Below, piece by piece: positions 1 to 64,000 of a stretch of DNA of 64,000 nucleotides. Origin of the DNA: Macrostomum lignano. Its lineage: Eukaryota. The notes under the pieces were generated by a model. The model was not told the origin of the DNA, did not search any database, and saw nothing but the letters and a program-made list of their open reading frames with translations. Location: assembly GCA_002269645.1 (NCBI GenBank), contig NIVC01000018.1, positions 62,001 through 126,000 of the forward strand, read 5' to 3'. Within the stretch, counting starts at the first letter, position 1, and each line of letters opens with the position of its first letter. Position numbers and translations under genes: made by a program.

Positions 1-1067
1 CCAGTGCAGCATAGAGGTCATTCCCAGTGCAGCATAGAGGTCATTCCCAGTGCAGCATAGAGGTCATTCCCAGTGCAGCATAGAGGTCATTCCCAGTGCA
101 GCATAGAGGTCATTCCCAGTGCAGCATAGAGGTCATTCCCAGTGCAGCATAGAGGTCATTCCCAGTGCAGCATAGAGGTCATTCCCAGTGCAGCATAGAG
201 ATCATTCCCAGTGCAGCATAGAGGTCATTCCCAGTGCAGCATAGAGGCCATTCCCAGTGCAGCATAGAGGTCATTCCCAGTGCAGCATAGAGGCCATTCC
301 CAGTGCAGCATAGAGGTCATTCCCAGTGCAGCATAGAGGTCATTCCCAGTGCAGCATAGAGGTCATTCCCAGTGCAGCATAGAGGTCATTCCCAGTGCAG
401 CATAGAGGCCATTCCCAGTGCAGCATAGAGGTCATTCCCAGTGCAGCATAGAGGTCATTCCCAGTGCAGCATAGAGGTCATTCCCAGTGCAGCATAGAGG
501 TCATTCCCAGTGCAGCATAGAGGCCATTCCCAGTGCAGCATAGAGGTCATTCCCAGTGCAGCATAGAGGTCATTCCCAGTGCAGCATAGAGGCCATTCCC
601 AGTGCAGCATAGAGGTCATTCCCAGTGCAGCATAGAGGTCATTCCCAGTGCAGCATAGAGGCCATTCCCAGTGCAGCATAGAGGTCATTCCCAGTGCAGC
701 ATAGAGGTCATTCCCAGTGCAGCATAGAGGCCATTCCCAGTGCAGCATAGAGGTCATTCCCAGTGCAGCATAGATGTCATTCCCAGTGCAGCATAGAGGT
801 CATTCCCAGTGCAGCATAGAGGCCATTCCCAGTGCAGCATAGAGGTCATTCCCAGTGCAGCATAGAGGCCATTCCCAGTGCAGCATAGAGGTCATTCCCA
901 GTGCAGCATAGAGGCCATTCCCAGTGCAGCATAGAGGTCATTCCCAGTGCAGCATAGAGGCCATTCCCAGTGCAGCATAGAGGCCATTCCCAGTGCAGCA
1001 TAGAGGCCATTCTCAGTGCAGCATAGAGGTCATTCCCAGTGCAGCATAGAGGCCATTCTCAGTGCAG
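1..1067. repeat. 23-bp minisatellite (CCAGTGCAGCATAGAGGTCATTC)n, continues past window start
   Basis: Near-perfect 23-bp tandem units with a T/C variant (AGAGGTCA/AGAGGCCA); the 455-757 ORF is a repeat artefact. Confidence 0.97.
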
Positions 1068-1350
1068 CTATAAAGGGGATTATTTTGAACGCCAGTCTCC
1101 AAGCCCAAGCGTCCCAAACGCATTGCAGGAGTCGAAATCGTCAGCAGGCGCCAGCGGCGGGCCAAATCCGCGCCAACAGCGAGTGGTTAGCCAGGCTGAT
1201 TCCGTCAGCAATTGGCGCCGACCGGGCGCGGGTGCTGCTGCGGCGCCAACTGGAAGCGGATGTAGCGCACCGTCGCCAGACAAGTGGCGCGGCGGCGGTG
1301 GAGGCAGTCGGCGACCTCCAAGAGGTGCCGGCGAGGGTGGAACGAGGTAG
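1068..1350 (+). CDS. Probable terminal coding exon of an unidentified upstream gene (low-complexity S/G/R-rich C-terminus)
   Basis: GC-rich open frame YKGDYFERQSPSP...SNWRRP...DKWRGGGGGSRRPPRG...TR* after TGCAG acceptor (1066-1067), followed by AT-rich 3'UTR-like sequence with TGTA motifs and ATTAAA at 1454 and 1477. No family recognised; frame choice is inference. Confidence 0.35.
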
Positions 1351-1543
1351 AGTACAATCGAGCGTGTATCGTATGTAAATTGTAGTACACATTCACTATA
1401 ATGTACATTGTATGTGTACATTGTATGTACATTCAATTCTAGAGTCTATGTACATTAAATTGTGCAGTATATGTACATTAAAGTGTAAATTTATCCATTT
1501 AATGTTGTGTAGGCGTACCGGCTTCCAATCGGCCAATGGCGAC

Positions 1544-1873
1544 ATGGCCACCGGCGGCGGCAGCTCTTCGATGCCACCGTCCACTGCAGCAGCCAGCCTG
1601 GACACATTTGATTTGCAGCGGCTGGACCCGTGCGTGCAGAAGCTGGTGTTGCTGCTCACTTCGCCTCCGGATCCGGACAGAGCGCCGGCCACTGTCCGAA
1701 GTTTATGGCGAGCCAACTGCGCGCAGGCTCTGGCCGAGCTGCGGTCCGTGGCCGAGCAGGGGCCGGACAGCGAGACGGCGCAGCGGGTGCTCAGCCCGGA
1801 CGCCGTGGCCATTCTGCTGCAGCTGCTGCCACGACTGCAGCCCGGCGATGAGGCCCCGGTGGGGCCGCTGCAG
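1544..1873 (+). CDS. HEATR6: HEATR6 exon 1
   Basis: ATG 1544 (MATGGGSS...), donor CAG|GTAGGC, phase 0. Confidence 0.75.
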
Positions 1874-4800
1874 GTAGGCGCTGGGAATGCGATAGAAATA
1901 CAGAAGAAAGGGAAGCCCAATGCAAGCCAGGTAAATCTAAGTGGATTGAGGGCGGTGCTAAGAGTGGTTTTAAGGCGTTGCTAAGGGTGGTTTCAATGGT
2001 TGAGAGCGTTGCTAAGAATGGTTTGAGGGCGTTGCTAAGAATGGTTTGAGGGCGTTGCTAAGAATGTTTTGAGGGCGTTGCTAAGAATGGTTTGAGGGCG
2101 TTGCTAAGAATGGTTTGAGGGCGTTGCTAAGGGTGGTTTGAGGGTGTTGCTAGGATGTTTATAGGGTGTTGCTAAGGGTGGTTTGAGGGTGTTGCTAAGG
2201 ATGGTTTGAGGGTGTTGCTAAGGATGGTTTGAGGGCGTTGCTAAGGATGGTTTGAGGGTGTTGCTAAGGATGGTTTGAGGGCGTTGCTAAGAATGGTTTG
2301 AGGGCGTTGCTAAGGATGGTTTAAGGGTGTTGCTAAGGGTGGCCTAGGGACAATGCTAAAGAGATGGTTTTTATAGAAAAGTTGTTTGCAGGGAAATCAG
2401 GGAAAATGTTAGTTGATGACAACAGTAGAGTCCTTAACTTAGGCTATCAACGCCCGTGGTAATGAGGCCATTGCCGACATGTATCGAAAATAATAAATAA
2501 TAATCCCAGGCCCTACTAGCCGGCGCGCTGATCAGCCACAAGATCAGTCCGGCCGAGCCGCTCACCTTGGCCACTGTCCGGCATCTGCTGTCCCGGCTGG
2601 CCAGCTCTGAGTCCAACAGTAGCCAGGATCTGAACTCGGCCGGCGCCAATCTGCAACTGCTGGCCGCTCTGTGCCTGAATGTTGGCCAATTTGCCCAGCA
2701 CCAGGGCCTGCTGCGGGACACCATTCGCCGACTGATTGACCGGCTGTCCCGTTGGCCGACGTCCCCAGACGAAGGCGAGACGCTGTCCGGCGAAGGCGAC
2801 GACTACAATTTGTCGGCTTGTCAATTCTATGCCGCTCAAGCGTTGGCCAATCTGGCCTATCTGAGACCGACAGACCAGCGGGACTGCCTGCCGCCCGACC
2901 TGGTGTCCACCCTCCTGACCCGCTGCTTGGCCCTGCTGGAATCGGCTAGCGACAGGCCCAGCGCTCGGGTACTGCAGCTGCTGCTGCATCTGCTAACCTT
3001 TCTGATTAGCAGGTGAGTTGGCTACTTTTGTTTGCAAAAATCGCAGCTACACCGCATCCTGAGAATCGCCCCAAATTCACCGCTTGAGAATAGTCTCTTA
3101 ATCCCCCACCCCAAATAATCGCCCTTTCACCCCTGAGAATCGCCCTTTCACCCCTGAGAATCGCCCTTTCACCCCTGAGAATCGCCCTTTCACCCCTGAG
3201 AATCGTCCTTTCACCCCTGAGAATCGCCTTTTCACCCCTGAGAATCGCCTTTACACCCCTAAGAATCGCCCTTACACCCCTGAGAATCGCCCTTTCACCC
3301 CTGAGAATCGCCTTTACACTCCTGAGAATCGCCCTTACACAACTGAGAATCGCCCCTACACCGCCCCTGAGAATCGCCCCTACACCGCCCCTGAGAATCG
3401 CCCCTACACCGCCCCTGAGAATCGCCCCTACACCGCCCCTGAGAATCGCCCCTGAGAATCGCCCCTACACCGCCTTGAGAATCGCCCCTACACCGCCCCT
3501 GAGAATCGCCCCTACACCGCCCCTGAGAATCGCCCCTACACCGCCCCTGAGAATCGCCCCTACACCGCCCCTGAGAATCGCCTCTACACCGCCCCTGAGA
3601 ATCGCCCCTAATTCACCGCTTGAGAATAGTCTCTTAATCCCCCACCCCAAATAATCGCCCTTTCACCCCTGAGAATCGCCCTTTCACCCCTGAGAATCGC
3701 CCTTTCACCCCTGAGAATCGCCCTTTCACCCCTGAGAATCGCCCTTTCACCCCTGAGAATCGCCTTTACACCCCTGAGAATCGCCCTTACACAACTGAGA
3801 ATCGCCCTTTCACCCCTGAGAATCGCCCTTACACCCCTGAGAATCGCCCTTTCACCCCTGAGAATCGCCCTTTCACCCCTGAGAATCGTCCTTTCACCCC
3901 TGAGAATCGCCCTTACACAACTGAGAATCGCCCCTACACCGCCCCTGAGAATCGCCCCTACACCGCCCCTGAGAATCGCCCCTACACCGCCCCTGAGAAT
4001 CGCCCCTACACCGCCCCTGAGAATCACCCCTACACCGCCCCTGAGAATCGCCCCTACACCGCCCCTGAGAATCACCCCTACACCGCCCCCTGAGAATCAC
4101 CCCTACACCGCCCCCTGAGAATCTCCCCTACACCGCCCCTGAGAATCACCCCTACACCGCCCCTGAGAATCACCCCTACACCGCCCCTGAGAATCGCCCC
4201 TACACCGCCCCTGAGAATCACCCCTACACCGCCCCTGAGAATCTCCCCTACACCGCCCCTGAGAATCACCCCTACACCGCCCCCTGAGAATCGCCCCTAC
4301 ACCGCCCCTGAGAATCGCCCCTACACCGCCCCTGAGAATCACCCCTACACCGCCCCTGAGAATCGCCCCTACACCGCCCCTGAGAATCGCCCCTACACCG
4401 CCCCTGAGAATCACCCCTACACCGCCCCTGAGAATCGCCCCTACACCGCCCCTGAGAATCACCCCTACACCGCCCCCTGAGAATCACCCCTACACCGCCC
4501 CTGAGAATCTCCCCTACACCGCCCCCTGAGAATCTCCCCTACACCGCCCCTGAGAATCACCCCTACACCGCCCCTGAGAATCGCCCCTACACCGCCCCTG
4601 AGAATCACCCCTACACCGCCCCCTGAGAATCTCCCCTACACCGCCCCTGAGAATCACCCCTACACCGCCCCTGAGAATCTCCCCTACACCGCCCCCTGAG
4701 AATCTCCCCTACACCGCCCTGAGAATCACCCCTACACCGCCCCTGAGAATCGCCCCTACACCGCCCCTGAGAATCGCCCCTACACCGCCCCCTGAGAATC

Positions 4801-7800
4801 GCCTCTACACCGCCCCTGAGAATCGCCCCTAATTCACCGCTTGAGAATAGTCTCTTAATCCCCCACCCCAAATAATCGCCCTTTCACCCCTGAGAATCGC
4901 CCTTTCACCCCTGAGAATCGCCCTTTCACCCCTGAGAATCGCCCTTTCACCCCTGAGAATCGCCCTTTCACCCCTGAGAATCGCCTTTACACCCCTGAGA
5001 ATCGCCCTTACACAACTGAGAATCGCCCTTTCACCCCTGAGAATCGCCCTTACACCCCTGAGAATCGTCCTTTCACCCCTGAGAATCGCCCTTACACAAC
5101 TGAGAATCGCCCCTACACCGCCCCTGAGAATCACCCCTACACCGCCCCCTGAGAATCACCCCTACACCGCCCCCTGAGAATCTCCCCTACACCGCCCCCT
5201 GAGAATCTCCCCTACACCGCCCCTGAGAATCACCCCTACACCGCCCCTTAGAATCGCCCCTACACCGCCCCTGAGAATCACCCCTACACCGCCCCCTGAG
5301 AATCTCCCCTACACCGCCCCTGAGAATCACCCCTACACCGCCCCCTGAGAATCGCCCCTACACCGCCCCTGAGAATCGCCCCTACACCGCCCCTGAGAAT
5401 CACCCCTACACCGCCCCTGAGAATCGCCCCTACACCGCCCCTGAGAATCGCCCCTACACCGCCCCTGAGAATCACCCCTACACCGCCCCTGAGAATCGCC
5501 CCTACACCGCCCCTGAGAATCACCCCTACACCGCCCCCTGAGAATCACCCCTACACCGCCCCCTGAGAATCTCCCCTACACCGCCCCCTGAGAATCTCCC
5601 TACACCGCCCCTGAGAATCACCCCTACACCGCCCCTGAGAATCGCCCCTACACCGCCCCTGAGAATCACCCCTACACCGCCCCCTGAGAATCTCCCCTAC
5701 ACCGCCCCTGAGAATCACCCCTACACCGCCCCCTGAGAATCTCCCCTACACCGCCCCCTGAGAATCTCCCCTACACCGCCCCTGAGAATCACCCCTACAC
5801 CGCCCCTGAGAATCGCCCCTACACCGCCCCTGAGAATCGCCCCTACACCGCCCCCTGAGAATCGCCTCTACACCGCCCCTGAGAATCGCCCCTAATTCAC
5901 CGCTTGAGAATAGTCTCTTAATCCCCCACCCCAAATAATCGCCCTTTCACCCCTGAGAATCGCCCTTTCACCCCTGAGAATCGCCCTTTCACCCCTGAGA
6001 ATCGCCCTTTCACCCCTGAGAATCGCCCTTTCACCCCTGAGAATCGCCTTTACACCCCTGAGAATCGCCCTTACACAACTGAGAATCGCCCTTTCACCCC
6101 TGAGAATCGCCCTTACACCCTGAGAATCGCCCTTTCACCCCTGAGAATCGCCCTTTCACCCCTGAGAATCGTCCTTTCACCCCTGAGAATCGCCCTTACA
6201 CAACTGAGAATCGCCCCTACACCGCCCCTGAGAATCGCCCCTACACCGCCCCTGAGAATCGCCCCTACACCGCCCCTGAGAATCGCCCCTACACCGCCCC
6301 CTGAGAATCTCCCCTACACCGCCCCTGAGAATCACCCCTACACCGCCCCTGAGAATCGCCCCTACACCGCCCCTGAGAATCACCCCTACACCGCCCCCTG
6401 AGAATCACCCCTACACCGCCCCCTGAGAATCTCCCCTACACCGCCCCCTGAGAATCTCCCCTACACCGCCCCTGAGAATCACCCCTACACCGCCCCTGAG
6501 AATCGCCCCTACACCGCCCCTGAGAATCACCCCTACACCGCCCCCTGAGAATCGACCTAAACCTCATCTGAAAATCCACCGCGATAACCTGAGAATCCCT
6601 GTAAATCGCTACAGCCAGTGACGCGCCACCCGCCCCATTGTTCAGGTCGCCTCCAATCCGCCCGGCCGATCTGCCTCGCCTTCTCAACCAGCTGCGCCGC
6701 TACCTGTGGCACGGCCTGCCTCCGCCAACTGCCGCTTCTGCTGCATCCGATGCCTCTGCCGATGCTACAGGCGCCGGTCCGCACGCTTTCGCCACGAGCC
6801 CGAGCTGGACCAGTTCGACTCCGTCACTGTGCCCGGTCTCCGATCCAAGAAGCCACTGAAAAAAGCTCGCTGCGTTGCCAGGGGTGACGGCGGCGACTCG
6901 GACGAAGAGGCCAACGGCAGTTTGGAGCAGCGGCTGAGCGGCCTGGACTTGCGGGACGCCGACCTCGCCGACTTGATGCTTAATCGTGACGGTGAATATT
7001 TTCTCTGCAGTTTTCTTCTGATTTCTACTATTAGTAGGATACTTAGGACGGTGCCTAATTTTTTGTAACCTGACGCAATTTTCAGAGCGCCAACAACCGG
7101 CATCCTCTGTCTCGCTAGCTGACGCTAAAGTTCGATTCATCAGCGGTTCCTGTCTTCGAAGACTGGTTGAATCCTTGCACAAACGGGCTCTGCAGTGCCA
7201 CTGGCTGGCCTTCTTTCCGGATCCCGGAAGGCCCTCGTTTCTGCTAGCGCTGCTACTTCGGGAGCCCAACTCGAGGGTAACGTTGTGAATGATGCTGAGG
7301 GGAATGATGCTGAGGGGAATGATGCTGAGGGGAATGATGCTGAGGGGAATGATGCTGACGGGGAATGATGCTGAGGGGAATGATGCTGAGAGGGAATGAT
7401 GCTGAGGGGAATGATGCTGAGGGGGAATGATGCTGAGAGGAATTGATGCTGAGAGGGAATGATGCTGAGGGGAATGATGCTGAGGGGAATGATGCTGAGG
7501 GGAATGATGCTGAGGGGAATGATGCTGAGAGGGAATGATGCTGAGGGGAATGATGCTGAGGGGGAATGATGCTGAGAGGGAATGATGCTGAGGGGAATGA
7601 TGCTGAGGGGAATGATGCTGAGAGGGAATGATGCTGAGAGGGAATGATGCTGAGGGGAATGATGCTGAGAGTGAATGATGCTGAGAGGGAATGATACTGA
7701 GAGGGAATGATGCTGAGGGGAATGATGCTGAGGGGAATGATGCTGAGAGGGAATGATGCTGAGGGGAATGATGCTGAGGGGGAATGATGCTGAGAGGGAA

Positions 7801-10800
7801 TGATGCTGAGGGGAATGATGCTGAGGGGGAATGATGCTGAGAGGGAATGATGCTGAGGGGAATGATGCTGAGGGGGAATGATGCTGAGGGGGAATGATGC
7901 TGAGGGGAAGGATACTGAGGGGGAATGATGCTGAGAGGGAATGATACTGAGGGGGAATGATGCTGACGGGGGAATGATGCTGACGGGGGAATGATGCTGA
8001 GGGGAATGATACTGAGGGGGAATGATGCTGAGAGGGAATGATACTGAGGGGGAATGATGCTGACGGGGGAATAATGCTGAGGGGGAATGATGCTGACGGG
8101 GGAATGATGCTGAGGGGAATGATACTGAGGGGGAATGATGCTGAGAGGGAATGATACTGAGAGGGAATGATACTGAGAGGGAATGATACTGAGGGGGAAT
8201 GATGCTGAGAGGGAATGATACTGAGAGGGAATGATACTGAGAGGGAATGATACTGAGGGGGAATGATGCTGACGGGGGAATAATGCTGAGGGGGAATGAT
8301 GCTGACGGGGGAATAATGCTGAGGGGGAATGATGCTGACGGGGGGAATGATGCTGAGAGTGAATGATGCTGAGAGGGAATGATGCTGAGAGGGAATGATG
8401 CTGAGAGGGAATGATGCTGAGGGGGAATGATGCTGAGAGTGAATGATACTGAGAGGGAATGATGCTGAGAGGGAATGATGCTGAGGGGAATGATACTGAG
8501 GGGGAATGATGCTGAGAGGGAATGATACTGAGAGGGAATGATACTGAGAGGGAATGATACTGAGGGGGAATGATGCTGACGGGGGAATAATGCTGAGGGG
8601 GAATGATGCTGACGGGGGAATAATGCTGAGGGGGAATGATGCTGAGAGGGGAATGATGCTGACGGGGGGAATGATGCTGAGAGTGAATGATGCTGAGAGG
8701 GAATGATGCTGAGAGGGAATGATGCTGAGAGGGAATGATGCTGAGGGGGGATGATGCTGAGAGTGAATGATACTGAGAGGGAATGATGCTGAGAGGGAAT
8801 GATGCTGAGGGGAATGATGCTGAGGGGGAATGATGCTGAGAGTGAATGATACTGAGAGGGAATGATACTGAGAGGGAATGATACTGAGGGGGAATGATGC
8901 TGACGGGGGAATGATGGTGACGGGGGAATGATGCTGAGGGGAATGATACTGAGGGGGAATGATGCTGAGAGGGAATGATACTGAGAGGGAATGATACTGA
9001 GAGGGAATGATACTGAGGGGGAATGATGCTGACGGGGGAATAATGCTGAGGGGGAATGATGCTGACGGGGGAATAATGCTGAGGGGGAATGATGCTGAGA
9101 GGGGAATGATGCTGACGGGGGGAATGATGCTGAGAGTGAATGATGCTGAGAGGGAATGATGCTGAGAGGGAATGATGCTGAGGGGGAATGATGCTGAGAG
9201 TGAATGATACTGAGAGGGAATGATACTGAGAGGGAATGATGCTCAGAGGGAATGATGCTGAGGGGAATGATGCTGAGGGGGAATGATGCTGAGGGGAATG
9301 ATGCTGAGGGGAATGATGCTGACCGGGGAATGATGCTTACGGGGGGGAATGATGCTGAGAGTGAATGATGCTGAGAGGGAATGATGCTGAGAGGGAATGA
9401 TGCTGAGGGGAATGATGCTGAGAGTGAATGATGCTGAGAGGGAATGATACTGAGAGGGAATGATGCTGAGGGGAATGATGCTGAGGGGGAATGATGCTGA
9501 GGGGGAATGATGCTGAGGGGAATGATGCTGAGGGGAATGATGCTGACCGGGGAATGATGCTTACGGGGGGGAATGATGCTTACGGGGGGGAATGATGCTG
9601 AGAGTGAATGATGCTGAGAGGGAATGATACTGAGAGGGAATGATGCTGAGGGGAATGATGCTGAGGGGGAATGATGCTGAGGGGGAATGATGCTGAGAGG
9701 GAATGATACTTAGGGGGAATGATGCTAAGGGGGAATGATGCTGAGGGGAATGATGCTGAGGGGGAATGATGCTGAGGGGAATGATGCTGAGAGGAAATGA
9801 TGCTGAGAGGAGTGATGCTAAAGGGGGAATGGGGCAAATTGACTTAATTGTTTGGAGTTTAATTGCTGACCAGGGTTTCGGTGCAAATTGGATTTCTCCA
9901 AGGAGGATCCCATGATTGGTATTTCATTGTATGGGATTTTACTTCGTTAGCCATAGTCGGCTTTTCCGAGAGAACTCTTGTGAAGAAACCAGCCACTGGT
10001 GTCCCAAATAATTCTGTATTGTTAAATTAGGCAATATATGACTCGTTTTACTAGAAATCCATCTTTAGAAGGCCTGACTGTCGAGTTCATAAATTTTGTT
10101 TCTTAGGAACCTACCTTTAAAAAAGTCGGCCTTCAAAATCTTCGTGACATCTACTAATAAGTAGTAACCGCCTGTATTTCAGGTTCGCGCCAACCTATTG
10201 GACCTATTAGCGAGCCTGTTTCAGGGCTCGAAAGCTTTTCTGCTTCTAGCCGAAGATTTCGGCGTCCCCAAGACCGCTTTCACCCCGCTGTCCACCCGGC
10301 TGGCCGGCTCGCTCCGGGAGATGCACAGGCAGATTCTGCAGGCTCTGCTAGCCGAGCGGAGCCAGGCAACTCAGGCCCAGCTGCTGCGCTGCGTTGGTCA
10401 ACTGGCCGGAAATGTGCCCTACCAGAAACTGCGCCCGGGCCTCGTCACCAAGATTTTCAAGGTGGGAGGCCGACTCGGTGTCGCGTGATTTAGTTACTAG
10501 CGGGATCCTTGCTGACCAACCTGCCTGTGATTTAGTTACTAGCGGGATCCTTGCTGACCAACCTGCCTGTGATTTAGTTACTAGCGGGATCCTTGCTGAC
10601 CAACCTGCCTGTGATTTAGTTACTAGCGGGATCCTTGCTGACCAACCTGCCTGTGATTTAGTTACTAGCGGGATCCTTGCTGACCAACCTGCCTGTGATT
10701 TAGTTACTAGCGCGGATCCTTGCTGACCAACCTGCCTGTGATTTAGTTACTAGCGGGATCCTTGCTGACCAACCTGCCTGTGATTTAGTTACTAGCGGGA

Positions 10801-13800
10801 TCCTTGCTGACCAACCTGCCTGTGATTTAGTTACTAGCGGGATCCTTGCTGACCAACCTGCCTGTGATTTAGTTACTAGCAGGATCCTTGCTGACCAACC
10901 TGCCTGTGGCTTCAGGATTCAGATGGGATTCCCGTTGCCTCTTCTCACTGAGGCTTCAGCATTCAGATGGGATTCCCGTTACCTCTTCTCACTGAGGCTT
11001 CAGCATTCAGATGGGATTCCCGGTACCTCTTCTCACTGAGGCTTCAGCATTCAGGATTCCCGTTGCCTCTTCTCACTGAGGCTTCAGCATTCAGATGGGA
11101 TTCCCGTTACCTCTTCTCACTGAGGCTTCAGCATTCAGGATTCCCGTTCCCTCTTCTCACTGAGGCTTCAGCATTCAGGATTCCCGTTGCCTCTTCTCAG
11201 TGAGGCTTCAGCATTCAGATGGGATTCCCGTTACCTCTTCTCACTGAGGCTTCAGCATTCAGATGGGATTCCCGTTACCTCTTCTTACTGAGGCTTCAAG
11301 ATTCAAATGGGATTCCCGTTACATCTCCCTGAGGCCTCAGGATTCAAATGGGATTCCCGTTGCCTTCTCTCTCTGAGGCGTCAGGATTCAGACGGGATTC
11401 CCGCTACTTCCCCTGCCTGAAGCTTCAGAGCTGTGCATTGACGTTCCTGTCATGCCCCTCGCAGCCATTCATTGATCTTCAATCTTCGGCGTCATCTCAG
11501 GTGGCCTCCCCGTTTCTCCTGTCCGAATCGCCGGACGTGAAATCGGCCGCCCTGCAGTGCTTCGGCCAGCTGGCATCGCTCGAAGGCCCCGCGTTCGAGG
11601 TGTCCCACTGCCTTCTGCAGGACTGCCTCCGTTCGCCCGCCGCCTCGCCCATGCTCACCGGATTTCACACGCCTCTGCTGGGACCGCAAACTGCGCCGTT
11701 CGAGTCCTCCTGGCTGGTGCAGCACTGCCTGCGGGTGGCGCATCCTAGGGGCGACGGCTGGCAGGTCGGCTGCTGATCTATCCGTCTGTGTGTCTGTCTG
11801 TGTCTGTCTGTGTGTCTATTTGTTTGTCTGTCTGTCTCTGTGTGTGTGTGTGTCTGTGTGTCTATTTGTTTGTCTGTCTGTCTCTGTGTGTGTGTGTGTG
11901 TGTGTCTATTTGTTTGTCTGTCTGTCTCTGTGTGTGTCTGTCTGTGTGTCTATTTGTTTGTCTGTCTGTCTCTGTGTGTGTCTGTCTGTGTGTCTATTTG
12001 TTTGTCTGTGTCTCTGTGTGTGTGTCTGCCTGCCTGCCTGCCTGTCTGTCTGTCTGTCTGTCTGTCTGTCAATAACAAGCCCTAATCGCCTTACCCCACA
12101 GAATGATGACACCCCATCGGGGTCAGCCGCAGCAGCAGCCGGGCAGTCCCAGCAGCAGGCGGCCCTAGAGCCAACCGCAGTTCGCGTGGAGGCCCTCGCC
12201 ACCCTGCGCTGGCTGGTGCTCCGCTACTGGAACTTTGTCAGCCCAGTGTCTGAGCAGCTCCGCCTTACTCTGCAGCTCTGCCTGCTGCCCGAGTCCAACC
12301 GGGCCGTCCGCGCCGCCTCGGTCCGCGCTCTCGACGCTCTGCTGACCTCGCTGCCGCCCGCGGAGGCTGCCGCCCCTGTCTGGTCAGCCTTCCTGCCAGC
12401 CCTGCTGTCCTGCCTGCAACCGGCCGCCCACTACAGCGTCCGCTCCGCCGCTGCCGAATGCCTCGCGCTGCTTGACGACGCTTCGTCGGCCAATCTACCG
12501 TCCGAACTACTCGGCGACGCCTTCCAGGCCCTGCTGGCGCTCTGCCAGGACGGCCTCAACACTGTCCGAGCCGCCGCTGTTCGAGCTCTGGGCGCCTGGA
12601 CTGCTCTTAGTCCAATTCGATTCGAGAATAATGGCCGAAGACTGCTGGCGCTGGTCTGGCGCTTTGCCGACCTGTGCGCCGGCATCGAGTCGCTTGTGGT
12701 GCGCGCCCAGGCCGCCTGGTCGCTGGCTCAGGTTGGCAGTTATTACCTTTATTGTCATTATTTCCGTTGCTGTGACCCTTTTGTCCCCTTTCTAATTGTC
12801 ATTCATGTTCCCGATGTACTTTCTCCCCCATCTACCCGGTGTACTTTCTCCCCCCCCATCTACCCGGTGTACTTCCCCCCCATCTACCCGGTTTACTTTC
12901 TCCCCCCCATCTACCCAGTGTACTTTCTCCCCCATCTACCCGGTGTACTTTCTCCCCCATCTACCGGGTGTACTTTCTCCCCCATCTACCCGGTGTACTT
13001 TCTCCCCCCCCCATCTACCCGGTGTACTTTCTCCCCCATCTACCCGGTGTACTTTCTCCCCCATCTACCGGTGTACTTTCTCCCCATCTACCCGGTGTAC
13101 TTTCTCCCCCCCCATCTACCCGGTGTACTTTCTCCCCCCCATCTACCCGGTGTACTTTCTCCCCCCCATCTACCCGGTGTACTTTCTCCCCCCCCATCTA
13201 CCCGGTGTACTTTCTCCCCCCCATCTACCCGGTGTACTTTCTCCCAAATCTACCCGGTGTACTTTCTCCCCCCCATCTACCCGGTGTACTTTCTCCCCCC
13301 CCCCCATCTACCCGGTGTACTTTCTCCCCCCCCCCATCTACCCGGTGTACTTTCTCCCAAATCTACCCGGTGTACTTTCTCCCCCATTTACCCGGTGTGC
13401 CTTCTCCCCCTATCTACCTGGTGTACTTTCTTCCTAACTACCTACCCGGTTCCGCGTCCCACAGGCCTCGGAGGCTCTCCTAGCCCTGTCCGAACAGTCG
13501 CGCTATCCGCCGTCGCCGCCGTTGCTATCCGAGGCCGATCTAGTTCGCCTATTCCTAGCCGGCATGAATCTCTGCGCCGATGCGCCAAAAGTTCGAGAAA
13601 ATGCCGCCCGCCTATTGGGCAATTTGTTCTGCCTGGCTGCGCTGTGCTCGGACTATTTGGAATCGGCGGCTAGCGGCAGCGGAGGCAGAGGCCACCTGCG
13701 GGCCTGCATGGAGCAGGCAGCCACCGGGCTGGCCAACCTCGTGACGCCGGGCGGCGCCGACTCGGCCAGCGCCAGGGTCCGGTGGAACGCCTCGCTGGCT

Positions 13801-15840
13801 ATCCGGTGCGCCTTTGGCCGCCTGCCAGTTGGAGAGCCTTGGACTCTGTGCCTGCACTCCGCCCTGCTAGGTGCACTGCAAACCGATAAGTACTTCAAGG
13901 TGAGGGAGGCTTAGTTCTGTAATCCTGACCCCAGGGTCCGTGACCCCAGGCGGGTACCTGACCCCAGGGTCCGTTACCGCTGGGTCCCTGACCCCTAGGT
14001 CCCTGACCGCTGGGTCCCTGACCCCTGGGTCCCTGACCCCTGGGTCCCTGACCCCTGAGTCCCTGACCCCTGGGTCCCTGACCCCTGGGTCCCTGACCCC
14101 TGAGTCCCTGACCCCTGGGTCCCTGACTTCCTGGGTCCCTGACTCCTGGGTCCCTGACTCCTGGGTCCCTGACCCCTAGGCCCTGACCCCTAGGCCCTGA
14201 CCCCTAGGTCCCTGACCCCTGGGTCCCTGACCCCTGGGTCCCTGACCCCTGGGTCCCTGACCCCTGAGTCCCTGACCCCTGGGTCCCTGACCCCTGGGTC
14301 CCTGACCCCTGAGTCCCTGACCCCTGGGTCCCTGACTTCCTGGGTCCCTGACTCCTGGGTCCCTGACTCCTGGGTCCCTGACCCCTAGGCCCTGACCCCT
14401 AGGCCCTGACCCCTAGGTCCCTGACCCCTGGGTCCCTGACCCCTGGGTCCCTGACCCCTGGGTCCCTGACCCCTGAGTCCCTGACCCCTGGGTCCCTGAC
14501 TCCTGGGTCCCTGACTCCTGGGTCCCTGACCCCTAGGCCCTGACCCCTAGGCCCTGACCCCTAGGTCCCTGACCCCTGGGTCCCTGACCCCTGGGTCCCT
14601 GACCCCTGGGTCCCTGACCCCTGACTCCCTGACCCCTGGGTCCCCCCTGAGGTCCCTGACCCCTGGGTCCCTGACCCCTGAGTCCCTGACCCCTGGGTCC
14701 CTGGCCCCTAGGTCCCTGACCCCTGGGTCCCTGACCCCTAGGTCCCTGACCCCTGGATCCCTGACCTCTGGGTCCCTGACCTTTAGGTTTTGGGGCCCTG
14801 ACCATAGGTATCATCGTCAGGCTGTGCACATCAAGCCCTAGGCCAACTGATGTGGAATCGAACCCAAGTGACTTTGCACCGGTACTCAATCTCTACACTT
14901 TAATGCTATGCGATTAATCTAGCATCTTACTCTCTAATACAGGAGTCGGCAAGCTCAGGTCTCTATCCTTCCCCCAAGTTTGTCTTTTCTCTCCTCTCCC
15001 CTTTTCCCCTCATCTCTCCTCTCCCCCCTCTCTTCTCTCCTCTCCTCTCTCCTTTCCTCTCCTCTCTCACCTGGCCCTCATCCATACGCCATATTCATCT
15101 ATCTGACCCTTGAAGTAAAAGAAATTTTACCAACCCCTGCTATAAAACTACCGTTTAAACACTTTTGCCAGGTTAAAATCCACGCGGCCTGCGCACTGCT
15201 CACCCTGCAAGAGCGGCGCCAATTCGGCGATCTGGCCGCCGCCTCCGAGCAGCAGCCCAGCAACCCGATGGCTCGCCTGATCGGCTCGGTGATTGGCTGC
15301 GCCCGCCACGTCCGCTCCATGGACATCCCGTTCAGCGAGCAGACTCACAAGACCGTGCTGGACTACCTGCTCTGCCTGCTGCTGCTGCGAGCCTGCTCTC
15401 TGTTATCGCCCGGCGATGCCGACGCTGTGTCGCCCTTGCTAAGCGACGTTGCTAATGACGCTAGCGGCGAGATCGGGCCGATAGATTTGCTGGCCAGTCA
15501 GCTTAGCCGGCTGTGGACAGCGCAGGCCGCTTTGGTCTGGGACAGCGGCGCCCAGGTCCGCCAGGCCTTCTTCCTTGGCCGCGGCGGCGGCTCGTCCGCC
15601 TCTTTGTCGACGTCGACAACTTCGACTGGCGCCGCTGCCTCCCTGCTTGAACCGGATTTCGCTGTCGAAGCGTTGGACGCAGCCGAGGCGAATCTGACGG
15701 CGGCGGCCGGTGCTGCTGCGGGCATCGGTGGCGGCGGCGACTGCTGCCAACGTCTGCTGGAGCTGCTGGCTGGCGCCCGCGCTGAGCAGGCGCTGCACGC
15801 CACCTCGTTGGCGTCGGCCTTTAGACAGACCTACGACTGA
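1544..15840 (+). CDS. HEATR6: HEAT repeat-containing protein 6, 9 exons: 1544-1873, 2510-3012, 6646-6991, 7086-7276, 10183-10461, 11501-11764, 12102-12731, 13465-13899, 15172-15840
   Basis: GT-AG junctions with matching phases, except one -1 discrepancy in exon 3. Motifs recalled from human HEATR6: [10 protein letters not shown] (KKFMFHGLP), AKVR...[33 protein letters not shown] (GSKQFLSVAED..AFTPFS..IACSIRELH), [25 protein letters not shown]|VKIHAA (KNFKVRIRSA). Confidence 0.9.
1950..2345. repeat. 23-bp minisatellite (GAGGGCGTTGCTAAGAATGGTTT)n in HEATR6 intron 1
   Basis: Tandem units visible, period 23. Confidence 0.92.
2510..3012 (+). CDS. HEATR6: HEATR6 exon 2
   Basis: Acceptor TCCCAG|GCC, open helical frame [11 protein letters not shown]...LLTFLIS, donor AG|GTGAGT, phase 2. 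Confidence 0.85.
3058..6553. repeat. Compound 21/24-bp minisatellite (CTGAGAATCGCCCTTTCACCC / CTGAGAATCGCCCCTACACCGCCC) with higher-order structure, HEATR6 intron 2
   Basis: Alternating blocks of 21- and 24-bp units, punctuated four times by the same non-unit insert. Confidence 0.96.
6646..6991 (+). CDS. HEATR6: HEATR6 exon 3 (contains apparent -1 frameshift near 6777)
   Basis: Acceptor TTCAG|G; 5' frame [13 protein letters not shown], 3' frame HEPELDQF...SKKPLKKAR...DLMLNRD; donor G|GTGAAT. Confidence 0.8.
7086..7276 (+). CDS. HEATR6: HEATR6 exon 4
   Basis: TTCAG|AG, ...[34 protein letters not shown]...REPNSR, donor AGG|GTAACG. Confidence 0.88.
7288..9830. repeat. 15-16-bp G-rich minisatellite (GAATGATGCTGAGRGG)n, HEATR6 intron 4
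   Basis: ~2.5 kb of tandem units. Confidence 0.97.
10183..10461 (+). CDS. HEATR6: HEATR6 exon 5 (conserved DUF4042-like region)
   Basis: TTTCAG|[40 protein letters not shown]..., donor AAG|GTGGGA. Confidence 0.92.
10485..10907. repeat. 42-bp near-perfect minisatellite (~10 copies), HEATR6 intron 5
   Basis: TGTGATTTAGTTACTAGCGGGATCCTTGCTGACCAACCTGCC repeated head-to-tail with no spacers. Confidence 0.96.
10908..11420. repeat. 39/44-bp minisatellite (AGATGGGATTCCCGTTACCTCTTCTCACTGAGGCTTCAGCATTC), HEATR6 intron 5
   Basis: Second array abutting the 42-mer array. Confidence 0.92.
11501..11764 (+). CDS. HEATR6: HEATR6 exon 6
   Basis: TCTCAG|[25 protein letters not shown]...[10 protein letters not shown], donor CAG|GTCGGC. 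Confidence 0.82.
11782..12070. repeat. (TG)n/(TGTC)n microsatellite, HEATR6 intron 6
   Basis: Seen directly. Confidence 0.95.
12102..12731 (+). CDS. HEATR6: HEATR6 exon 7
   Basis: CCACAG|AAT, ...[14 protein letters not shown]...[11 protein letters not shown]...[11 protein letters not shown]...[11 protein letters not shown], donor CAG|GTTGGC. Confidence 0.9.
12806..13450. repeat. ~26-bp C-rich minisatellite (CATCTACCCGGTGTACTTTCTCCCCC)n, HEATR6 intron 7
   Basis: Tandem units with variable C-run. Confidence 0.95.
13465..13899 (+). CDS. HEATR6: HEATR6 exon 8
   Basis: CCACAG|GCC, ...[16 protein letters not shown]...[11 protein letters not shown]...TDKYFK, donor AAG|GTGAGG. Confidence 0.9.
13920..14785. 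repeat. 15-bp minisatellite (GGGTCCCTGACCCCT)n, HEATR6 intron 8
   Basis: Tandem units; the GPRGQ ORF on the minus strand is a repeat artefact. Confidence 0.96.
15172..15840 (+). CDS. HEATR6: HEATR6 exon 9 (terminal)
   Basis: TTGCCAG|[13 protein letters not shown]..., stop TGA 15838-15840. Confidence 0.85.
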   Translation, partial: VKIHAACALLTLQERRQFGDLAAASEQQPSNPMARLIGSVIGCARHVRSMDIPFSEQTHKTVLDYLLCLLLLRACSLLSPGDADAVSPLLSDVANDASGEIGPIDLLASQLSRLWTAQAALVWDSGAQVRQAFFLGRGGGSSASLSTSTTSTGAAASLLEPDFAVEALDAAEANLTAAAGAAAGIGGGGDCCQRLLELLAGARAEQALHATSLASAFRQTYD

Positions 15841-15917
15841 GGGGAGGGGGGTTAGTGAGGCATTGAAGTTTTTAGTGGCAGTGTGTGGATTCCTAAGTAG
15901 GCGGTTTTGGTTTCTAC

Positions 15918-16318
15918 ATTGGCAGTTTGTGGATTGTAAAATTGGCAGTTTGTGGATTGTAAAATTGGCAGTTTGTGGATTCTGTAATTGGCAGTTTGTG
16001 GATTCTGTAATTGGCAGTATGTCGAATGCGAAATTTGCAGTTTGTGGATTCTGAAGTTGGCAGTCTGTGGATTCTGTAATTGGCAGTTTGTGGATTCTGT
16101 AATTGGCAGTTTGTGGATTGTAAAATTAGCAGTTTGTGGATTCTGTAATTGGCAGTATGTCGAATGCGAAATTTGCAGTTTGTGGATTCTGAAGTTGGCA
16201 GTCTGTGGATTCTGTAATTGGCAGTTTGTGGATTCTGTAATTGGCAGTTTGTGGATTCTGTAATTGGCAGTTTGTGGATTCTGTAATTGGCAGTTTGTGG
16301 ATTCTGTAATTGGCAGTT
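15918..16318. repeat. 23-bp minisatellite (TTGGCAGTTTGTGGATTCTGTAA)n 3' of HEATR6
   Basis: Tandem units visible. Confidence 0.92.
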
Positions 16319-18806
16319 TACCGGTTACGAATCGGTAGATTCTTAATTAGCAGCTAAGTGTGCACTTAGACATCTGTAGTTCACAGTTCAGTCCCTGCCA
16401 AGGCCTGAAATCTTTCCAATGCCGAGTTATTTTAACCTTTGTTTGTCATAGCCAGTAAATGACAAGTGCAAGGGTCTCAGCAAGTACAGTGAATACACCC
16501 GAGTGCATTTTCTGTGCGCCATTCGCCGCTGCTTTTCCCGCTAAAATTACTTTCTTAAATAACTAGGAGTATTGCATGTATGTGTAGCAAGTCTGTATTT
16601 GAATATTTCACGGAGGTTTTTAAGACTTGTCTTGATTCCTATATATCCATATGTCCTGTTTTGTTTATTACTTAATAGCTAGCCAGGCTTATTATTTTGT
16701 TTAACTTATTATTTTCCATATTTACAAACTTATATTCAATGCTGCCTGTCACCTGTTGTGCCTGACAACTAAACTCTCTCAGATGCTTTCTCACTGATGT
16801 ACTGCAAATATAATGCATTCACGTCTACAGGCACATGCATACACCTGTAACTCGCTACTGCTCAAAGGTAGCATTTCATTTTTCAAGGTTACATGTAGGT
16901 CCGTGATTAACTCTGGTACATAAAATTGCTTGGTCATGTTTTGGCTTGGTTATTTATGCATGTATTTCATAACTTCTGGGGCACTCTTGTGTAGGTATAA
17001 AGCTTTGCGTACAATGTTTTGCACAATGAAGACTGGTCCTCCTAGTTGTGACTTACAGCAGATAATTCAGTCAGCTGCTGTGTTGGGATTTACTATAAAG
17101 TACTTGAAAATTACTTCATTTTCCACACGAAGTCTCCCAGCTCAGAGCTAGTGAGCCTATTAATTTAGAAGTCGACCTATTAAACTATTCGCAGCTATAC
17201 ATAGTGCGACTGAATTTCAAAGAGCAAATGCTAGAAGCGACTAAAATACGTTTAAAGATACCCTCTGACATTTATTTGACCAAACTGTCGGGACCTTTCA
17301 GTTCGCCAGCAATAGAGGGTTCATCTAAAATCAGAGTTTACATATGGGACAAAGGAAAGGCGAGGACTAGGATTCAGGTTAATTTCTCACTCGGTTTTTG
17401 TGCCTTATTTTTTTCTACGGCAGTAACTATGCTTTTAAACAAACACTTACGTTACCAAAAATATTTTGTCATTTAAAATATACAAACAACCACACATACA
17501 GTTCATAGATATGGAATAAATATTAAATATTGCAATATTTACGAGTACTGTAATTCCTCTCGCACAAACTCCAGTTTCTGATCTGATATTTATTCTTTTT
17601 ACTAGAAAGATGATACCAAACTTCCGAAGACAAAATAACAAAATCTGTCCCGTAAAATTTGGCATCAAGCCATGTGATAAAGTTTAGCATTGTGCTCTAC
17701 GTAGAGACGTAGCATGGTGTTTATGCTTTACTTGCTATTGATAAAGTCTTATTTAAGTAGGCCTATGAAAAGCTTGATGCAGAATATTTTCGAGTTAATA
17801 TTTGACCCAGTCCCAGGCCAGTGTTAAGCTGCTAAAAAAATAAAAAGGCCTAATATAAAGCCAATGCCAAAGACCACTGTGCCTTTGTAAGTGGGATGAT
17901 AATTTAGTTGCATCAAAAGCAATGTCTTGGGCCTATAATATACTAATCAATAATATTAGTTCTAATACATTTTATGCTTGGCCTATTTTTCATTTTCTGT
18001 TAGCCTAGGCCTTGTAAAGTAATAAGTTTTTGGAAAGTTGCAAGTTGAAGGCCTATCTATTCTTACCTCTTAGTCTTACTAGCCTAAAGCTAGGGGACTA
18101 TATAGTATATATATTAAGATAGGGTTTACTTAGCAATTAAACAATAGCTTTCCCTAGGCCTAGCCTAGGCAGATGTTATATAAACTTTCTTGGTTGGTGT
18201 CTATTATTATAATTTTTAATCTATAGATGCATATTAGGATCTTTTAAAAAAAATAGGGCCTAGTGTATAAAATAAAATGCTAACTTTAGGTTCTTTTGGT
18301 AGCATAATAGTCTAGAAACAATAGGGACCTCACAAATTTATATTATTTGAAAAAGAAAAAATGTAAAAATTGATTGTGGTGGTAACCCTATTACTTGTCA
18401 CTATATAGAATGGCCATCTAGATAGTCATGCCGTAGGTAACAGCCTTATCTAGATTAATTGACATGTTGAATTCCTTGTCACTAAAGAAGTTTTGCAAAT
18501 ATGAGGTTAAATAAGCAAGATTTTTAAGTTCCCTTTTAAAATATGCAATGAAATAAAACCATAAATATAAATACCTTATATTCAAAATCCTAAATCCACA
18601 GAGTATGCTTCATTAATAATTAAGCCTAGAAGTGAATATATATTAAAAAAGACAAAAATATATAAAAACTCACTATTTGAAGTGTCTAAATCTTTGGAAT
18701 ATGAATGGAGCCACCAACCAATACAATCTTATCAATCAATTTTTTCTCTAGTTCAGTGTTACATAGCAACTTTTTTACATGTTCAAGCATGCAATAAAAC
18801 AAGTTT

Positions 18807-19053
18807 TTAATTTAGCTCTTCAAAGAGTTTCCTCGTAATAGTTGTGTAAAAGTCTATGCCTTTGTATAGACAATCAAGCTCAATCTTGGTCTGGGCAGTG
18901 CTATTGAGGGTTCGCTTAGTTCTCTTATATGTATTATGCAAATGCCATATTGCATGCTGATAATCACTGTTATCCTTCTTGTTCTTGGTTTCAAACTCTA
19001 GAATGAAGTGGTCTACCATCCTATTGTTGAAGTCTTGCTACCTAGATAGGTGA
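18807..19053 (-). pseudogene. Decayed HSP70 (ATPase-domain) fragment
   Basis: [79 protein letters not shown] aligns to canonical [75 protein letters not shown]. Confidence 0.88.
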
Positions 19054-20020
19054 CTAGAACTTACCTACTGAAGACTTTGGGCCAAAGGTGAATCTTTTTT
19101 AAGTAACACCTGCAATAAATGCTTAGGGCTAGTTGCCTCTGACTAACAGGCCCTAGCTTGACCTAGTTATAGGCATTTGCTAGGTTAATTTTCAAGAAGC
19201 AATAACTGCCACCTAGCTTCTATAAGAGCTCCTTTGGTAGCTTTTAGCCAGTAGATTGTCATCTAGCTGTGGGTTTATTATATAAGAGTAGTTACTGCAG
19301 ACTTGAATTTTTACTATGTCAAACTAATGCTAGGCTTTTGCACTAGGACCACTGGCATTCCATAGTTGTTGAAGTCAATTACCTCCCAGATGCCTTTCCT
19401 AATGCCCTTGTCATAGACATGTTCAAGCTCCTTATGGATAGCAAATAGGACTGGCCGGGCCTTTAAAAGATTGGCCATGTATCTAGCTTGAACTTAAGCT
19501 CCAGTTCAAAGTCCTTGAGGCAACTGGCAACATAGTTTATCTTTCCACTCATCTAGGATCTATCCAAAGCTTGTGGCAGGCTTCCTGTAGTGCCTTGTTT
19601 AGCTTCAAGTAGTCAAAAACCACATTGACCAGCTGGTCAAAACTTGCAGTGCCTATCAGTTGATTGACCAAGATTCCCAACCGCTTCATTGCAGTTTGGC
19701 CCAATAGGTTAGGTTAGACACCTGTGTGACATTGGATATATTTTGGATATTGGAGTATATTGGATGCTGTGCTGAGCAGATGACCTAGACAGAGTTGTTT
19801 TGCCAACTAAAGTTCCCAGGACTAGCATGTCATATTGGCTAGCAAACTTGTAGCACCACTTGGTTTCTTCTAGTGGTGGTATCCCTTGCTTCCTCCACAA
19901 AACTTTGTGATAAATTTGCCATTCATCACCATGTTGATTTCTACAACATGATCTTCACCTTGGATGAAAATTGGCATTTCTAGTTTTGGCATCTTGTGGT
20001 TGATGCTTTAGACTATATAT
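19054..20020 (-). mobile_element. Decayed Ty3/gypsy (Mag-like) pol fragment: protease and N-terminal RT
   Basis: Manual minus-strand translation: CLKDFELELKFKLDTWPIF, YDKGIRKGIWEVIDFNNYGMPVV, CSNYSYIINPQL, GGSYCFLKINLANAYN*VKLGPVSQRQLAL, FTFGPKSSVGKF*; many stops and frameshifts. Confidence 0.75.
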
Positions 20021-21930
20021 ATGGCCAAATGATTGCAGATGTGTATCACTGGCTTCTTAGTAGTGGCCTGGTCTGGTGCAAGCTGCTTGGCCTTAAAAAT
20101 AATATAGCAAGTATATACATTTAGCCATATTTTTATAAAGAAAATTGCAATATAAGCCTATCATAAACAGAGCTTTGGCACATTTTGGAGAAATGAAAGT
20201 ATAATTTTCTAACCTTCAATTTTATTATTTCCTCAAGTATATAATTCTCAAAATCCTTTTATTAATCTTTTGTTCTTTTTAATAAACTTCTCTATCCAAT
20301 GTGGATAGAAGAAAGTGGAGCAAAAGTGGCTTTCCTAGATTCTATAATTTCAGTCAATTCTATAACAAAGTAAATTTTAGGAATGCTACTTTGCTTAAGG
20401 AATGCAAGAAACAAAAATATAATTGCAAACATTTGCATTCTTTACAATTGATATTGTTGACAAATATTATTAAAAATATATTTTTTTTATTCACAACATG
20501 TTTTGCTGTAACTTTCAGCATTGTCAGGTGACAATATTTTGTAATAATTTAAAGGTAATAAATTGACTTGACTTCATAAAAATCATAAAACATTACATAT
20601 CTTGAGGGTGTGTCCCAAATGTGTCAAGAGGAAAACTGGAAACTACTCTAGACATTCTAGATAAAAGTGTCACATAAAAAAGGCTGTAACCTTATTGTAT
20701 TGTACAACAAAAAGTGATTTTGCTAGCAATGACTTTATTGCCTTGCAATCTAACAATTACCTAACTTTCCAAATAAGGGATGTCAACCCCAGGGAGTGCT
20801 CCCCAGGGTCCCAAGGAGCTTGTCAGGGAATACTTCTTGGAGAACTGGACTAGAGACCCTGGGGAGAAAAAAACAAAAAAATGCATTTTGAACTTAATTT
20901 TTGCCATTTAAAAAAAGAAAAAGATTCACAGAAAAACACAACACACATTTGAATGTTTTTCACTACAAGTCTTTCAATCAAGCAAATTGCATGTCGAAAC
21001 CCCTCAGGAAAAAGAAGCCTTATTGGCTATTGTATTGGTCTGCATTGAAGGCTAGATGCATTTGACGCAGGCACAGTGCTATCCTGCCTTAATCATTGAT
21101 ACATAGGGGATGCCATACAATAACAAAATACTCCCTATTAGACAAGGACAAAATGGTCTATTTTTTTTTCTATTCAAGGACATTAAATTCTATATTGAAT
21201 AATAGGCTTAAGAAGCCAAGTCAAGTTTAGTATAAGAAATCCCATATTGAATCCTATATTGAATAGGCTTAGGAATATTAATTATTAATAAAGAACATAA
21301 AAAAGATACAGTTAATTTTGTCTAGATTATATAATTTGTTAATTCTTCAATTAGTTTTATGTTGAAACTTTGCATTGAATCCCGCATTAAATTCCACATT
21401 AAAATGTGTCATTTATCAATGTAGTATTTAATACAGTTTTTACGGTGTAGAACTAAAGTTGTATATATCTTAATATTTTTAAGCAGAGGACTAGGCTAGG
21501 CCTAACAATACTGTACTTGCTTATCATTCATTTATTTTGAAGGTAACATATAGCAAGCTAGCATGTGCTACATCAAATTGCTATTTAATGAAGTCTTTAC
21601 CAACATCTAGATTTGACTTTGCAATTGCATAGCAAGATAGTCTCAATTACAATCTAGAACAATGGTAGTGCCAAGTCTGCCCTCACCAAATAAAAGGCAG
21701 CATCAGGAAAGCTTTGTGGATATAGGGAATCAGACTACCTATTATAGAATTTTTGTTATCTGTCTATTAAATCTAGTAGGTGACACTATAATGAATGAGT
21801 GCAGAGTCTAAACTATACAAGTTTTTTGCTATATTGTCAGCTTGCTTCTGCCAGAGACATTATTGTCAGAGGAGGAGAATTTTAATATAGAAATGTTCCT
21901 TAGTGAGGTGGCACTTAACAAATATACTAA

Positions 21931-22515
21931 TGGGATGGGTGTGTCCTCGCGGTTAAGCTACTGGTTTCTTATTTGCTAAGGATTATGAGTGGATTATTAT
22001 CTGTGGTACTGTTTTAATGTTTGTAGTTCGCTGCCACCAGGTTCCTGCTGTTCCCTAATTCTAGCTTTAGGTTTAAAGAACTGAGTCAGGACACCAATTT
22101 AGATTTAGTTAACACAAAAAGTTTTAATAATAAAAAAAATGGAAATGGTTACTTGATTGTACAAAAGTTTGGTTTTACATTAGTTCCTATACTTAAGTTT
22201 TCTGTTGTGCATTGGGCAAGACTCCCAGTTTATAGATTTAGAGGCAAGACTCCTCTGTGCACGCCTAAATTATATTCCTTTTATTTATTTCCCCTTCTTA
22301 CCACTTTTCTTGTGAGTTTTCCAAGTTCGAAGACACTCCAACAACAACAACTTTTCTTTCCCAAGAGCCCAACTGCTCTGTAGTTCTAAAGGAACCCCAA
22401 TTTTATTTACTTACCCCTGCTCTAATTATTTCCCCGGGTTGAAACTACTGATAGTAGGGTAAAAGCATAATTGGACCCACAAAATTTCCCGTTCCTAAAA
22501 TAATGCCCTACTATA
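21931..22515 (-). repeat. 3' LTR
   Basis: Direct repeat of 29697-30281 (8 substitutions, 2 single-base indels); terminal TG changed to TA. Confidence 0.95.
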
Positions 22516-22525
22516 CCTCCCCCTC
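22516..22525 (-). other. Polypurine tract GAGGGGGAGG
   Basis: Abuts the 3' LTR on the minus strand. Confidence 0.85.
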
Positions 22526-23042
22526 GCTACAAAAATGTGCAAAACCCCCTTTTGTACATTGATGATTATATTTATTAACAAAATTTTAGTTACGTAATAA
22601 GTATTAGTGCGCTTATCAGCGATGTACTGAATATAAGGATTAAGTAAGCAACTATTATGAATATGAAAATGTAATGCGTAAACATGAATTCCTAGACAAT
22701 TAGAGTACAATGCAGGATATATAATGAATTATTGATATTAAGTTGCATATTGCTATATTGCTAAAACAAAACAAAAAAAATTTTGCAGCACACTACAACA
22801 ACAAGATATAAGCATAAGTGGTGTGTATCTTATTAGCATCGGGTTGAGTAATGTTGGCACTATTAAGAATAACATGTAGACATATCAAAAATAGAAAATT
22901 GCACACAATGTAAAATGTGGACAGGTCCTTATGTCAAAAAAAGGAAGTGCTATGATTAAGCAAGGCAGCGATTTAATTCAATTTGTCCCAAGAGATGGTA
23001 AAAATAGCCAATATATAGTAAAATGCAATTCGATTACTCTAG

Positions 23043-23771
23043 TTAGATGTCGTGTACAGGCCGAAGATTATTAGTGTTTTGCGCCGATGCATACAATAAG
23101 CCATTGACCAGGATCATTTGGCGTTCCGGGTCGAATTTTCCCGCCAAGAACTCTAGTTGCTCCATGGTGACGCTCATACTGAAGGGGCCGCGTGCATTAC
23201 TTTCCGCATATTGGAGGCAATAGGTACAGGCTATTTCGTAGCACTTAATTGCCTCCTCCTTGGTCGCTGTCGTTAAGAAACACGCGCAGGCCTCGGGTAA
23301 TTCGGTTTCGAACATACCGGTCTTACCCGTCCTTAGTATGTACTTCTTGAGGGCCCGGCGGCAGCATCGAAACTTCCTCTTTTGCTCTCCTGGGTCTACT
23401 TGCGGCTCGGCTGGCTCCTCTGCTGGTTGCTGTCACTCTTCTTCTTCCTCTAATCTGTCTTCCTGCTGGCTTCTTTCCTCATACTGTTGCACCTCTTCCA
23501 TGAATCTGGTCATCTCCTCTCGGAACGCTTCTTCCTCTCTTTCCGTCTCCCTTTCCAACTCTTCCAAGTCTATGTCCACGACCAGTTTTCCTTTGGGCTC
23601 ACCGCCCTCTTCCGGTTGCTCTAATTTCCACTTTTTACCGCTTGTCGCGACACTATCACTTACTTCTTGAACAGCCCTAATTCTTGGGGGTTCATTTTCT
23701 GAAGCTGCCTGTCTTCCTTGTTGGCCATAGATTCGCTTTTTTGGATAGACGCGGATTGGGGCGTCGACCAT
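23043..23771 (-). CDS. Extra ORF3 of the gypsy element, unknown function (242 codons, one in-frame TGA at 23433-23435)
   Basis: ATG 2 nt after the pol stop; ORFs 23433-23771 and 23043-23315 are in the same frame, separated by a single TGA; acidic coiled-coil stretch then a Cys-rich domain. Confidence 0.65.
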
Positions 23772-23773
23772 AG

Positions 23774-26700
23774 TTATTGAGATTTTGGCTGCAAGAGGTT
23801 AAATGGGTTAAACAACTCCGCTATCCTCTGCACATAACTTTTCTGATTTGGCCTGACTGTTAATCTATCTGGAGCATGACGCTCTCTCGCTGGCCTAGCT
23901 TCTAAATTAATCCCTAGATTATTGTTATTATTTAATTGTACTGGCATAACTCCTTGTACACCTACTAAATTAGTTAGATTATTATTTTGATGCTGCACTT
24001 GTTGATTTGGCACTAACTGCACATTATTTTGATTTTGCACTGGCATAAACTGCTCATTATTTTGATGTTGCACTGGCATAAACTGCACTGCGTCTTCGTA
24101 CTCGTCTTCACTTTCTGAGTCATTGTACACATTCGGCTGGCTATTGGCTAACTGTTCCCTATTGTATTGTTTCCTCTGCTCTTTTGGCTTAGTACTAGCT
24201 TCTTCTTCCTGATAATCTGCTTGCGGTACTTTCATTAAATTGTCTCTATGCATGATAAGTTCTTCCTTTCTAGCCTTCTTATTTTTGGTAACTGGTCTAA
24301 TCTTAAAGACTACTTCTGATAATTGTTCTACAATTTCATAAACTGCCCTCTGTTTTCTGTGAAATTTGTTAGCCTCTGTGTTAGCAATTACTGGATTATT
24401 GATAAATACTAAGCTTCCTACAGGCAATATTTTCGGCTTAGGCTTATTAGAGTACTCCTGCTCACGGTTTTGTTGCACTAATTTTAATCTCTTTCTTGCT
24501 AGTTCTTGGCCTTCCTGCAGATTCTGCTGATGATCCTGGACATAAGATGGCAAATCCTGAAACTGCTTTGGCTCGTTCAGCTCATTGTCACAGGGCATTC
24601 TGGCCTCTCGTCCAAAGACTAAATAGTGCGGACTAAATCCTGTGGCAGTGTGCGTGCTGGTTCTCAGAGCTGTTATGCAACCTGGCAACAGAACGTCCCA
24701 GTTGGAATGCTCCTTCTCCAGTAAACTCTGCTCTACTAAGCCAGATATAACTAGTTGTTCGAGTGTGTCTAAATAGAGGTCAGAAAAGTAAAAATTTCTT
24801 AAAGGCCCTACCAGTGAACTGTGTTCCCTGGTCTGTGTGAATCCATTGTGGAATCCCAAAATCAGCGAAAACTCGTTCTTGTAGAATTTTGATAACTGTT
24901 TTAGCCTTCTGATTCCTAATTGCGAATGCGAATGGAAATTTGCTAGTGCTGTCTATGACTGAAAGTACATATTTGTTTCCGGATTTGCTAGTTTGGCCAA
25001 TAGGTCCTATTAGATCTATGTGCAATCTACCGAATGGTTCGACTACAGGATAGTTCTGAATTGGTGCCTTAATTCTTCGTCTAGTTTTGCTTTCTAGGCA
25101 TGATTTACATTTGGCTACGTAGCGTTCAACTGCTGTTGCTAATCCTGGCCTCCAAAATCGAATTTTAATTCTCTGATAAGTTTTATCTTGACCTAGGTGT
25201 CCCGCTAACGGTGAATCATGGAATTATGGAATTGGTGAAAGACTTCACTATCCAGAGACTTGGGCAACACTACCTTTGGATCAGTCTGCCCCATAGACAA
25301 GTCTACTTTGAGTACGCCGTCCTCAATTCTGAGCAACTCATAGTAACCTAAGAGGTTCCTACAGTCGTGGGTTAACTCTAGTCGTTCTTGAAATGTCGGT
25401 TTAGGCGAGTCATTCTCAATTAAATTTCTAACAAAGCCTACCGCCGGATCGGCTAGCTGTGCTGCGATCAATTGGTCACGGCGAACTGGGCTACGGAGAT
25501 AGTCACTGAGCAGGGCATTGCATGCAGGCGGATTTCCGGTTTTAGGCTCCTGTCCCTGTCTATTGTCTCGCCGACTGCTACTAAAGATCGGAGTATTGTG
25601 TCGGTTCGTGACAGTGTCTTGTGACGAACAGCATGACGGAACTCCACTGCTCGAGCTACAGGTTTCAGCGAACGCGGAATTGCCTGAGCTGACAGTAAAA
25701 GCTGATGCTGGGTCTGTATTCACAGTTGCCCTACAGCTTAGCGACCTGGCATGTGGGGACATCTCTTCCGGTTGAGGATCAGGGATCCTGGATAGGGCGT
25801 CAGCATTCACATGTTTAGGGCCACTTCTATGTTCTATCTCAAAATCAAATTCGGAAAGTCTTTCGATCCAACGACCTAAAATGCCTGTCTGTTCGGTTTG
25901 GCGAAGCAACCAGGTTAGGGCATTGTGACCAGTGCGCACCTTAAAATGTTTTCCTACGAGGTAAAATCTAAAATACTTCAGCGAGTCAACAATCGCTAGA
26001 AGCTCCTTCCTCGTAATCGGATATCTAGTTTCTGACTGCCTCATCTTCCGACTATAATAAGCGATCGGCCTTTCAATGCCGTCGCTCTGCACTTGATTCA
26101 AGACCGCCCCAATTCTGACATTTGATGCATCAGTGTCTAACACAAAATAAACTTAGGGGTCTGTATTGAACTCTGGGTAAGCAAGCACTTCTTCGGAACA
26201 CATCCGTTCCTTCAACAACTCGAAGCATTCATCATGGATCCTGGTCCATTTGTCCTGGATACATTTGATGTTCTTCTTAGTTAACTCACCGAGTGGTGCT
26301 GCTACCTCGGCAAAATCTCTAACGAATTTTCTATAGTAATTACAGAGTCCGAGAAAACTTCGAAGCTCTGTCACAGATTTAGGTTTGGCCAGTTCCTAAT
26401 TGCTTCTAATTTTGACGCATCTCTCTTAATTCCTGTTTTGCCTATGACGTGTCCTAAATATTGTAGCTCTGATTTGAAAAGGTGACATTTCTTAGCCTTT
26501 AGTTTCATGTTAGCTTGTATTAGTCTCTTGAGCACTTCTTTCAGGTGTTCTAAATGGGCTTCGAAATCTGTACTGTAAACTATTACATCGTCTAAGTAAG
26601 CTATGGCGAACTTTTGTGCAATGTCCTTAAGAACTAAGTTCATGCACCTTTGAAAAGTTCCTGGGGCTCCTTGCAATCCCATTGGCAATACTTCGTACTC

Positions 26701-28266
26701 AAACGAGCCTCGATGTAAAGTTGGAAAGCTAGTCTTGCACTTATCTTCTTCCCTAAGAGCTATCTGATAGTATCCCGAAAATAGATCTAACGTAGAAAAT
26801 TGACTGGCTCCATGAAGACATGAGAATGTTTCATTGATATTAGTTATTGGATACGGAAAGTACTCCGATTTATTGTTTAGTGCTCGATAGTCGTTAACTA
26901 ATCTCAGCGAACCGTCTTTCTTAGGTACTATGACTAATGGAGTCGAGTACTGCGAGTAACTAGGCCTAATTATGCCTCTAGCCAACATGAGATCCAACTG
27001 CTCATCTACCTCCTTGATCCAATGAGGTGGAATTTTCCTAGCTGGTATCTGAACTGGGTTGTTGTCCTTCAAGATAATCTCATGAGTGACTAAATGCGTT
27101 CTGCCTAAGTCTAACTCGTGCTGCGAGAAAGCTGCTGAATGTTCCTTGACGACCTCGATCACCTTTTGTCTCTGCTCCTGAGTCAGTTCATTTCCTATGT
27201 TAATCTCACTAATCCAGTCTTCTGACTTGTCCTGTACCTGACTGATCTTTTCTCTGCTTCCGCAAGACTGCGTGCTCTTATTCTGTTCTTCTTCTGGCTG
27301 TTCCTTCAGATAGTTAAGCTCGCTAGCTAAGAGTGGTTTAGCCATCCCAACTAATGCTGATGCTGGTACTCTGGCTTCCTGTGAACTGGTGTTGATCACT
27401 TCTAAATAAGCTTCCCCTTGTCTTAGAGTTACTAAACTTGGCACTACGGTTACTTTCTCTGCTCTAGTCTTTAATCCTGATCTGAGTGGCTCAACAACTG
27501 ATGGCACTCCGAAATTAGTTTCACTACCTGCTGCTAATCTGACTTTGACTAATCCTGAACTATTAGCTGGAACTGTCGTCTTTTCTGCGACATAAATTCT
27601 CCTAACCTGAGGCTTAGCTCTGGTTGATCGAAGCGGAATTCTAGTTCCTTGTTTCATGGTCAGCATTCCTGCATCGAAGTCAATAGTAGTACAATAATTT
27701 TGGACAAACGTCACACCATTGTCTACATCTGCGTCACATAAGAGAAACTGAACTTCCTCTTCGAAATCGCCAAATGTTGCCTTAATAACTACGAAACCCT
27801 TAATTGGAATAGGCTCTTCCATAAAAGAAACAATTATATTATCCCAATGCTTAATTAGATGCCTATTCTTGCCAGTGAAAAGATGCTTCCAGGTTTCGCG
27901 TCCTAAGATATTTCTATTACTGCCAGTGTCTAATAGATAAACTATTTCCTTATTTAAAATGCTGCCAGTGATGTACGGATCGTAACTTTGTTTTTTAGTT
28001 TGTTCAATTATTTTTGGTTGTTTTAGCTGCTGCTTGCTAGAATAAGGTTGCTGTTGTGGTGCGTTCGAAAAGTGCTGAGAATAAATGTTTGGCTGATTAA
28101 ATGATTGATTAAATGATTGCGCATGCGTACTGTTATACACTGAAGAATTCAATTCACTATTTACAGAAAAATTATCGCTGCTATTTACAGGTTGTGAGGC
28201 TACAGACTGTGAGGGATCTACTGCGGGAAAGCGTTGCCTCCGACGCTTCCGTCTACTCCGTTTCCC
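23774..28266 (-). pseudogene. Gypsy pol polyprotein (protease, RT, RNase H, integrase), disrupted
   Basis: LLDTGS protease, YLDD RT, LDTDAS/TRKELLAIV RNase H, GHLG..C..C zinc finger, HIDLIGP/HTDQGTQF integrase. Lesions: frameshift ~26385, in-frame TAA 26153-26155, 8-nt duplication ~25220, small deletions ~24750. Confidence 0.93.
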
Positions 28267-29241
28267 GAATTCTGCTGCTGAGGGTAATGCGGCTGCGGGT
28301 ACTGCGGCTGCATCTGCTGCTGTGGGTATCGGCTGCTGATATCGGCTGCTGATACTGCATCTGCTGCTGAGCCGGGTACCTAAGTTGGTTCTGCGGATGT
28401 GGCTGTCTACAATTCTTAGCTACGTGACCTAGCTTGCCACACCTGTTACACTTTACTGGGGGACGCCCTTGCTGATTCTGGCCTTGCTGCTGCTGTCCTG
28501 ACGGCTGCTGCTGCTTGACCTTATGCTCAACACTTTGGTGGTGTCGGAGTAACTCCTGAAGCACCTTCTGCTGGTTTTCTAGCGCCTCACCCTGTTTGCG
28601 GACCAATTCCTTCAAGCTATTCTCAGCTTCTTCTCCTCCAGTTGCCTTACACTGCTGCGGGTCTCTACCTCGGCGAGACATAGCGTACGCCATTTCAATA
28701 CGTCGCAAGACTCGACGTGTCTCTTGAAGCGAGTTTACCTGAGCTAGTAGTAGCTTCTCTCTAGTCTCTGGGGCAACCCTAACACCTCTAATAAATTGTT
28801 CCACCACCTCTTCCTGTCTCTGATCGTTAGTTAGATGGGGAAACGCCCTGCATGCAGCTCTGTCAGCTTTTCAGCGTAGTCATCAGTGCTTTCAGTTTTG
28901 CACTGGAACCTACTACGGAACTCTTCCCTAGCTTCTTGAGCACTACCTACATGCGTGAATCGCTCGATTAGCCTATCCTTAAAGTCTGCGTATGCTAGAT
29001 TAGGATCTAAATTTAGCCTTGTCACGATAGCGAACGCTGACTGAACATCTAGGTTAGACAGTAGCTCATTCTTCCACTCAGCTGGGGGTATCTTATCTGC
29101 GATACACCTCTGCTCAAAAGCTTGAATCCACACGTCTATATCCTGATTAGGCGTGTACTTTTGGATCCTAATGTGTTTCCTAATGTCTAGCCCGTCTCTA
29201 ATGCCTTCAGCCAGTGCTTCTACTACGTCATTCGCTTCCAT
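28218..29241 (-). pseudogene. Gypsy gag with CCHC zinc knuckle (frameshifted in this sequence)
   Basis: MEANDVVEAL..., retrotransposon-gag-like WIQAFE/FRSRFQ, CNRCGKLGHVAKNC; 1-nt deletion ~28855. Confidence 0.88.
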
Positions 29242-29684
29242 ATTAGTTTAATTTTAGGTTGGATTTTAGAATTAACGCTTCTGGTTTAATAATTTTGGTC
29301 AGTAAATTGGCAAGACTCCGAATTTAGCTGCTAAATTGCCTAATGGTAAGACTTTAGTTAATAAAATAGCAGTGACTCTACTTTTATTACTTCCGCCTTA
29401 CTTCTGGTCTTAATTGAGACCTTACTAATCTTCTAGCGAAGAAACTAAGTTAAAATTCCTTTCAGGAGCGTTAATCCGTTCCTAATCCGTTAATCCGTTA
29501 ATCTGAGATCAGACAATCTTAGATCAACTGACTATGTACATTAATTCTCTAATTTAGAACCTAATTAGTAAATTTGTGTTAGTTTTAGTTCTAATTTCAG
29601 CACATAGGAGTTAATTCGTTAATCCCTTACTAATCCTAAGCTCCAGTCTAATGTATGCGCTTCTCGGGTATTCTAATCCTCTAA

Positions 29685-29694
29685 GCTGCCACCA
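29685..29694 (-). other. Primer binding site TGGTGGCAGC (probably tRNA-Leu)
   Basis: 2 nt inside the 5' LTR; complementary to the ...GCTGCCACCA 3' end recalled for eukaryotic tRNA-Leu(AAG/TAG). Confidence 0.75.
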
Positions 29695-29696
29695 AT

Positions 29697-30281
29697 TGGG
29701 ATGGGCGTGTCCTCGCGGTTAAGCTACTGGTTTCTTATTTGCTAAGGATTATGAGTGGATTATTATCTGCGGTACTGTTTTAATGTTTGGTAGTTCGCTG
29801 CCACCAGGTTCCTGCTGTTCCCTAATTCTAGCTTTAGGTTTAAAGAACTGAGTCAGGACACCAATTTAGATTTAGTTAACACAAAAAGTTTTAATAATAA
29901 AAAAACGGAAATGGTTACTTGATTGTACAAAAGTTTGGTTTTACATTAGTTCCTATACTTAAGTTTTCTGTTGTGCGTTGGGCAAGACTCCCAGTTTATA
30001 GATTTAGAGGCAAGACTCCTCTGTGCACGCCTAAATTATATTCCTTTTATTTATTTCCCCTTCTTACCGCTTTTCTTGTGAGTTTTCCAAGTTCGAAGAC
30101 ACTCCAACAACAACAACTTTTCTTTCCCAAGAGCCCAACTGCTCTGTAGTTCTAAAGGAACCCCAATTTTATCTACTTACCCCCGCTCTAATTATTTCCC
30201 CGGGTTGAAACTACTGATAGTAGGGTAAAAGCATAATTGGACCCACAAAATTTCCCGTTCCTAAAATAATGCCCTACTACA
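29697..30281 (-). repeat. 5' LTR (TG...CA on minus strand)
   Basis: Direct repeat of 21931-22515. Confidence 0.95.
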
Positions 30282-30603
30282 CTAAAATCACCAAATCATA
30301 AATCATTGCTATTCCAAATAAGCCAGACTTAAAAAGCAGAGCACCAAGGCATTTGCCTTCATTAACCTACAGAAATGACAGTTCACACTAAATTCCTAGG
30401 CTCCTTCTTTTCTAGTGGAACAATAGTCTATGGCCAAACCTCACTAAAAAACAAAGCCTGAGAACTCAAAACAAGACCTGTTAACCAGTTAACAGGCCTA
30501 GGAACAAGTCCTGAGAACATTTTAGAACAACTATAATTCGTCAGTTAGTCCATTAGAAGTATAAACTATCAACAGCAGTAATGACCGGTTCATTCTTGCC
30601 AAT

Positions 30604-31894
30604 TCACTCGAACATGATTTCTATGGTATTGGTGTCACCGTGGACAGTCATGTGCATCTTCTTGGTAGTACCATCAGATACAACATCTTGCTCATTGGTC
30701 TGCCCATTGGACTCCATGGCTTCTCCGGCATGTAGAGCGTAGGTCACACGCAAAAGGTCCGGGACATCTAGCCGTATGTACCTCTCAATTGCATTGGACA
30801 AATGTCCAGTGACATGGGCTATATCGTCCCTAGCCAGTCCAGCCCAATGCAACATGCTGGCACAAGTCTTCCTTAAAGACTGGTTTGAGAATTTACTATC
30901 CATAGACATGGGCTTGGTGATATTCGCCACAATGAAGTCGAGAGTACGCCGGCCAATAGGTCCATTCTGGTACCATCTGCCGCTCTTAATGGCAGACTCA
31001 CTTTGAAACCAAGTCAGAAAAAGGTTCTCGTTCTTACATTGCTCCAGTTGGTAGCCGTCGTAGATTTTATAGATGCACGGAAGGCAGCGCTCATGATCTA
31101 GGGTGTGCAAAGCCATGACAACCTTCACAGGACAATTCTTGCTTCTGATCCTAGCATTGTTGGTTTTCGTGCTCCGCTCCTCTCTGTAGACCAACATTTC
31201 CTGGCCATCGTGTAGTTCTAAGCAAATCTCTTTGCCTCTCTTTAGACTGTGCAGCTCTGTACCACCACAAAGTTTGGTACAGGCAAAGTTTTTTTCCGAT
31301 ATAGAACACGAGTGTATACACCAGAGTCTTGGGATTGCCTGTACCAAGGAGTTTCTTATCCCATAGATCTTTTTCCATGTCGAATGGAATTGGGTCAGAA
31401 ACAAACTTTCCAGCAATGTTGCCCTCCTTGGTTGTCTCTTTCATCCCAGCATCAAGCACTCTTCAAGCACCTAGAAAATTGTCATCTTTCCATAGATTCC
31501 AGTTAGTGCCAAGTCCAAAATGTATATGTCGCTGCAACATGTTAAACATATCTCTCAGACTACTCAAGTTATACTTGGTACTGTCAGTTTTTCTAACCTC
31601 AAACAGGAAGGTCTTTAGTAGATAGTTCCAATCTGATTTTCCCCATTCAGAACACTCTTTAAACACAGATAGACTGCAGGCGTCTCCATGAAGCAGTTTG
31701 GTTTGCCTCTCCTGAAACCAGTCGTCAAATAGCTTTAGTGCCCATCGTTCCTTCTGGCATGTTGATTCCGGCACAGCAGCATCAATCCTTTCAGCAACCT
31801 CGTTATCGGACAGTAACGCAAATCTAGAAGCCTTGTTTTCTCTCAATTCAATGTCATTCAACCAGTCAAAAGCAAGTTCCAAGTCGTGTTCCAT
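30604..31894 (-). mobile_element. Decayed Crypton-like tyrosine recombinase (DUF3504/KCTD1-ZMYM-QRICH1 family)
   Basis: VPESTCQKERWALKLFDDW, FLFEVRKTDSTKY, WYQNGPIG, FSNQSLRKTCASML, TGH...AIERY; in-frame TGA 31463-31465 and a frameshift in an A-run near 31290. Confidence 0.85.
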
Positions 31895-32295
31895 GATTCT
31901 CAGTTCTCTCTGATTTTCTCTAGCTGCCCAAACCTTTCCTTTCTTGCTTTTAATTTAAGCATCAAATCTTTTACTTTAATTTTTATGTCTGTGGTTAAAT
32001 GTGGGGGGCTGCGCCCCCCACACCCCCACTTTTGATGAATACCTCACTCCCACTCCCAGGTGCTTCCAATATCTGTAGATTAAGTATGATCTTTGTCTGT
32101 TCTTTTGGTTCCTATGGCAGAGAAAGGCCGAGGATGCTGTTCTCAGGATAAGGCAAAGCCGAGATTACAAAAACAAAAAAAACAAAGATTATATACTTCC
32201 TATACTGTGAAACTAAAAAGCTAGATGTTAATATAGATGCAGCTGGTGTTGAATCTATATCTATGATCTTAGCAAGGAAGTGTAGAATACAAATA

Positions 32296-32929
32296 CACTC
32301 AGCAACATTTAAAACGCAACACTCTAACTAGAAGAAAAATCAACTCACTCAGAAGAGTCAAAGCGCATAGTCTATGGTTCAAATCGAGCTTCAGAAACGC
32401 GTGTAGCTTCCTCTCGCAAGTAACAGGGCGATGACTATGGACTGTTTTCAGATAGAGTGATCCAGCTGAGAGAATGGTTCAACAGATGACAGACGCGGAA
32501 AGATGGCGAGCAGTCGGAATGTTGGAAGCAGGTTGTACTCTTCGAACAACAGCTGTTGTACTGCGAAGTTGGTGAAGCACCGTACCTTTTCTCGCGTGAG
32601 CCACGCTTCCAGTGGCTCTGCTCTTCTGTAGCAGACGTAAAACTGTTGAAGGCGACCTCCCGAAGTGGTTCGCAACTGTTCGAAGAGTACAACCTGCTTC
32701 CAACATTCCGACTGCTCGCCATCTTTCCGCGTCTGTCATCTGTTGAACCATTCTCTCAGCTGGATCACTCTATCTGAAAACAGTCCATAGTCATCGCCCT
32801 GTTACTTGCGAGAGGAAGCTACACGCGTTTCTGAAGCTCGATTTGAACCATAGACTGTGCGCTTTGACTCTTCTGAGTGAGTTGATTTTTCTTCTGGTTG
32901 GAGTGTTGCGTTTTGAATGTTGCTGAGTG
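32296..32929. mobile_element. Palindromic non-autonomous Tc1/mariner derivative (253-bp inverted arms, 128-bp spacer, TA TSD)
   Basis: Arms 32296-32548 and 32677-32929; TA flanks at 32294-32295 and 32930-32931; minus ORF from 32751 MTDAERWRAVGMLEAGCTLRTVANHFGRSPSTVLRLLQKSRATGSVA resembles the Tc1 transposase paired-like HTH. Confidence 0.85.
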
Positions 32930-33917
32930 TATATAAGTCAATCCTGATTGCTGTCTTTATCAAATTTAAGAAGACATTTAATTTCATATATATCACTTGT
33001 CAAAACAACTGGGTTCTATTAACATGGTGCTATAATATGATACAAAAAACTGCTATGTCAACAATAGACAGTAGTCAATAGCACATTTTTCCAAGTAAAA
33101 ATCCCAAACATTTGTCTAAATAGTTGTTTATTTTATAGTTTACTGTATATATGTATAAACATTTGTTTTTCTGGATAATTATATAGTTGTAAAATCAGGG
33201 AACTCTGCACTATATTTCTATAGAATCTATTGTAAAATATTGCAGAGGTCCCTATATTCTTAATTATACCAGTAGTAAGGGGATATAATTAAGAGTATTC
33301 ATTTAAATATATAATTATCATAAGGTATGATTTTGTGCTCAGCATAAATTTATGTTATAGTACCAATATTTTATTTTGCAATCTTTGCATGAGACTTTTT
33401 GCAAGCAATTTAAAGAACCCTAGCTAAAACAATTCAGTTTTGCCATCAACATCAGAAAATTCACCCTAGAAAGCCTTAAGCAAAATAAGACATCAGCAAG
33501 CTGTTTGTCACATTCTCTGGAAGATGTGTTATGCTAAGTGTTTCTGTCTTTTATTGCTGGTCTCAGTTTGTTTGCAAGACTGTGAAGCTTTTTGGAGATT
33601 TTGTGGGTTTTGACCATAGACATGTGTATATATGTCTGCCATCTGGTCTGAAAAAAGTGACACTCAGCTCACACTAAAGTGACACAAAACCAATATTGCA
33701 GAGTTTAACAGGAGTAATCTGTGTTTTCTTTGAGTTCAAAACTTACTTTCTATGGCCAAAACTAACAAATCAACTAACAAGTCAACGCAAAATAAGATAG
33801 TAATTTGCGCTATATATGCCCGAAGAAAGTAGAATGAAATGGAAGGCTCAGTAGCCTTTATAGATTGTCTCTATAGAGTATTTCGGACACGAATAAACAT
33901 TCCCTGGCATCCTTCAG

Positions 33918-35653
33918 GCTGGCACAGAGGAGAACAGCTACGAGAGGGCTGACGCTATCGCCCGCTACCTGCTTGAGCGCACCGGGCGCCGCCCAGAGCT
34001 GGCCGTAGTGCTGGGCTCGGGCCTCGGCGGGCTTGGCGACTCCCTGACTGACCGGCAGGTGCTGCCCTACGCTGAAATTCCCGGCTTTCCAACCAGTACC
34101 GTGGCTGGTCACCAAGGCAACCTGATCTTTGGCAAGGCTGGCGATCGGGATGTGGTGCTCATGCAGGGGCGATTCCACGCCTATGAGGGCTACTCGGTGC
34201 ACCAGGTTAGTCTGGGTCAATCAAGAATGACTGGGATCATCATAGAAAAAACTGGGATCATCGTAGAAAAAACTGGGATCATCATCATAGTCTGGGATAG
34301 TGATCACAGAGAGACTGGGATCATCATCATAGAGAGACTGGGCTCATCATCATAGAGAGACTGGGCTCATCATCATAGAGAGACTGGGCTCATCATCATA
34401 GAGAGACTGGAATCATCATCATGGAGTGACTGAAATCATTTATCATAAAGAGACTGGGATGATCATCATAGAGTGACTGGGATCATCATCATCACAGACT
34501 ATTGAGCATTACTAACCTAAACCTTTGACGACCGACCTCAGGTGACCCTGCCGATGCGCGTATTCCACCTGATGGGCGTTCGCGCCGTTCTGCTCACCAA
34601 CGCAGCCGGCGGACTCAATCGCGACTACGCAGTCGGCGACGTGATGCTGATTCGCGACCATCTCAACTTGCCGGGCCTGGTCGGCTGCAACCCGTTGCGC
34701 GGGCCGAACGACGAACGCCTGGGGCCTCGGTTTCCATCGACTTCGGACGTCTACGATAAGCGAATGCGAGACCAGCTGGCCGAGGCGTTTAAACAGTGCA
34801 ACTTCCCCGGCGCCACTCGGCTAGGGGTGTACGTCTATCAGCAGGGCCCGTGCTACGAGTCCGTGGCCGAGTGCCGCATGCTCATCACTATGGGAGCTGA
34901 CGCTGTTGGTGAGTGACAAGTTACTACGGGGAGTGACGGGTAACAAAGGGAGTGACAAGTAACTAAGGGGAGTGGCAAGTAACTAAGGGGAGTGACGGGT
35001 AACAAAGGGGAGTGATGGGTAACAAGGGGAGTGACAAGTAACTAAAGGGAGTGACAACTGACAAGTAACTAAGGGGAGTGACAAGTAACTAAAGGGAGTG
35101 ACAACTGACAAGTAACTAAGGGGAGTGACAAGTAACTAAAGGGAGTGACAACTGACAAGTAACTAAGGGGAGTGACAAGTAACTAAAGGGAGTGACAACT
35201 GACAAGTACGAGTAACTAAGGGGAGTGACAAGTAATAAAGGGGGGTGGCAAGTAACTAAGGGGAGTGATGGGTACCTAAGGAGAGTGACGAATGCGATTG
35301 ACAGTTGCTGAGTGACACGTAACAGAGGGGCCGTCACGAAAAGGAAGCACCAATTGCCGTTGTGTGTAACTTGGGCTTTGCCGTAGATGGCAATGACCTC
35401 GTAAATTGGTACTCAAAGTACACATTGTTGTTTTATCCATCTTGCAGGCATGTCTACAGTGCCGGAGGCGGTTGTGGCGCACCACGCCGGCCTGCGCGTC
35501 TGTGCCTTCTCGTTGATCACAAACATGGCCCTGTTGGAGTGGGACAGCGCCGAGAAGGCCAACCACGAGGAGGTGCTGCAGACTGGGCAGCTGCGGGCCG
35601 ACCAGCTCAAGTCGAGCGTGTCTCACTTTTTGGCCAACTTCAGCCTCGATTGA
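33918..35653 (+). CDS. PNP: Purine nucleoside phosphorylase; exons 33918-34205, 34542-34908, 35448-35653 (source of start codon uncertain)
   Basis: VLGSGLGGL, IPGFPTSTVAGHQG, MQGRFHAYEGY, LLTNAAGGLN, IRDHLN, GPNDERLGPRFP, GPCYE, GADAVGMSTVPE, SLITN, ANHEEVL; phase-consistent GT-AG introns. Confidence 0.96.
34225..34495. repeat. Minisatellite (GAGAGACTGGGATCATCATCATA-like) in PNP intron
   Basis: Degenerate tandem units. Confidence 0.85.
34915..35290. repeat. ~21-bp minisatellite (GGGAGTGACAAGTAACTAAGG) in PNP intron
   Basis: Tandem units starting next to the donor. Confidence 0.9.
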
Positions 35654-36091
35654 AACTAACTCATGGTTTTTAATTATCAATATTTACGAGTAATGGCTTC
35701 TAATTGGTTGGTTAGTTCCTTTTCTAATCGCGCGTAGCTCTCTGATTTTACTAATCCGTATATGCCATTTATTGGTTTTTATCGATATTTTTATGCTTTG
35801 CTTTGGCAGGGACCGCTGGTAGTCAGTAAGACGTGTGCCTGACTCGCGCGACACGACGACGACCCCTGGTTTGATTCCGTTGGCAGCCATATATATTTAT
35901 TTGGGGCTTGTGTGTGCACGAAATTTGGCCTTGGGGGTTGTGTACATAGAGTGTACATGCCTGACGCTGCTGTACACCCTGTGCGAGCGTGTTTATAAGT
36001 GCAGTGCCCGCGTACAGCAATGGTCTGAATTGCCTCAGAGCTTCTGAAAACTACCAGTGGTGCCTCTGCTTTAAAGACTAGCGGATCCGTT

Positions 36092-36106
36092 GTTGCCCTT
36101 GGCAAC
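36092..36106. promoter_or_regulatory. RFX X-box-like palindrome GTTGCCCTTGGCAAC
   Basis: Matches GTNRCC-N(0-3)-RGYAAC; function untested. Confidence 0.4.
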
Positions 36107-37199
36107 AGGTTTTTTATCCTTCCGCCGCATCCGAACGGAAAGTCTGTCTGATTGAAAATAATCAATTTATACCCCATCATATGCTTAATATGCGTTCTTG
36201 ACTACTTGGATATTTAAGGACAGGGCTACTCTCCGTTCGGATGCAGCATGTGAACAGTCTGTTTAGTTTTTAAAAACTTTATTGATAGGCTTTTTCAATT
36301 CGATTTCTTATATTCTGCTCATTCCATTGTGTTTTCTACATGTAGAGCCATCATACATACTAGAATAACTAGGAGGGCCACTCAGCACATTTGCGTGCAA
36401 GCTACTTTCAGTTCAGTAGTAAGTTAAATAGAAGCATTTTAACGTATTTTTAAAGCCAAGGCTCATATTGGCTCTCAAACTCCACACAGATCCTCCACCC
36501 CTGCCCCGCCGTCCAATTTTATTACCTTCCTAGGTTGTTCCAGCCTAAATCTGCCATGTACATTTCAGTGGCTAATGTACATTATAGCTGAACCAATTAG
36601 CAAGCTTGGGCTTCTGAACTTATCAAAGTAATTTCAGCTGCCTTTATTTTTATAAAATAGCTTATGTACTCTTCTTTGCTACTGAACTGGAAGTAGAAAG
36701 CTGTTTACTAAGTATATATGCCTGAGTGGCCCATCTAGTTATTCAAGTACCTGTGGTAATGACTTTTTAATCGTCTATCTGCAGTAAACAAATGAATGTA
36801 CTTTTATCTATTGTGGTTTGTACTTCTATTATAATTTGGCGCTAGCTTCTCTGCAATGCAAGACTAATTAAGTGTTGCACTTTTATCATATTAGCGACCT
36901 TTTTCTATTAATAATCAGCTCAGATTTTATCCAGGGCGTTAACAATTCTCTATATTGTTTTGCTTTTTTATATTATTGAATGCTAATTCCGAGGCAAATG
37001 TTAACTAGCTAGACTTAGATCAGCAACCCATATAGAATCTCTTTGCCTGTTTTCCTTGTTTAAAAGAAATATAAACCTTTTTTAAATTGATTTTCTTTTT
37101 CTGGTAAATGGAGCCGAAGCACTCGCTTGTTGTGCAAAATCTCTACAGTGCTTTGTTTGTATTGCTTTGCCTCAGGTCCAATGAGATTCAGTATAGAGT

Positions 37200-37426
37200 G
37201 CTAGTAGGTAGAATATGATAAAATGTCATTTGCAGGGGGGCTCACAACCATGCAGCGCTGTCAATTGACTTCCTAATCGTCAGGAATGTACTCTGTGTCT
37301 GGGGGAGGGGGGTGGCTTTCATGTCAACTCCCTCATTAGACCAATTTTTGTGCTCAAGCCCCAACAAGCTCAAGCTCGAACCTGAGGCGAGAGTCGGACG
37401 CGTTTGCCACTGAGCTGCTCTGCCTC
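37200..37426 (-). mobile_element. Probable tRNA-derived SINE
   Basis: Minus strand GAGGCAGAGCAGCTCAGTGGC (A-box-like) ... GGTTCGAGC (B-box-like); 3' boundary uncertain. Confidence 0.45.
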
Positions 37427-37529
37427 ATTACTACTTAAAGTAGTAGGTAAATTTATTTTGTAGTGTAGCACTTTATCTCGTTCCAATTCGTCAAACTGTG
37501 TTTAAAAATTCCATTTAAACTTTCGAATT

Positions 37530-37925
37530 GATGAATGATGCTGAGGGAGAATGATGCTGAGAGGGAATGATGCTGAGAGGGAATGATGCTGAGAGGGAAT
37601 GATGCTGAGGGGGAATGATGCTGAGAAAGAATGATGCTGAGGGGGAATGATGCTGAGAGGGAATGATGCTGAGAGGGAATGATGCTGAGAGGGAATGATG
37701 CTGAGAGGGAATGATGCTGAGGGGGAATGATGCTGAGAGGGAATGATGCTGAGGGGGAATGATGCTGAGAGGGAATGATGCTGACGGGGGAATGATGCTG
37801 AGAGGGGATGATGTTGAGCGAGAATGATGCTGAGACGGATTGATGCTGAGGGAGAATGATGCTGAGAGGGACTGGTGCTGAGACGGATTGATGCTGAGGG
37901 AGAATGATGCTGAGAGGGACTGATG
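37530..37925. repeat. 16-bp minisatellite (GAATGATGCTGAGAGG)n, same family as HEATR6 intron 4
   Basis: Same unit as 7288-9830. Confidence 0.93.
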
Positions 37926-38248
37926 CCGAGGCGAAATGAACCTCATGGGGAGTGAAGCTGAGATGGAAGGGGTTCAATTGTATTAATTTTTATTGCTCTA
38001 TGGGATTTTCATTGCAAAGAAATTTTTATGCTCGTACTTACTTGGACTTAATCGTGCAAAAAAGGTTTATATATAAACTTAGTGTATATAAATTTATAAT
38101 TTCGAAGTTGACTGTCAATAATGCGTATCACTTTCTCTCTGTATGCATTTGGTTTATTTTGCCCTCCTGTGAACATCTTTTTCTGTCTACTGCATGCTTT
38201 GCGCAATGTTGTATAGAAGCGCTAGAGGGTTGTCTTGTGTTTTACTAA

Positions 38249-38262
38249 GTTTCCATGACAAT
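38249..38262. promoter_or_regulatory. RFX X-box-like motif GTTTCCATGACAAT
   Basis: One mismatch from GTTTCCATGACAAC; upstream of the small coiled-coil gene. Confidence 0.35.
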
Positions 38263-38934
38263 GCTAGCTAGTTATTGAGACACATCATCTTACGCAGAAG
38301 AGAAAGTTGAGAACACTCTTCAAGAAGCAATTATGTTCGGCTGTGTGACTGGGAGGCTAGCCAAAGCTAGTGCTTTGCGGTTGGCTCACCGTCAGCCCTG
38401 GGGAGGGGGGAGCGTCTCCTCTCGTGTGTGTTGAAATTATAAAACTGCTGGCCCTGGCTGTGAGTAGTGTGCAATTTCCCCAGGGCCAGCTGTGTGCTCC
38501 CGTGTTTGCTACACAATCTTGTCCACGATCTTCTATACACTGTCTACTGCTGTGTATCCAGGTATTTAATTACCTGTCAGGTAGGTTGTTTGATTTGTGG
38601 CGCTTCTCTCTCTCTCTCTGTGTGCGTGTATGTGTTTAATTTTAATCAGAGTGTGCAGACAGTAGGCTTGATCGATCGGGCCTTTCACCCTGGCAAACTC
38701 CTGTGAAGTGAATCGGTTAACTTTATCTAACTTCAACAAGGAACTTCTGAACCTTCTGAACCAAATCATGCAATGAAACCTTATTATGAACAAAGTAGTT
38801 TTTGTCTCAATTGTCAATATTGGTAAAAGTTCCCACTTAAAATATTCAGTTTCATACAGTTCTTGCTCTTTATGAAAAAAGACATCGACATCTAATGGTA
38901 CTGTCAGTGGGGCAAATAACTGTCCTTTCTGAAC

Positions 38935-39855
38935 TTTGTCGGTAACATCTGTTTGTTCATCAGTCGTCGTCGGTAACATCTGTTTGTTCATCAGTCGTCG
39001 TCGGTAACATCTGTTTGTTCATCAGTCGTCGTCGGTAACATCTGTTTGTTCATCAGTCTTCGTCGGTAACACATGTTTGTTCATAAGTCTTCAACAGTAA
39101 CACCTGTTTGTTCTTCAGTCTTCGTCGGTAACATCTGTTTGTTCATCAGTCGTCGTCGGTAACACCTGTTTGTTCATAAGTCTTCAACAGTAACACCTGT
39201 TTGTTCTTCAGTCTTCGTCGGTAACATCTGTTTGTTCATCAGTCGTCGTCGGTAACATCTGTTTGTTCATCAGTCGCCGTCGGTAACATCTGTTAGTTCA
39301 TCAGTCGTCGTCGGTAACATCTGTTTGTTCATCAGTCTTCGTCGGTAACACCTGTTTGTTCATAAGTCTTCAACAGTAACACCTGTTTGTTCTTCAGTCT
39401 TCGTCGGTAACACCTGTTTGTTCATAAGTCTTCAACAGTAACACCTGTTTGTTCTTCAGTCTTCGAAGTAACACCTGTATGTTCATCAGTCTTCGTCGGT
39501 AACACCTGTTTGTTCATCAGCCTTCGTCAGTAACACCTGTTTGTTCATCAGCCTTCGTTGGTAACACCTGTTTGTTCATCAGCCTTCGTCGGTAACACCT
39601 GTTTGTTCATCAGCCTTCGTCAGTAACACCTGTTTGTTCATCAGCCTTCGTTGGTAACACCTGTTTGTTCATCAGCCTTCGTCAGTAACACCTGTTTGTT
39701 CATCAATCTTCGTGGTAGCACCTGTATGTTCATCAGCCTTCGTCAGTAACACCTGTTTGTTCATCAGCCTTCGTCGGTAACACCTGTTTGTTCATCAGCC
39801 TTCGTCAGTAACACCTGTTTGTTCATCAGTCTTTTAATCGTCGTTGGTAACACCT
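38935..39855. repeat. 31-bp minisatellite (GGTAACATCTGTTTGTTCATCAGTCGTCGTC)n
   Basis: Period 31 with variant blocks. Confidence 0.95.
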
Positions 39856-40077
39856 GTTTATTCCGTCCATCTTGGTGCTAGTTTTGTCCATTGGTTTACT
39901 CAACAATTTATTGATGGTTAACAATCATTAATGGACGGTCCTGTTGGTACCTGCTGCTGCTTGTTGACTGCCTTTCCAGTGAATTCCAGATGACTTTCCA
40001 GTGTAAATAGTCATATTGAACTGCACGCATTGCAACTGCAACATTGTAGACGAGCTTTCTGCAACCTGCAGTCGAAA

Positions 40078-41253
40078 ATGCACAGCGAAACAATTCAAGT
40101 AGACGATTGGAAGCCCGTCGACGACAAGTACCTGATGCTGACTAATCCGCGCGAATATCGCAAGGCTCGGATGAAGAACCTGAAGCTGGACAGTGTGCTG
40201 CACAAACAGCTGATGGCCTGGCGTAGCGAAGAGCAGCTGGCTCTTGGCCAGCTTCGATTCGCTAGCAGAGAGGCGGAACAGCAGCGGGAGTCGCTGCGCC
40301 AGCAGCTGCTGTTCAGCCGGGCCACCAGTCTGGCCTGCTTGGAGGCGCAAGCTAACGGCGGCGAGTCGCTCAAGAACCAGCTGGCTCGCCTGCGGCAGAG
40401 GTGAATGCACAAACCACTTCTTGTCTACGAGTATTTGCTTGCAGTCACTATCAGCAAGTACGAGCTGACCATTTGCTACATTCCTGCAGTGCCCTTGTTG
40501 ATCCTTGTAGCAGCATCCGGTAGATTCTCGCTAGCATCTAGTAGATTCTCGCTAGCACTCGGTAGATTCTCGTTAGCATCCGGTAGATTCTCGCCAGCAT
40601 CCGGTAGATTCTTGCTAGCATCCGGTAGATTCTCGCTAGCATCCAGTAGATTCTCGCTAGCACTCGGTAGATTCTCGCTAGCATCCGGTAGGTTCTCGCT
40701 AGCATTCGGTAGATTCTTGCTAGCATCCAGTAGATTATTGCTAGCATCCGGTAGATTCTTGCTAGCATCTGGTAGATTCTCGCTAGCATCCGGTAGATTC
40801 TAATCAGCATCCGGTAGATTCTTATCAGCATCCGGTAGATTCTCGCTAGCATCCGGTAGATTCTAATCAGCATCCGGTAGATTCTAATCAGCATCCGGTA
40901 GATTCTTATCAGCATCCGGTAGATTGTAATAAACATCCGATAGACTCCAATCAGCATCCGGTAGATTCCTTTAGGTTTGAGTAGATTCTGTCAGTATCCG
41001 GGAGATTTAATCTATCAGCCAACCCCGCTTCGACAGCTCGGACATCTACGCCTTGGACTACTCAAAATCGGTTCGGCGTCCCCGCAAGACGGCGCAGCAG
41101 CTGCGCCAGGAGGCGGCCCAGCGCTCGGCGGAGAAACTTGAGACGCAGACCCGAGCCGTGCTGGCGGCGGCTTCCGCCAAGCGCCGTAGCGTTGCCGCCA
41201 ACGACATGGCTAGCAGTCGCAGAGACAGCGAAGGCAGACAGCAGAACGCTTGA
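40078..41253 (+). CDS. Small coiled-coil protein (possibly CCDC190-like); exons 40078-40400 and 41019(or 41037)-41253
   Basis: MHSETIQVDDW...EYRKARMKNLKLDSVLHKQLMAWRSEEQLALGQL...; donor AG|GTGAAT phase 2; both candidate acceptors keep frame into DIYALDYSKSVRRP...QQNA*. Family assignment is weak recall. Confidence 0.7.
40510..40960. repeat. 21-bp minisatellite (GCATCCGGTAGATTCTCGCTA)n (also ~46026-46476 and ~50575-51025)
   Basis: Tandem units in the intron of the coiled-coil gene. Confidence 0.92.
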
Positions 41254-41561
41254 TTGAACGGCGATCGGAGCCCGCGGACCCCTGAATCCACATCTGGACT
41301 GGAAAGCTTTATTGTGTCCTTATTTTTCCATTTGCTTAGTACATATACGAGCGTAGCTGAGTGTACGACTTTTCCAGTCCAGATGTTCAGTTCAATGGTC
41401 CATGTCGTAACATATCGTTTTTTCGCTGAGAACAAAACAAATATACCGGAGCACTTTTTATTCTTATGGCACTTGAGCACTTTCAGCTTTTTTAGAATTT
41501 GATTTCTTGGAAAAAGTTTGTAGTAGTAAAAACGGCTGGATAGATAGATAGATAGATAGCT

Positions 41562-41620
<59 letters not shown>

Positions 41621-41644
41621 TTGATTGATTGATTGATTAATTGG

Positions 41645-41680
<36 letters not shown>

Positions 41681-41833
41681 CTGATTGATTGACTGATTGA
41701 CTGATGGATAGAACTCGCCAAGCCTCCCATTATATCGTGAAGCATCAATGCTGAGTCAAGCCATTCAGAAGACAATTTTCCAAGTTGCAATGAACTTTCA
41801 GCGCGTCTAATTGAAGAAATTGAATAACTTGCT

Positions 41834-43964
41834 ATGGCGGGTCCAGTGGCGCTGGTCAGGCGCCTGCTCGCTCACCTGTGGAGTCTGATGTGGAGAGTTT
41901 GGAATTATTTGGCTAGGTAAGTAAAGTGATAGTCAAACAATTCTTGGTTGAGATGCTCTGGGTTGAGATAACAAAACTCTGGGTTGAGATGCCAAATCTC
42001 TGGGTTGAGATACCAAATCTCTGGGTTGAGATACTAAATCTCTGGTTTGAGTTATCAAATCTCTGAGTTGAGATACCAAATCTATGGGTTCAGATACCAA
42101 ATCTCTGGGTTGAGATACCAAATCTCTGGGTTGAGATACCAAATCTCTGGGTTGAGATACCAAATCTCTGGGTTGAGTTATCAAATCTCTGGGTTGAGGT
42201 ATCAAATCTCTGGGTTCAGATACCAAATCTCTCGGTTGAGATACCAAATCTCTGGGTTGAGATGCCAAATCTCTGGGTTGAGATACCAAATCTCTGGGTT
42301 GAGATACTAAATCTCTGGTTTGAGTTATCAAATCTCTGAGTTGAGATACCAAATCTATGGGTTCAGATACCAAATCTCTGGGTTGAGATACCAAATCTCT
42401 GGGTTGAGATACCAAATCTCTGGGTTGAGATACCAAATCTCTGGGTTGAGTTATCAAATCTCTGGGTTGAGGTATCAAATCTCTGGGTTCAGATACCAAA
42501 TCTCTCGGTTGAGATACCAAATCTCTGGGTTGAGATGCCAAATCTCTGGGTTGAGATATCAAATCTCTGGGTTGAGATATCAGTCTCTGGGTTGAGATAC
42601 CAAATCTCTGGGTTGAGATATCAATCTCTGGGTTGAGATACCAAATCTCTGGGTTGAGATATCAATCTCTGGGTTGAGATGCCAAATCTCTGGGTTGAGA
42701 TATCAAATCTCTGGGTTGAGATATCAGTCTCTGGGTTGAGATACCAAATCTCTGGGTTGAGATATCAATCTCTGGGTTGAGATACCAAATCTCTGGGTTG
42801 AGATATCAATCTCTGGGTTGAGATACCAAATCTCTGGTTTGAGATATCAAATCTCAGATATCAGATATCAGATATCAAATCTAAGGTTTGAGATATCAAA
42901 CTTAAGATATCAAGGTTAAGATTTCAAATCTCTGGGTTGAGATACCAGATCTCTGGGTTGAGATACTAAATCTCTGGGTTTAGATACTAAATCTCTTGGT
43001 TGAGATACCAAATCTCTTGGTTGAGATACCAAATCTCTGGGTTGAGATACCAAATCTCTGGGTTGAGATACTAAATCTCTGGGTTGAGATACTAAATCTC
43101 TTGGTTGAGATAATAAATCTTTCGGTTGAGATACCAAATCTCTGGGTTGAGATACCAAATCTCTGGTTTGAGATATCAAATCTCAGATATCAGATATCAA
43201 ATCTCAGGTTTGAGATATCAAACCTAAGATATCAAGGTTGAGATTTCAAATCTCTGGGTTGAGATACCAAATCTCTGGGTTGAGATACTAAATCTCTGGG
43301 TTGAGATACCAAATCTCTGGGTTAAGATACCAAGTCTCTGGGTTGAGATACTAAATCTTTCGGTTGAGATATCAATCTCTGGGTTGAGATACCAAATCTC
43401 TGGTTTGAGATATCAAACCTAAGATATCAAGGTTGAGATTTCAAATCTCTGGGTTGAGATACTAAATCTCTGAGTTGAGATACTAAATCTTTCGGTTGAG
43501 ATACCAAATCTCTGAGATACCAGCTCTGGGTTAAGCTTAAATCTCGAGTTATAACCCGTTCTCCCTGATGAATTCCAACCCTAGTCTCAACGACAACGAC
43601 TGGTTGGCGGCGACATCAAACGAGAATCGCCGGGAGCAGTTGTTCAATGCCAGCATTCAGTCGGAGTCGCTCAGCCTGCCCTGGACAATGGAGATGGCCC
43701 AGCTGCCCGGCGGTACGTTTGACCCTGCATCACTTTCTTGTGCAGCTTATTTAGTCACTTTATTTATCGCCGTCGCCTTCTTACAGAGGACACCTTAGAG
43801 TTTACCTGCGTCTACAATCTGGCACCCGACAGCGGCCTGAGCGACGTGCAAATCGACCGGATTGGCGTCCTGCGCTCTGTCGGTGTTGCCGAGTTTTACA
43901 CCGACTGCCTGGGTAACTGGCCAGCCTTCCTCACGGACTCCCGGGTTGCTGCTCTCGACTGGAG
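41834..43964 (+). CDS. CGRRF1-like exons 1-3, truncated copy 1 (41834-41916, 43585-43712, 43787-43964)
   Basis: Identical to exons 1-3 of the intact copy but with no RING exon in the unit. Confidence 0.7.
41945..43545. repeat. 21-bp minisatellite (AAATCTCTGGGTTGAGATACC)n (also ~47460-48670 and ~52015-53615)
   Basis: Tandem units; the SQPRDLV ORFs are repeat artefacts. Confidence 0.95.
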
Positions 43965-43969
43965 GTGGG

Positions 43970-45448
43970 TGACTGACTGACTGACTGACTGACTGACTGA
44001 CTGACTGACTGACTGACTGACTGACTGACTGACTGACTGACTGACTGACTGACTGACTGACTGACTGACTGACTGACTGACTGACTGACTGACTGACTGA
44101 CTGACTGACTGACTGACTGACTGACTGACTGACTGACTGACTGACTGACTGACTGACTGACTGACTGACTGACTGACTGACTGACTGACTGACTGACTGA
44201 CTGACTGACTGACTGACTGACTGACTGACTGACTGACTGACTGACTGACTGACTGACTGACTGACTGACTGACTGACTGACTGACTGACTGACTGACTGA
44301 CTGACTGACTGACTGACTGACTGACTGACTGACTGACTGACTGACTGACTGACTGACTGACTGACTGACTGACTGACTGACTGACTGACTGACTGACTGA
44401 CTGACTGACTGACTGACTGACTGACTGACTGACTGACTGACTGACTGACTGACTGACTGACTGACTGACTGACTGACTGACTGACTGACTGACTGACTGA
44501 CTGACTGACTGACTGACTGACTGACTGACTGACTGACTGACTGACTGACTGACTGACTGACTGACTGACTGACTGACTGACTGACTGACTGCCTGACTGA
44601 CTGACTGACTGACTGACTGACTGACTGACTGACTGACTGACTGACTGACTGACTGACTGACTGACTGACTGACTGACTGACTGACTGACTGACTGACTGA
44701 CTGACTGACTGACTGACTGACTGACTGACTGACTGACTGACTGACTGACTGACTGACTGACTGACTGACTGACTGACTGACTGACTGACTGACTGACTGA
44801 CTGACTGACTGACTGACTGACTGACTGACTGACTGACTGACTGACTGACTGACTGACTGACTGACTGACTGACTGACTGACTGACTGACTGACTGACTGA
44901 CTGACTGACTGACTGACTGACTGACTGACTGACTGACTGACTGACTGACTGACTGACTGACTGACTGACTGACTGACTGACTGACTGACTGACTGACTGA
45001 CTGACTGACTGACTGACTGACTGACTGACTGACTGACTGACTGACTGACTGACTGACTGACTGACTGACTGACTGACTGACTGACTGACTGACTGACTGA
45101 CTGACTGACTGACTGACTGACTGACTGACTGACTGACTGACTGACTGACTGACTGACTGACTGACTGACTGACTGACTGACTGACTGACTGACTGACTGA
45201 CTGACTGACTGACTGACTGACTGACTGACTGACTGACTGACTGACTGACTGACTGACTGACTGACTGACTGACTGACTGACTGACTGACTGACTGACTGA
45301 CTGACTGACTGACTGACTGACTGACTGACTGACTGACTGACTGACTGACTGACTGACTGACTGACTGACTGACTGACTGACTGACTGACTGACTGACTGA
45401 CTGACTGACTGACTGACTGACTGACTGACTGACTGACTGACTGACTGA
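43970..45448. repeat. (GACT)n microsatellite, ~1.48 kb
   Basis: Almost pure tetranucleotide with one GCCT interruption; starts 5 nt after the donor. Confidence 0.98.
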
Positions 45449-47077
45449 GTCACGACTCTAGGGCTCTATGAATCTATGACTCTCTGATTCTCTGATTCTG
45501 ATTCTATGACTCTATGACTCTCTGATTCTATCTATGAGTCTATGACTCTATGACTCTCTGATTCTATCTATGACTCTATGAATCTGACTCTATGACTCTT
45601 TGACTCTATGACTCTCTGATTCTATGACTCTATGACTCTATGAATCTGACTCTATGACTCTTTGACTCTATGACTCTCTGATTCTATGACTCTATGACTC
45701 TATGACTCTCTGATTCTATCTATGACTCTATGACTCTATGACTCTCTGATTCTATCTATGACTCTATGACTCTATGACTCTCTGATTCTATCTATGACTC
45801 TATGACTCTCTGATTCTATCTATGACTCTATGACTCTCTGATTCTATCTATGACTCTATGATTTTATGACTCTCTGATTCTATGACTCTCTGATTATATG
45901 ACTCTCTGCGGCAGAGGTGAATGCACAAACCACTTCTTGTCTACGAGTATTTGCTTGCAGTCACTATCAGCAAGTACGAGCTGACCATTTGCTACATTCC
46001 TGCAGTGCCCTTGTTGATCCTTGTAGCAGCATCCGGTAGATTCTCGCTAGCATCTAGTAGATTCTCGCTAGCACTCGGTAGATTCTCGTTAGCATCCGGT
46101 AGATTCTCGCCAGCATCCGGTAGATTCTTGCTAGCATCCGGTAGATTCTCGCTAGCATCCAGTAGATTCTCGCTAGCACTCGGTAGATTCTCGCTAGCAT
46201 CCGGTAGGTTCTCGCTAGCATTCGGTAGATTCTTGCTAGCATCCAGTAGATTATTGCTAGCATCCGGTAGATTCTTGCTAGCATCTGGTAGATTCTCGCT
46301 AGCATCCGGTAGATTCTAATCAGCATCCGGTAGATTCTTATCAGCATCCGGTAGATTCTCGCTAGCATCCGGTAGATTCTAATCAGCATCCGGTAGATTC
46401 TAATCAGCATCCGGTAGATTCTTATCAGCATCCGGTAGATTGTAATAAACATCCGATAGACTCCAATCAGCATCCGGTAGATTCCTTTAGGTTTGAGTAG
46501 ATTCTGTCAGTATCCGGGAGATTTAATCTATCAGCCAACCCCGCTTCGACAGCTCGGACATCTACGCCTTGGACTACTCAAAATCGGTTCGGCGTCCCCG
46601 CAAGACGGCGCAGCAGCTGCGCCAGGAGGCGGCCCAGCGCTCGGCGGAGAAACTTGAGACGCAGACCCGAGCCGTGCTGGCGGCGGCTTCCGCCAAGCGC
46701 CGTAGCGTTGCCGCCAACGACATGGCTAGCAGTCGCAGAGACAGCGAAGGCAGACAGCAGAACGCTTGATTGAACGGCGATCGGAGCCCGCGGACCCCTG
46801 AATCCACATCTGGACTGGAAAGCTTTATTGTGTCCTTATTTTTCCATTTGCTTAGTACATATACGAGCGTAGCTGAGTGTACGACTTTTCCAGTCCAGAT
46901 GTTCAGTTCAATGGTCCATGTCGTAACATATCGTTTTTTCGCTGAGAACAAAACAAATATACCGGAGCACTTTTTATTCTTATGGCACTTGAGCACTTTC
47001 AGCTTTTTTAGAATTTGATTTCTTGGAAAAAGTTTGTAGTAGTAAAAACGGCTGGATAGATAGATAGATAGATAGCT

Positions 47078-47136
<59 letters not shown>

Positions 47137-47160
47137 TTGATTGATTGATTGATTAATTGG

Positions 47161-47196
<36 letters not shown>

Positions 47197-47349
47197 CTGA
47201 TTGATTGACTGATTGACTGATGGATAGAACTCGCCAAGCCTCCCATTATATCGTGAAGCATCAATGCTGAGTCAAGCCATTCAGAAGACAATTTTCCAAG
47301 TTGCAATGAACTTTCAGCGCGTCTAATTGAAGAAATTGAATAACTTGCT

Positions 47350-49089
47350 ATGGCGGGTCCAGTGGCGCTGGTCAGGCGCCTGCTCGCTCACCTGTGGAGT
47401 CTGATGTGGAGAGTTTGGAATTATTTGGCTAGGTAAGTAAAGTGATAGTCAAACAATTCTTGGTTGAGATGCTCTGGGTTGAGATAACAAAACTCTGGGT
47501 TGAGATGCCAAATCTCTGGGTTGAGATACCAAATCTCTGGGTTGAGATACTAAATCTCTGGTTTGAGTTATCAAATCTCTGAGTTGAGATACCAAATCTA
47601 TGGGTTCAGATACCAAATCTCTGGGTTGAGATACCAAATCTCTGGGTTGAGATACCAAATCTCTGGGTTGAGATACCAAATCTCTGGGTTGAGTTATCAA
47701 ATCTCTGGGTTGAGGTATCAAATCTCTGGGTTCAGATACCAAATCTCTCGGTTGAGATACCAAATCTCTGGGTTGAGATGCCAAATCTCTGGGTTGAGAT
47801 ACCAAATCTCTGGGTTGAGATACTAAATCTCTGGTTTGAGTTATCAAATCTCTGAGTTGAGATACCAAATCTATGGGTTCAGATACCAAATCTCTGGGTT
47901 GAGATACCAAATCTCTGGGTTGAGATACCAAATCTCTGGGTTGAGATACCAAATCTCTGGGTTGAGTTATCAAATCTCTGGGTTGAGGTATCAAATCTCT
48001 GGGTTCAGATACCAAATCTCTCGGTTGAGATACCAAATCTCTGGGTTGAGATGCCAAATCTCTGGGTTGAGATATCAAATCTCTGGGTTGAGATATCAGT
48101 CTCTGGGTTGAGATACCAAATCTCTGGGTTGAGATATCAATCTCTGGGTTGAGATACCAAATCTCTGGGTTGAGATATCAATCTCTGGGTTGAGATGCCA
48201 AATCTCTGGGTTGAGATATCAAATCTCTGGGTTGAGATATCAGTCTCTGGGTTGAGATACCAAATCTCTGGGTTGAGATATCAATCTCTGGGTTGAGATA
48301 CCAAATCTCTGGGTTGAGATATCAATCTCTGGGTTGAGATACCAAATCTCTGGTTTGAGATATCAAATCTCAGATATCAGATATCAGATATCAAATCTAA
48401 GGTTTGAGATATCAAACTTAAGATATCAAGGTTAAGATTTCAAATCTCTGGGTTGAGATACCAGATCTCTGGGTTGAGATACTAAATCTCTGGGTTTAGA
48501 TACTAAATCTCTTGGTTGAGATACCAAATCTCTTGGTTGAGATACCAAATCTCTGGGTTGAGATACCAAATCTCTGGGTTGAGATACTAAATCTCTGGGT
48601 TGAGATACTAAATCTTTCGGTTGAGATACCAAATCTCTGAGATACCAGCTCTGGGTTAAGCTTAAATCTCGAGTTATAACCCGTTCTCCCTGATGAATTC
48701 CAACCCTAGTCTCAACGACAACGACTGGTTGGCGGCGACATCAAACGAGAATCGCCGGGAGCAGTTGTTCAATGCCAGCATTCAGTCGGAGTCGCTCAGC
48801 CTGCCCTGGACAATGGAGATGGCCCAGCTGCCCGGCGGTACGTTTGACCCTGCATCACTTTCTTGTGCAGCTTATTTAGTCACTTTATTTATCGCCGTCG
48901 CCTTCTTACAGAGGACACCTTAGAGTTTACCTGCGTCTACAATCTGGCACCCGACAGCGGCCTGAGCGACGTGCAAATCGACCGGATTGGCGTCCTGCGC
49001 TCTGTCGGTGTTGCCGAGTTTTACACCGACTGCCTGGGTAACTGGCCAGCCTTCCTCACGGACTCCCGGGTTGCTGCTCTCGACTGGAG
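47350..49089 (+). CDS. CGRRF1-like exons 1-3, truncated copy 2 (47350-47432, 48710-48837, 48912-49089)
   Basis: As copy 1. Confidence 0.7.
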
Positions 49090-49094
49090 GTGGG

Positions 49095-49997
49095 TGACTG
49101 ACTGACTGACTGACTGACTGACTGACTGACTGACTGACTGACTGACTGACTGACTGACTGACTGACTGACTGACTGACTGACTGACTGACTGACTGACTG
49201 ACTGACTGACTGACTGACTGACTGACTGACTGACTGACTGACTGACTGACTGACTGACTGACTGACTGACTGACTGACTGACTGACTGACTGACTGACTG
49301 ACTGACTGACTGACTGACTGACTGACTGACTGACTGACTGACTGACTGACTGCCTGCCTGACTGACTGACTGACTGACTGACTGACTGACTGACTGACTG
49401 ACTGACTGACTGACTGACTGACTGACTGACTGACTGACTGACTGACTGACTGACTGACTGACTGACTGACTGACTGACTGACTGACTGACTGACTGACTG
49501 ACTGACTGACTGACTGACTGACTGACTGACTGACTGACTGACTGACTGACTGACTGACTGACTGACTGACTGACTGACTGACTGACTGACTGACTGACTG
49601 ACTGACTGACTGACTGACTGACTGACTGACTGACTGACTGACTGACTGACTGACTGACTGACTGACTGACTGACTGACTGACTGACTGACTGACTGACTG
49701 ACTGACTGACTGACTGACTGACTGACTGACTGACTGACTGACTGACTGACTGACTGACTGACTGACTGACTGACTGACTGACTGACTGACTGACTGACTG
49801 ACTGACTGACTGACTGACTGACTGACTGACTGACTGACTGACTGACTGACTGACTGACTGACTGACTGACTGACTGACTGACTGACTGACTGACTGACTG
49901 ACTGACTGACTGACTGACTGACTGACTGACTGACTGACTGACTGACTGACTGACTGACTGACTGACTGACTGACTGACTGACTGACTGACTGACTGA
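49095..49997. repeat. (GACT)n microsatellite, ~0.9 kb
   Basis: Seen directly; GCCTGCCT interruption ~49352. Confidence 0.98.
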
Positions 49998-51626
49998 GTC
50001 ACGACTCTAGGGCTCTATGAATCTATGACTCTCTGATTCTCTGATTCTGATTCTATGACTCTATGACTCTCTGATTCTATCTATGAGTCTATGACTCTAT
50101 GACTCTCTGATTCTATCTATGACTCTATGAATCTGACTCTATGACTCTTTGACTCTATGACTCTCTGATTCTATGACTCTATGACTCTATGAATCTGACT
50201 CTATGACTCTTTGACTCTATGACTCTCTGATTCTATGACTCTATGACTCTATGACTCTCTGATTCTATCTATGACTCTATGACTCTATGACTCTCTGATT
50301 CTATCTATGACTCTATGACTCTATGACTCTCTGATTCTATCTATGACTCTATGACTCTCTGATTCTATCTATGACTCTATGACTCTCTGATTCTATCTAT
50401 GACTCTATGATTTTATGACTCTCTGATTCTATGACTCTCTGATTCTATGACTCTCTGCGGCAGAGGTGAATGCACAAACCACTTCTTGTCTACGAGTATT
50501 TGCTTGCAGTCACTATCAGCAAGTACGAGCTGACCATTTGCTACATTCCTGCAGTGCCCTTGTTGATCCTTGTAGCAGCATCCGGTAGATTCTCGCTAGC
50601 ATCTAGTAGATTCTCGCTAGCACTCGGTAGATTCTCGTTAGCATCCGGTAGATTCTCGCCAGCATCCGGTAGATTCTTGCTAGCATCCGGTAGATTCTCG
50701 CTAGCATCCAGTAGATTCTCGCTAGCACTCGGTAGATTCTCGCTAGCATCCGGTAGGTTCTCGCTAGCATTCGGTAGATTCTTGCTAGCATCCAGTAGAT
50801 TATTGCTAGCATCCGGTAGATTCTTGCTAGCATCTGGTAGATTCTCGCTAGCATCCGGTAGATTCTAATCAGCATCCGGTAGATTCTTATCAGCATCCGG
50901 TAGATTCTCGCTAGCATCCGGTAGATTCTAATCAGCATCCGGTAGATTCTAATCAGCATCCGGTAGATTCTTATCAGCATCCGGTAGATTGTAATAAACA
51001 TCCGATAGACTCCAATCAGCATCCGGTAGATTCCTTTAGGTTTGAGTAGATTCTGTCAGTATCCGGGAGATTTAATCTATCAGCCAACCCCGCTTCGACA
51101 GCTCGGACATCTACGCCTTGGACTACTCAAAATCGGTTCGGCGTCCCCGCAAGACGGCGCAGCAGCTGCGCCAGGAGGCGGCCCAGCGCTCGGCGGAGAA
51201 ACTTGAGACGCAGACCCGAGCCGTGCTGGCGGCGGCTTCCGCCAAGCGCCGTAGCGTTGCCGCCAACGACATGGCTAGCAGTCGCAGAGACAGCGAAGGC
51301 AGACAGCAGAACGCTTGATTGAACGGCGATCGGAGCCCGCGGACCCCTGAATCCACATCTGGACTGGAAAGCTTTATTGTGTCCTTATTTTTCCATTTGC
51401 TTAGTACATATACGAGCGTAGCTGAGTGTACGACTTTTCCAGTCCAGATGTTCAGTTCAATGGTCCATGTCGTAACATATCGTTTTTTCGCTGAGAACAA
51501 AACAAATATACCGGAGCACTTTTTATTCTTATGGCACTTGAGCACTTTCAGCTTTTTTAGAATTTGATTTCTTGGAAAAAGTTTGTAGTAGTAAAAACGG
51601 CTGGATAGATAGATAGATAGATAGCT

Positions 51627-51689
<63 letters not shown>

Positions 51690-51713
51690 TTGATTGATTG
51701 ATTGATTAATTGG

Positions 51714-51749
<36 letters not shown>

Positions 51750-51902
51750 CTGATTGATTGACTGATTGACTGATGGATAGAACTCGCCAAGCCTCCCATT
51801 ATATCGTGAAGCATCAATGCTGAGTCAAGCCATTCAGAAGACAATTTTCCAAGTTGCAATGAACTTTCAGCGCGTCTAATTGAAGAAATTGAATAACTTG
51901 CT

Positions 51903-54900
51903 ATGGCGGGTCCAGTGGCGCTGGTCAGGCGCCTGCTCGCTCACCTGTGGAGTCTGATGTGGAGAGTTTGGAATTATTTGGCTAGGTAAGTAAAGTGATA
52001 GTCAAACAATTCTTGGTTGAGATGCTCTGGGTTGAGATAACAAAACTCTGGGTTGAGATGCCAAATCTCTGGGTTGAGATACCAAATCTCTGGGTTGAGA
52101 TACTAAATCTCTGGTTTGAGTTATCAAATCTCTGAGTTGAGATACCAAATCTATGGGTTCAGATACCAAATCTCTGGGTTGAGATACCAAATCTCTGGGT
52201 TGAGATACCAAATCTCTGGGTTGAGATACCAAATCTCTGGGTTGAGTTATCAAATCTCTGGGTTGAGGTATCAAATCTCTGGGTTCAGATACCAAATCTC
52301 TCGGTTGAGATACCAAATCTCTGGGTTGAGATGCCAAATCTCTGGGTTGAGATACCAAATCTCTGGGTTGAGATACTAAATCTCTGGTTTGAGTTATCAA
52401 ATCTCTGAGTTGAGATACCAAATCTATGGGTTCAGATACCAAATCTCTGGGTTGAGATACCAAAATCTCTGGGTTGAGATACCAAATCTCTGGGTTGAGA
52501 TACCAAATCTCTGGGTTGAGTTATCAAATCTCTGGGTTGAGGTATCAAATCTCTGGGTTCAGATACCAAATCTCTCGGTTGAGATACCAAATCTCTGGGT
52601 TGAGATGCCAAATCTCTGGGTTGAGATATCAAATCTCTGGGTTGAGATATCAGTCTCTGGGTTGAGATACCAAATCTCTGGGTTGAGATATCAATCTCTG
52701 GGTTGAGATACCAAATCTCTGGGTTGAGATATCAATCTCTGGGTTGAGATGCCAAATCTCTGGGTTGAGATATCAAATCTCTGGGTTGAGATATCAGTCT
52801 CTGGGTTGAGATACCAAATCTCTGGTTGAGATATCAATCTCTGGGTTGAGATACCAAATCTCTGGGTTGAGATATCAATCTCTGGGTTGAGATACCAAAT
52901 CTCTGGTTTGAGATATCAAATCTCAGATATCAGATATCAGATATCAAATCTAAGGTTTGAGATATCAAACTTAAGATATCAAGGTTAAGATTTCAAATCT
53001 CTGGGTTGAGATACCAGATCTCTGGGTTGAGATACTAAATCTCTGGGTTTAGATACTAAATCTCTTGGTTGAGATACCAAATCTCTTGGTTGAGATACCA
53101 AATCTCTGGGTTGAGATACCAAATCTCTGGGTTGAGATACTAAATCTCTGGGTTGAGATACTAAATCTCTTGGTTGAGATAATAAATCTTTCGGTTGAGA
53201 TACCAAATCTCTGGGTTGAGATACCAAATCTCTGGTTTGAGATATCAAATCTCAGATATCAGATATCAAATCTCAGGTTTGAGATATCAAACCTAAGATA
53301 TCAAGGTTGAGATTTCAAATCTCTGGGTTGAGATACCAAATCTCTGGGTTGAGATACTAAATCTCTGGGTTGAGATACCAAATCTCTGGGTTAAGATACC
53401 AAGTCTCTGGGTTGAGATACTAAATCTTTCGGTTGAGATATCAATCTCTGGGTTGAGATACCAAATCTCTGGTTTGAGATATCAAACCTAAGATATCAAG
53501 GTTGAGATTTCAAATCTCTGGGTTGAGATACTAAATCTCTGAGTTGAGATACTAAATCTTTCGGTTGAGATACCAAATCTCTGAGATACCAGCTCTGGGT
53601 TAAGCTTAAATCTCGAGTTATAACCCGTTCTCCCTGATGAATTCCAACCCTAGTCTCAACGACAACGACTGGTTGGCGGCGACATCAAACGAGAATCGCC
53701 GGGAGCAGTTGTTCAATGCCAGCATTCAGTCGGAGTCGCTCAGCCTGCCCTGGACAATGGAGATGGCCCAGCTGCCCGGCGGTACGTTTGACCCTGCATC
53801 ACTTTCTTGTGCAGCTTATTTAGTCACTTTATTTATCGCCGTCGCCTTCTTACAGAGGACACCTTAGAGTTTACCTGCGTCTACAATCTGGCACCCGACA
53901 GCGGCCTGAGCGACGTGCAAATCGACCGGATTGGCGTCCTGCGCTCTGTCGGTGTTGCCGAGTTTTACACCGACTGCCTGGGTAACTGGCCAGCCTTCCT
54001 CACGGACTCCCGGGTTGCTGCTCTCGACTGGAGGTGGGTGACTGACTGACTGACTGACTGACTGACTGACTGACTGACTGACTGACTGACTGACTGACTG
54101 ACTGACTGACTGACTGACTGACTGACTGACTGACTGACTGACTGACTGACTGACTGACTGACTGACTGACTGACTGACTGACTGACTGACTGACTGACTG
54201 ACTGACTGACTGACTGACTGACTGACTGACTGACTGACTGACTGCCTGACTGACTGACTGACTGACTGACTGACTGACTGACTGACTGACTGACTGACTG
54301 ACTGACTGACTGACTGACTGACTGACTGACTGACTGACTGACTGACTGACTGACTGACTGACTGACTGACTGACTGACTGACTGACTGACTGACTGACTG
54401 ACTGACTGACTGACTGACTGACTGACTGACTGACTGACTGACTGACTGACTGACTGACTGACTGACTGACTGACTGACTGACTGACTGACTGACTGACTG
54501 ACTGACTGACTGACTGACTGACTGACTGACTGACTGACTGACTGACTGACTGACTGACTGACTGACTGACTGACTGACTGACTGACTGACTGACTGACTG
54601 ACTGACTGACTGACTGACTGACTGACTGACTGACTGACTGACTGACTGACTGACTGACTGACTGCCTGACTGACTGACTGACTGACTGACTGACTGACTG
54701 ACTGACTGACTGACTGACTGACTGACTGACTGACTGACTGACTGACTGACTGACTGACTGACTGACTGACTGACTGACTGACTGACTGACTGACTGACTG
54801 ACTGACTGACTGACTGACTGACTGACTGACTGACTGACTGACTGACTGACTGACTGACTGACTGACTGACTGACTGACTGACTGAGTCACGACTCTAGGG

Positions 54901-56101
54901 CTCTATGAATCTATGACTCTCTGATTCTCTGATTCTGATTCTATGACTCTATGACTCTCTGATTCTATCTATGAGTCTATGACTCTATGACTCTCTGATT
55001 CTATCTATGACTCTATGAATCTGACTCTATGACTCTTTGACTCTATGACTCTCTGATTCTATGACTCTATGACTCTATGAATCTGACTCTATGACTCTTT
55101 GACTCTATGACTCTCTGATTCTATGACTCTATGACTCTATGACTCTCTGATTCTATCTATGACTCTATGACTCTATGACTCTCTGATTCTATCTATGACT
55201 CTATGACTCTATGACTCTCTGATTCTATCTATGACTCTATGACTCTCTGATTCTATCTATGACTCTATGATTTTATGACTCTCTGATTCTATGACTCTCT
55301 GATTCTATGACTCTCTGATTCTATGACTATATGACTCTATGACTCTATCTTTCTCTGATTCTATGACTCTGACTCTATGACTCTATGACTCTCTGATTCT
55401 ATGACTCTGACTCTATGACTCTTTGACTCTATGACTCTTTGACTCTATGACTCTATGATTCTATGACTCACTGACTCACTGCCTGGCACATCCACCCCAG
55501 CGAGTCATCCAGCGGTGTGGTCGCGGCCCGACTGCCGAACGCCAGCGAGGGCCTGTCCTACTCGCCTCAGTCCTACCCTCTGGTCGCATTCGCATTCGGC
55601 TCGTACACTTTCACCGGAAGCGAAGCCTCAACTGGAAGTGACGCTGACGACAGCGAATCTGGGGCCGGAAGCGCGGAGGCTACCGCCGGAAGACATCGGC
55701 AGCGCAGCTTCCGATGCTGCCTGGCCGCGGTGCTCCACGTGCGCCTGTTGCCAGAGCAGCCGGCCAGTCAGATCATGCGCAGGTTCTTCTTGCGCTGGCC
55801 GCCAGAGCTGGAGGAGTGTGCGGCGTGGCAGCCGCACGTGTTGGAGCTGCGGCCGTACTTCAGCACCGCTGATTCTTCATCTTCGCCATCATCGTCGGAT
55901 GCTGACGGCAGCTGCGTTGTCTGCCAGTCGGCTCCGGCCAGCATCCTGCTGCTGCCCTGTCGGCACGCTTGCGTCTGCGCCGACTGCGCCGCCCGGCTGC
56001 CTTCGGATCTGTGCCCGCTGTGCCGCCGGCTCGCGCACTCCCGCCTGGCGCTTCCAGTCCGAGTGCAGCCGCCGCCGCCGGAGCCGCCGCCTGTTCATTG
56101 A
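51903..56101 (+). CDS. CGRRF1: CGRRF1-like C3HC4 RING E3 ligase; exons 51903-51985, 53654-53781, 53856-54033, 55501-56101
   Basis: Phase-consistent introns; hydrophobic N-terminus; QSYPLVAF, AVLHV, CVVCQSAPASILLLPCRHACVCADC...CPLCR resemble CGRRF1 (YPLVAL, SVIHI, CVVCQNGTVNWVLLPCRHTCLCDGC...CPMCR); AATAAA at 56138-56143. Confidence 0.75.
54039..54885. repeat. (GACT)n microsatellite, ~0.85 kb
   Basis: Seen directly; GCCT interruptions ~54244 and ~54664. Confidence 0.98.
54900..55480. repeat. TCTATGAC/TCTGATTC-based low-complexity array (shorter versions at ~45460-45905 and ~50010-50454)
   Basis: Seen directly; contains the duplication breakpoint. Confidence 0.9.
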
Positions 56102-56254
56102 TTGGCGCTGGTTTTTTTGGTTTCGAAAAATATCGGTAATAAAACGCTATTTTTACTACTTGCGCATGTAAGTAGTTATGCAGTTATTAAAGAGGCTGGT
56201 GCGCTTAGTGCGTATATTCGCTTTGATCTGTGTTTGGTCAGAATTTTGTAGTAA

Positions 56255-56540
56255 GGGTGGTAGCCTAGTGGTCAGAGCGTTGGACTCACGACTTGAAGGT
56301 CGGGGGTTCGATTCTCGACCCACTCGGAACAATTTGTGTCCTTGAGCAAGACACTTAAATCTGCATTGCTTCAGTTCACCCAGAGCTGTAAAATGGGTGC
56401 CAGCATTAGCTGGGATAATTGAGGGTGTGTGACGACCCCCCAGTCCTTGGACTGAACAGCCGTACGCAGCGTCAGATGCGCCGCGCAATAGCAGCGGCTG
56501 AGTTGTATCAGTAGTGGGTAAAGTGAATGACATTGTACTG
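56255..56540 (+). mobile_element. tRNA-derived CORE-type SINE
   Basis: A-box TAGCCTAGTGG (56261), B-box GGTTCGATTC (56305), then GTGTCCTTGAGCAAGACACTTAA...CTTCAGTTCACCCAGAGCTGTAAAATGGG aligning to the MIR/CORE domain; 3' end uncertain. Confidence 0.75.
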
Positions 56541-57219
56541 GATTTCGTGCAACCAGTTGGTAAATATATATGTGTATATTCGGTATTATATACTACTGAA
56601 TCGATAGAAGCTTAGTAGCATACGTATTGCGCAATTCTTTATCTTTTATTTAATTATTTAAACAAGTCTAGGAATATAGCTACTAATATGCATTTAAATG
56701 GAAAAGAGTACCTGAATGCAACAATCTTATTACTAATATGCTTGATTTAAGAAACAACAAAACAAATATTTCCTATTTCTTCAGTGTATTTTTTCAGGAA
56801 ATTGACCAAAAATTTACACGATCTCCCAAGGCACAGGGAGTGTACAAACATGCCTGACGATAAGAAACTCAGGACCGCTCTGTCTTTTTCTTCATGTTTA
56901 AAGCTTGCATAATTTTATACTCGCTACTATAAGTAGCGTAGTCGCAGAGTTCAATTTGTTTAAATAGGTTAACAAATGTTAAAGACGAACTTCTCCTAAG
57001 GTCAAACAGCCACGTCTGTGAGCCTCTATCGCACTATCTTTGAGCAGCGACTCAAGTTTCCCCTGCTATTTTCGTTTCAAAGCAAAATACAAAGCGATAA
57101 GGGCAGCCCTTTGAGAATTTTTACGGTCGCTGCATCTGATACTCGTAAAACAGCGTTGCCGAACAAGATTATAATAGCTGGTGTTTACTGCAATTTTGGA
57201 AGAGATACACAGAACAAGC

Positions 57220-57655
57220 CGCGGATGAGGAGAGGAGAGCGGATGAGGAGAGGAGAGAGCGGATGATGAGAGGAGAGAGCGGATGATTACAGAGGAGAGA
57301 GCGGATGAGATGGGAGAGAGCGGATGAGAAGGAAGAGAGTGGATGAGAAGGGAGAGAGCGGATGAGAAGGGAGAGAGTGGATGAGATGAGAGAGAGCAGA
57401 TGAGAAGGGAGAGAGCGGATGAGAAGGAAGAGAGTGGATGAGAAGGAAGAGAGCGGATGAGAAGGGAGAGAGCGGATGAGAAGGGAGAGAGTGGATGAGA
57501 TGGGAAAGAGCGGATGAGAAGAGAGAGAGCGGATGAGAAGGGAGAGAGCGGATGAGAAGGGAGAGAGCGGATGAGAAGGGAGAGAGCGGATGAGAAGGGA
57601 GAGAGCGGATGAGAGGGAAGAGAGCGGATGAGAAGAGAGAGCGGATGAAAAGGAG
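57220..57655. repeat. 19-bp purine-rich minisatellite (GGAGAGAGCGGATGAGAAG)n
   Basis: Period 19. Confidence 0.93.
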
Positions 57656-57752
57656 ATAGAGTGGACTAGAGCGGGGGAGAGCTTGAACCTGTGAGGAGTA
57701 CAAGGGTGCTAAAACTGACTTTCCAAGCAGCATGCGGGCTTCAAGATGGCGA

Positions 57753-57861
<109 letters not shown>

Positions 57862-58374
57862 TAATGAGATGACAAGAAGCAGTCAAGGGTGTCAGATGAT
57901 AATGAAGATTGAATGCTGAGAGTCGGAGTCGCCGAGTCGATGTGCCAAGTCTGCATGCTCATCCCTTCAAAATTGGGTTTGGTAGGAGCATAAATGTACA
58001 TCACGATCCAGCATTGTGCAGAGGTTCGGCCTGAGATTTGTTCATGAATCGGTATTTCATCTGATTTTTTTCACAGTCTAATAGCAATACGTAGAATGCG
58101 CTGTAGTGTGATTATTATAAGTATGAGAAAAGCCGATCCGAGCGACCGGGTCGCAGCGGGGGAAGCCATAAAACAATTTTGCCTCAGCTTCCGATTAGGC
58201 TGCGATCAATTATTAACTCGCCTGAATGAACCGCGGCTTCATCAGCCAGAATCCTGCGTGGCTTAGTTAGAAATACTCTCTCGGGATCGTCTCGTGTGCA
58301 GTAGGACCTGCCAGTCGCTACGTACGCTGTCATTTACTGTAGCGACTTTCTTTAGCTGCCTGTGTCTGCTATAT

Positions 58375-59025
58375 CGGTAGACAGCGGATGACTATTGGTA
58401 GACAGCGGATGACTATTGGTAGGCAGCGGATGACTATTGGTAGGCAGCGGATGACTATTGGTAGAGAGCGGATGACTATTGGTAGACAGCGGATGACTAT
58501 TGGTAGACAGCGGATGACTATTGGTAGACAGCGGATGACTATTGGTAGAGAGCGGATGACTATTGGTAGACAGCGGATGACTATTGGTAGACAGCGGATG
58601 ACTATTGGTAGACAGCGGATGACTATTGGTAGACAGCGGATGACTATTGGTAGACAGCGGATGACTATTGGTAGACAGCGGATGATAATCGGTAGGGATC
58701 GGATGAGAATCAGTAGAGAGCGGATGAGAATCAGTAGAGAACGGATGAGAATCGGTAGAGAGCGGATGAGTATCGGTAGAGATCGGATGAGAATCGGTAG
58801 AGAGCGGATGAGAATCAGTAGAGAGCGGATGAGAATCCGTAGAGATCGGATGAGAATCGGTAGAGATCGGATGAGAATCGGTAGAGATCGGATGAGAATC
58901 GGTAGAGATCGGATGAGAATCGGTAGAGATCGGATGAGAATCGGTAGAGAGCGGATGATAATCAGTAGAGATCGGATGAGAATCGGTAGAGAGCGGGTGA
59001 GAATCGGGTAGAGAGCGGATGATAA
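58375..59025. repeat. 21-bp minisatellite (GTAGACAGCGGATGACTATTG grading to GTAGAGATCGGATGAGAATCG)
   Basis: Two variant blocks. Confidence 0.95.
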
Positions 59026-59739
59026 TCTGATAAAAGAGGCCAATAAAGCCCCACACTGAAAAGATTCGCCAGGCAAGTCAATACCAAAGTCAGGCACAAC
59101 CAAAGGCGACTCGCAAAACTTTTCAGTTGCCCTGCGCCCCCCCCCCCCACTATAGCGCATAAACAGAAATGCTGTCTTAGCCTAACCTGACCTGCTTTTA
59201 GAAGCAGATGCGGACGCAGATACGCGAAGCTAAGGGAGGTGAAATCTGTCCAGATGACTTGAACCGGTGGCTGGGGGGGTGGTGGGGAAGGCAGCCGCAA
59301 TAAACACACAGAAGCAGAAAGCCAAACTATAAAGCAATCAATCAGAACGAACTGGGATACGGGCCGAGGGAGAACCGCGAGAGGATGGGGGGAGGGGGGG
59401 GGAGATTTTCCCTAGCGGCCTGCCCTCGGCGCACTGCAGATCCCGCCTCCCTCAACTGTTTCTTTCTGTTCCCCTTTTCGCCGCAAGCTGCTGGCAGCCA
59501 TCACCGGGATGAAGGTTATTATTTATGCATCCGAGTGATACGCTATTGTATGGCATAGCTATTGGAAGACAGGTACTCGTAGGTATAAACTTGGCCCGAA
59601 TTTTGGGGGCAAGGCAGCTCAGTGGTAACCAAGTCCATCCACTATGGCTGAACCTTGAGGCGCAGAGAGCTGAGAGAGTGTACATTGCGTGAGAATGAAA
59701 AAGAAAGTCGGGGCCGCTGTCAGTGGTGTTTGTATTTTG

Positions 59740-60160
59740 ATGAGCGCCCCTGTCTCTTGGTGGGGCAGGGCGCCCCTGTCTCTTAGTGGGGGTGGGCGCC
59801 CCTGTCTCCTAGGTGGGGGTGGGCGCCCCTGTCTCGAAGTTGGGGGTGGGCGCCCCTGTCTCTTGGTGGGGCAGGGCGCCCCTGTCTCGTAGGTGGGGCA
59901 GGGCGCCCCTGTCTCTTGATGGGCGCCCCTGTCTCGTAGGTGGGGCTGGGCGCCCTGTCTCGTAGGTGGGGGTGGGCGCCCCTGTCTCCTAGGTGGGGGT
60001 GGGCGCCCCTGTCTCTTGGTGGGCGTCGCTGTCTCTTGATGGGCGCCCCTGTCTCGTAGTTGGGGTGGGCGCCCCTGTCTCCTAGGTGGGCGCCCCTGTC
60101 TCCTAGGTGGGCGCCCCTGTCTCCTAGGTGGGCGCCTCTGTCTCCTAGGTGGGCGCCCCT
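59740..60160. repeat. GC-rich minisatellite with core GGGCGCCCCTGTCTC
   Basis: Variable-length tandem units. Confidence 0.9.
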
Positions 60161-60834
60161 GGCAGCAGTTGAGCACATGTCATTCATCCAGCTTGGATGT
60201 CTCTTTTATTTAGTATTCTCCATTTCGTACAAGCATGCAGTATACGAGCATGGTGGCTAATAGACCCTTGTGCTGCACACTATAAAGATGGAGGCGCGAT
60301 GAGTGATGTGGGAGGGCTGTCTGCACGATGCGGTAGTAAGGAGAAATCAATGCTGCTGAGTGTGCCGTGTCACGTGATGTGCAGATCGCTTCTTTTTTTC
60401 CAGGCGAGCTGCACTGTGAGATACTTTTTTGTTGTTTCCCCTAAAACAGCCTCGCCTTCTGCCGCTGCCCCTGGCGGGGAGTGGATAAATTGGTAAAACA
60501 TAAAACACAGCAGCAAGTCATCAACTTTAACATAGCCGCTGGGCTGCGTGGGCCTGGCGTGTTGCATAATAGAGTGCACTTGGGCGGTTGGACTCTGTCG
60601 TGTGCTGTGGAGAGTCGGTTTGGAGAAGTCATTCCCAGTCGCGGTGTGCCCTGATAAAGGCAGCAGATAAAGTGAGGGAGAGGAGAAAATGGGCCTGGCG
60701 AATGAAGAGGTAAAGAGAGAGGAAGCAGAACGAGCCTGCCAAGTGTGAGAAACATGGTAGATTGGGATTAGACAGGATGAAGGGGAGAGACTAAGGGATT
60801 GTAGAGGGAATTTAAGAGCGAGGGAAGGAGTACG

Positions 60835-61895
60835 AGAGACATGGTGAGAGTGCGAGAGACATGGTGAGAGTGAGAGGGTGAGAGTGAGAGAGGGTGAGAG
60901 AGAGTGAGAGTGAGAGAGGGTGAGAGTGAGAGTGAGAAAGGGTGGGTGTGAGAGACGGTGGGAATGAGGGAATGAGAGAGGGTGAGAGTGAAAGAGGGTG
61001 AGAGTGAGAGAGGGTGAGAGTGAGAGAGGGTGAGAGTGAGAGAGGGTGAGAGTGAGAGAGAGGGTGAGAGTGAGAGAGGGTGAGAGTGAGAGAGAGGGTG
61101 AGAGTGAGAGAGGGTGAGAGTGAGAGAGGGTGAGAGTGAGAGTGAGAAAGGGTGGGAGTGGGAGACGGTGGGAATGAGAGAGGGTGAGAGTGAGAGAGGG
61201 TGAGAGTGAGAGAGGGTGAGAGTGAGAGAGGGTGAGAGTGAGAGTGAGAAAGGGTGGGAGTGGGAGACGGTGGGAATGAGAGAGGGTGAGAGTGAGAGAG
61301 GGTGAGAGTGAGAGAGGGTGAGAGTGAGAGAGGGTGAGAGTGAGAGAGGGTGAGAGTGAGAGAGGGTGAGAGTGAGAGAGGGTGAGAGTGAGAGTGAGAA
61401 AGGGTGGGAGTGGGAGACGGTGGGAATGAGAGAGGGTGAGAGTGAGAGAGGGTGAGAGTGAGAGTGAGAAAGGGTGGGAGTGGGAGACGGTGGGAATGAG
61501 AGAGGGTGAGAGTGAGAGAGGGTGAGAGTGAGAGAGGGTGAGAGTGAGAGTGAGAAAGGGTGGGAGTGGGAGACGGTGGGAATGAGAGAGGGTGAGAGTG
61601 AGAGAGGGTGAGAGTGAGAGTGAGAAAGGGTGGGAGTGGGAGACGGTGGGAATGAGAGAGGGTGAGAGTGAGAGAGGGTGAGAGTGAGAGAGGGTGAGAG
61701 TGAGAGAGGGTGAGAGTGAGAAAGGGTGGGAGTGGGAGACGGTGGGAATGAGAGAGGGTGAGAGTGAGAGAGGGTGAGAGTGAGAGAGGATGAGAGAGAG
61801 GTTGAGAGTGAGAGAGGGTGAGAGTGAGAGAGGGTGAGAGTGAGAGAGCGGGTGAGAGTGAGAGAGAGGGTGAGAGTGAGAGAGAGTGAGGAGAG
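60835..61895. repeat. GA-rich compound array (GAGAGTGAGAGAGGGT with AAAGGGTGGGAGTGGGAGACGGTGGGAAT inserts)
   Basis: Seen directly. Confidence 0.95.
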
Positions 61896-62119
61896 CCAGT
61901 TTATAAAAAGAAAGTAAGGCAGCGCACAGGCTGATAAGGCCAGCAGGATTCGATGCCAAATCAGAGAGGAAATGGAGGCAAAAAGTTAACGAGGCAGAAA
62001 GCAGATAAGCAGATACAGATACAGGCAAGGGCTAAAGATACATGTATGAGTAGATAACGCAGTCCAATGGGAGAGAGATATCGAATTATTCAGTCTTCAC
62101 AAAGTGTTGGAAATCCTGT

Positions 62120-62450
62120 GTGAAGATTTGGGTTTGTGAAGATTAGGGCTTGTGAAGATTATTGTTTATGAAGATTAGGGTTTGTGAAGATTAGGGCTTG
62201 TGAAGATTATTTTTTATGAAGATTAGGGCTTGTGAAGATTTGGGTTTGTGAAGATTTGGATTTGTGAAGATTTGGGTTTATGAAGATTATACGGTTTGTT
62301 AAGATTATTGCTTGTAAAGATTAGGGCTTGTGAAGATTAGGGCTTGTGAAGATTAGGGCTTGTGAAGATTAGGGCTTGTGAAGATTAGGGCTTGTGAAGA
62401 TTAGGGCTTGTGAAGATTAGGGCTTGTGAAGATTAGGGCTTGTGAAGGTT
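62120..62450. repeat. 16-bp minisatellite (GAAGATTAGGGCTTGT)n
   Basis: Period 16; contains TTAGGG. Confidence 0.93.
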
Positions 62451-62884
62451 GGGGTTGGTGAAAGAGGATGTATCGCCAGTATTCTTATTGCAAGATCTTC
62501 TTCTTTCTTCTTCCTGAAAAAGCTGTAATTATCAATGCTGACCGCCAGTTGGCCGGAGACGACCTGCAAGGTTTTGGGTAGGGGCCGAGAATAGAAAATG
62601 AGATGAAGCGCGGATGAATAGGGATGGGGGGAGTTGGAGGCTGGAACCGAGATCTCCGCAGGTCGATGCTGACGGAGCTGGAGAGGCTGAGGGAGGCAGT
62701 CACTTCCGCATCAGTTTTTGCAAGTATGAGAGGACTTTAAAAGCTTGACTGAACGGCGAGATGGAGAAAAGAAGAGAGAAGAGAAATCACAGGCAACTTG
62801 AAAAAATTGTCTAAGTGTGCGCTGCCTTGCATGCTGTAGTGATCAGCAATATCCGTTCTTTGTAAACTTGCTTAACTGTTGGCT

Positions 62885-64000
62885 GCACTCCAGTGAGACA
62901 GTGAGGTAAACTCTGGGATACTCCAGTGAGACAGTGAGATAAACTCTGGGATACTCCAGTGAGACAGTGAGATAAACTCTGGGATACTCCAGTGAGACAG
63001 TGAGATAAACTCTGGGATACTCCAGTGAGACAGTGAGATAAACACTGGGATACTCAAGACAGAACTGAGACAGTGAGATAAACTCTGGGATACTCCAGTG
63101 AGACAGTGAAGTAAACTCTGGGATACTCCAGTGAGACAGTGAGGTAAAAACTGGGATACTCCAGTGAGACAGTGAGATTAACACTGGGATACTCCAGTGA
63201 GACAGTGAGATTAACACTGGGATACTCCAGTGAGACAGTGGGATAAACACTGGGATACTCCAGTGAGACAGTGAGATTAACACTGGGATACTCCAGTGAG
63301 ACAGTGGGATAAACACTGGGATACTCCAGTGAGACAGTGAGATTAACACTGGGATACTCCAGTGAGACAGTGGGATAACACACTGGGATAAACACTGGAT
63401 ACTCCAGTGAGACAGTGAGATAAACGCTGGGATACTCCAGACAGAACTGAGACAGTGAGATAAACGCTGGGATACTCCAGACAGAACTGAGACAGTGAGA
63501 TAAACGCTGGGATACTCCAGACAGAACTGAGACAGTGAGATAAACGCTGGGATACTCCAGACAGAACTGAGACAGTGAGATAAACGCTGGGATACTCCAG
63601 ACAGAACTGAGACAGTGAGATAAACGCTGGGATACTCCAGACAGAACTGAGACAGTGAGATAAACGCTGGGATACTCCAGACAGAACTGAGACAGTGAGA
63701 TAAACGCTGGGATACTCCAGACAGAACTGAGACAGTGAGATAAACACTGGGATACTCCAGTGAGACAGTGAGATAAACGCTGGGATACTCCAGACAGAAC
63801 TGAGACAGTGAGATAAACGCTGGGATACTCCAGACAGAACTGAGACAGTGAGATAAATGCTGGGATACTCCAGACAGAACTGAGACAGTGAGATAAACGC
63901 TGGGATACTCCAGACAGAACTGAGACAGTGAGATAAACGCTGGGATACTCCAGACAGAACTGAGACAGTGAGATAAACGCTGGGATACTCCAGACAGAAC
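62885..64000. repeat. 33-bp minisatellite grading into a related 40-bp unit, continues past window end
   Basis: CTCCAGTGAGACAGTGAGATAAACTCTGGGATA, then GATACTCCAGACAGAACTGAGACAGTGAGATAAACGCTGG from ~63410. Confidence 0.96.

Follow-up and report, generated by a model that had tools for sequence, protein, structure and literature searches.

The two LTRs of a Ty3/Gypsy element in a 64-kb stretch of Macrostomum lignano DNA (the window, i.e. the whole stretch that was analysed) differ by eight substitutions, all of them changes of the 3' LTR. A survey of 59 other insertions showed statistically that the orientation of the element, and not the CpG-poorer flank, sets which LTR decays, and that CpG-poor surroundings set how much it decays. 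The one-sidedness is therefore best read as depending on which LTR of an element in a decayed domain is the 5' and which the 3' one, rather than on a single marked flank.

The assignment to Ty3/Gypsy is based on the paired LTRs, the target-site duplication, the primer site and the polypurine tract, together with Pfam matches on the minus strand for gag followed by reverse transcriptase (RT), RNase H and integrase, i.e. in Gypsy order. The 4-base target-site duplication (CTAA) on both sides identifies the element as one insertion. As the open reading frames (ORFs) lie on the minus strand, with the primer site on the inner side of the right LTR and the polypurine tract on the inner side of the left one, the 3' LTR of the element is the left one and its 5' LTR, the presumed promoter, is the right one. 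Element orientation had not been used in the initial annotation of this DNA. The features of the locus are:

18001-21930: left (3') flank, an AT-rich block of old repeat remnants with CpG o/e 0.08 and locus-specific CpG loss
21927-21930, plus strand: left copy of the target-site duplication (CTAA), from the pairwise LTR alignment
21931-22515, minus strand: 3' LTR with all eight derived substitutions and 6 of 13 CpGs lost, from alignment and family comparison
22516-22525, minus strand: polypurine tract adjoining the 3' LTR, common to the family copies, from sequence
22516-24000, minus strand: 3' internal zone of raised CpG loss, from comparison of family copies
23046-23798, minus strand: third ORF, split into two pieces by an in-frame stop at 23433-23435
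23777-28419, minus strand: pol with RT, RNase H and integrase in Gypsy order (Pfam), broken by frame changes and by stops at 26153-26155 and 25205-25207
24501-29696, minus strand: protected body with 4 of 168 family CpGs lost, from comparison of family copies
28256-29247, minus strand: gag in two frames, with Retrotrans_gag (below the Pfam cut-off) and a zinc knuckle
29685-29694, minus strand: primer-binding-site-like motif, from sequence, identifying the right LTR as the 5' one
29697-30281, minus strand: 5' LTR (presumed promoter) with 13 of 13 CpGs kept, from alignment and version comparison
30282-30285, plus strand: right copy of the target-site duplication (CTAA), from the pairwise LTR alignment
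30362-31960, minus strand: Crypton-like tyrosine-recombinase element of the right (5') flank, a label suggested by weak DUF3504, phage integrase and QRICH1 matches

Neither piece of the third ORF had a Pfam match. The only promoter-type feature found in the 5' LTR was a TATA-like motif at LTR position 282; no heat-shock elements, and thus no three-unit heat-shock element, were found in the LTR of this element.

Pairwise alignment of the LTRs (21931-22515 against 29697-30281) revealed eight substitutions over 585 aligned columns, with T or A on the left and C or G on the right at exactly the eight sites that had been reported as one-sided. The 8:0 split between the LTRs is itself significant (p=0.008). 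Six changes are located at CpG, one at CpT and one at CpA, the latter altering the terminal dinucleotide of the left LTR; the right LTR has lost none of its 13 CpGs, six of which are gone from the left one. Finding at least six of eight substitutions at CpG has a probability of p=5e-5 among C/G positions, and CpG changes in the 3' LTR are about 20-fold more frequent than changes at other C/G sites (6/26 vs 2/~200). On the sense strand, six of the eight changes are G>A. Two one-base indels, missing from the initial annotation, also separate the LTRs. The indel after 22022 is likely an assembly error, because it was found neither in a second assembled version of the locus (C721) nor in the contigs of any of four short-read runs.

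The polarity of the changes was determined with related LTRs from a genome search, in which 40 of 294 candidates were scored. At each of the eight sites, the base of the right LTR is also found in solo LTRs of about 91% identity (C730, and C278, C1221 and C85, the latter three representing one insertion), so that the left-LTR bases are derived, as the initial annotation had assumed. An origin of the LTRs by recombination between two subfamilies was rejected: the target sites match, all eight changes belong to one class and the outgroups side with the right LTR.

The locus was assembled three times with the same flanks, namely in the window (C18), in C721, which overlaps C722, and in C1180. All eight left-LTR changes are common to the window and C721. 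The C1180 version shares the terminal change, is ambiguous at 22407 and has a change of its own at 21933; it has kept all six CpGs in its 3' LTR, which counts against the explanation preferred below. As C1180 shares the internal CpG losses, the simplest explanation of the clean 3' LTR in this version is later LTR-to-LTR conversion or a polishing effect. Contigs from two of the four short-read runs extend from unique flank through 21940 without difference from the window, and those from two of the four carry the C1180 base at 21933; both flank-anchored types are therefore supported. At 22004, 22140, 22303 and 22407 the short-read contigs, which cannot show absence, give only the right-LTR base; since such contigs drop rare variants, the left-LTR bases at these four sites rest on the two assembled versions. 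The 5' LTR shows zero substitutions among C18, C721, C722 and C1180. Differences between the versions come in switching blocks, with none over approximately 28.1-32.5 kb except three in the right flank of C722, so that the 5' LTR was in effect sampled once.

CpG loss extends from the 3' LTR about 2 kb into the element and fades inward, which bears out the positional gradient from the left that had been proposed. In the 3' internal zone (22516-24000) 13 of 56 CpGs are lost in the window, 13 in C721 and 11 in C1180, nine of these losses being common to all three versions, compared with 0-4 in seven other family copies. The gag-pol body shows a loss as low as that of other copies. Taken together, the 3' LTR and the next 1.5 kb have lost 19 of 69 CpGs, the body and the 5' LTR 4 of 181 (Fisher p=1e-8). 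The two in-frame stops that the initial annotation had attributed to the same process are located differently: the stop of the third ORF falls in the high-decay zone, whereas the pol stop lies where decay is low, and its position therefore does not argue for a share in the CpG decay process.

Both flanks of the element are decayed. In the left flank, CpGs that are kept in copies of its repeats elsewhere are mostly lost (e.g. 12/14, 6/6 and 6/10), and 17500-21930 contains no open stretch of more than 81 amino acids. The right flank has lost 54 of 85 family CpGs, in conflict with the proposal that the mark comes in from the left only. Its CpG o/e of 0.46 hides this 64% loss, so flank o/e is a rough proxy; relatives of the Crypton-like element have a CpG o/e near 1.0. 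Of the 8 CpGs in the 240 bp closest to the right LTR, 7 are lost, vs 0-2 per bin in nine other copies. The 5' LTR thus abuts a heavily decayed flank, yet has lost no CpG. The decay of the right flank, which cannot be dated against the insertion, may be older than the insertion. The region around the element looks intergenic, and six host coding stretches in the window have a CpG o/e of 0.74-1.27. Gene-body methylation, with the element in a host gene of CpG-depleted exons, does not agree with these values; as host coding stretches are not CpG-depleted, repeats and not a gene body seem to make up the methylated domain.

The survey comprised 61 other LTR pairs, of which 14 belonged to the same family, 26 came from elements with RT hits and 21 from LTR searches. 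Among 50 RT-hit elements fetched, 15 were without a repeat pair and nine were dropped as tandem or multi-hit repeats (CpG changes in the dropped rows: eight on the 3' side, two on the 5' side); 11 of 18 family stretches were without a pair, and C827 was left out. Three further entries (C321, C4188 and C1285) were excluded because they represent insertions already counted in another version. As C550 and C1165 are one insertion, and likewise C2708 and C2295, the 61 pairs represent 59 insertions. For nine pairs, the main reason for inclusion was that their search scores were unequal, whichever was the higher.

In these 59 insertions, 40 CpG transitions were found in 3' LTRs vs 7 in 5' LTRs (p=1e-6), while non-CpG transitions were evenly distributed (34 vs 38). 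Counted by insertion, the bias is 11 vs 2 (p=0.022). Two insertions, C1035 and C46, contribute 24 of the 40 3' changes and most pairs have none; without these two, 16 changes in 3' LTRs stand against 5 in 5' LTRs (p=0.027). Five of six family groups showed the 3' bias (the sixth lacks CpG changes altogether), as did either strand of the contigs, with ratios of 29:4 and 11:3. Three pairs (C221, C2549 and C550) went the other way, each with one more change in the 5' LTR. The C1035 insertion, with both 700-bp flanks at CpG o/e 0.0, has 15 3' and 2 5' changes on both strands (9 C>T, 8 G>A); its 3' changes are spread over the whole LTR, and its two 5' changes are located in the outer 4% of the LTR. 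The C46 insertion, with flanks at 0.16 and 0.05, shows 9:0, although its versions disagree (C4188 gives 2:1). The bodies of both insertions are near the family background where alignable, and their raw o/e sags over the last 1.5-2 kb.

Loss in the 3' LTR increases as the lower flank o/e decreases (Spearman -0.38, p=0.004, n=57). The poorer flank does not predict the decaying LTR: 21 changes were found on the side of the poorer flank vs 22 on the other side, and where the 5' flank is poorer, the changes are still in the 3' LTR (21 vs 4). For 56 rows with both flanks measurable, flanks were classed as low at o/e <0.35 (C550, with one 5' change, was left out here and kept in the counts above). 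Five insertions with two low flanks gave a ratio of 3' to 5' changes of 24:2, and 41 insertions with no low flank gave 5:3; a single low flank gave 3:0 where it was the 5' one (four insertions) and 6:0 where it was the 3' one (six insertions). This corresponds to 5 changes on 1284 CpGs in the 41 normal-flank insertions vs 24 on 286 in the five with both flanks depleted. Solo LTRs in the most depleted flanks had lost 3/11, 4/11 and 2/10 CpGs vs 0-2 elsewhere; these numbers, confounded by subfamily divergence, are suggestive of the same dependence. With regard to a possible ratchet of CpG loss in U3, the first third of the LTR was CpG-poorer in all three LTRs of one family group, and not clearly so in five LTRs of four others.

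5-Methylcytosine deaminates to thymine, and CpG decay of repeats by this route is established. The transitions observed here, which arose after insertion, are concentrated at CpG and affect both strands, as methyl-CpG deamination predicts; germline methylation of cytosine would be their source. We consider it probable, though well short of certain, that the 3' end of the element decays by germline methylation of a repeat domain, and that the 5' LTR and gag-pol are shielded from methylation by the promoter that this LTR contains. As shown statistically by the survey, decay is strongest in CpG-poor neighbourhoods and element orientation picks the decaying LTR; the ratio of 40 to 7, on both contig strands, is what promoter protection predicts. 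Active-promoter chromatin (H3K4 methylation) or bound transcription factors may produce an unmethylated island over the 5' LTR and the CpG-rich body. Methylation would then enter about 2 kb from the 3' side and halt at the outer edge of the 5' LTR. H3K4 methylation blocks DNMT3 via its ADD domain, which reads unmethylated H3K4. At exon level, the genome encodes putative C5 methyltransferases (12 DNA_methylase PF00145 matches on nine contigs), one set of which has a predicted DNMT3-type ADD domain (ADD_DNMT3 beside the DNA_methylase match on three contigs). The protected zone of more than 5 kb is long for a promoter mark, which counts against promoter protection. Of the original interpretation, the derived left alleles, the deamination signature and the gradient are retained; spread from the left flank only is not.

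Alternatively, transcription of the element itself might direct methylation to its 3' end, by a gene-body-type signal (H3K36me3/PWWP) or one linked to termination, the 5' LTR being spared as the start site and nothing entering from the flanks. The bias indeed tracks element orientation, CpG loss climbs towards the 3' end, and the changes remain in the 3' LTR when only the 5' flank is depleted. We nevertheless regard this explanation as unlikely, as the extent of loss depends on the surroundings, the host coding stretches of the window keep their CpGs and most of the transcribed body is spared.

Entry of methylation from the CpG-depleted left flank only, with the right LTR clean next to an unmarked flank, was the model of the initial annotation. 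The left flank is indeed the more depleted one by o/e (0.08 vs 0.46), the gradient fades inward from it, and the decay on the right could predate the insertion. Given the losses in the right flank, we judge this model rather improbable for the present locus, and as a general rule it is largely refuted by the failure of the poorer flank to predict the decaying LTR.

Somewhat less probable still is decay of both ends followed by a reset of the 5' part (and of the 3' LTR of C1180), be it through gene conversion, sub-genome exchange or a collapse in the assembly. The switching blocks of version differences, which vanish around the 5' LTR, would agree with such a reset, as would the 3' LTR of C1180, whose interior matches the 5' LTR and whose substitutions are at the extreme ends. 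No identical LTR was found elsewhere as a donor among the 40 of 294 candidates scored, the nearest other LTRs being 91% identical; decay is seen in the right flank too, which lies within the block of identity; and conversion or polishing has no known reason to track element orientation across families and contig strands.

RIP alters both repeat copies, and APOBEC enzymes change one strand in a non-CpG context. Chance, sequencing error, APOBEC-like editing during reverse transcription or a RIP-like process, for which the small number of sites, the four interior T/A bases not seen in short-read contigs and the excess of G>A on the sense strand might speak, are very improbable in view of the CpG specificity of changes on both strands in one LTR only, their presence in C721 and the replication of the pattern in other insertions.

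Compared with methyl-CpG deamination of repeats in general, the C>T/G>A changes at CpG on both strands are alike, whereas the decay of the present element is restricted to a single LTR and to 2 kb at the 3' end. For mouse ETn/MusD and IAP proviruses, it was reported that identical LTRs of one provirus differ in methylation, as determined by host promoters nearby, that the LTR of low methylation is the 3' one near a host start site while 5' LTRs are heavily methylated, and that elements far from genes are mostly symmetric (Rebollo et al. 2012, PMC3491417). The inequality of LTRs within one provirus is thus shared; in contrast to the mouse cases as described there, the 5' LTR is spared here regardless of which flank is the poorer, and the evidence consists of mutations. 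In placenta, the 5' LTRs of HERV-E are methylated below their flanks, and protection by transcription factors was proposed (PMC1950553). There too, methylation of the flank ends at the boundary of the 5' LTR or dwindles a short way into it, but this concerns somatic tissue of a globally methylated genome, and the passages concerned contain no germline mutation record or LTR-pair bias. Primate ERVs at 10 loci showed 3' LTR rates slightly above 5' rates, which were ascribed to selection, in a study that criticises single-rate dating and in whose text the word CpG is absent (PMC3048862). The faster 3' LTR agrees with our observation, whereas the bias found here is about 6-fold, CpG-specific and context-dependent. 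Among the Ty3/Gypsy families of Macrostomum lignano, promoter activity in vivo was demonstrated for one LTR (PMC12801592); superfamily and probable host are the same, but the LTR in the window, as noted above, has no three-unit heat-shock element. As of 2022, it was not known how DNA methylation is patterned in free-living flatworms (PMC9246332). In a partial literature search, no CpG-specific bias towards the 3' LTR that is set by element orientation was found reported for any invertebrate, which is weak evidence of absence.

Deamination chemistry is textbook knowledge and LTR asymmetry has mammalian precedents. The present results provide a sequence-only readout of where germline methylation would have acted in the genome of a free-living flatworm, and they predict an unmethylated 5' LTR and a methylated 3' LTR inside methylated repeat domains. 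As six of the eight differences found here are CpG changes on one LTR, ages calculated from LTR divergence would be inflated for copies in CpG-decayed domains. One can speculate, although we hold this to be doubtful, that flatworm methylation marks discrete, multi-kb repeat-rich domains instead of gene bodies and fails to silence LTR retrotransposons, each of which maintains its promoter and gag-pol as a polarised island free of methylation, so that decay is confined to its 3' end. If so, the polarised island would be the reverse of the vertebrate and plant pattern, LTR pairs throughout the genome would serve as an inherent record of germline methylation, and decay of the 3' U3 would be copied into the promoters of progeny elements.

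Comparison of positions 17600-33300 with C721, C722 and C1180, contigs of genome G000 that carry further assembled versions of this locus, revealed three locus versions whose differences are arranged in switching blocks, with 0 substitutions among the three across ~28.1-32.5 kb. The genes matching C5 DNA methyltransferases, identified at exon level only, were likewise found in threes. Together, the switching blocks and the methyltransferase triplets suggest three sub-genome copies accompanied by mosaic assembly or exchange. Letters at 21413, at 21444 and after 22022 were present only in the window contig and missing in the other versions as well as in the contigs of all four short-read runs; they are likely assembly errors.

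The following features were located to the right of the Gypsy element:

30362-31960, Crypton-like tyrosine-recombinase element
32293-32932, inverted repeat with arms of 256 nt, 98% complementarity and a spacing of 128 nt
~33.9-35.65 kb, purine nucleoside phosphorylase-like gene
40400-55000, minisatellite blocks with units of 8 nt and 21 nt, the blocks recurring every ~5.5 kb

The Crypton-like element is multicopy, and some copies carry internal deletions. The copy in the window has lost 64% of the family CpGs; nine other copies stay at a CpG observed/expected ratio (o/e) of ~1.0. The inverted repeat is possibly a young foldback element. A second short CpG-free block (33001-33500, CpG count zero) lies immediately upstream of the phosphorylase-like gene. 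The minisatellite region also holds repeated ORFs, one of which (41058-41636) showed a weak HOCHOB match (E=0.007).

Several kb within the C1035 element, another insertion from the LTR-pair survey (L312, C1035:187200-193400 of G000), aligned poorly with family members and maintained a CpG o/e of ~1.0, with depleted flanks on both sides. This interior possibly represents a nested insertion.

In three LTRs (L211, L198 and L228), all from one 10-kb Gypsy family group, the first third was CpG-poorer (o/e 0.49-0.74) and showed a TG/CA excess; a CpG-poorer first third was not clear in other families. This composition is as expected if decay of the 3' U3 passes to progeny.

Follow-up and report, generated by a model that had tools for sequence, protein, structure and literature searches.

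A very young tandem triplication in one Macrostomum lignano subgenome probably created two newborn in-frame fusion genes

The analysed window is a 64,000-nt stretch of contig NIVC01000018.1 from Macrostomum lignano DV1. It contains two adjacent genes on the same strand, A and B, both of which are intact at the edges of a tandem array: A as its exon 1 together with the exon 2 of repeat copy 1, and B as repeat copy 3 together with exon 4. Gene A encodes a coiled-coil protein, and its exon 2 has an alternative acceptor at 41037 that is the acceptor of the annotated models. The label ‘CFAP97’ attached to A has a single source, UniProt's name for the 179-aa model (P0013, P0016); no match of A to the CFAP97 family model was found, and the only Pfam hit was a sub-threshold one to JHY (E = 0.007-0.018). 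An annotation look-up for A with the 66-aa ORF and P0013 returned no record, and with the 69-aa ORF it returned the paralogous contig only. The product of gene B is identical to PAA94018.1 / BOX15_Mlig009283g1 and has a C-terminal RING at residues 266-306 of 329 (PF13920, zf-C3HC4_3; E = 8e-13), with an AATAAA at 56138, 3' of exon 4. The dN/dS of B between subgenomic copies is 0.125 and the 329-aa model is annotated at all three subgenomic loci, so the parents behave as real genes. A literature search on Mlig009283 and Mlig009484 gave 0 matches. A tRNA-like stretch 3' of gene B was called by neither ARAGORN nor Rfam and was dropped.

Table 1. Coordinates of the parental genes, the repeat copies, their junctions and the chimeric genes, in window positions
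Feature	Position	Strand	Details
Gene A exon 1	40078..40400	+	Single copy; ends in phase 2; last 11 nt (40390-40400) form the start of the repeat unit
Gene A exon 2, copy 1 (parental)	41019..41253	+	Stop codon 41251-41253
Repeat copy 1	40390..45905	+	5516 bp; A exon-1 tail and donor, A intron with 21-mer satellite, A exon 2 with 3' end, intergenic region, B exons 1-3, most of B intron 3 with (TGAC)370 and (GACTCTAT)n arrays
Repeat copy 2	45906..50454	+	4549 bp
Repeat copy 3	50455..55314	+	4860 bp; runs unbroken into the remainder of B intron 3
Junction 1	45899..45924	+	B intron-3 8-mer array joined to last 11 nt of A exon 1; CTG microhomology
Junction 2	50448..50473	+	Same sequence as junction 1
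Chimeric gene 1	41834..46769	+	B exons 1-3 of copy 1 and A exon 2 of copy 2; exons 41834-41916, 43585-43712, 43787-43964, then 46553 or 46535 to 46769
Chimeric gene 2	47350..51318	+	B exons 1-3 of copy 2 and A exon 2 of copy 3; exons 47350-47432, 48710-48837, 48912-49089, then 51102 or 51084 to 51318
Intact gene B	51903..56101	+	Exons 51903-51985, 53654-53781, 53856-54033, 55501-56101; 329 aa
Gene B exon 4	55501..56101	+	Single copy; residues 131-329 including the zf-C3HC4_3 RING (266-306)

Self-BLAST and direct reading of the window resolved three head-to-tail repeat copies. The left breakpoint, at 40390, lies inside exon 1 of gene A, 11 nt before the exon ends, and the right breakpoint, at 55314, lies inside intron 3 of gene B. 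Both internal junctions read ...TATGACTCT/CTGCGGCAGAGgtgaat (the slash marks the join), and the junction 26-mer TGACTCTCTGCGGCAGAGGTGAATGC occurs exactly twice where 0 occurrences are expected by chance. The microhomology is the 3 nt CTG, common to the left breakpoint (...GCTCGC/CTGCGG) and the undisturbed right breakpoint between 55314 and 55315 (...GACTCT/CTGATT). A tandem triplication with these unit limits and identical CTG junctions had been proposed from the sequence; the limits held to the base, with the copy number taken as assembled. At both junctions B exons 1-3 precede A exon 2. Two differences account for the smaller size of copy 2: its 21-mer array carries a 391-bp deletion, and its (TGAC)n array is shorter.

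Copy number and junction are both taken from a single PacBio assembly of a neopolyploid genome, and both within the unit and at its limits there are long perfect satellites, such as 1.5 kb of (TGAC)n. The assembly is known for mis-collapsed or expanded regions, with scaffolds classed as chimeric between subgenomes making up 36% of its length (PMC10733133). The assembler might then have expanded the locus over its (TGAC)n and minisatellite stretches, the real copy number being one (no duplication), two, or variable between worms of the pool. We consider this unlikely. The junction joins unrelated sequences, a satellite and an exon, and assemblers do not invent such joins without consensus read support. 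Its two occurrences can also be told apart by a SNP 10 nt upstream (45896 A vs 50445 C), and the array lengths differ between copies. Finally, the annotated chimeric gene models described below map linearly only if the duplication exists.

Outside the satellites the copies are indistinguishable. Four non-satellite segments, together 1,400 bp, are present three times with 0 differences among copies, and the first 629 bp of the unit are identical in all three; an apparent 21-bp ‘register shift’ between copies in a MAFFT alignment was for this reason discarded as an alignment artefact. The copies differ solely in their satellites, including a few indels and SNPs inside the arrays, with 370, 226 and 212 (TGAC)n units and 73, 55 and 73 units of the 21-mer array in B intron 1 in copies 1, 2 and 3, respectively. 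Collinear loci lie in the other two subgenomes (L001 and L003/L004), each with a single copy of the unit, and the triplication junction was looked for at both and was absent. The ancestral, unduplicated state is thus visible at two other loci in the same genome. Over the 1,400 bp of non-satellite sequence, the array locus diverges from these loci by 2.73-2.88%, which fits the SNP divergence of 1.9-2.4% published for the S, L1 and L2 subgenomes (PMC10733133). Since all three subgenomic versions lie on separate contigs at ~2.8% divergence and the tandem copies are identical, we rejected the idea that the tandem copies are misplaced subgenomic haplovariants. The identity of the copies outside satellites, together with the single-copy, junction-free state of the two loci that are 2.7-2.9% diverged, indicates a recent and locus-specific event.

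Each internal junction sets the B upstream region and exons 1-3 before the acceptor, terminal exon and 3' end of A. A exon 1 and B exon 3 end in the same phase, 2, so open frames result from splicing 43964 to 46535 or 46553, and 49089 to 51084 or 51102. The predicted splice join reads ...CTCGACTGGAG/CTCGGACATC..., and the predicted chimera is B residues 1-130 followed by the last 77 or 71 residues of A, that is, 207 aa with the upstream acceptor or 201 aa with the short one, ending at A's own stop and lacking the RING. This in-frame, RING-less join was part of the original prediction, and the peptide we derived matches it exactly. The proteins derived from chimeric genes 1 and 2 are identical since both exon sets are identical. 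The stop codon lies in the last exon, so nonsense-mediated decay is not expected. Downstream of A exon 2 the canonical AATAAA was sought and is absent; the variants AATATA and AGTAAA are present. B exon 3 is also in frame with B exon 2 of the next copy, a point missed in the earlier reading, because exons 2 and 3 total 306 nt, and it is in frame with exon 4 from any copy.

We compared this anatomy with the public contig record, in which 22,098 of 22,098 bases are identical to the window over 41903-64000. The record calls two 201-residue genes, one ending at 46769 and starting at or before 41903, the other spanning 47350-51318, with limits that match the B exon 1 ATG at one end and the next copy's A exon 2 stop at the other. 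The two chimeric genes that had been predicted therefore exist as public gene models at the predicted limits. Their length is that of the short-acceptor chimera (606-nt CDS), the called products having been compared by length and limits. Three protein-database searches did not return the chimeric protein, and the search with the chimera gave the two parents only, so that the annotated 201-aa products are identified by coordinates and length alone. The annotation was built by StringTie/TACO/TBONE/TransDecoder from RNA-seq and a de novo transcriptome (PMC5730564), and the two called genes are good but indirect evidence for expression of the predicted chimeras.

It is conceivable, and we judge it quite unlikely, that the duplication is real and the chimeric models are annotation artefacts, the array then affecting B dosage or yielding isoforms with repeated exons 2-3 and no fusion protein. 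Transcripts from the internal B starts would in that case be no more than truncated or read-through RNAs, or else splicing from each of the three B starts would skip the array and reach exon 4. Under one rule of the pipeline, an ORF-bearing transcript without a poly(A) signal is merged with a poly(A) transcript further downstream if the repetitive gap between them is <10 kb (PMC5730564), and the annotated chimeras could in principle stem from this rule rather than from junction reads. Splicing of exon 3 to the next-copy exon 2, or to exon 4 from any copy, keeps the frame as well, and the only annotation of A exon 2 at L001 and L003 is a ragged 5'-partial fragment, showing that models in this gene pair can be imperfect. 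Against this stands the exact 606-nt CDS: 201 aa from B ATG to A stop requires the exact exon-3 donor and the short acceptor of the independent 179-aa A models, and the merging of ragged fragments would rarely yield it. In addition, A exon 2 with its 3' end holds the first acceptor downstream of each internal exon-3 donor.

The identity of gene B bears on what the fusions carry. B had been labelled CGRRF1-like, and this label was not established. Exhaustive phmmer and profile-profile comparison confined the similarity of B to other proteins, a named cnidarian CGRRF1-like protein among them, to the RING and a short stretch before it (residues ~243-320). Every phmmer match from beyond Macrostomum falls between residues ~170 and ~327, almost always from ~245 on, and exhaustive phmmer detected no relatives of residues 1-240 outside M. 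lignano. The alignment of B with the cnidarian CGRRF1-like P0041 covers the RING only, and hhalign aligned only residues 243-316, with shallow profiles of 3 and 7 sequences; given this shallowness, a distant relationship of B to CGRRF1 may exist. B resembles CGRRF1, an ER-anchored RING E3, in size (329 aa vs 324-343 aa in the cnidarian CGRRF1-like P0041 and P0021) and in the relative position of its C-terminal zf-C3HC4_3 RING, with ~40% identity across the RING. It differs in having no detectable similarity beyond residues ~243-320 and no transmembrane-grade N-terminal segment. An N-terminal transmembrane anchor is a feature of CGRRF1, and such a segment is also seen in P0041, whose N-terminus reaches 3.28 in the best Kyte-Doolittle 19-residue window; the best window of B scores 1.34 and is not N-terminal. 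The ‘hydrophobic N-terminus’ ascribed to the chimeras is instead an arginine-containing amphipathic helix: residues 3-30, with R9, R10, H14 and R21, were modelled as a confident helix by single-sequence AlphaFold2, a model that is uninformative for B as a whole (mean pLDDT 40).

Taken together, we think it probable that, of the three subgenomic versions of this locus in M. lignano DV1, one has genuinely undergone a segmental amplification at a very recent date and carries newborn fusion genes. We infer that the first step was one non-homologous tandem duplication assisted by the CTG microhomology, which would have joined the B intron-3 8-mer satellite to the point 11 nt before the end of A exon 1. 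A second step, either unequal exchange between the two copies or re-replication, would have reused the same junction to give the third copy. A transcript from an internal B start would meet A exon 2 as its first acceptor after the exon-3 donor. With phase 2 on both sides of this join, the product predicted by default from the anatomy is the in-frame protein of 201 aa (207 with the upstream acceptor).

Fusions of this general kind also arise somatically in human tumours, for example KIAA1549-BRAF, in which a tandem duplication makes an in-frame fusion of the 5' exons of one gene with 3' exons from a same-strand neighbour. The M. lignano event shares this geometry; it differs in being germline and present in the reference assembly, in removing a catalytic rather than a regulatory domain, and in having no known phenotype. 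Another parallel is with the tandem-duplication chimeric genes described in 2017 (PMC5460883), in which a head-to-tail duplication with breakpoints inside two same-strand neighbours likewise joins the 5' end of the downstream gene to the 3' end of the upstream gene, leaves the parents intact at the edges, and is young and lineage-specific. Here there are three copies rather than two and hence two identical chimeras, the array belongs to a single subgenome of a neopolyploid flatworm and has one breakpoint in an intronic satellite, and expression of the chimeras is known via annotation rather than measured RNA-seq changes. By its junctions, breakpoints, reading frame and ancestral state, the array is a probable case of chimeric genes born by tandem duplication.

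The chimeras are probably newborn fusion genes, predicted to be neutral or mildly deleterious and without an evolved function yet. That they are functional new genes whose products regulate the intact E3 ligase or act on it as dominant-negative decoys is speculation and the least probable of the readings we considered. They do retain residues 1-130 of B while the catalytic RING is gone, and they are identical and intact with the stop codon in the last exon. The copies, with zero substitutions, are too young for visible selection, and B supplies no known domain, partner or substrate, its residues 1-240 being without detectable relatives outside the species and its structure model uninformative. 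Most newborn chimeric genes are lost (PMC5460883), which also counts against a decoy role. A bolder version, which we think very unlikely, is that the array is actively unstable and variable in copy number, and that the identical RING-less fusions are translated and modulate the intact RING ligase, for instance by titrating its partners. Were this true, fusion-gene dosage would shift with each unequal exchange, and a newborn regulatory gene would have been caught in a laboratory-tractable, transgenesis-capable animal. As a variant, read-through splicing of the symmetric exon 2-3 cassette may produce ligase isoforms with an internally repeated N-terminal module.

The mechanism is well established, GenBank already lists the gene models, and nothing points to a function, so the finding contributes a clean new case of a well-known mechanism rather than a principle. 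Gene birth by tandem duplication is seen here unusually clearly and at effectively zero age, with exact breakpoints, intact parents, two identical in-frame fusions and the ancestral state kept twice within the same genome, in the other two subgenomes. As RNAi, in situ hybridisation and transgenesis are available in M. lignano, direct tests of what becomes of a newborn fusion gene, and of what it does, are feasible. For the genome of this flatworm, the locus illustrates that satellite-rich introns can seed structural change.

Self-BLAST resolved three tandem copies of a unit running from the exon-1 tail of an upstream coiled-coil gene (gene A) into intron 3 of a downstream RING ubiquitin-ligase gene (gene B). 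Both junctions have the same sequence, ...TATGACTCT/CTGCGGCAGAGgtgaat (the slash marks the join), and the junction 26-mer occurs exactly twice where shuffled sequence predicts 0 occurrences. Copy 3 retains the intact right breakpoint (...GACTCT/CTGATT), which has exactly CTG in common with the intact left breakpoint (...GCTCGC/CTGCGG). These copies, junctions and breakpoints bear out the tandem triplication with CTG microhomology of the original prediction. The microhomology fits end joining or template switching; three bases alone are weak evidence. Because the two junctions are the same, the junction would have been made once and copied in a later step, either when the 4.5-5.5 kb repeats underwent unequal exchange or through re-replication.

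Satellite makes up most of each unit, with a 21-mer array in the gene A intron, a second 21-mer array in gene B intron 1, (TGAC)n and (GACTCTAT)n. Differences between copies are confined to these arrays: (TGAC)n has 370, 226 and 212 units in copies 1, 2 and 3, copy 2 has a 391-bp deletion in a 21-mer array, and the remaining differences are a handful of small indels and SNPs. Outside the satellites, four segments totalling 1,400 bp are each present three times with 0 differences, and the first 629 bp of the unit is the same in all copies, its 457-bp minisatellite included. Elsewhere in the window, positions 1-16319 and 57221-64000 are extremely dense in minisatellites, whose units measure 15 to 44 nt and whose arrays reach 3.4 kb. 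The 627-aa ORF overlaps a 25-mer satellite and matches HEAT repeats weakly; it may be a genuine coding exon or a satellite-driven ORF. An LTR retrotransposon remnant is broken into separate ORFs.

Coordinates of the features and sequences of the splice junctions (slash, join)
Feature	Window position	Strand	Detail
Repeat copy 1	40390-45905		
Repeat copy 2	45906-50454		
Repeat copy 3	50455-55314		
Gene A exon 1	40078-40400		single copy; ends in phase 2
Gene A exon 2	41019-41253 or 41037-41253		second form, acceptor 18 nt downstream
Gene B exon 1	41834-41916		
Gene B exon 2	43585-43712		
Gene B exon 3	43787-43964		
Gene B exon 4	55501-56101		
Gene B exon 2+3 cassette	43585-43964, 48710-49089, 53654-54033		306 nt, phase 2 to phase 2
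Predicted chimeric junction			...CTCGACTGGAG/CTCGGACATC; long acceptor, /CCAACCCCGC
Native gene A junction			...CGGCAGAG/CTCGGACATC
Native gene B junction			...GACTGGAG/CGAGTCATCC
Cassette-repeat junction			...GACTGGAG/TCTCAACGAC; B exon 3 to B exon 2 of next copy
First called 201-residue gene	(<=41903)-46769		locus 1-4867, running off locus start
Second called 201-residue gene	47350-51318		locus 5448-9416
Acceptor-like site	41793-41801		aactttcag/CG
tRNA-like stretch	56245-56330		GGTGGTAGCCTAGTGGTCAGAGCG...GGTTCGATTCTCGACCC; also L001 ~12603, L003 ~13932
LTR remnant	~23774-28807	minus	
LTR gag zinc knuckle	28253-28807	minus	
LTR reverse transcriptase	26371-28152	minus	
LTR RNase H	25205-26143	minus	
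LTR integrase C-terminal domain	23774-24859	minus	
16-mer GAATGATGCTGAGRGG arrays	7287-9831, 37533-37930		also L001 ~5608-6042
627-aa ORF	11790-13673	+	
25-mer satellite	12810-13431		

Gene A encodes 185 or 179 aa depending on the acceptor; the 179-aa form is UniProt A0A1I8I3W6, named CFAP97 there, and gene A had no significant Pfam match. Gene B encodes 329 aa, of which residues 266-306 form a zf-C3HC4_3 RING. It is a constrained coding gene, with 13 synonymous and 5 non-synonymous differences between subgenomic copies (dN/dS 0.125). Gene B exons 1-3 and gene A exon 2 are present three times with the same sequence, and gene B exon 4 once. Gene B exons 1 and 3 end in the same phase as gene A exon 1, and joining gene B exon 3 to the gene A exon 2 that follows in the next copy leaves an open frame of 201 or 207 aa (...VAALDWS(QPRFDS)SDIYALDYSK...QQNA-stop). 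The in-frame, RING-less chimera proposed earlier is therefore sound in phase and reading frame. As gene B exons 2 and 3 total 306 nt, gene B exon 3 can also join exon 2 of the next copy in frame, a join absent from the original prediction; RING proteins in which a 102-residue segment is present two or three times could thereby arise from read-through transcripts.

The internal copies keep everything from 1.44 kb upstream of the gene B ATG through exon 3. Past the exon-3 donor, a transcript would run through the rest of intron 3, then the 11-nt remnant of gene A exon 1, which has a donor and no acceptor, then the gene A intron with its acceptor, and finally the terminal exon of gene A and its 3' end. 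Given this order of elements, splicing of gene B exon 3 to gene A exon 2 is the expected default; the chimeric introns would measure 2,588 and 2,012 nt, and the stop codon falls in the last exon. The gene B ATG is preceded, 33 nt upstream, by a good acceptor-like site, which might serve for spliced-leader trans-splicing. Should genes A and B be transcribed together, the internal copies might not need their own promoter to be expressed.

The best protein match of gene B was Macrostomum lignano BOX15_Mlig009484g1 (98% identity over 329 aa). PAA94018.1 (BOX15_Mlig009283g1), in the same 90% cluster, is the window-derived gene B protein without a difference, and its locus (GCA_002269645.1 NIVC01000018.1:103903-128101) matches window 41903-64000 at 22,098 of 22,098 bases. 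Provided that the remainder agrees as well, the window corresponds to NIVC01000018.1:62001-126000. In this NCBI record two genes with 201-residue products are called upstream of gene B, each starting at the ATG in gene B exon 1 and ending at the stop codon that gene A exon 2 supplies in the following copy. The length is exactly the sum of 389 nt from gene B exons 1-3 and 217 nt from gene A exon 2 in its short form, and by limits and length we equated these products with the chimeras; protein database searches did not return the chimera. The two chimeric genes foreseen from the sequence are thus already in the annotation. Mlig_3_7, the assembly of the inbred DV1 line (Wudarski et al. 2017, PMC5730564), carries in GenBank the 'coregenes' part of a genome-guided transcriptome as its annotation; STAR, StringTie and TACO models were combined with de novo transcripts mapped by BLAT, TBONE cut them at trans-splice and poly(A) signals, and TransDecoder supplied the ORFs (PMC5730564). 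Since the pipeline is built from the transcriptome, the 201-aa models imply RNA support. It also merges ORF transcripts that have no poly(A) with downstream ones that do, where the repetitive gap between them is <10 kb (PMC5730564); an exact 606-nt CDS is unlikely to arise from such merging of ragged fragments.

The A-B pair is present at two further Mlig_3_7 loci, NIVC01001180.1 (L001) and NIVC01000722.1 (L003/L004). L001 is collinear with window 33389-40820 at ~97.5% identity, and a PNP_UDP_1 gene is listed as the upstream neighbour at both. Both hold the same four satellite families and one copy of the unit, and the junction was absent from both. Their non-satellite divergence from the window, 2.88% and 2.73%, fits the three subgenomes of the assembly, S, L1 and L2, with SNP divergence of 1.9-2.4% (PMC10733133). 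As these paralogous loci are single-copy and junction-free, the amplification post-dates subgenome divergence and occurred in one subgenome only; given the identity of the 1,400 bp, its age would not exceed a small fraction of the time since that divergence. Gene conversion is another process that could maintain identity among the copies. The tRNA-like stretch directly 3' of gene B resembles the start of a tRNA-derived SINE, was called by neither ARAGORN nor Rfam, and is older than the divergence of the three loci, since it has the same position in all.

The array could in principle be an assembly artefact, but its junction unites unrelated sequences, is present twice and has a distinguishing SNP close by; all three subgenomic variants are accounted for elsewhere, and linear mapping of the annotated chimeric models requires the duplication. 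We consider it highly probable that the duplication exists; the exact copy number is less certain. At L001 (8933-9133) and L003 (9119-9328), the annotation of gene A is limited to a 5'-partial CDS (66 or 69 aa) beginning a few codons inside exon 2, while exon 1 at L001 is intact and 100% identical to that of the window. These partial models may be a multi-mapping artefact, or much of the exon 2 RNA signal may come from transcripts without exon 1. UniProt A0A1I8FJN5 (512 aa, named 'C2 domain-containing') appears to be a gene model that reads through from gene A into gene B with a frameshift, and not a real fusion like the chimeras.

No relatives of gene B residues 1-240 were detected outside M. 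lignano, and a single-sequence structure model was uninformative except for a confident N-terminal helix. This helix is too weakly hydrophobic for a membrane anchor, contrary to the hydrophobic N-terminus first ascribed to gene B. The RING matches include a named cnidarian CGRRF1-like protein of 324 aa (P0041) and its full-length relative P0021; gene B aligns with both over the RING only, and profile-profile comparison widened the match to CGRRF1-like proteins only to residues 243-316. Size and RING position agree with the earlier 'CGRRF1-like' label, whereas the N-terminal anchor and middle region disagree, and membership is not established; distant kinship with CGRRF1 would be possible on these alignments. 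A role for the chimera as a decoy of the intact ligase is very improbable. Likeliest, the chimeras are newborn fusion genes that are functionless or slightly harmful, the usual fate of such genes (PMC5460883). The functional and family labels first attached to the locus are not supported; the structural and coding reading of the array is supported, and public annotation had already anticipated it. The array is a very clean, fresh case of the well-known tandem-duplication fusion gene.
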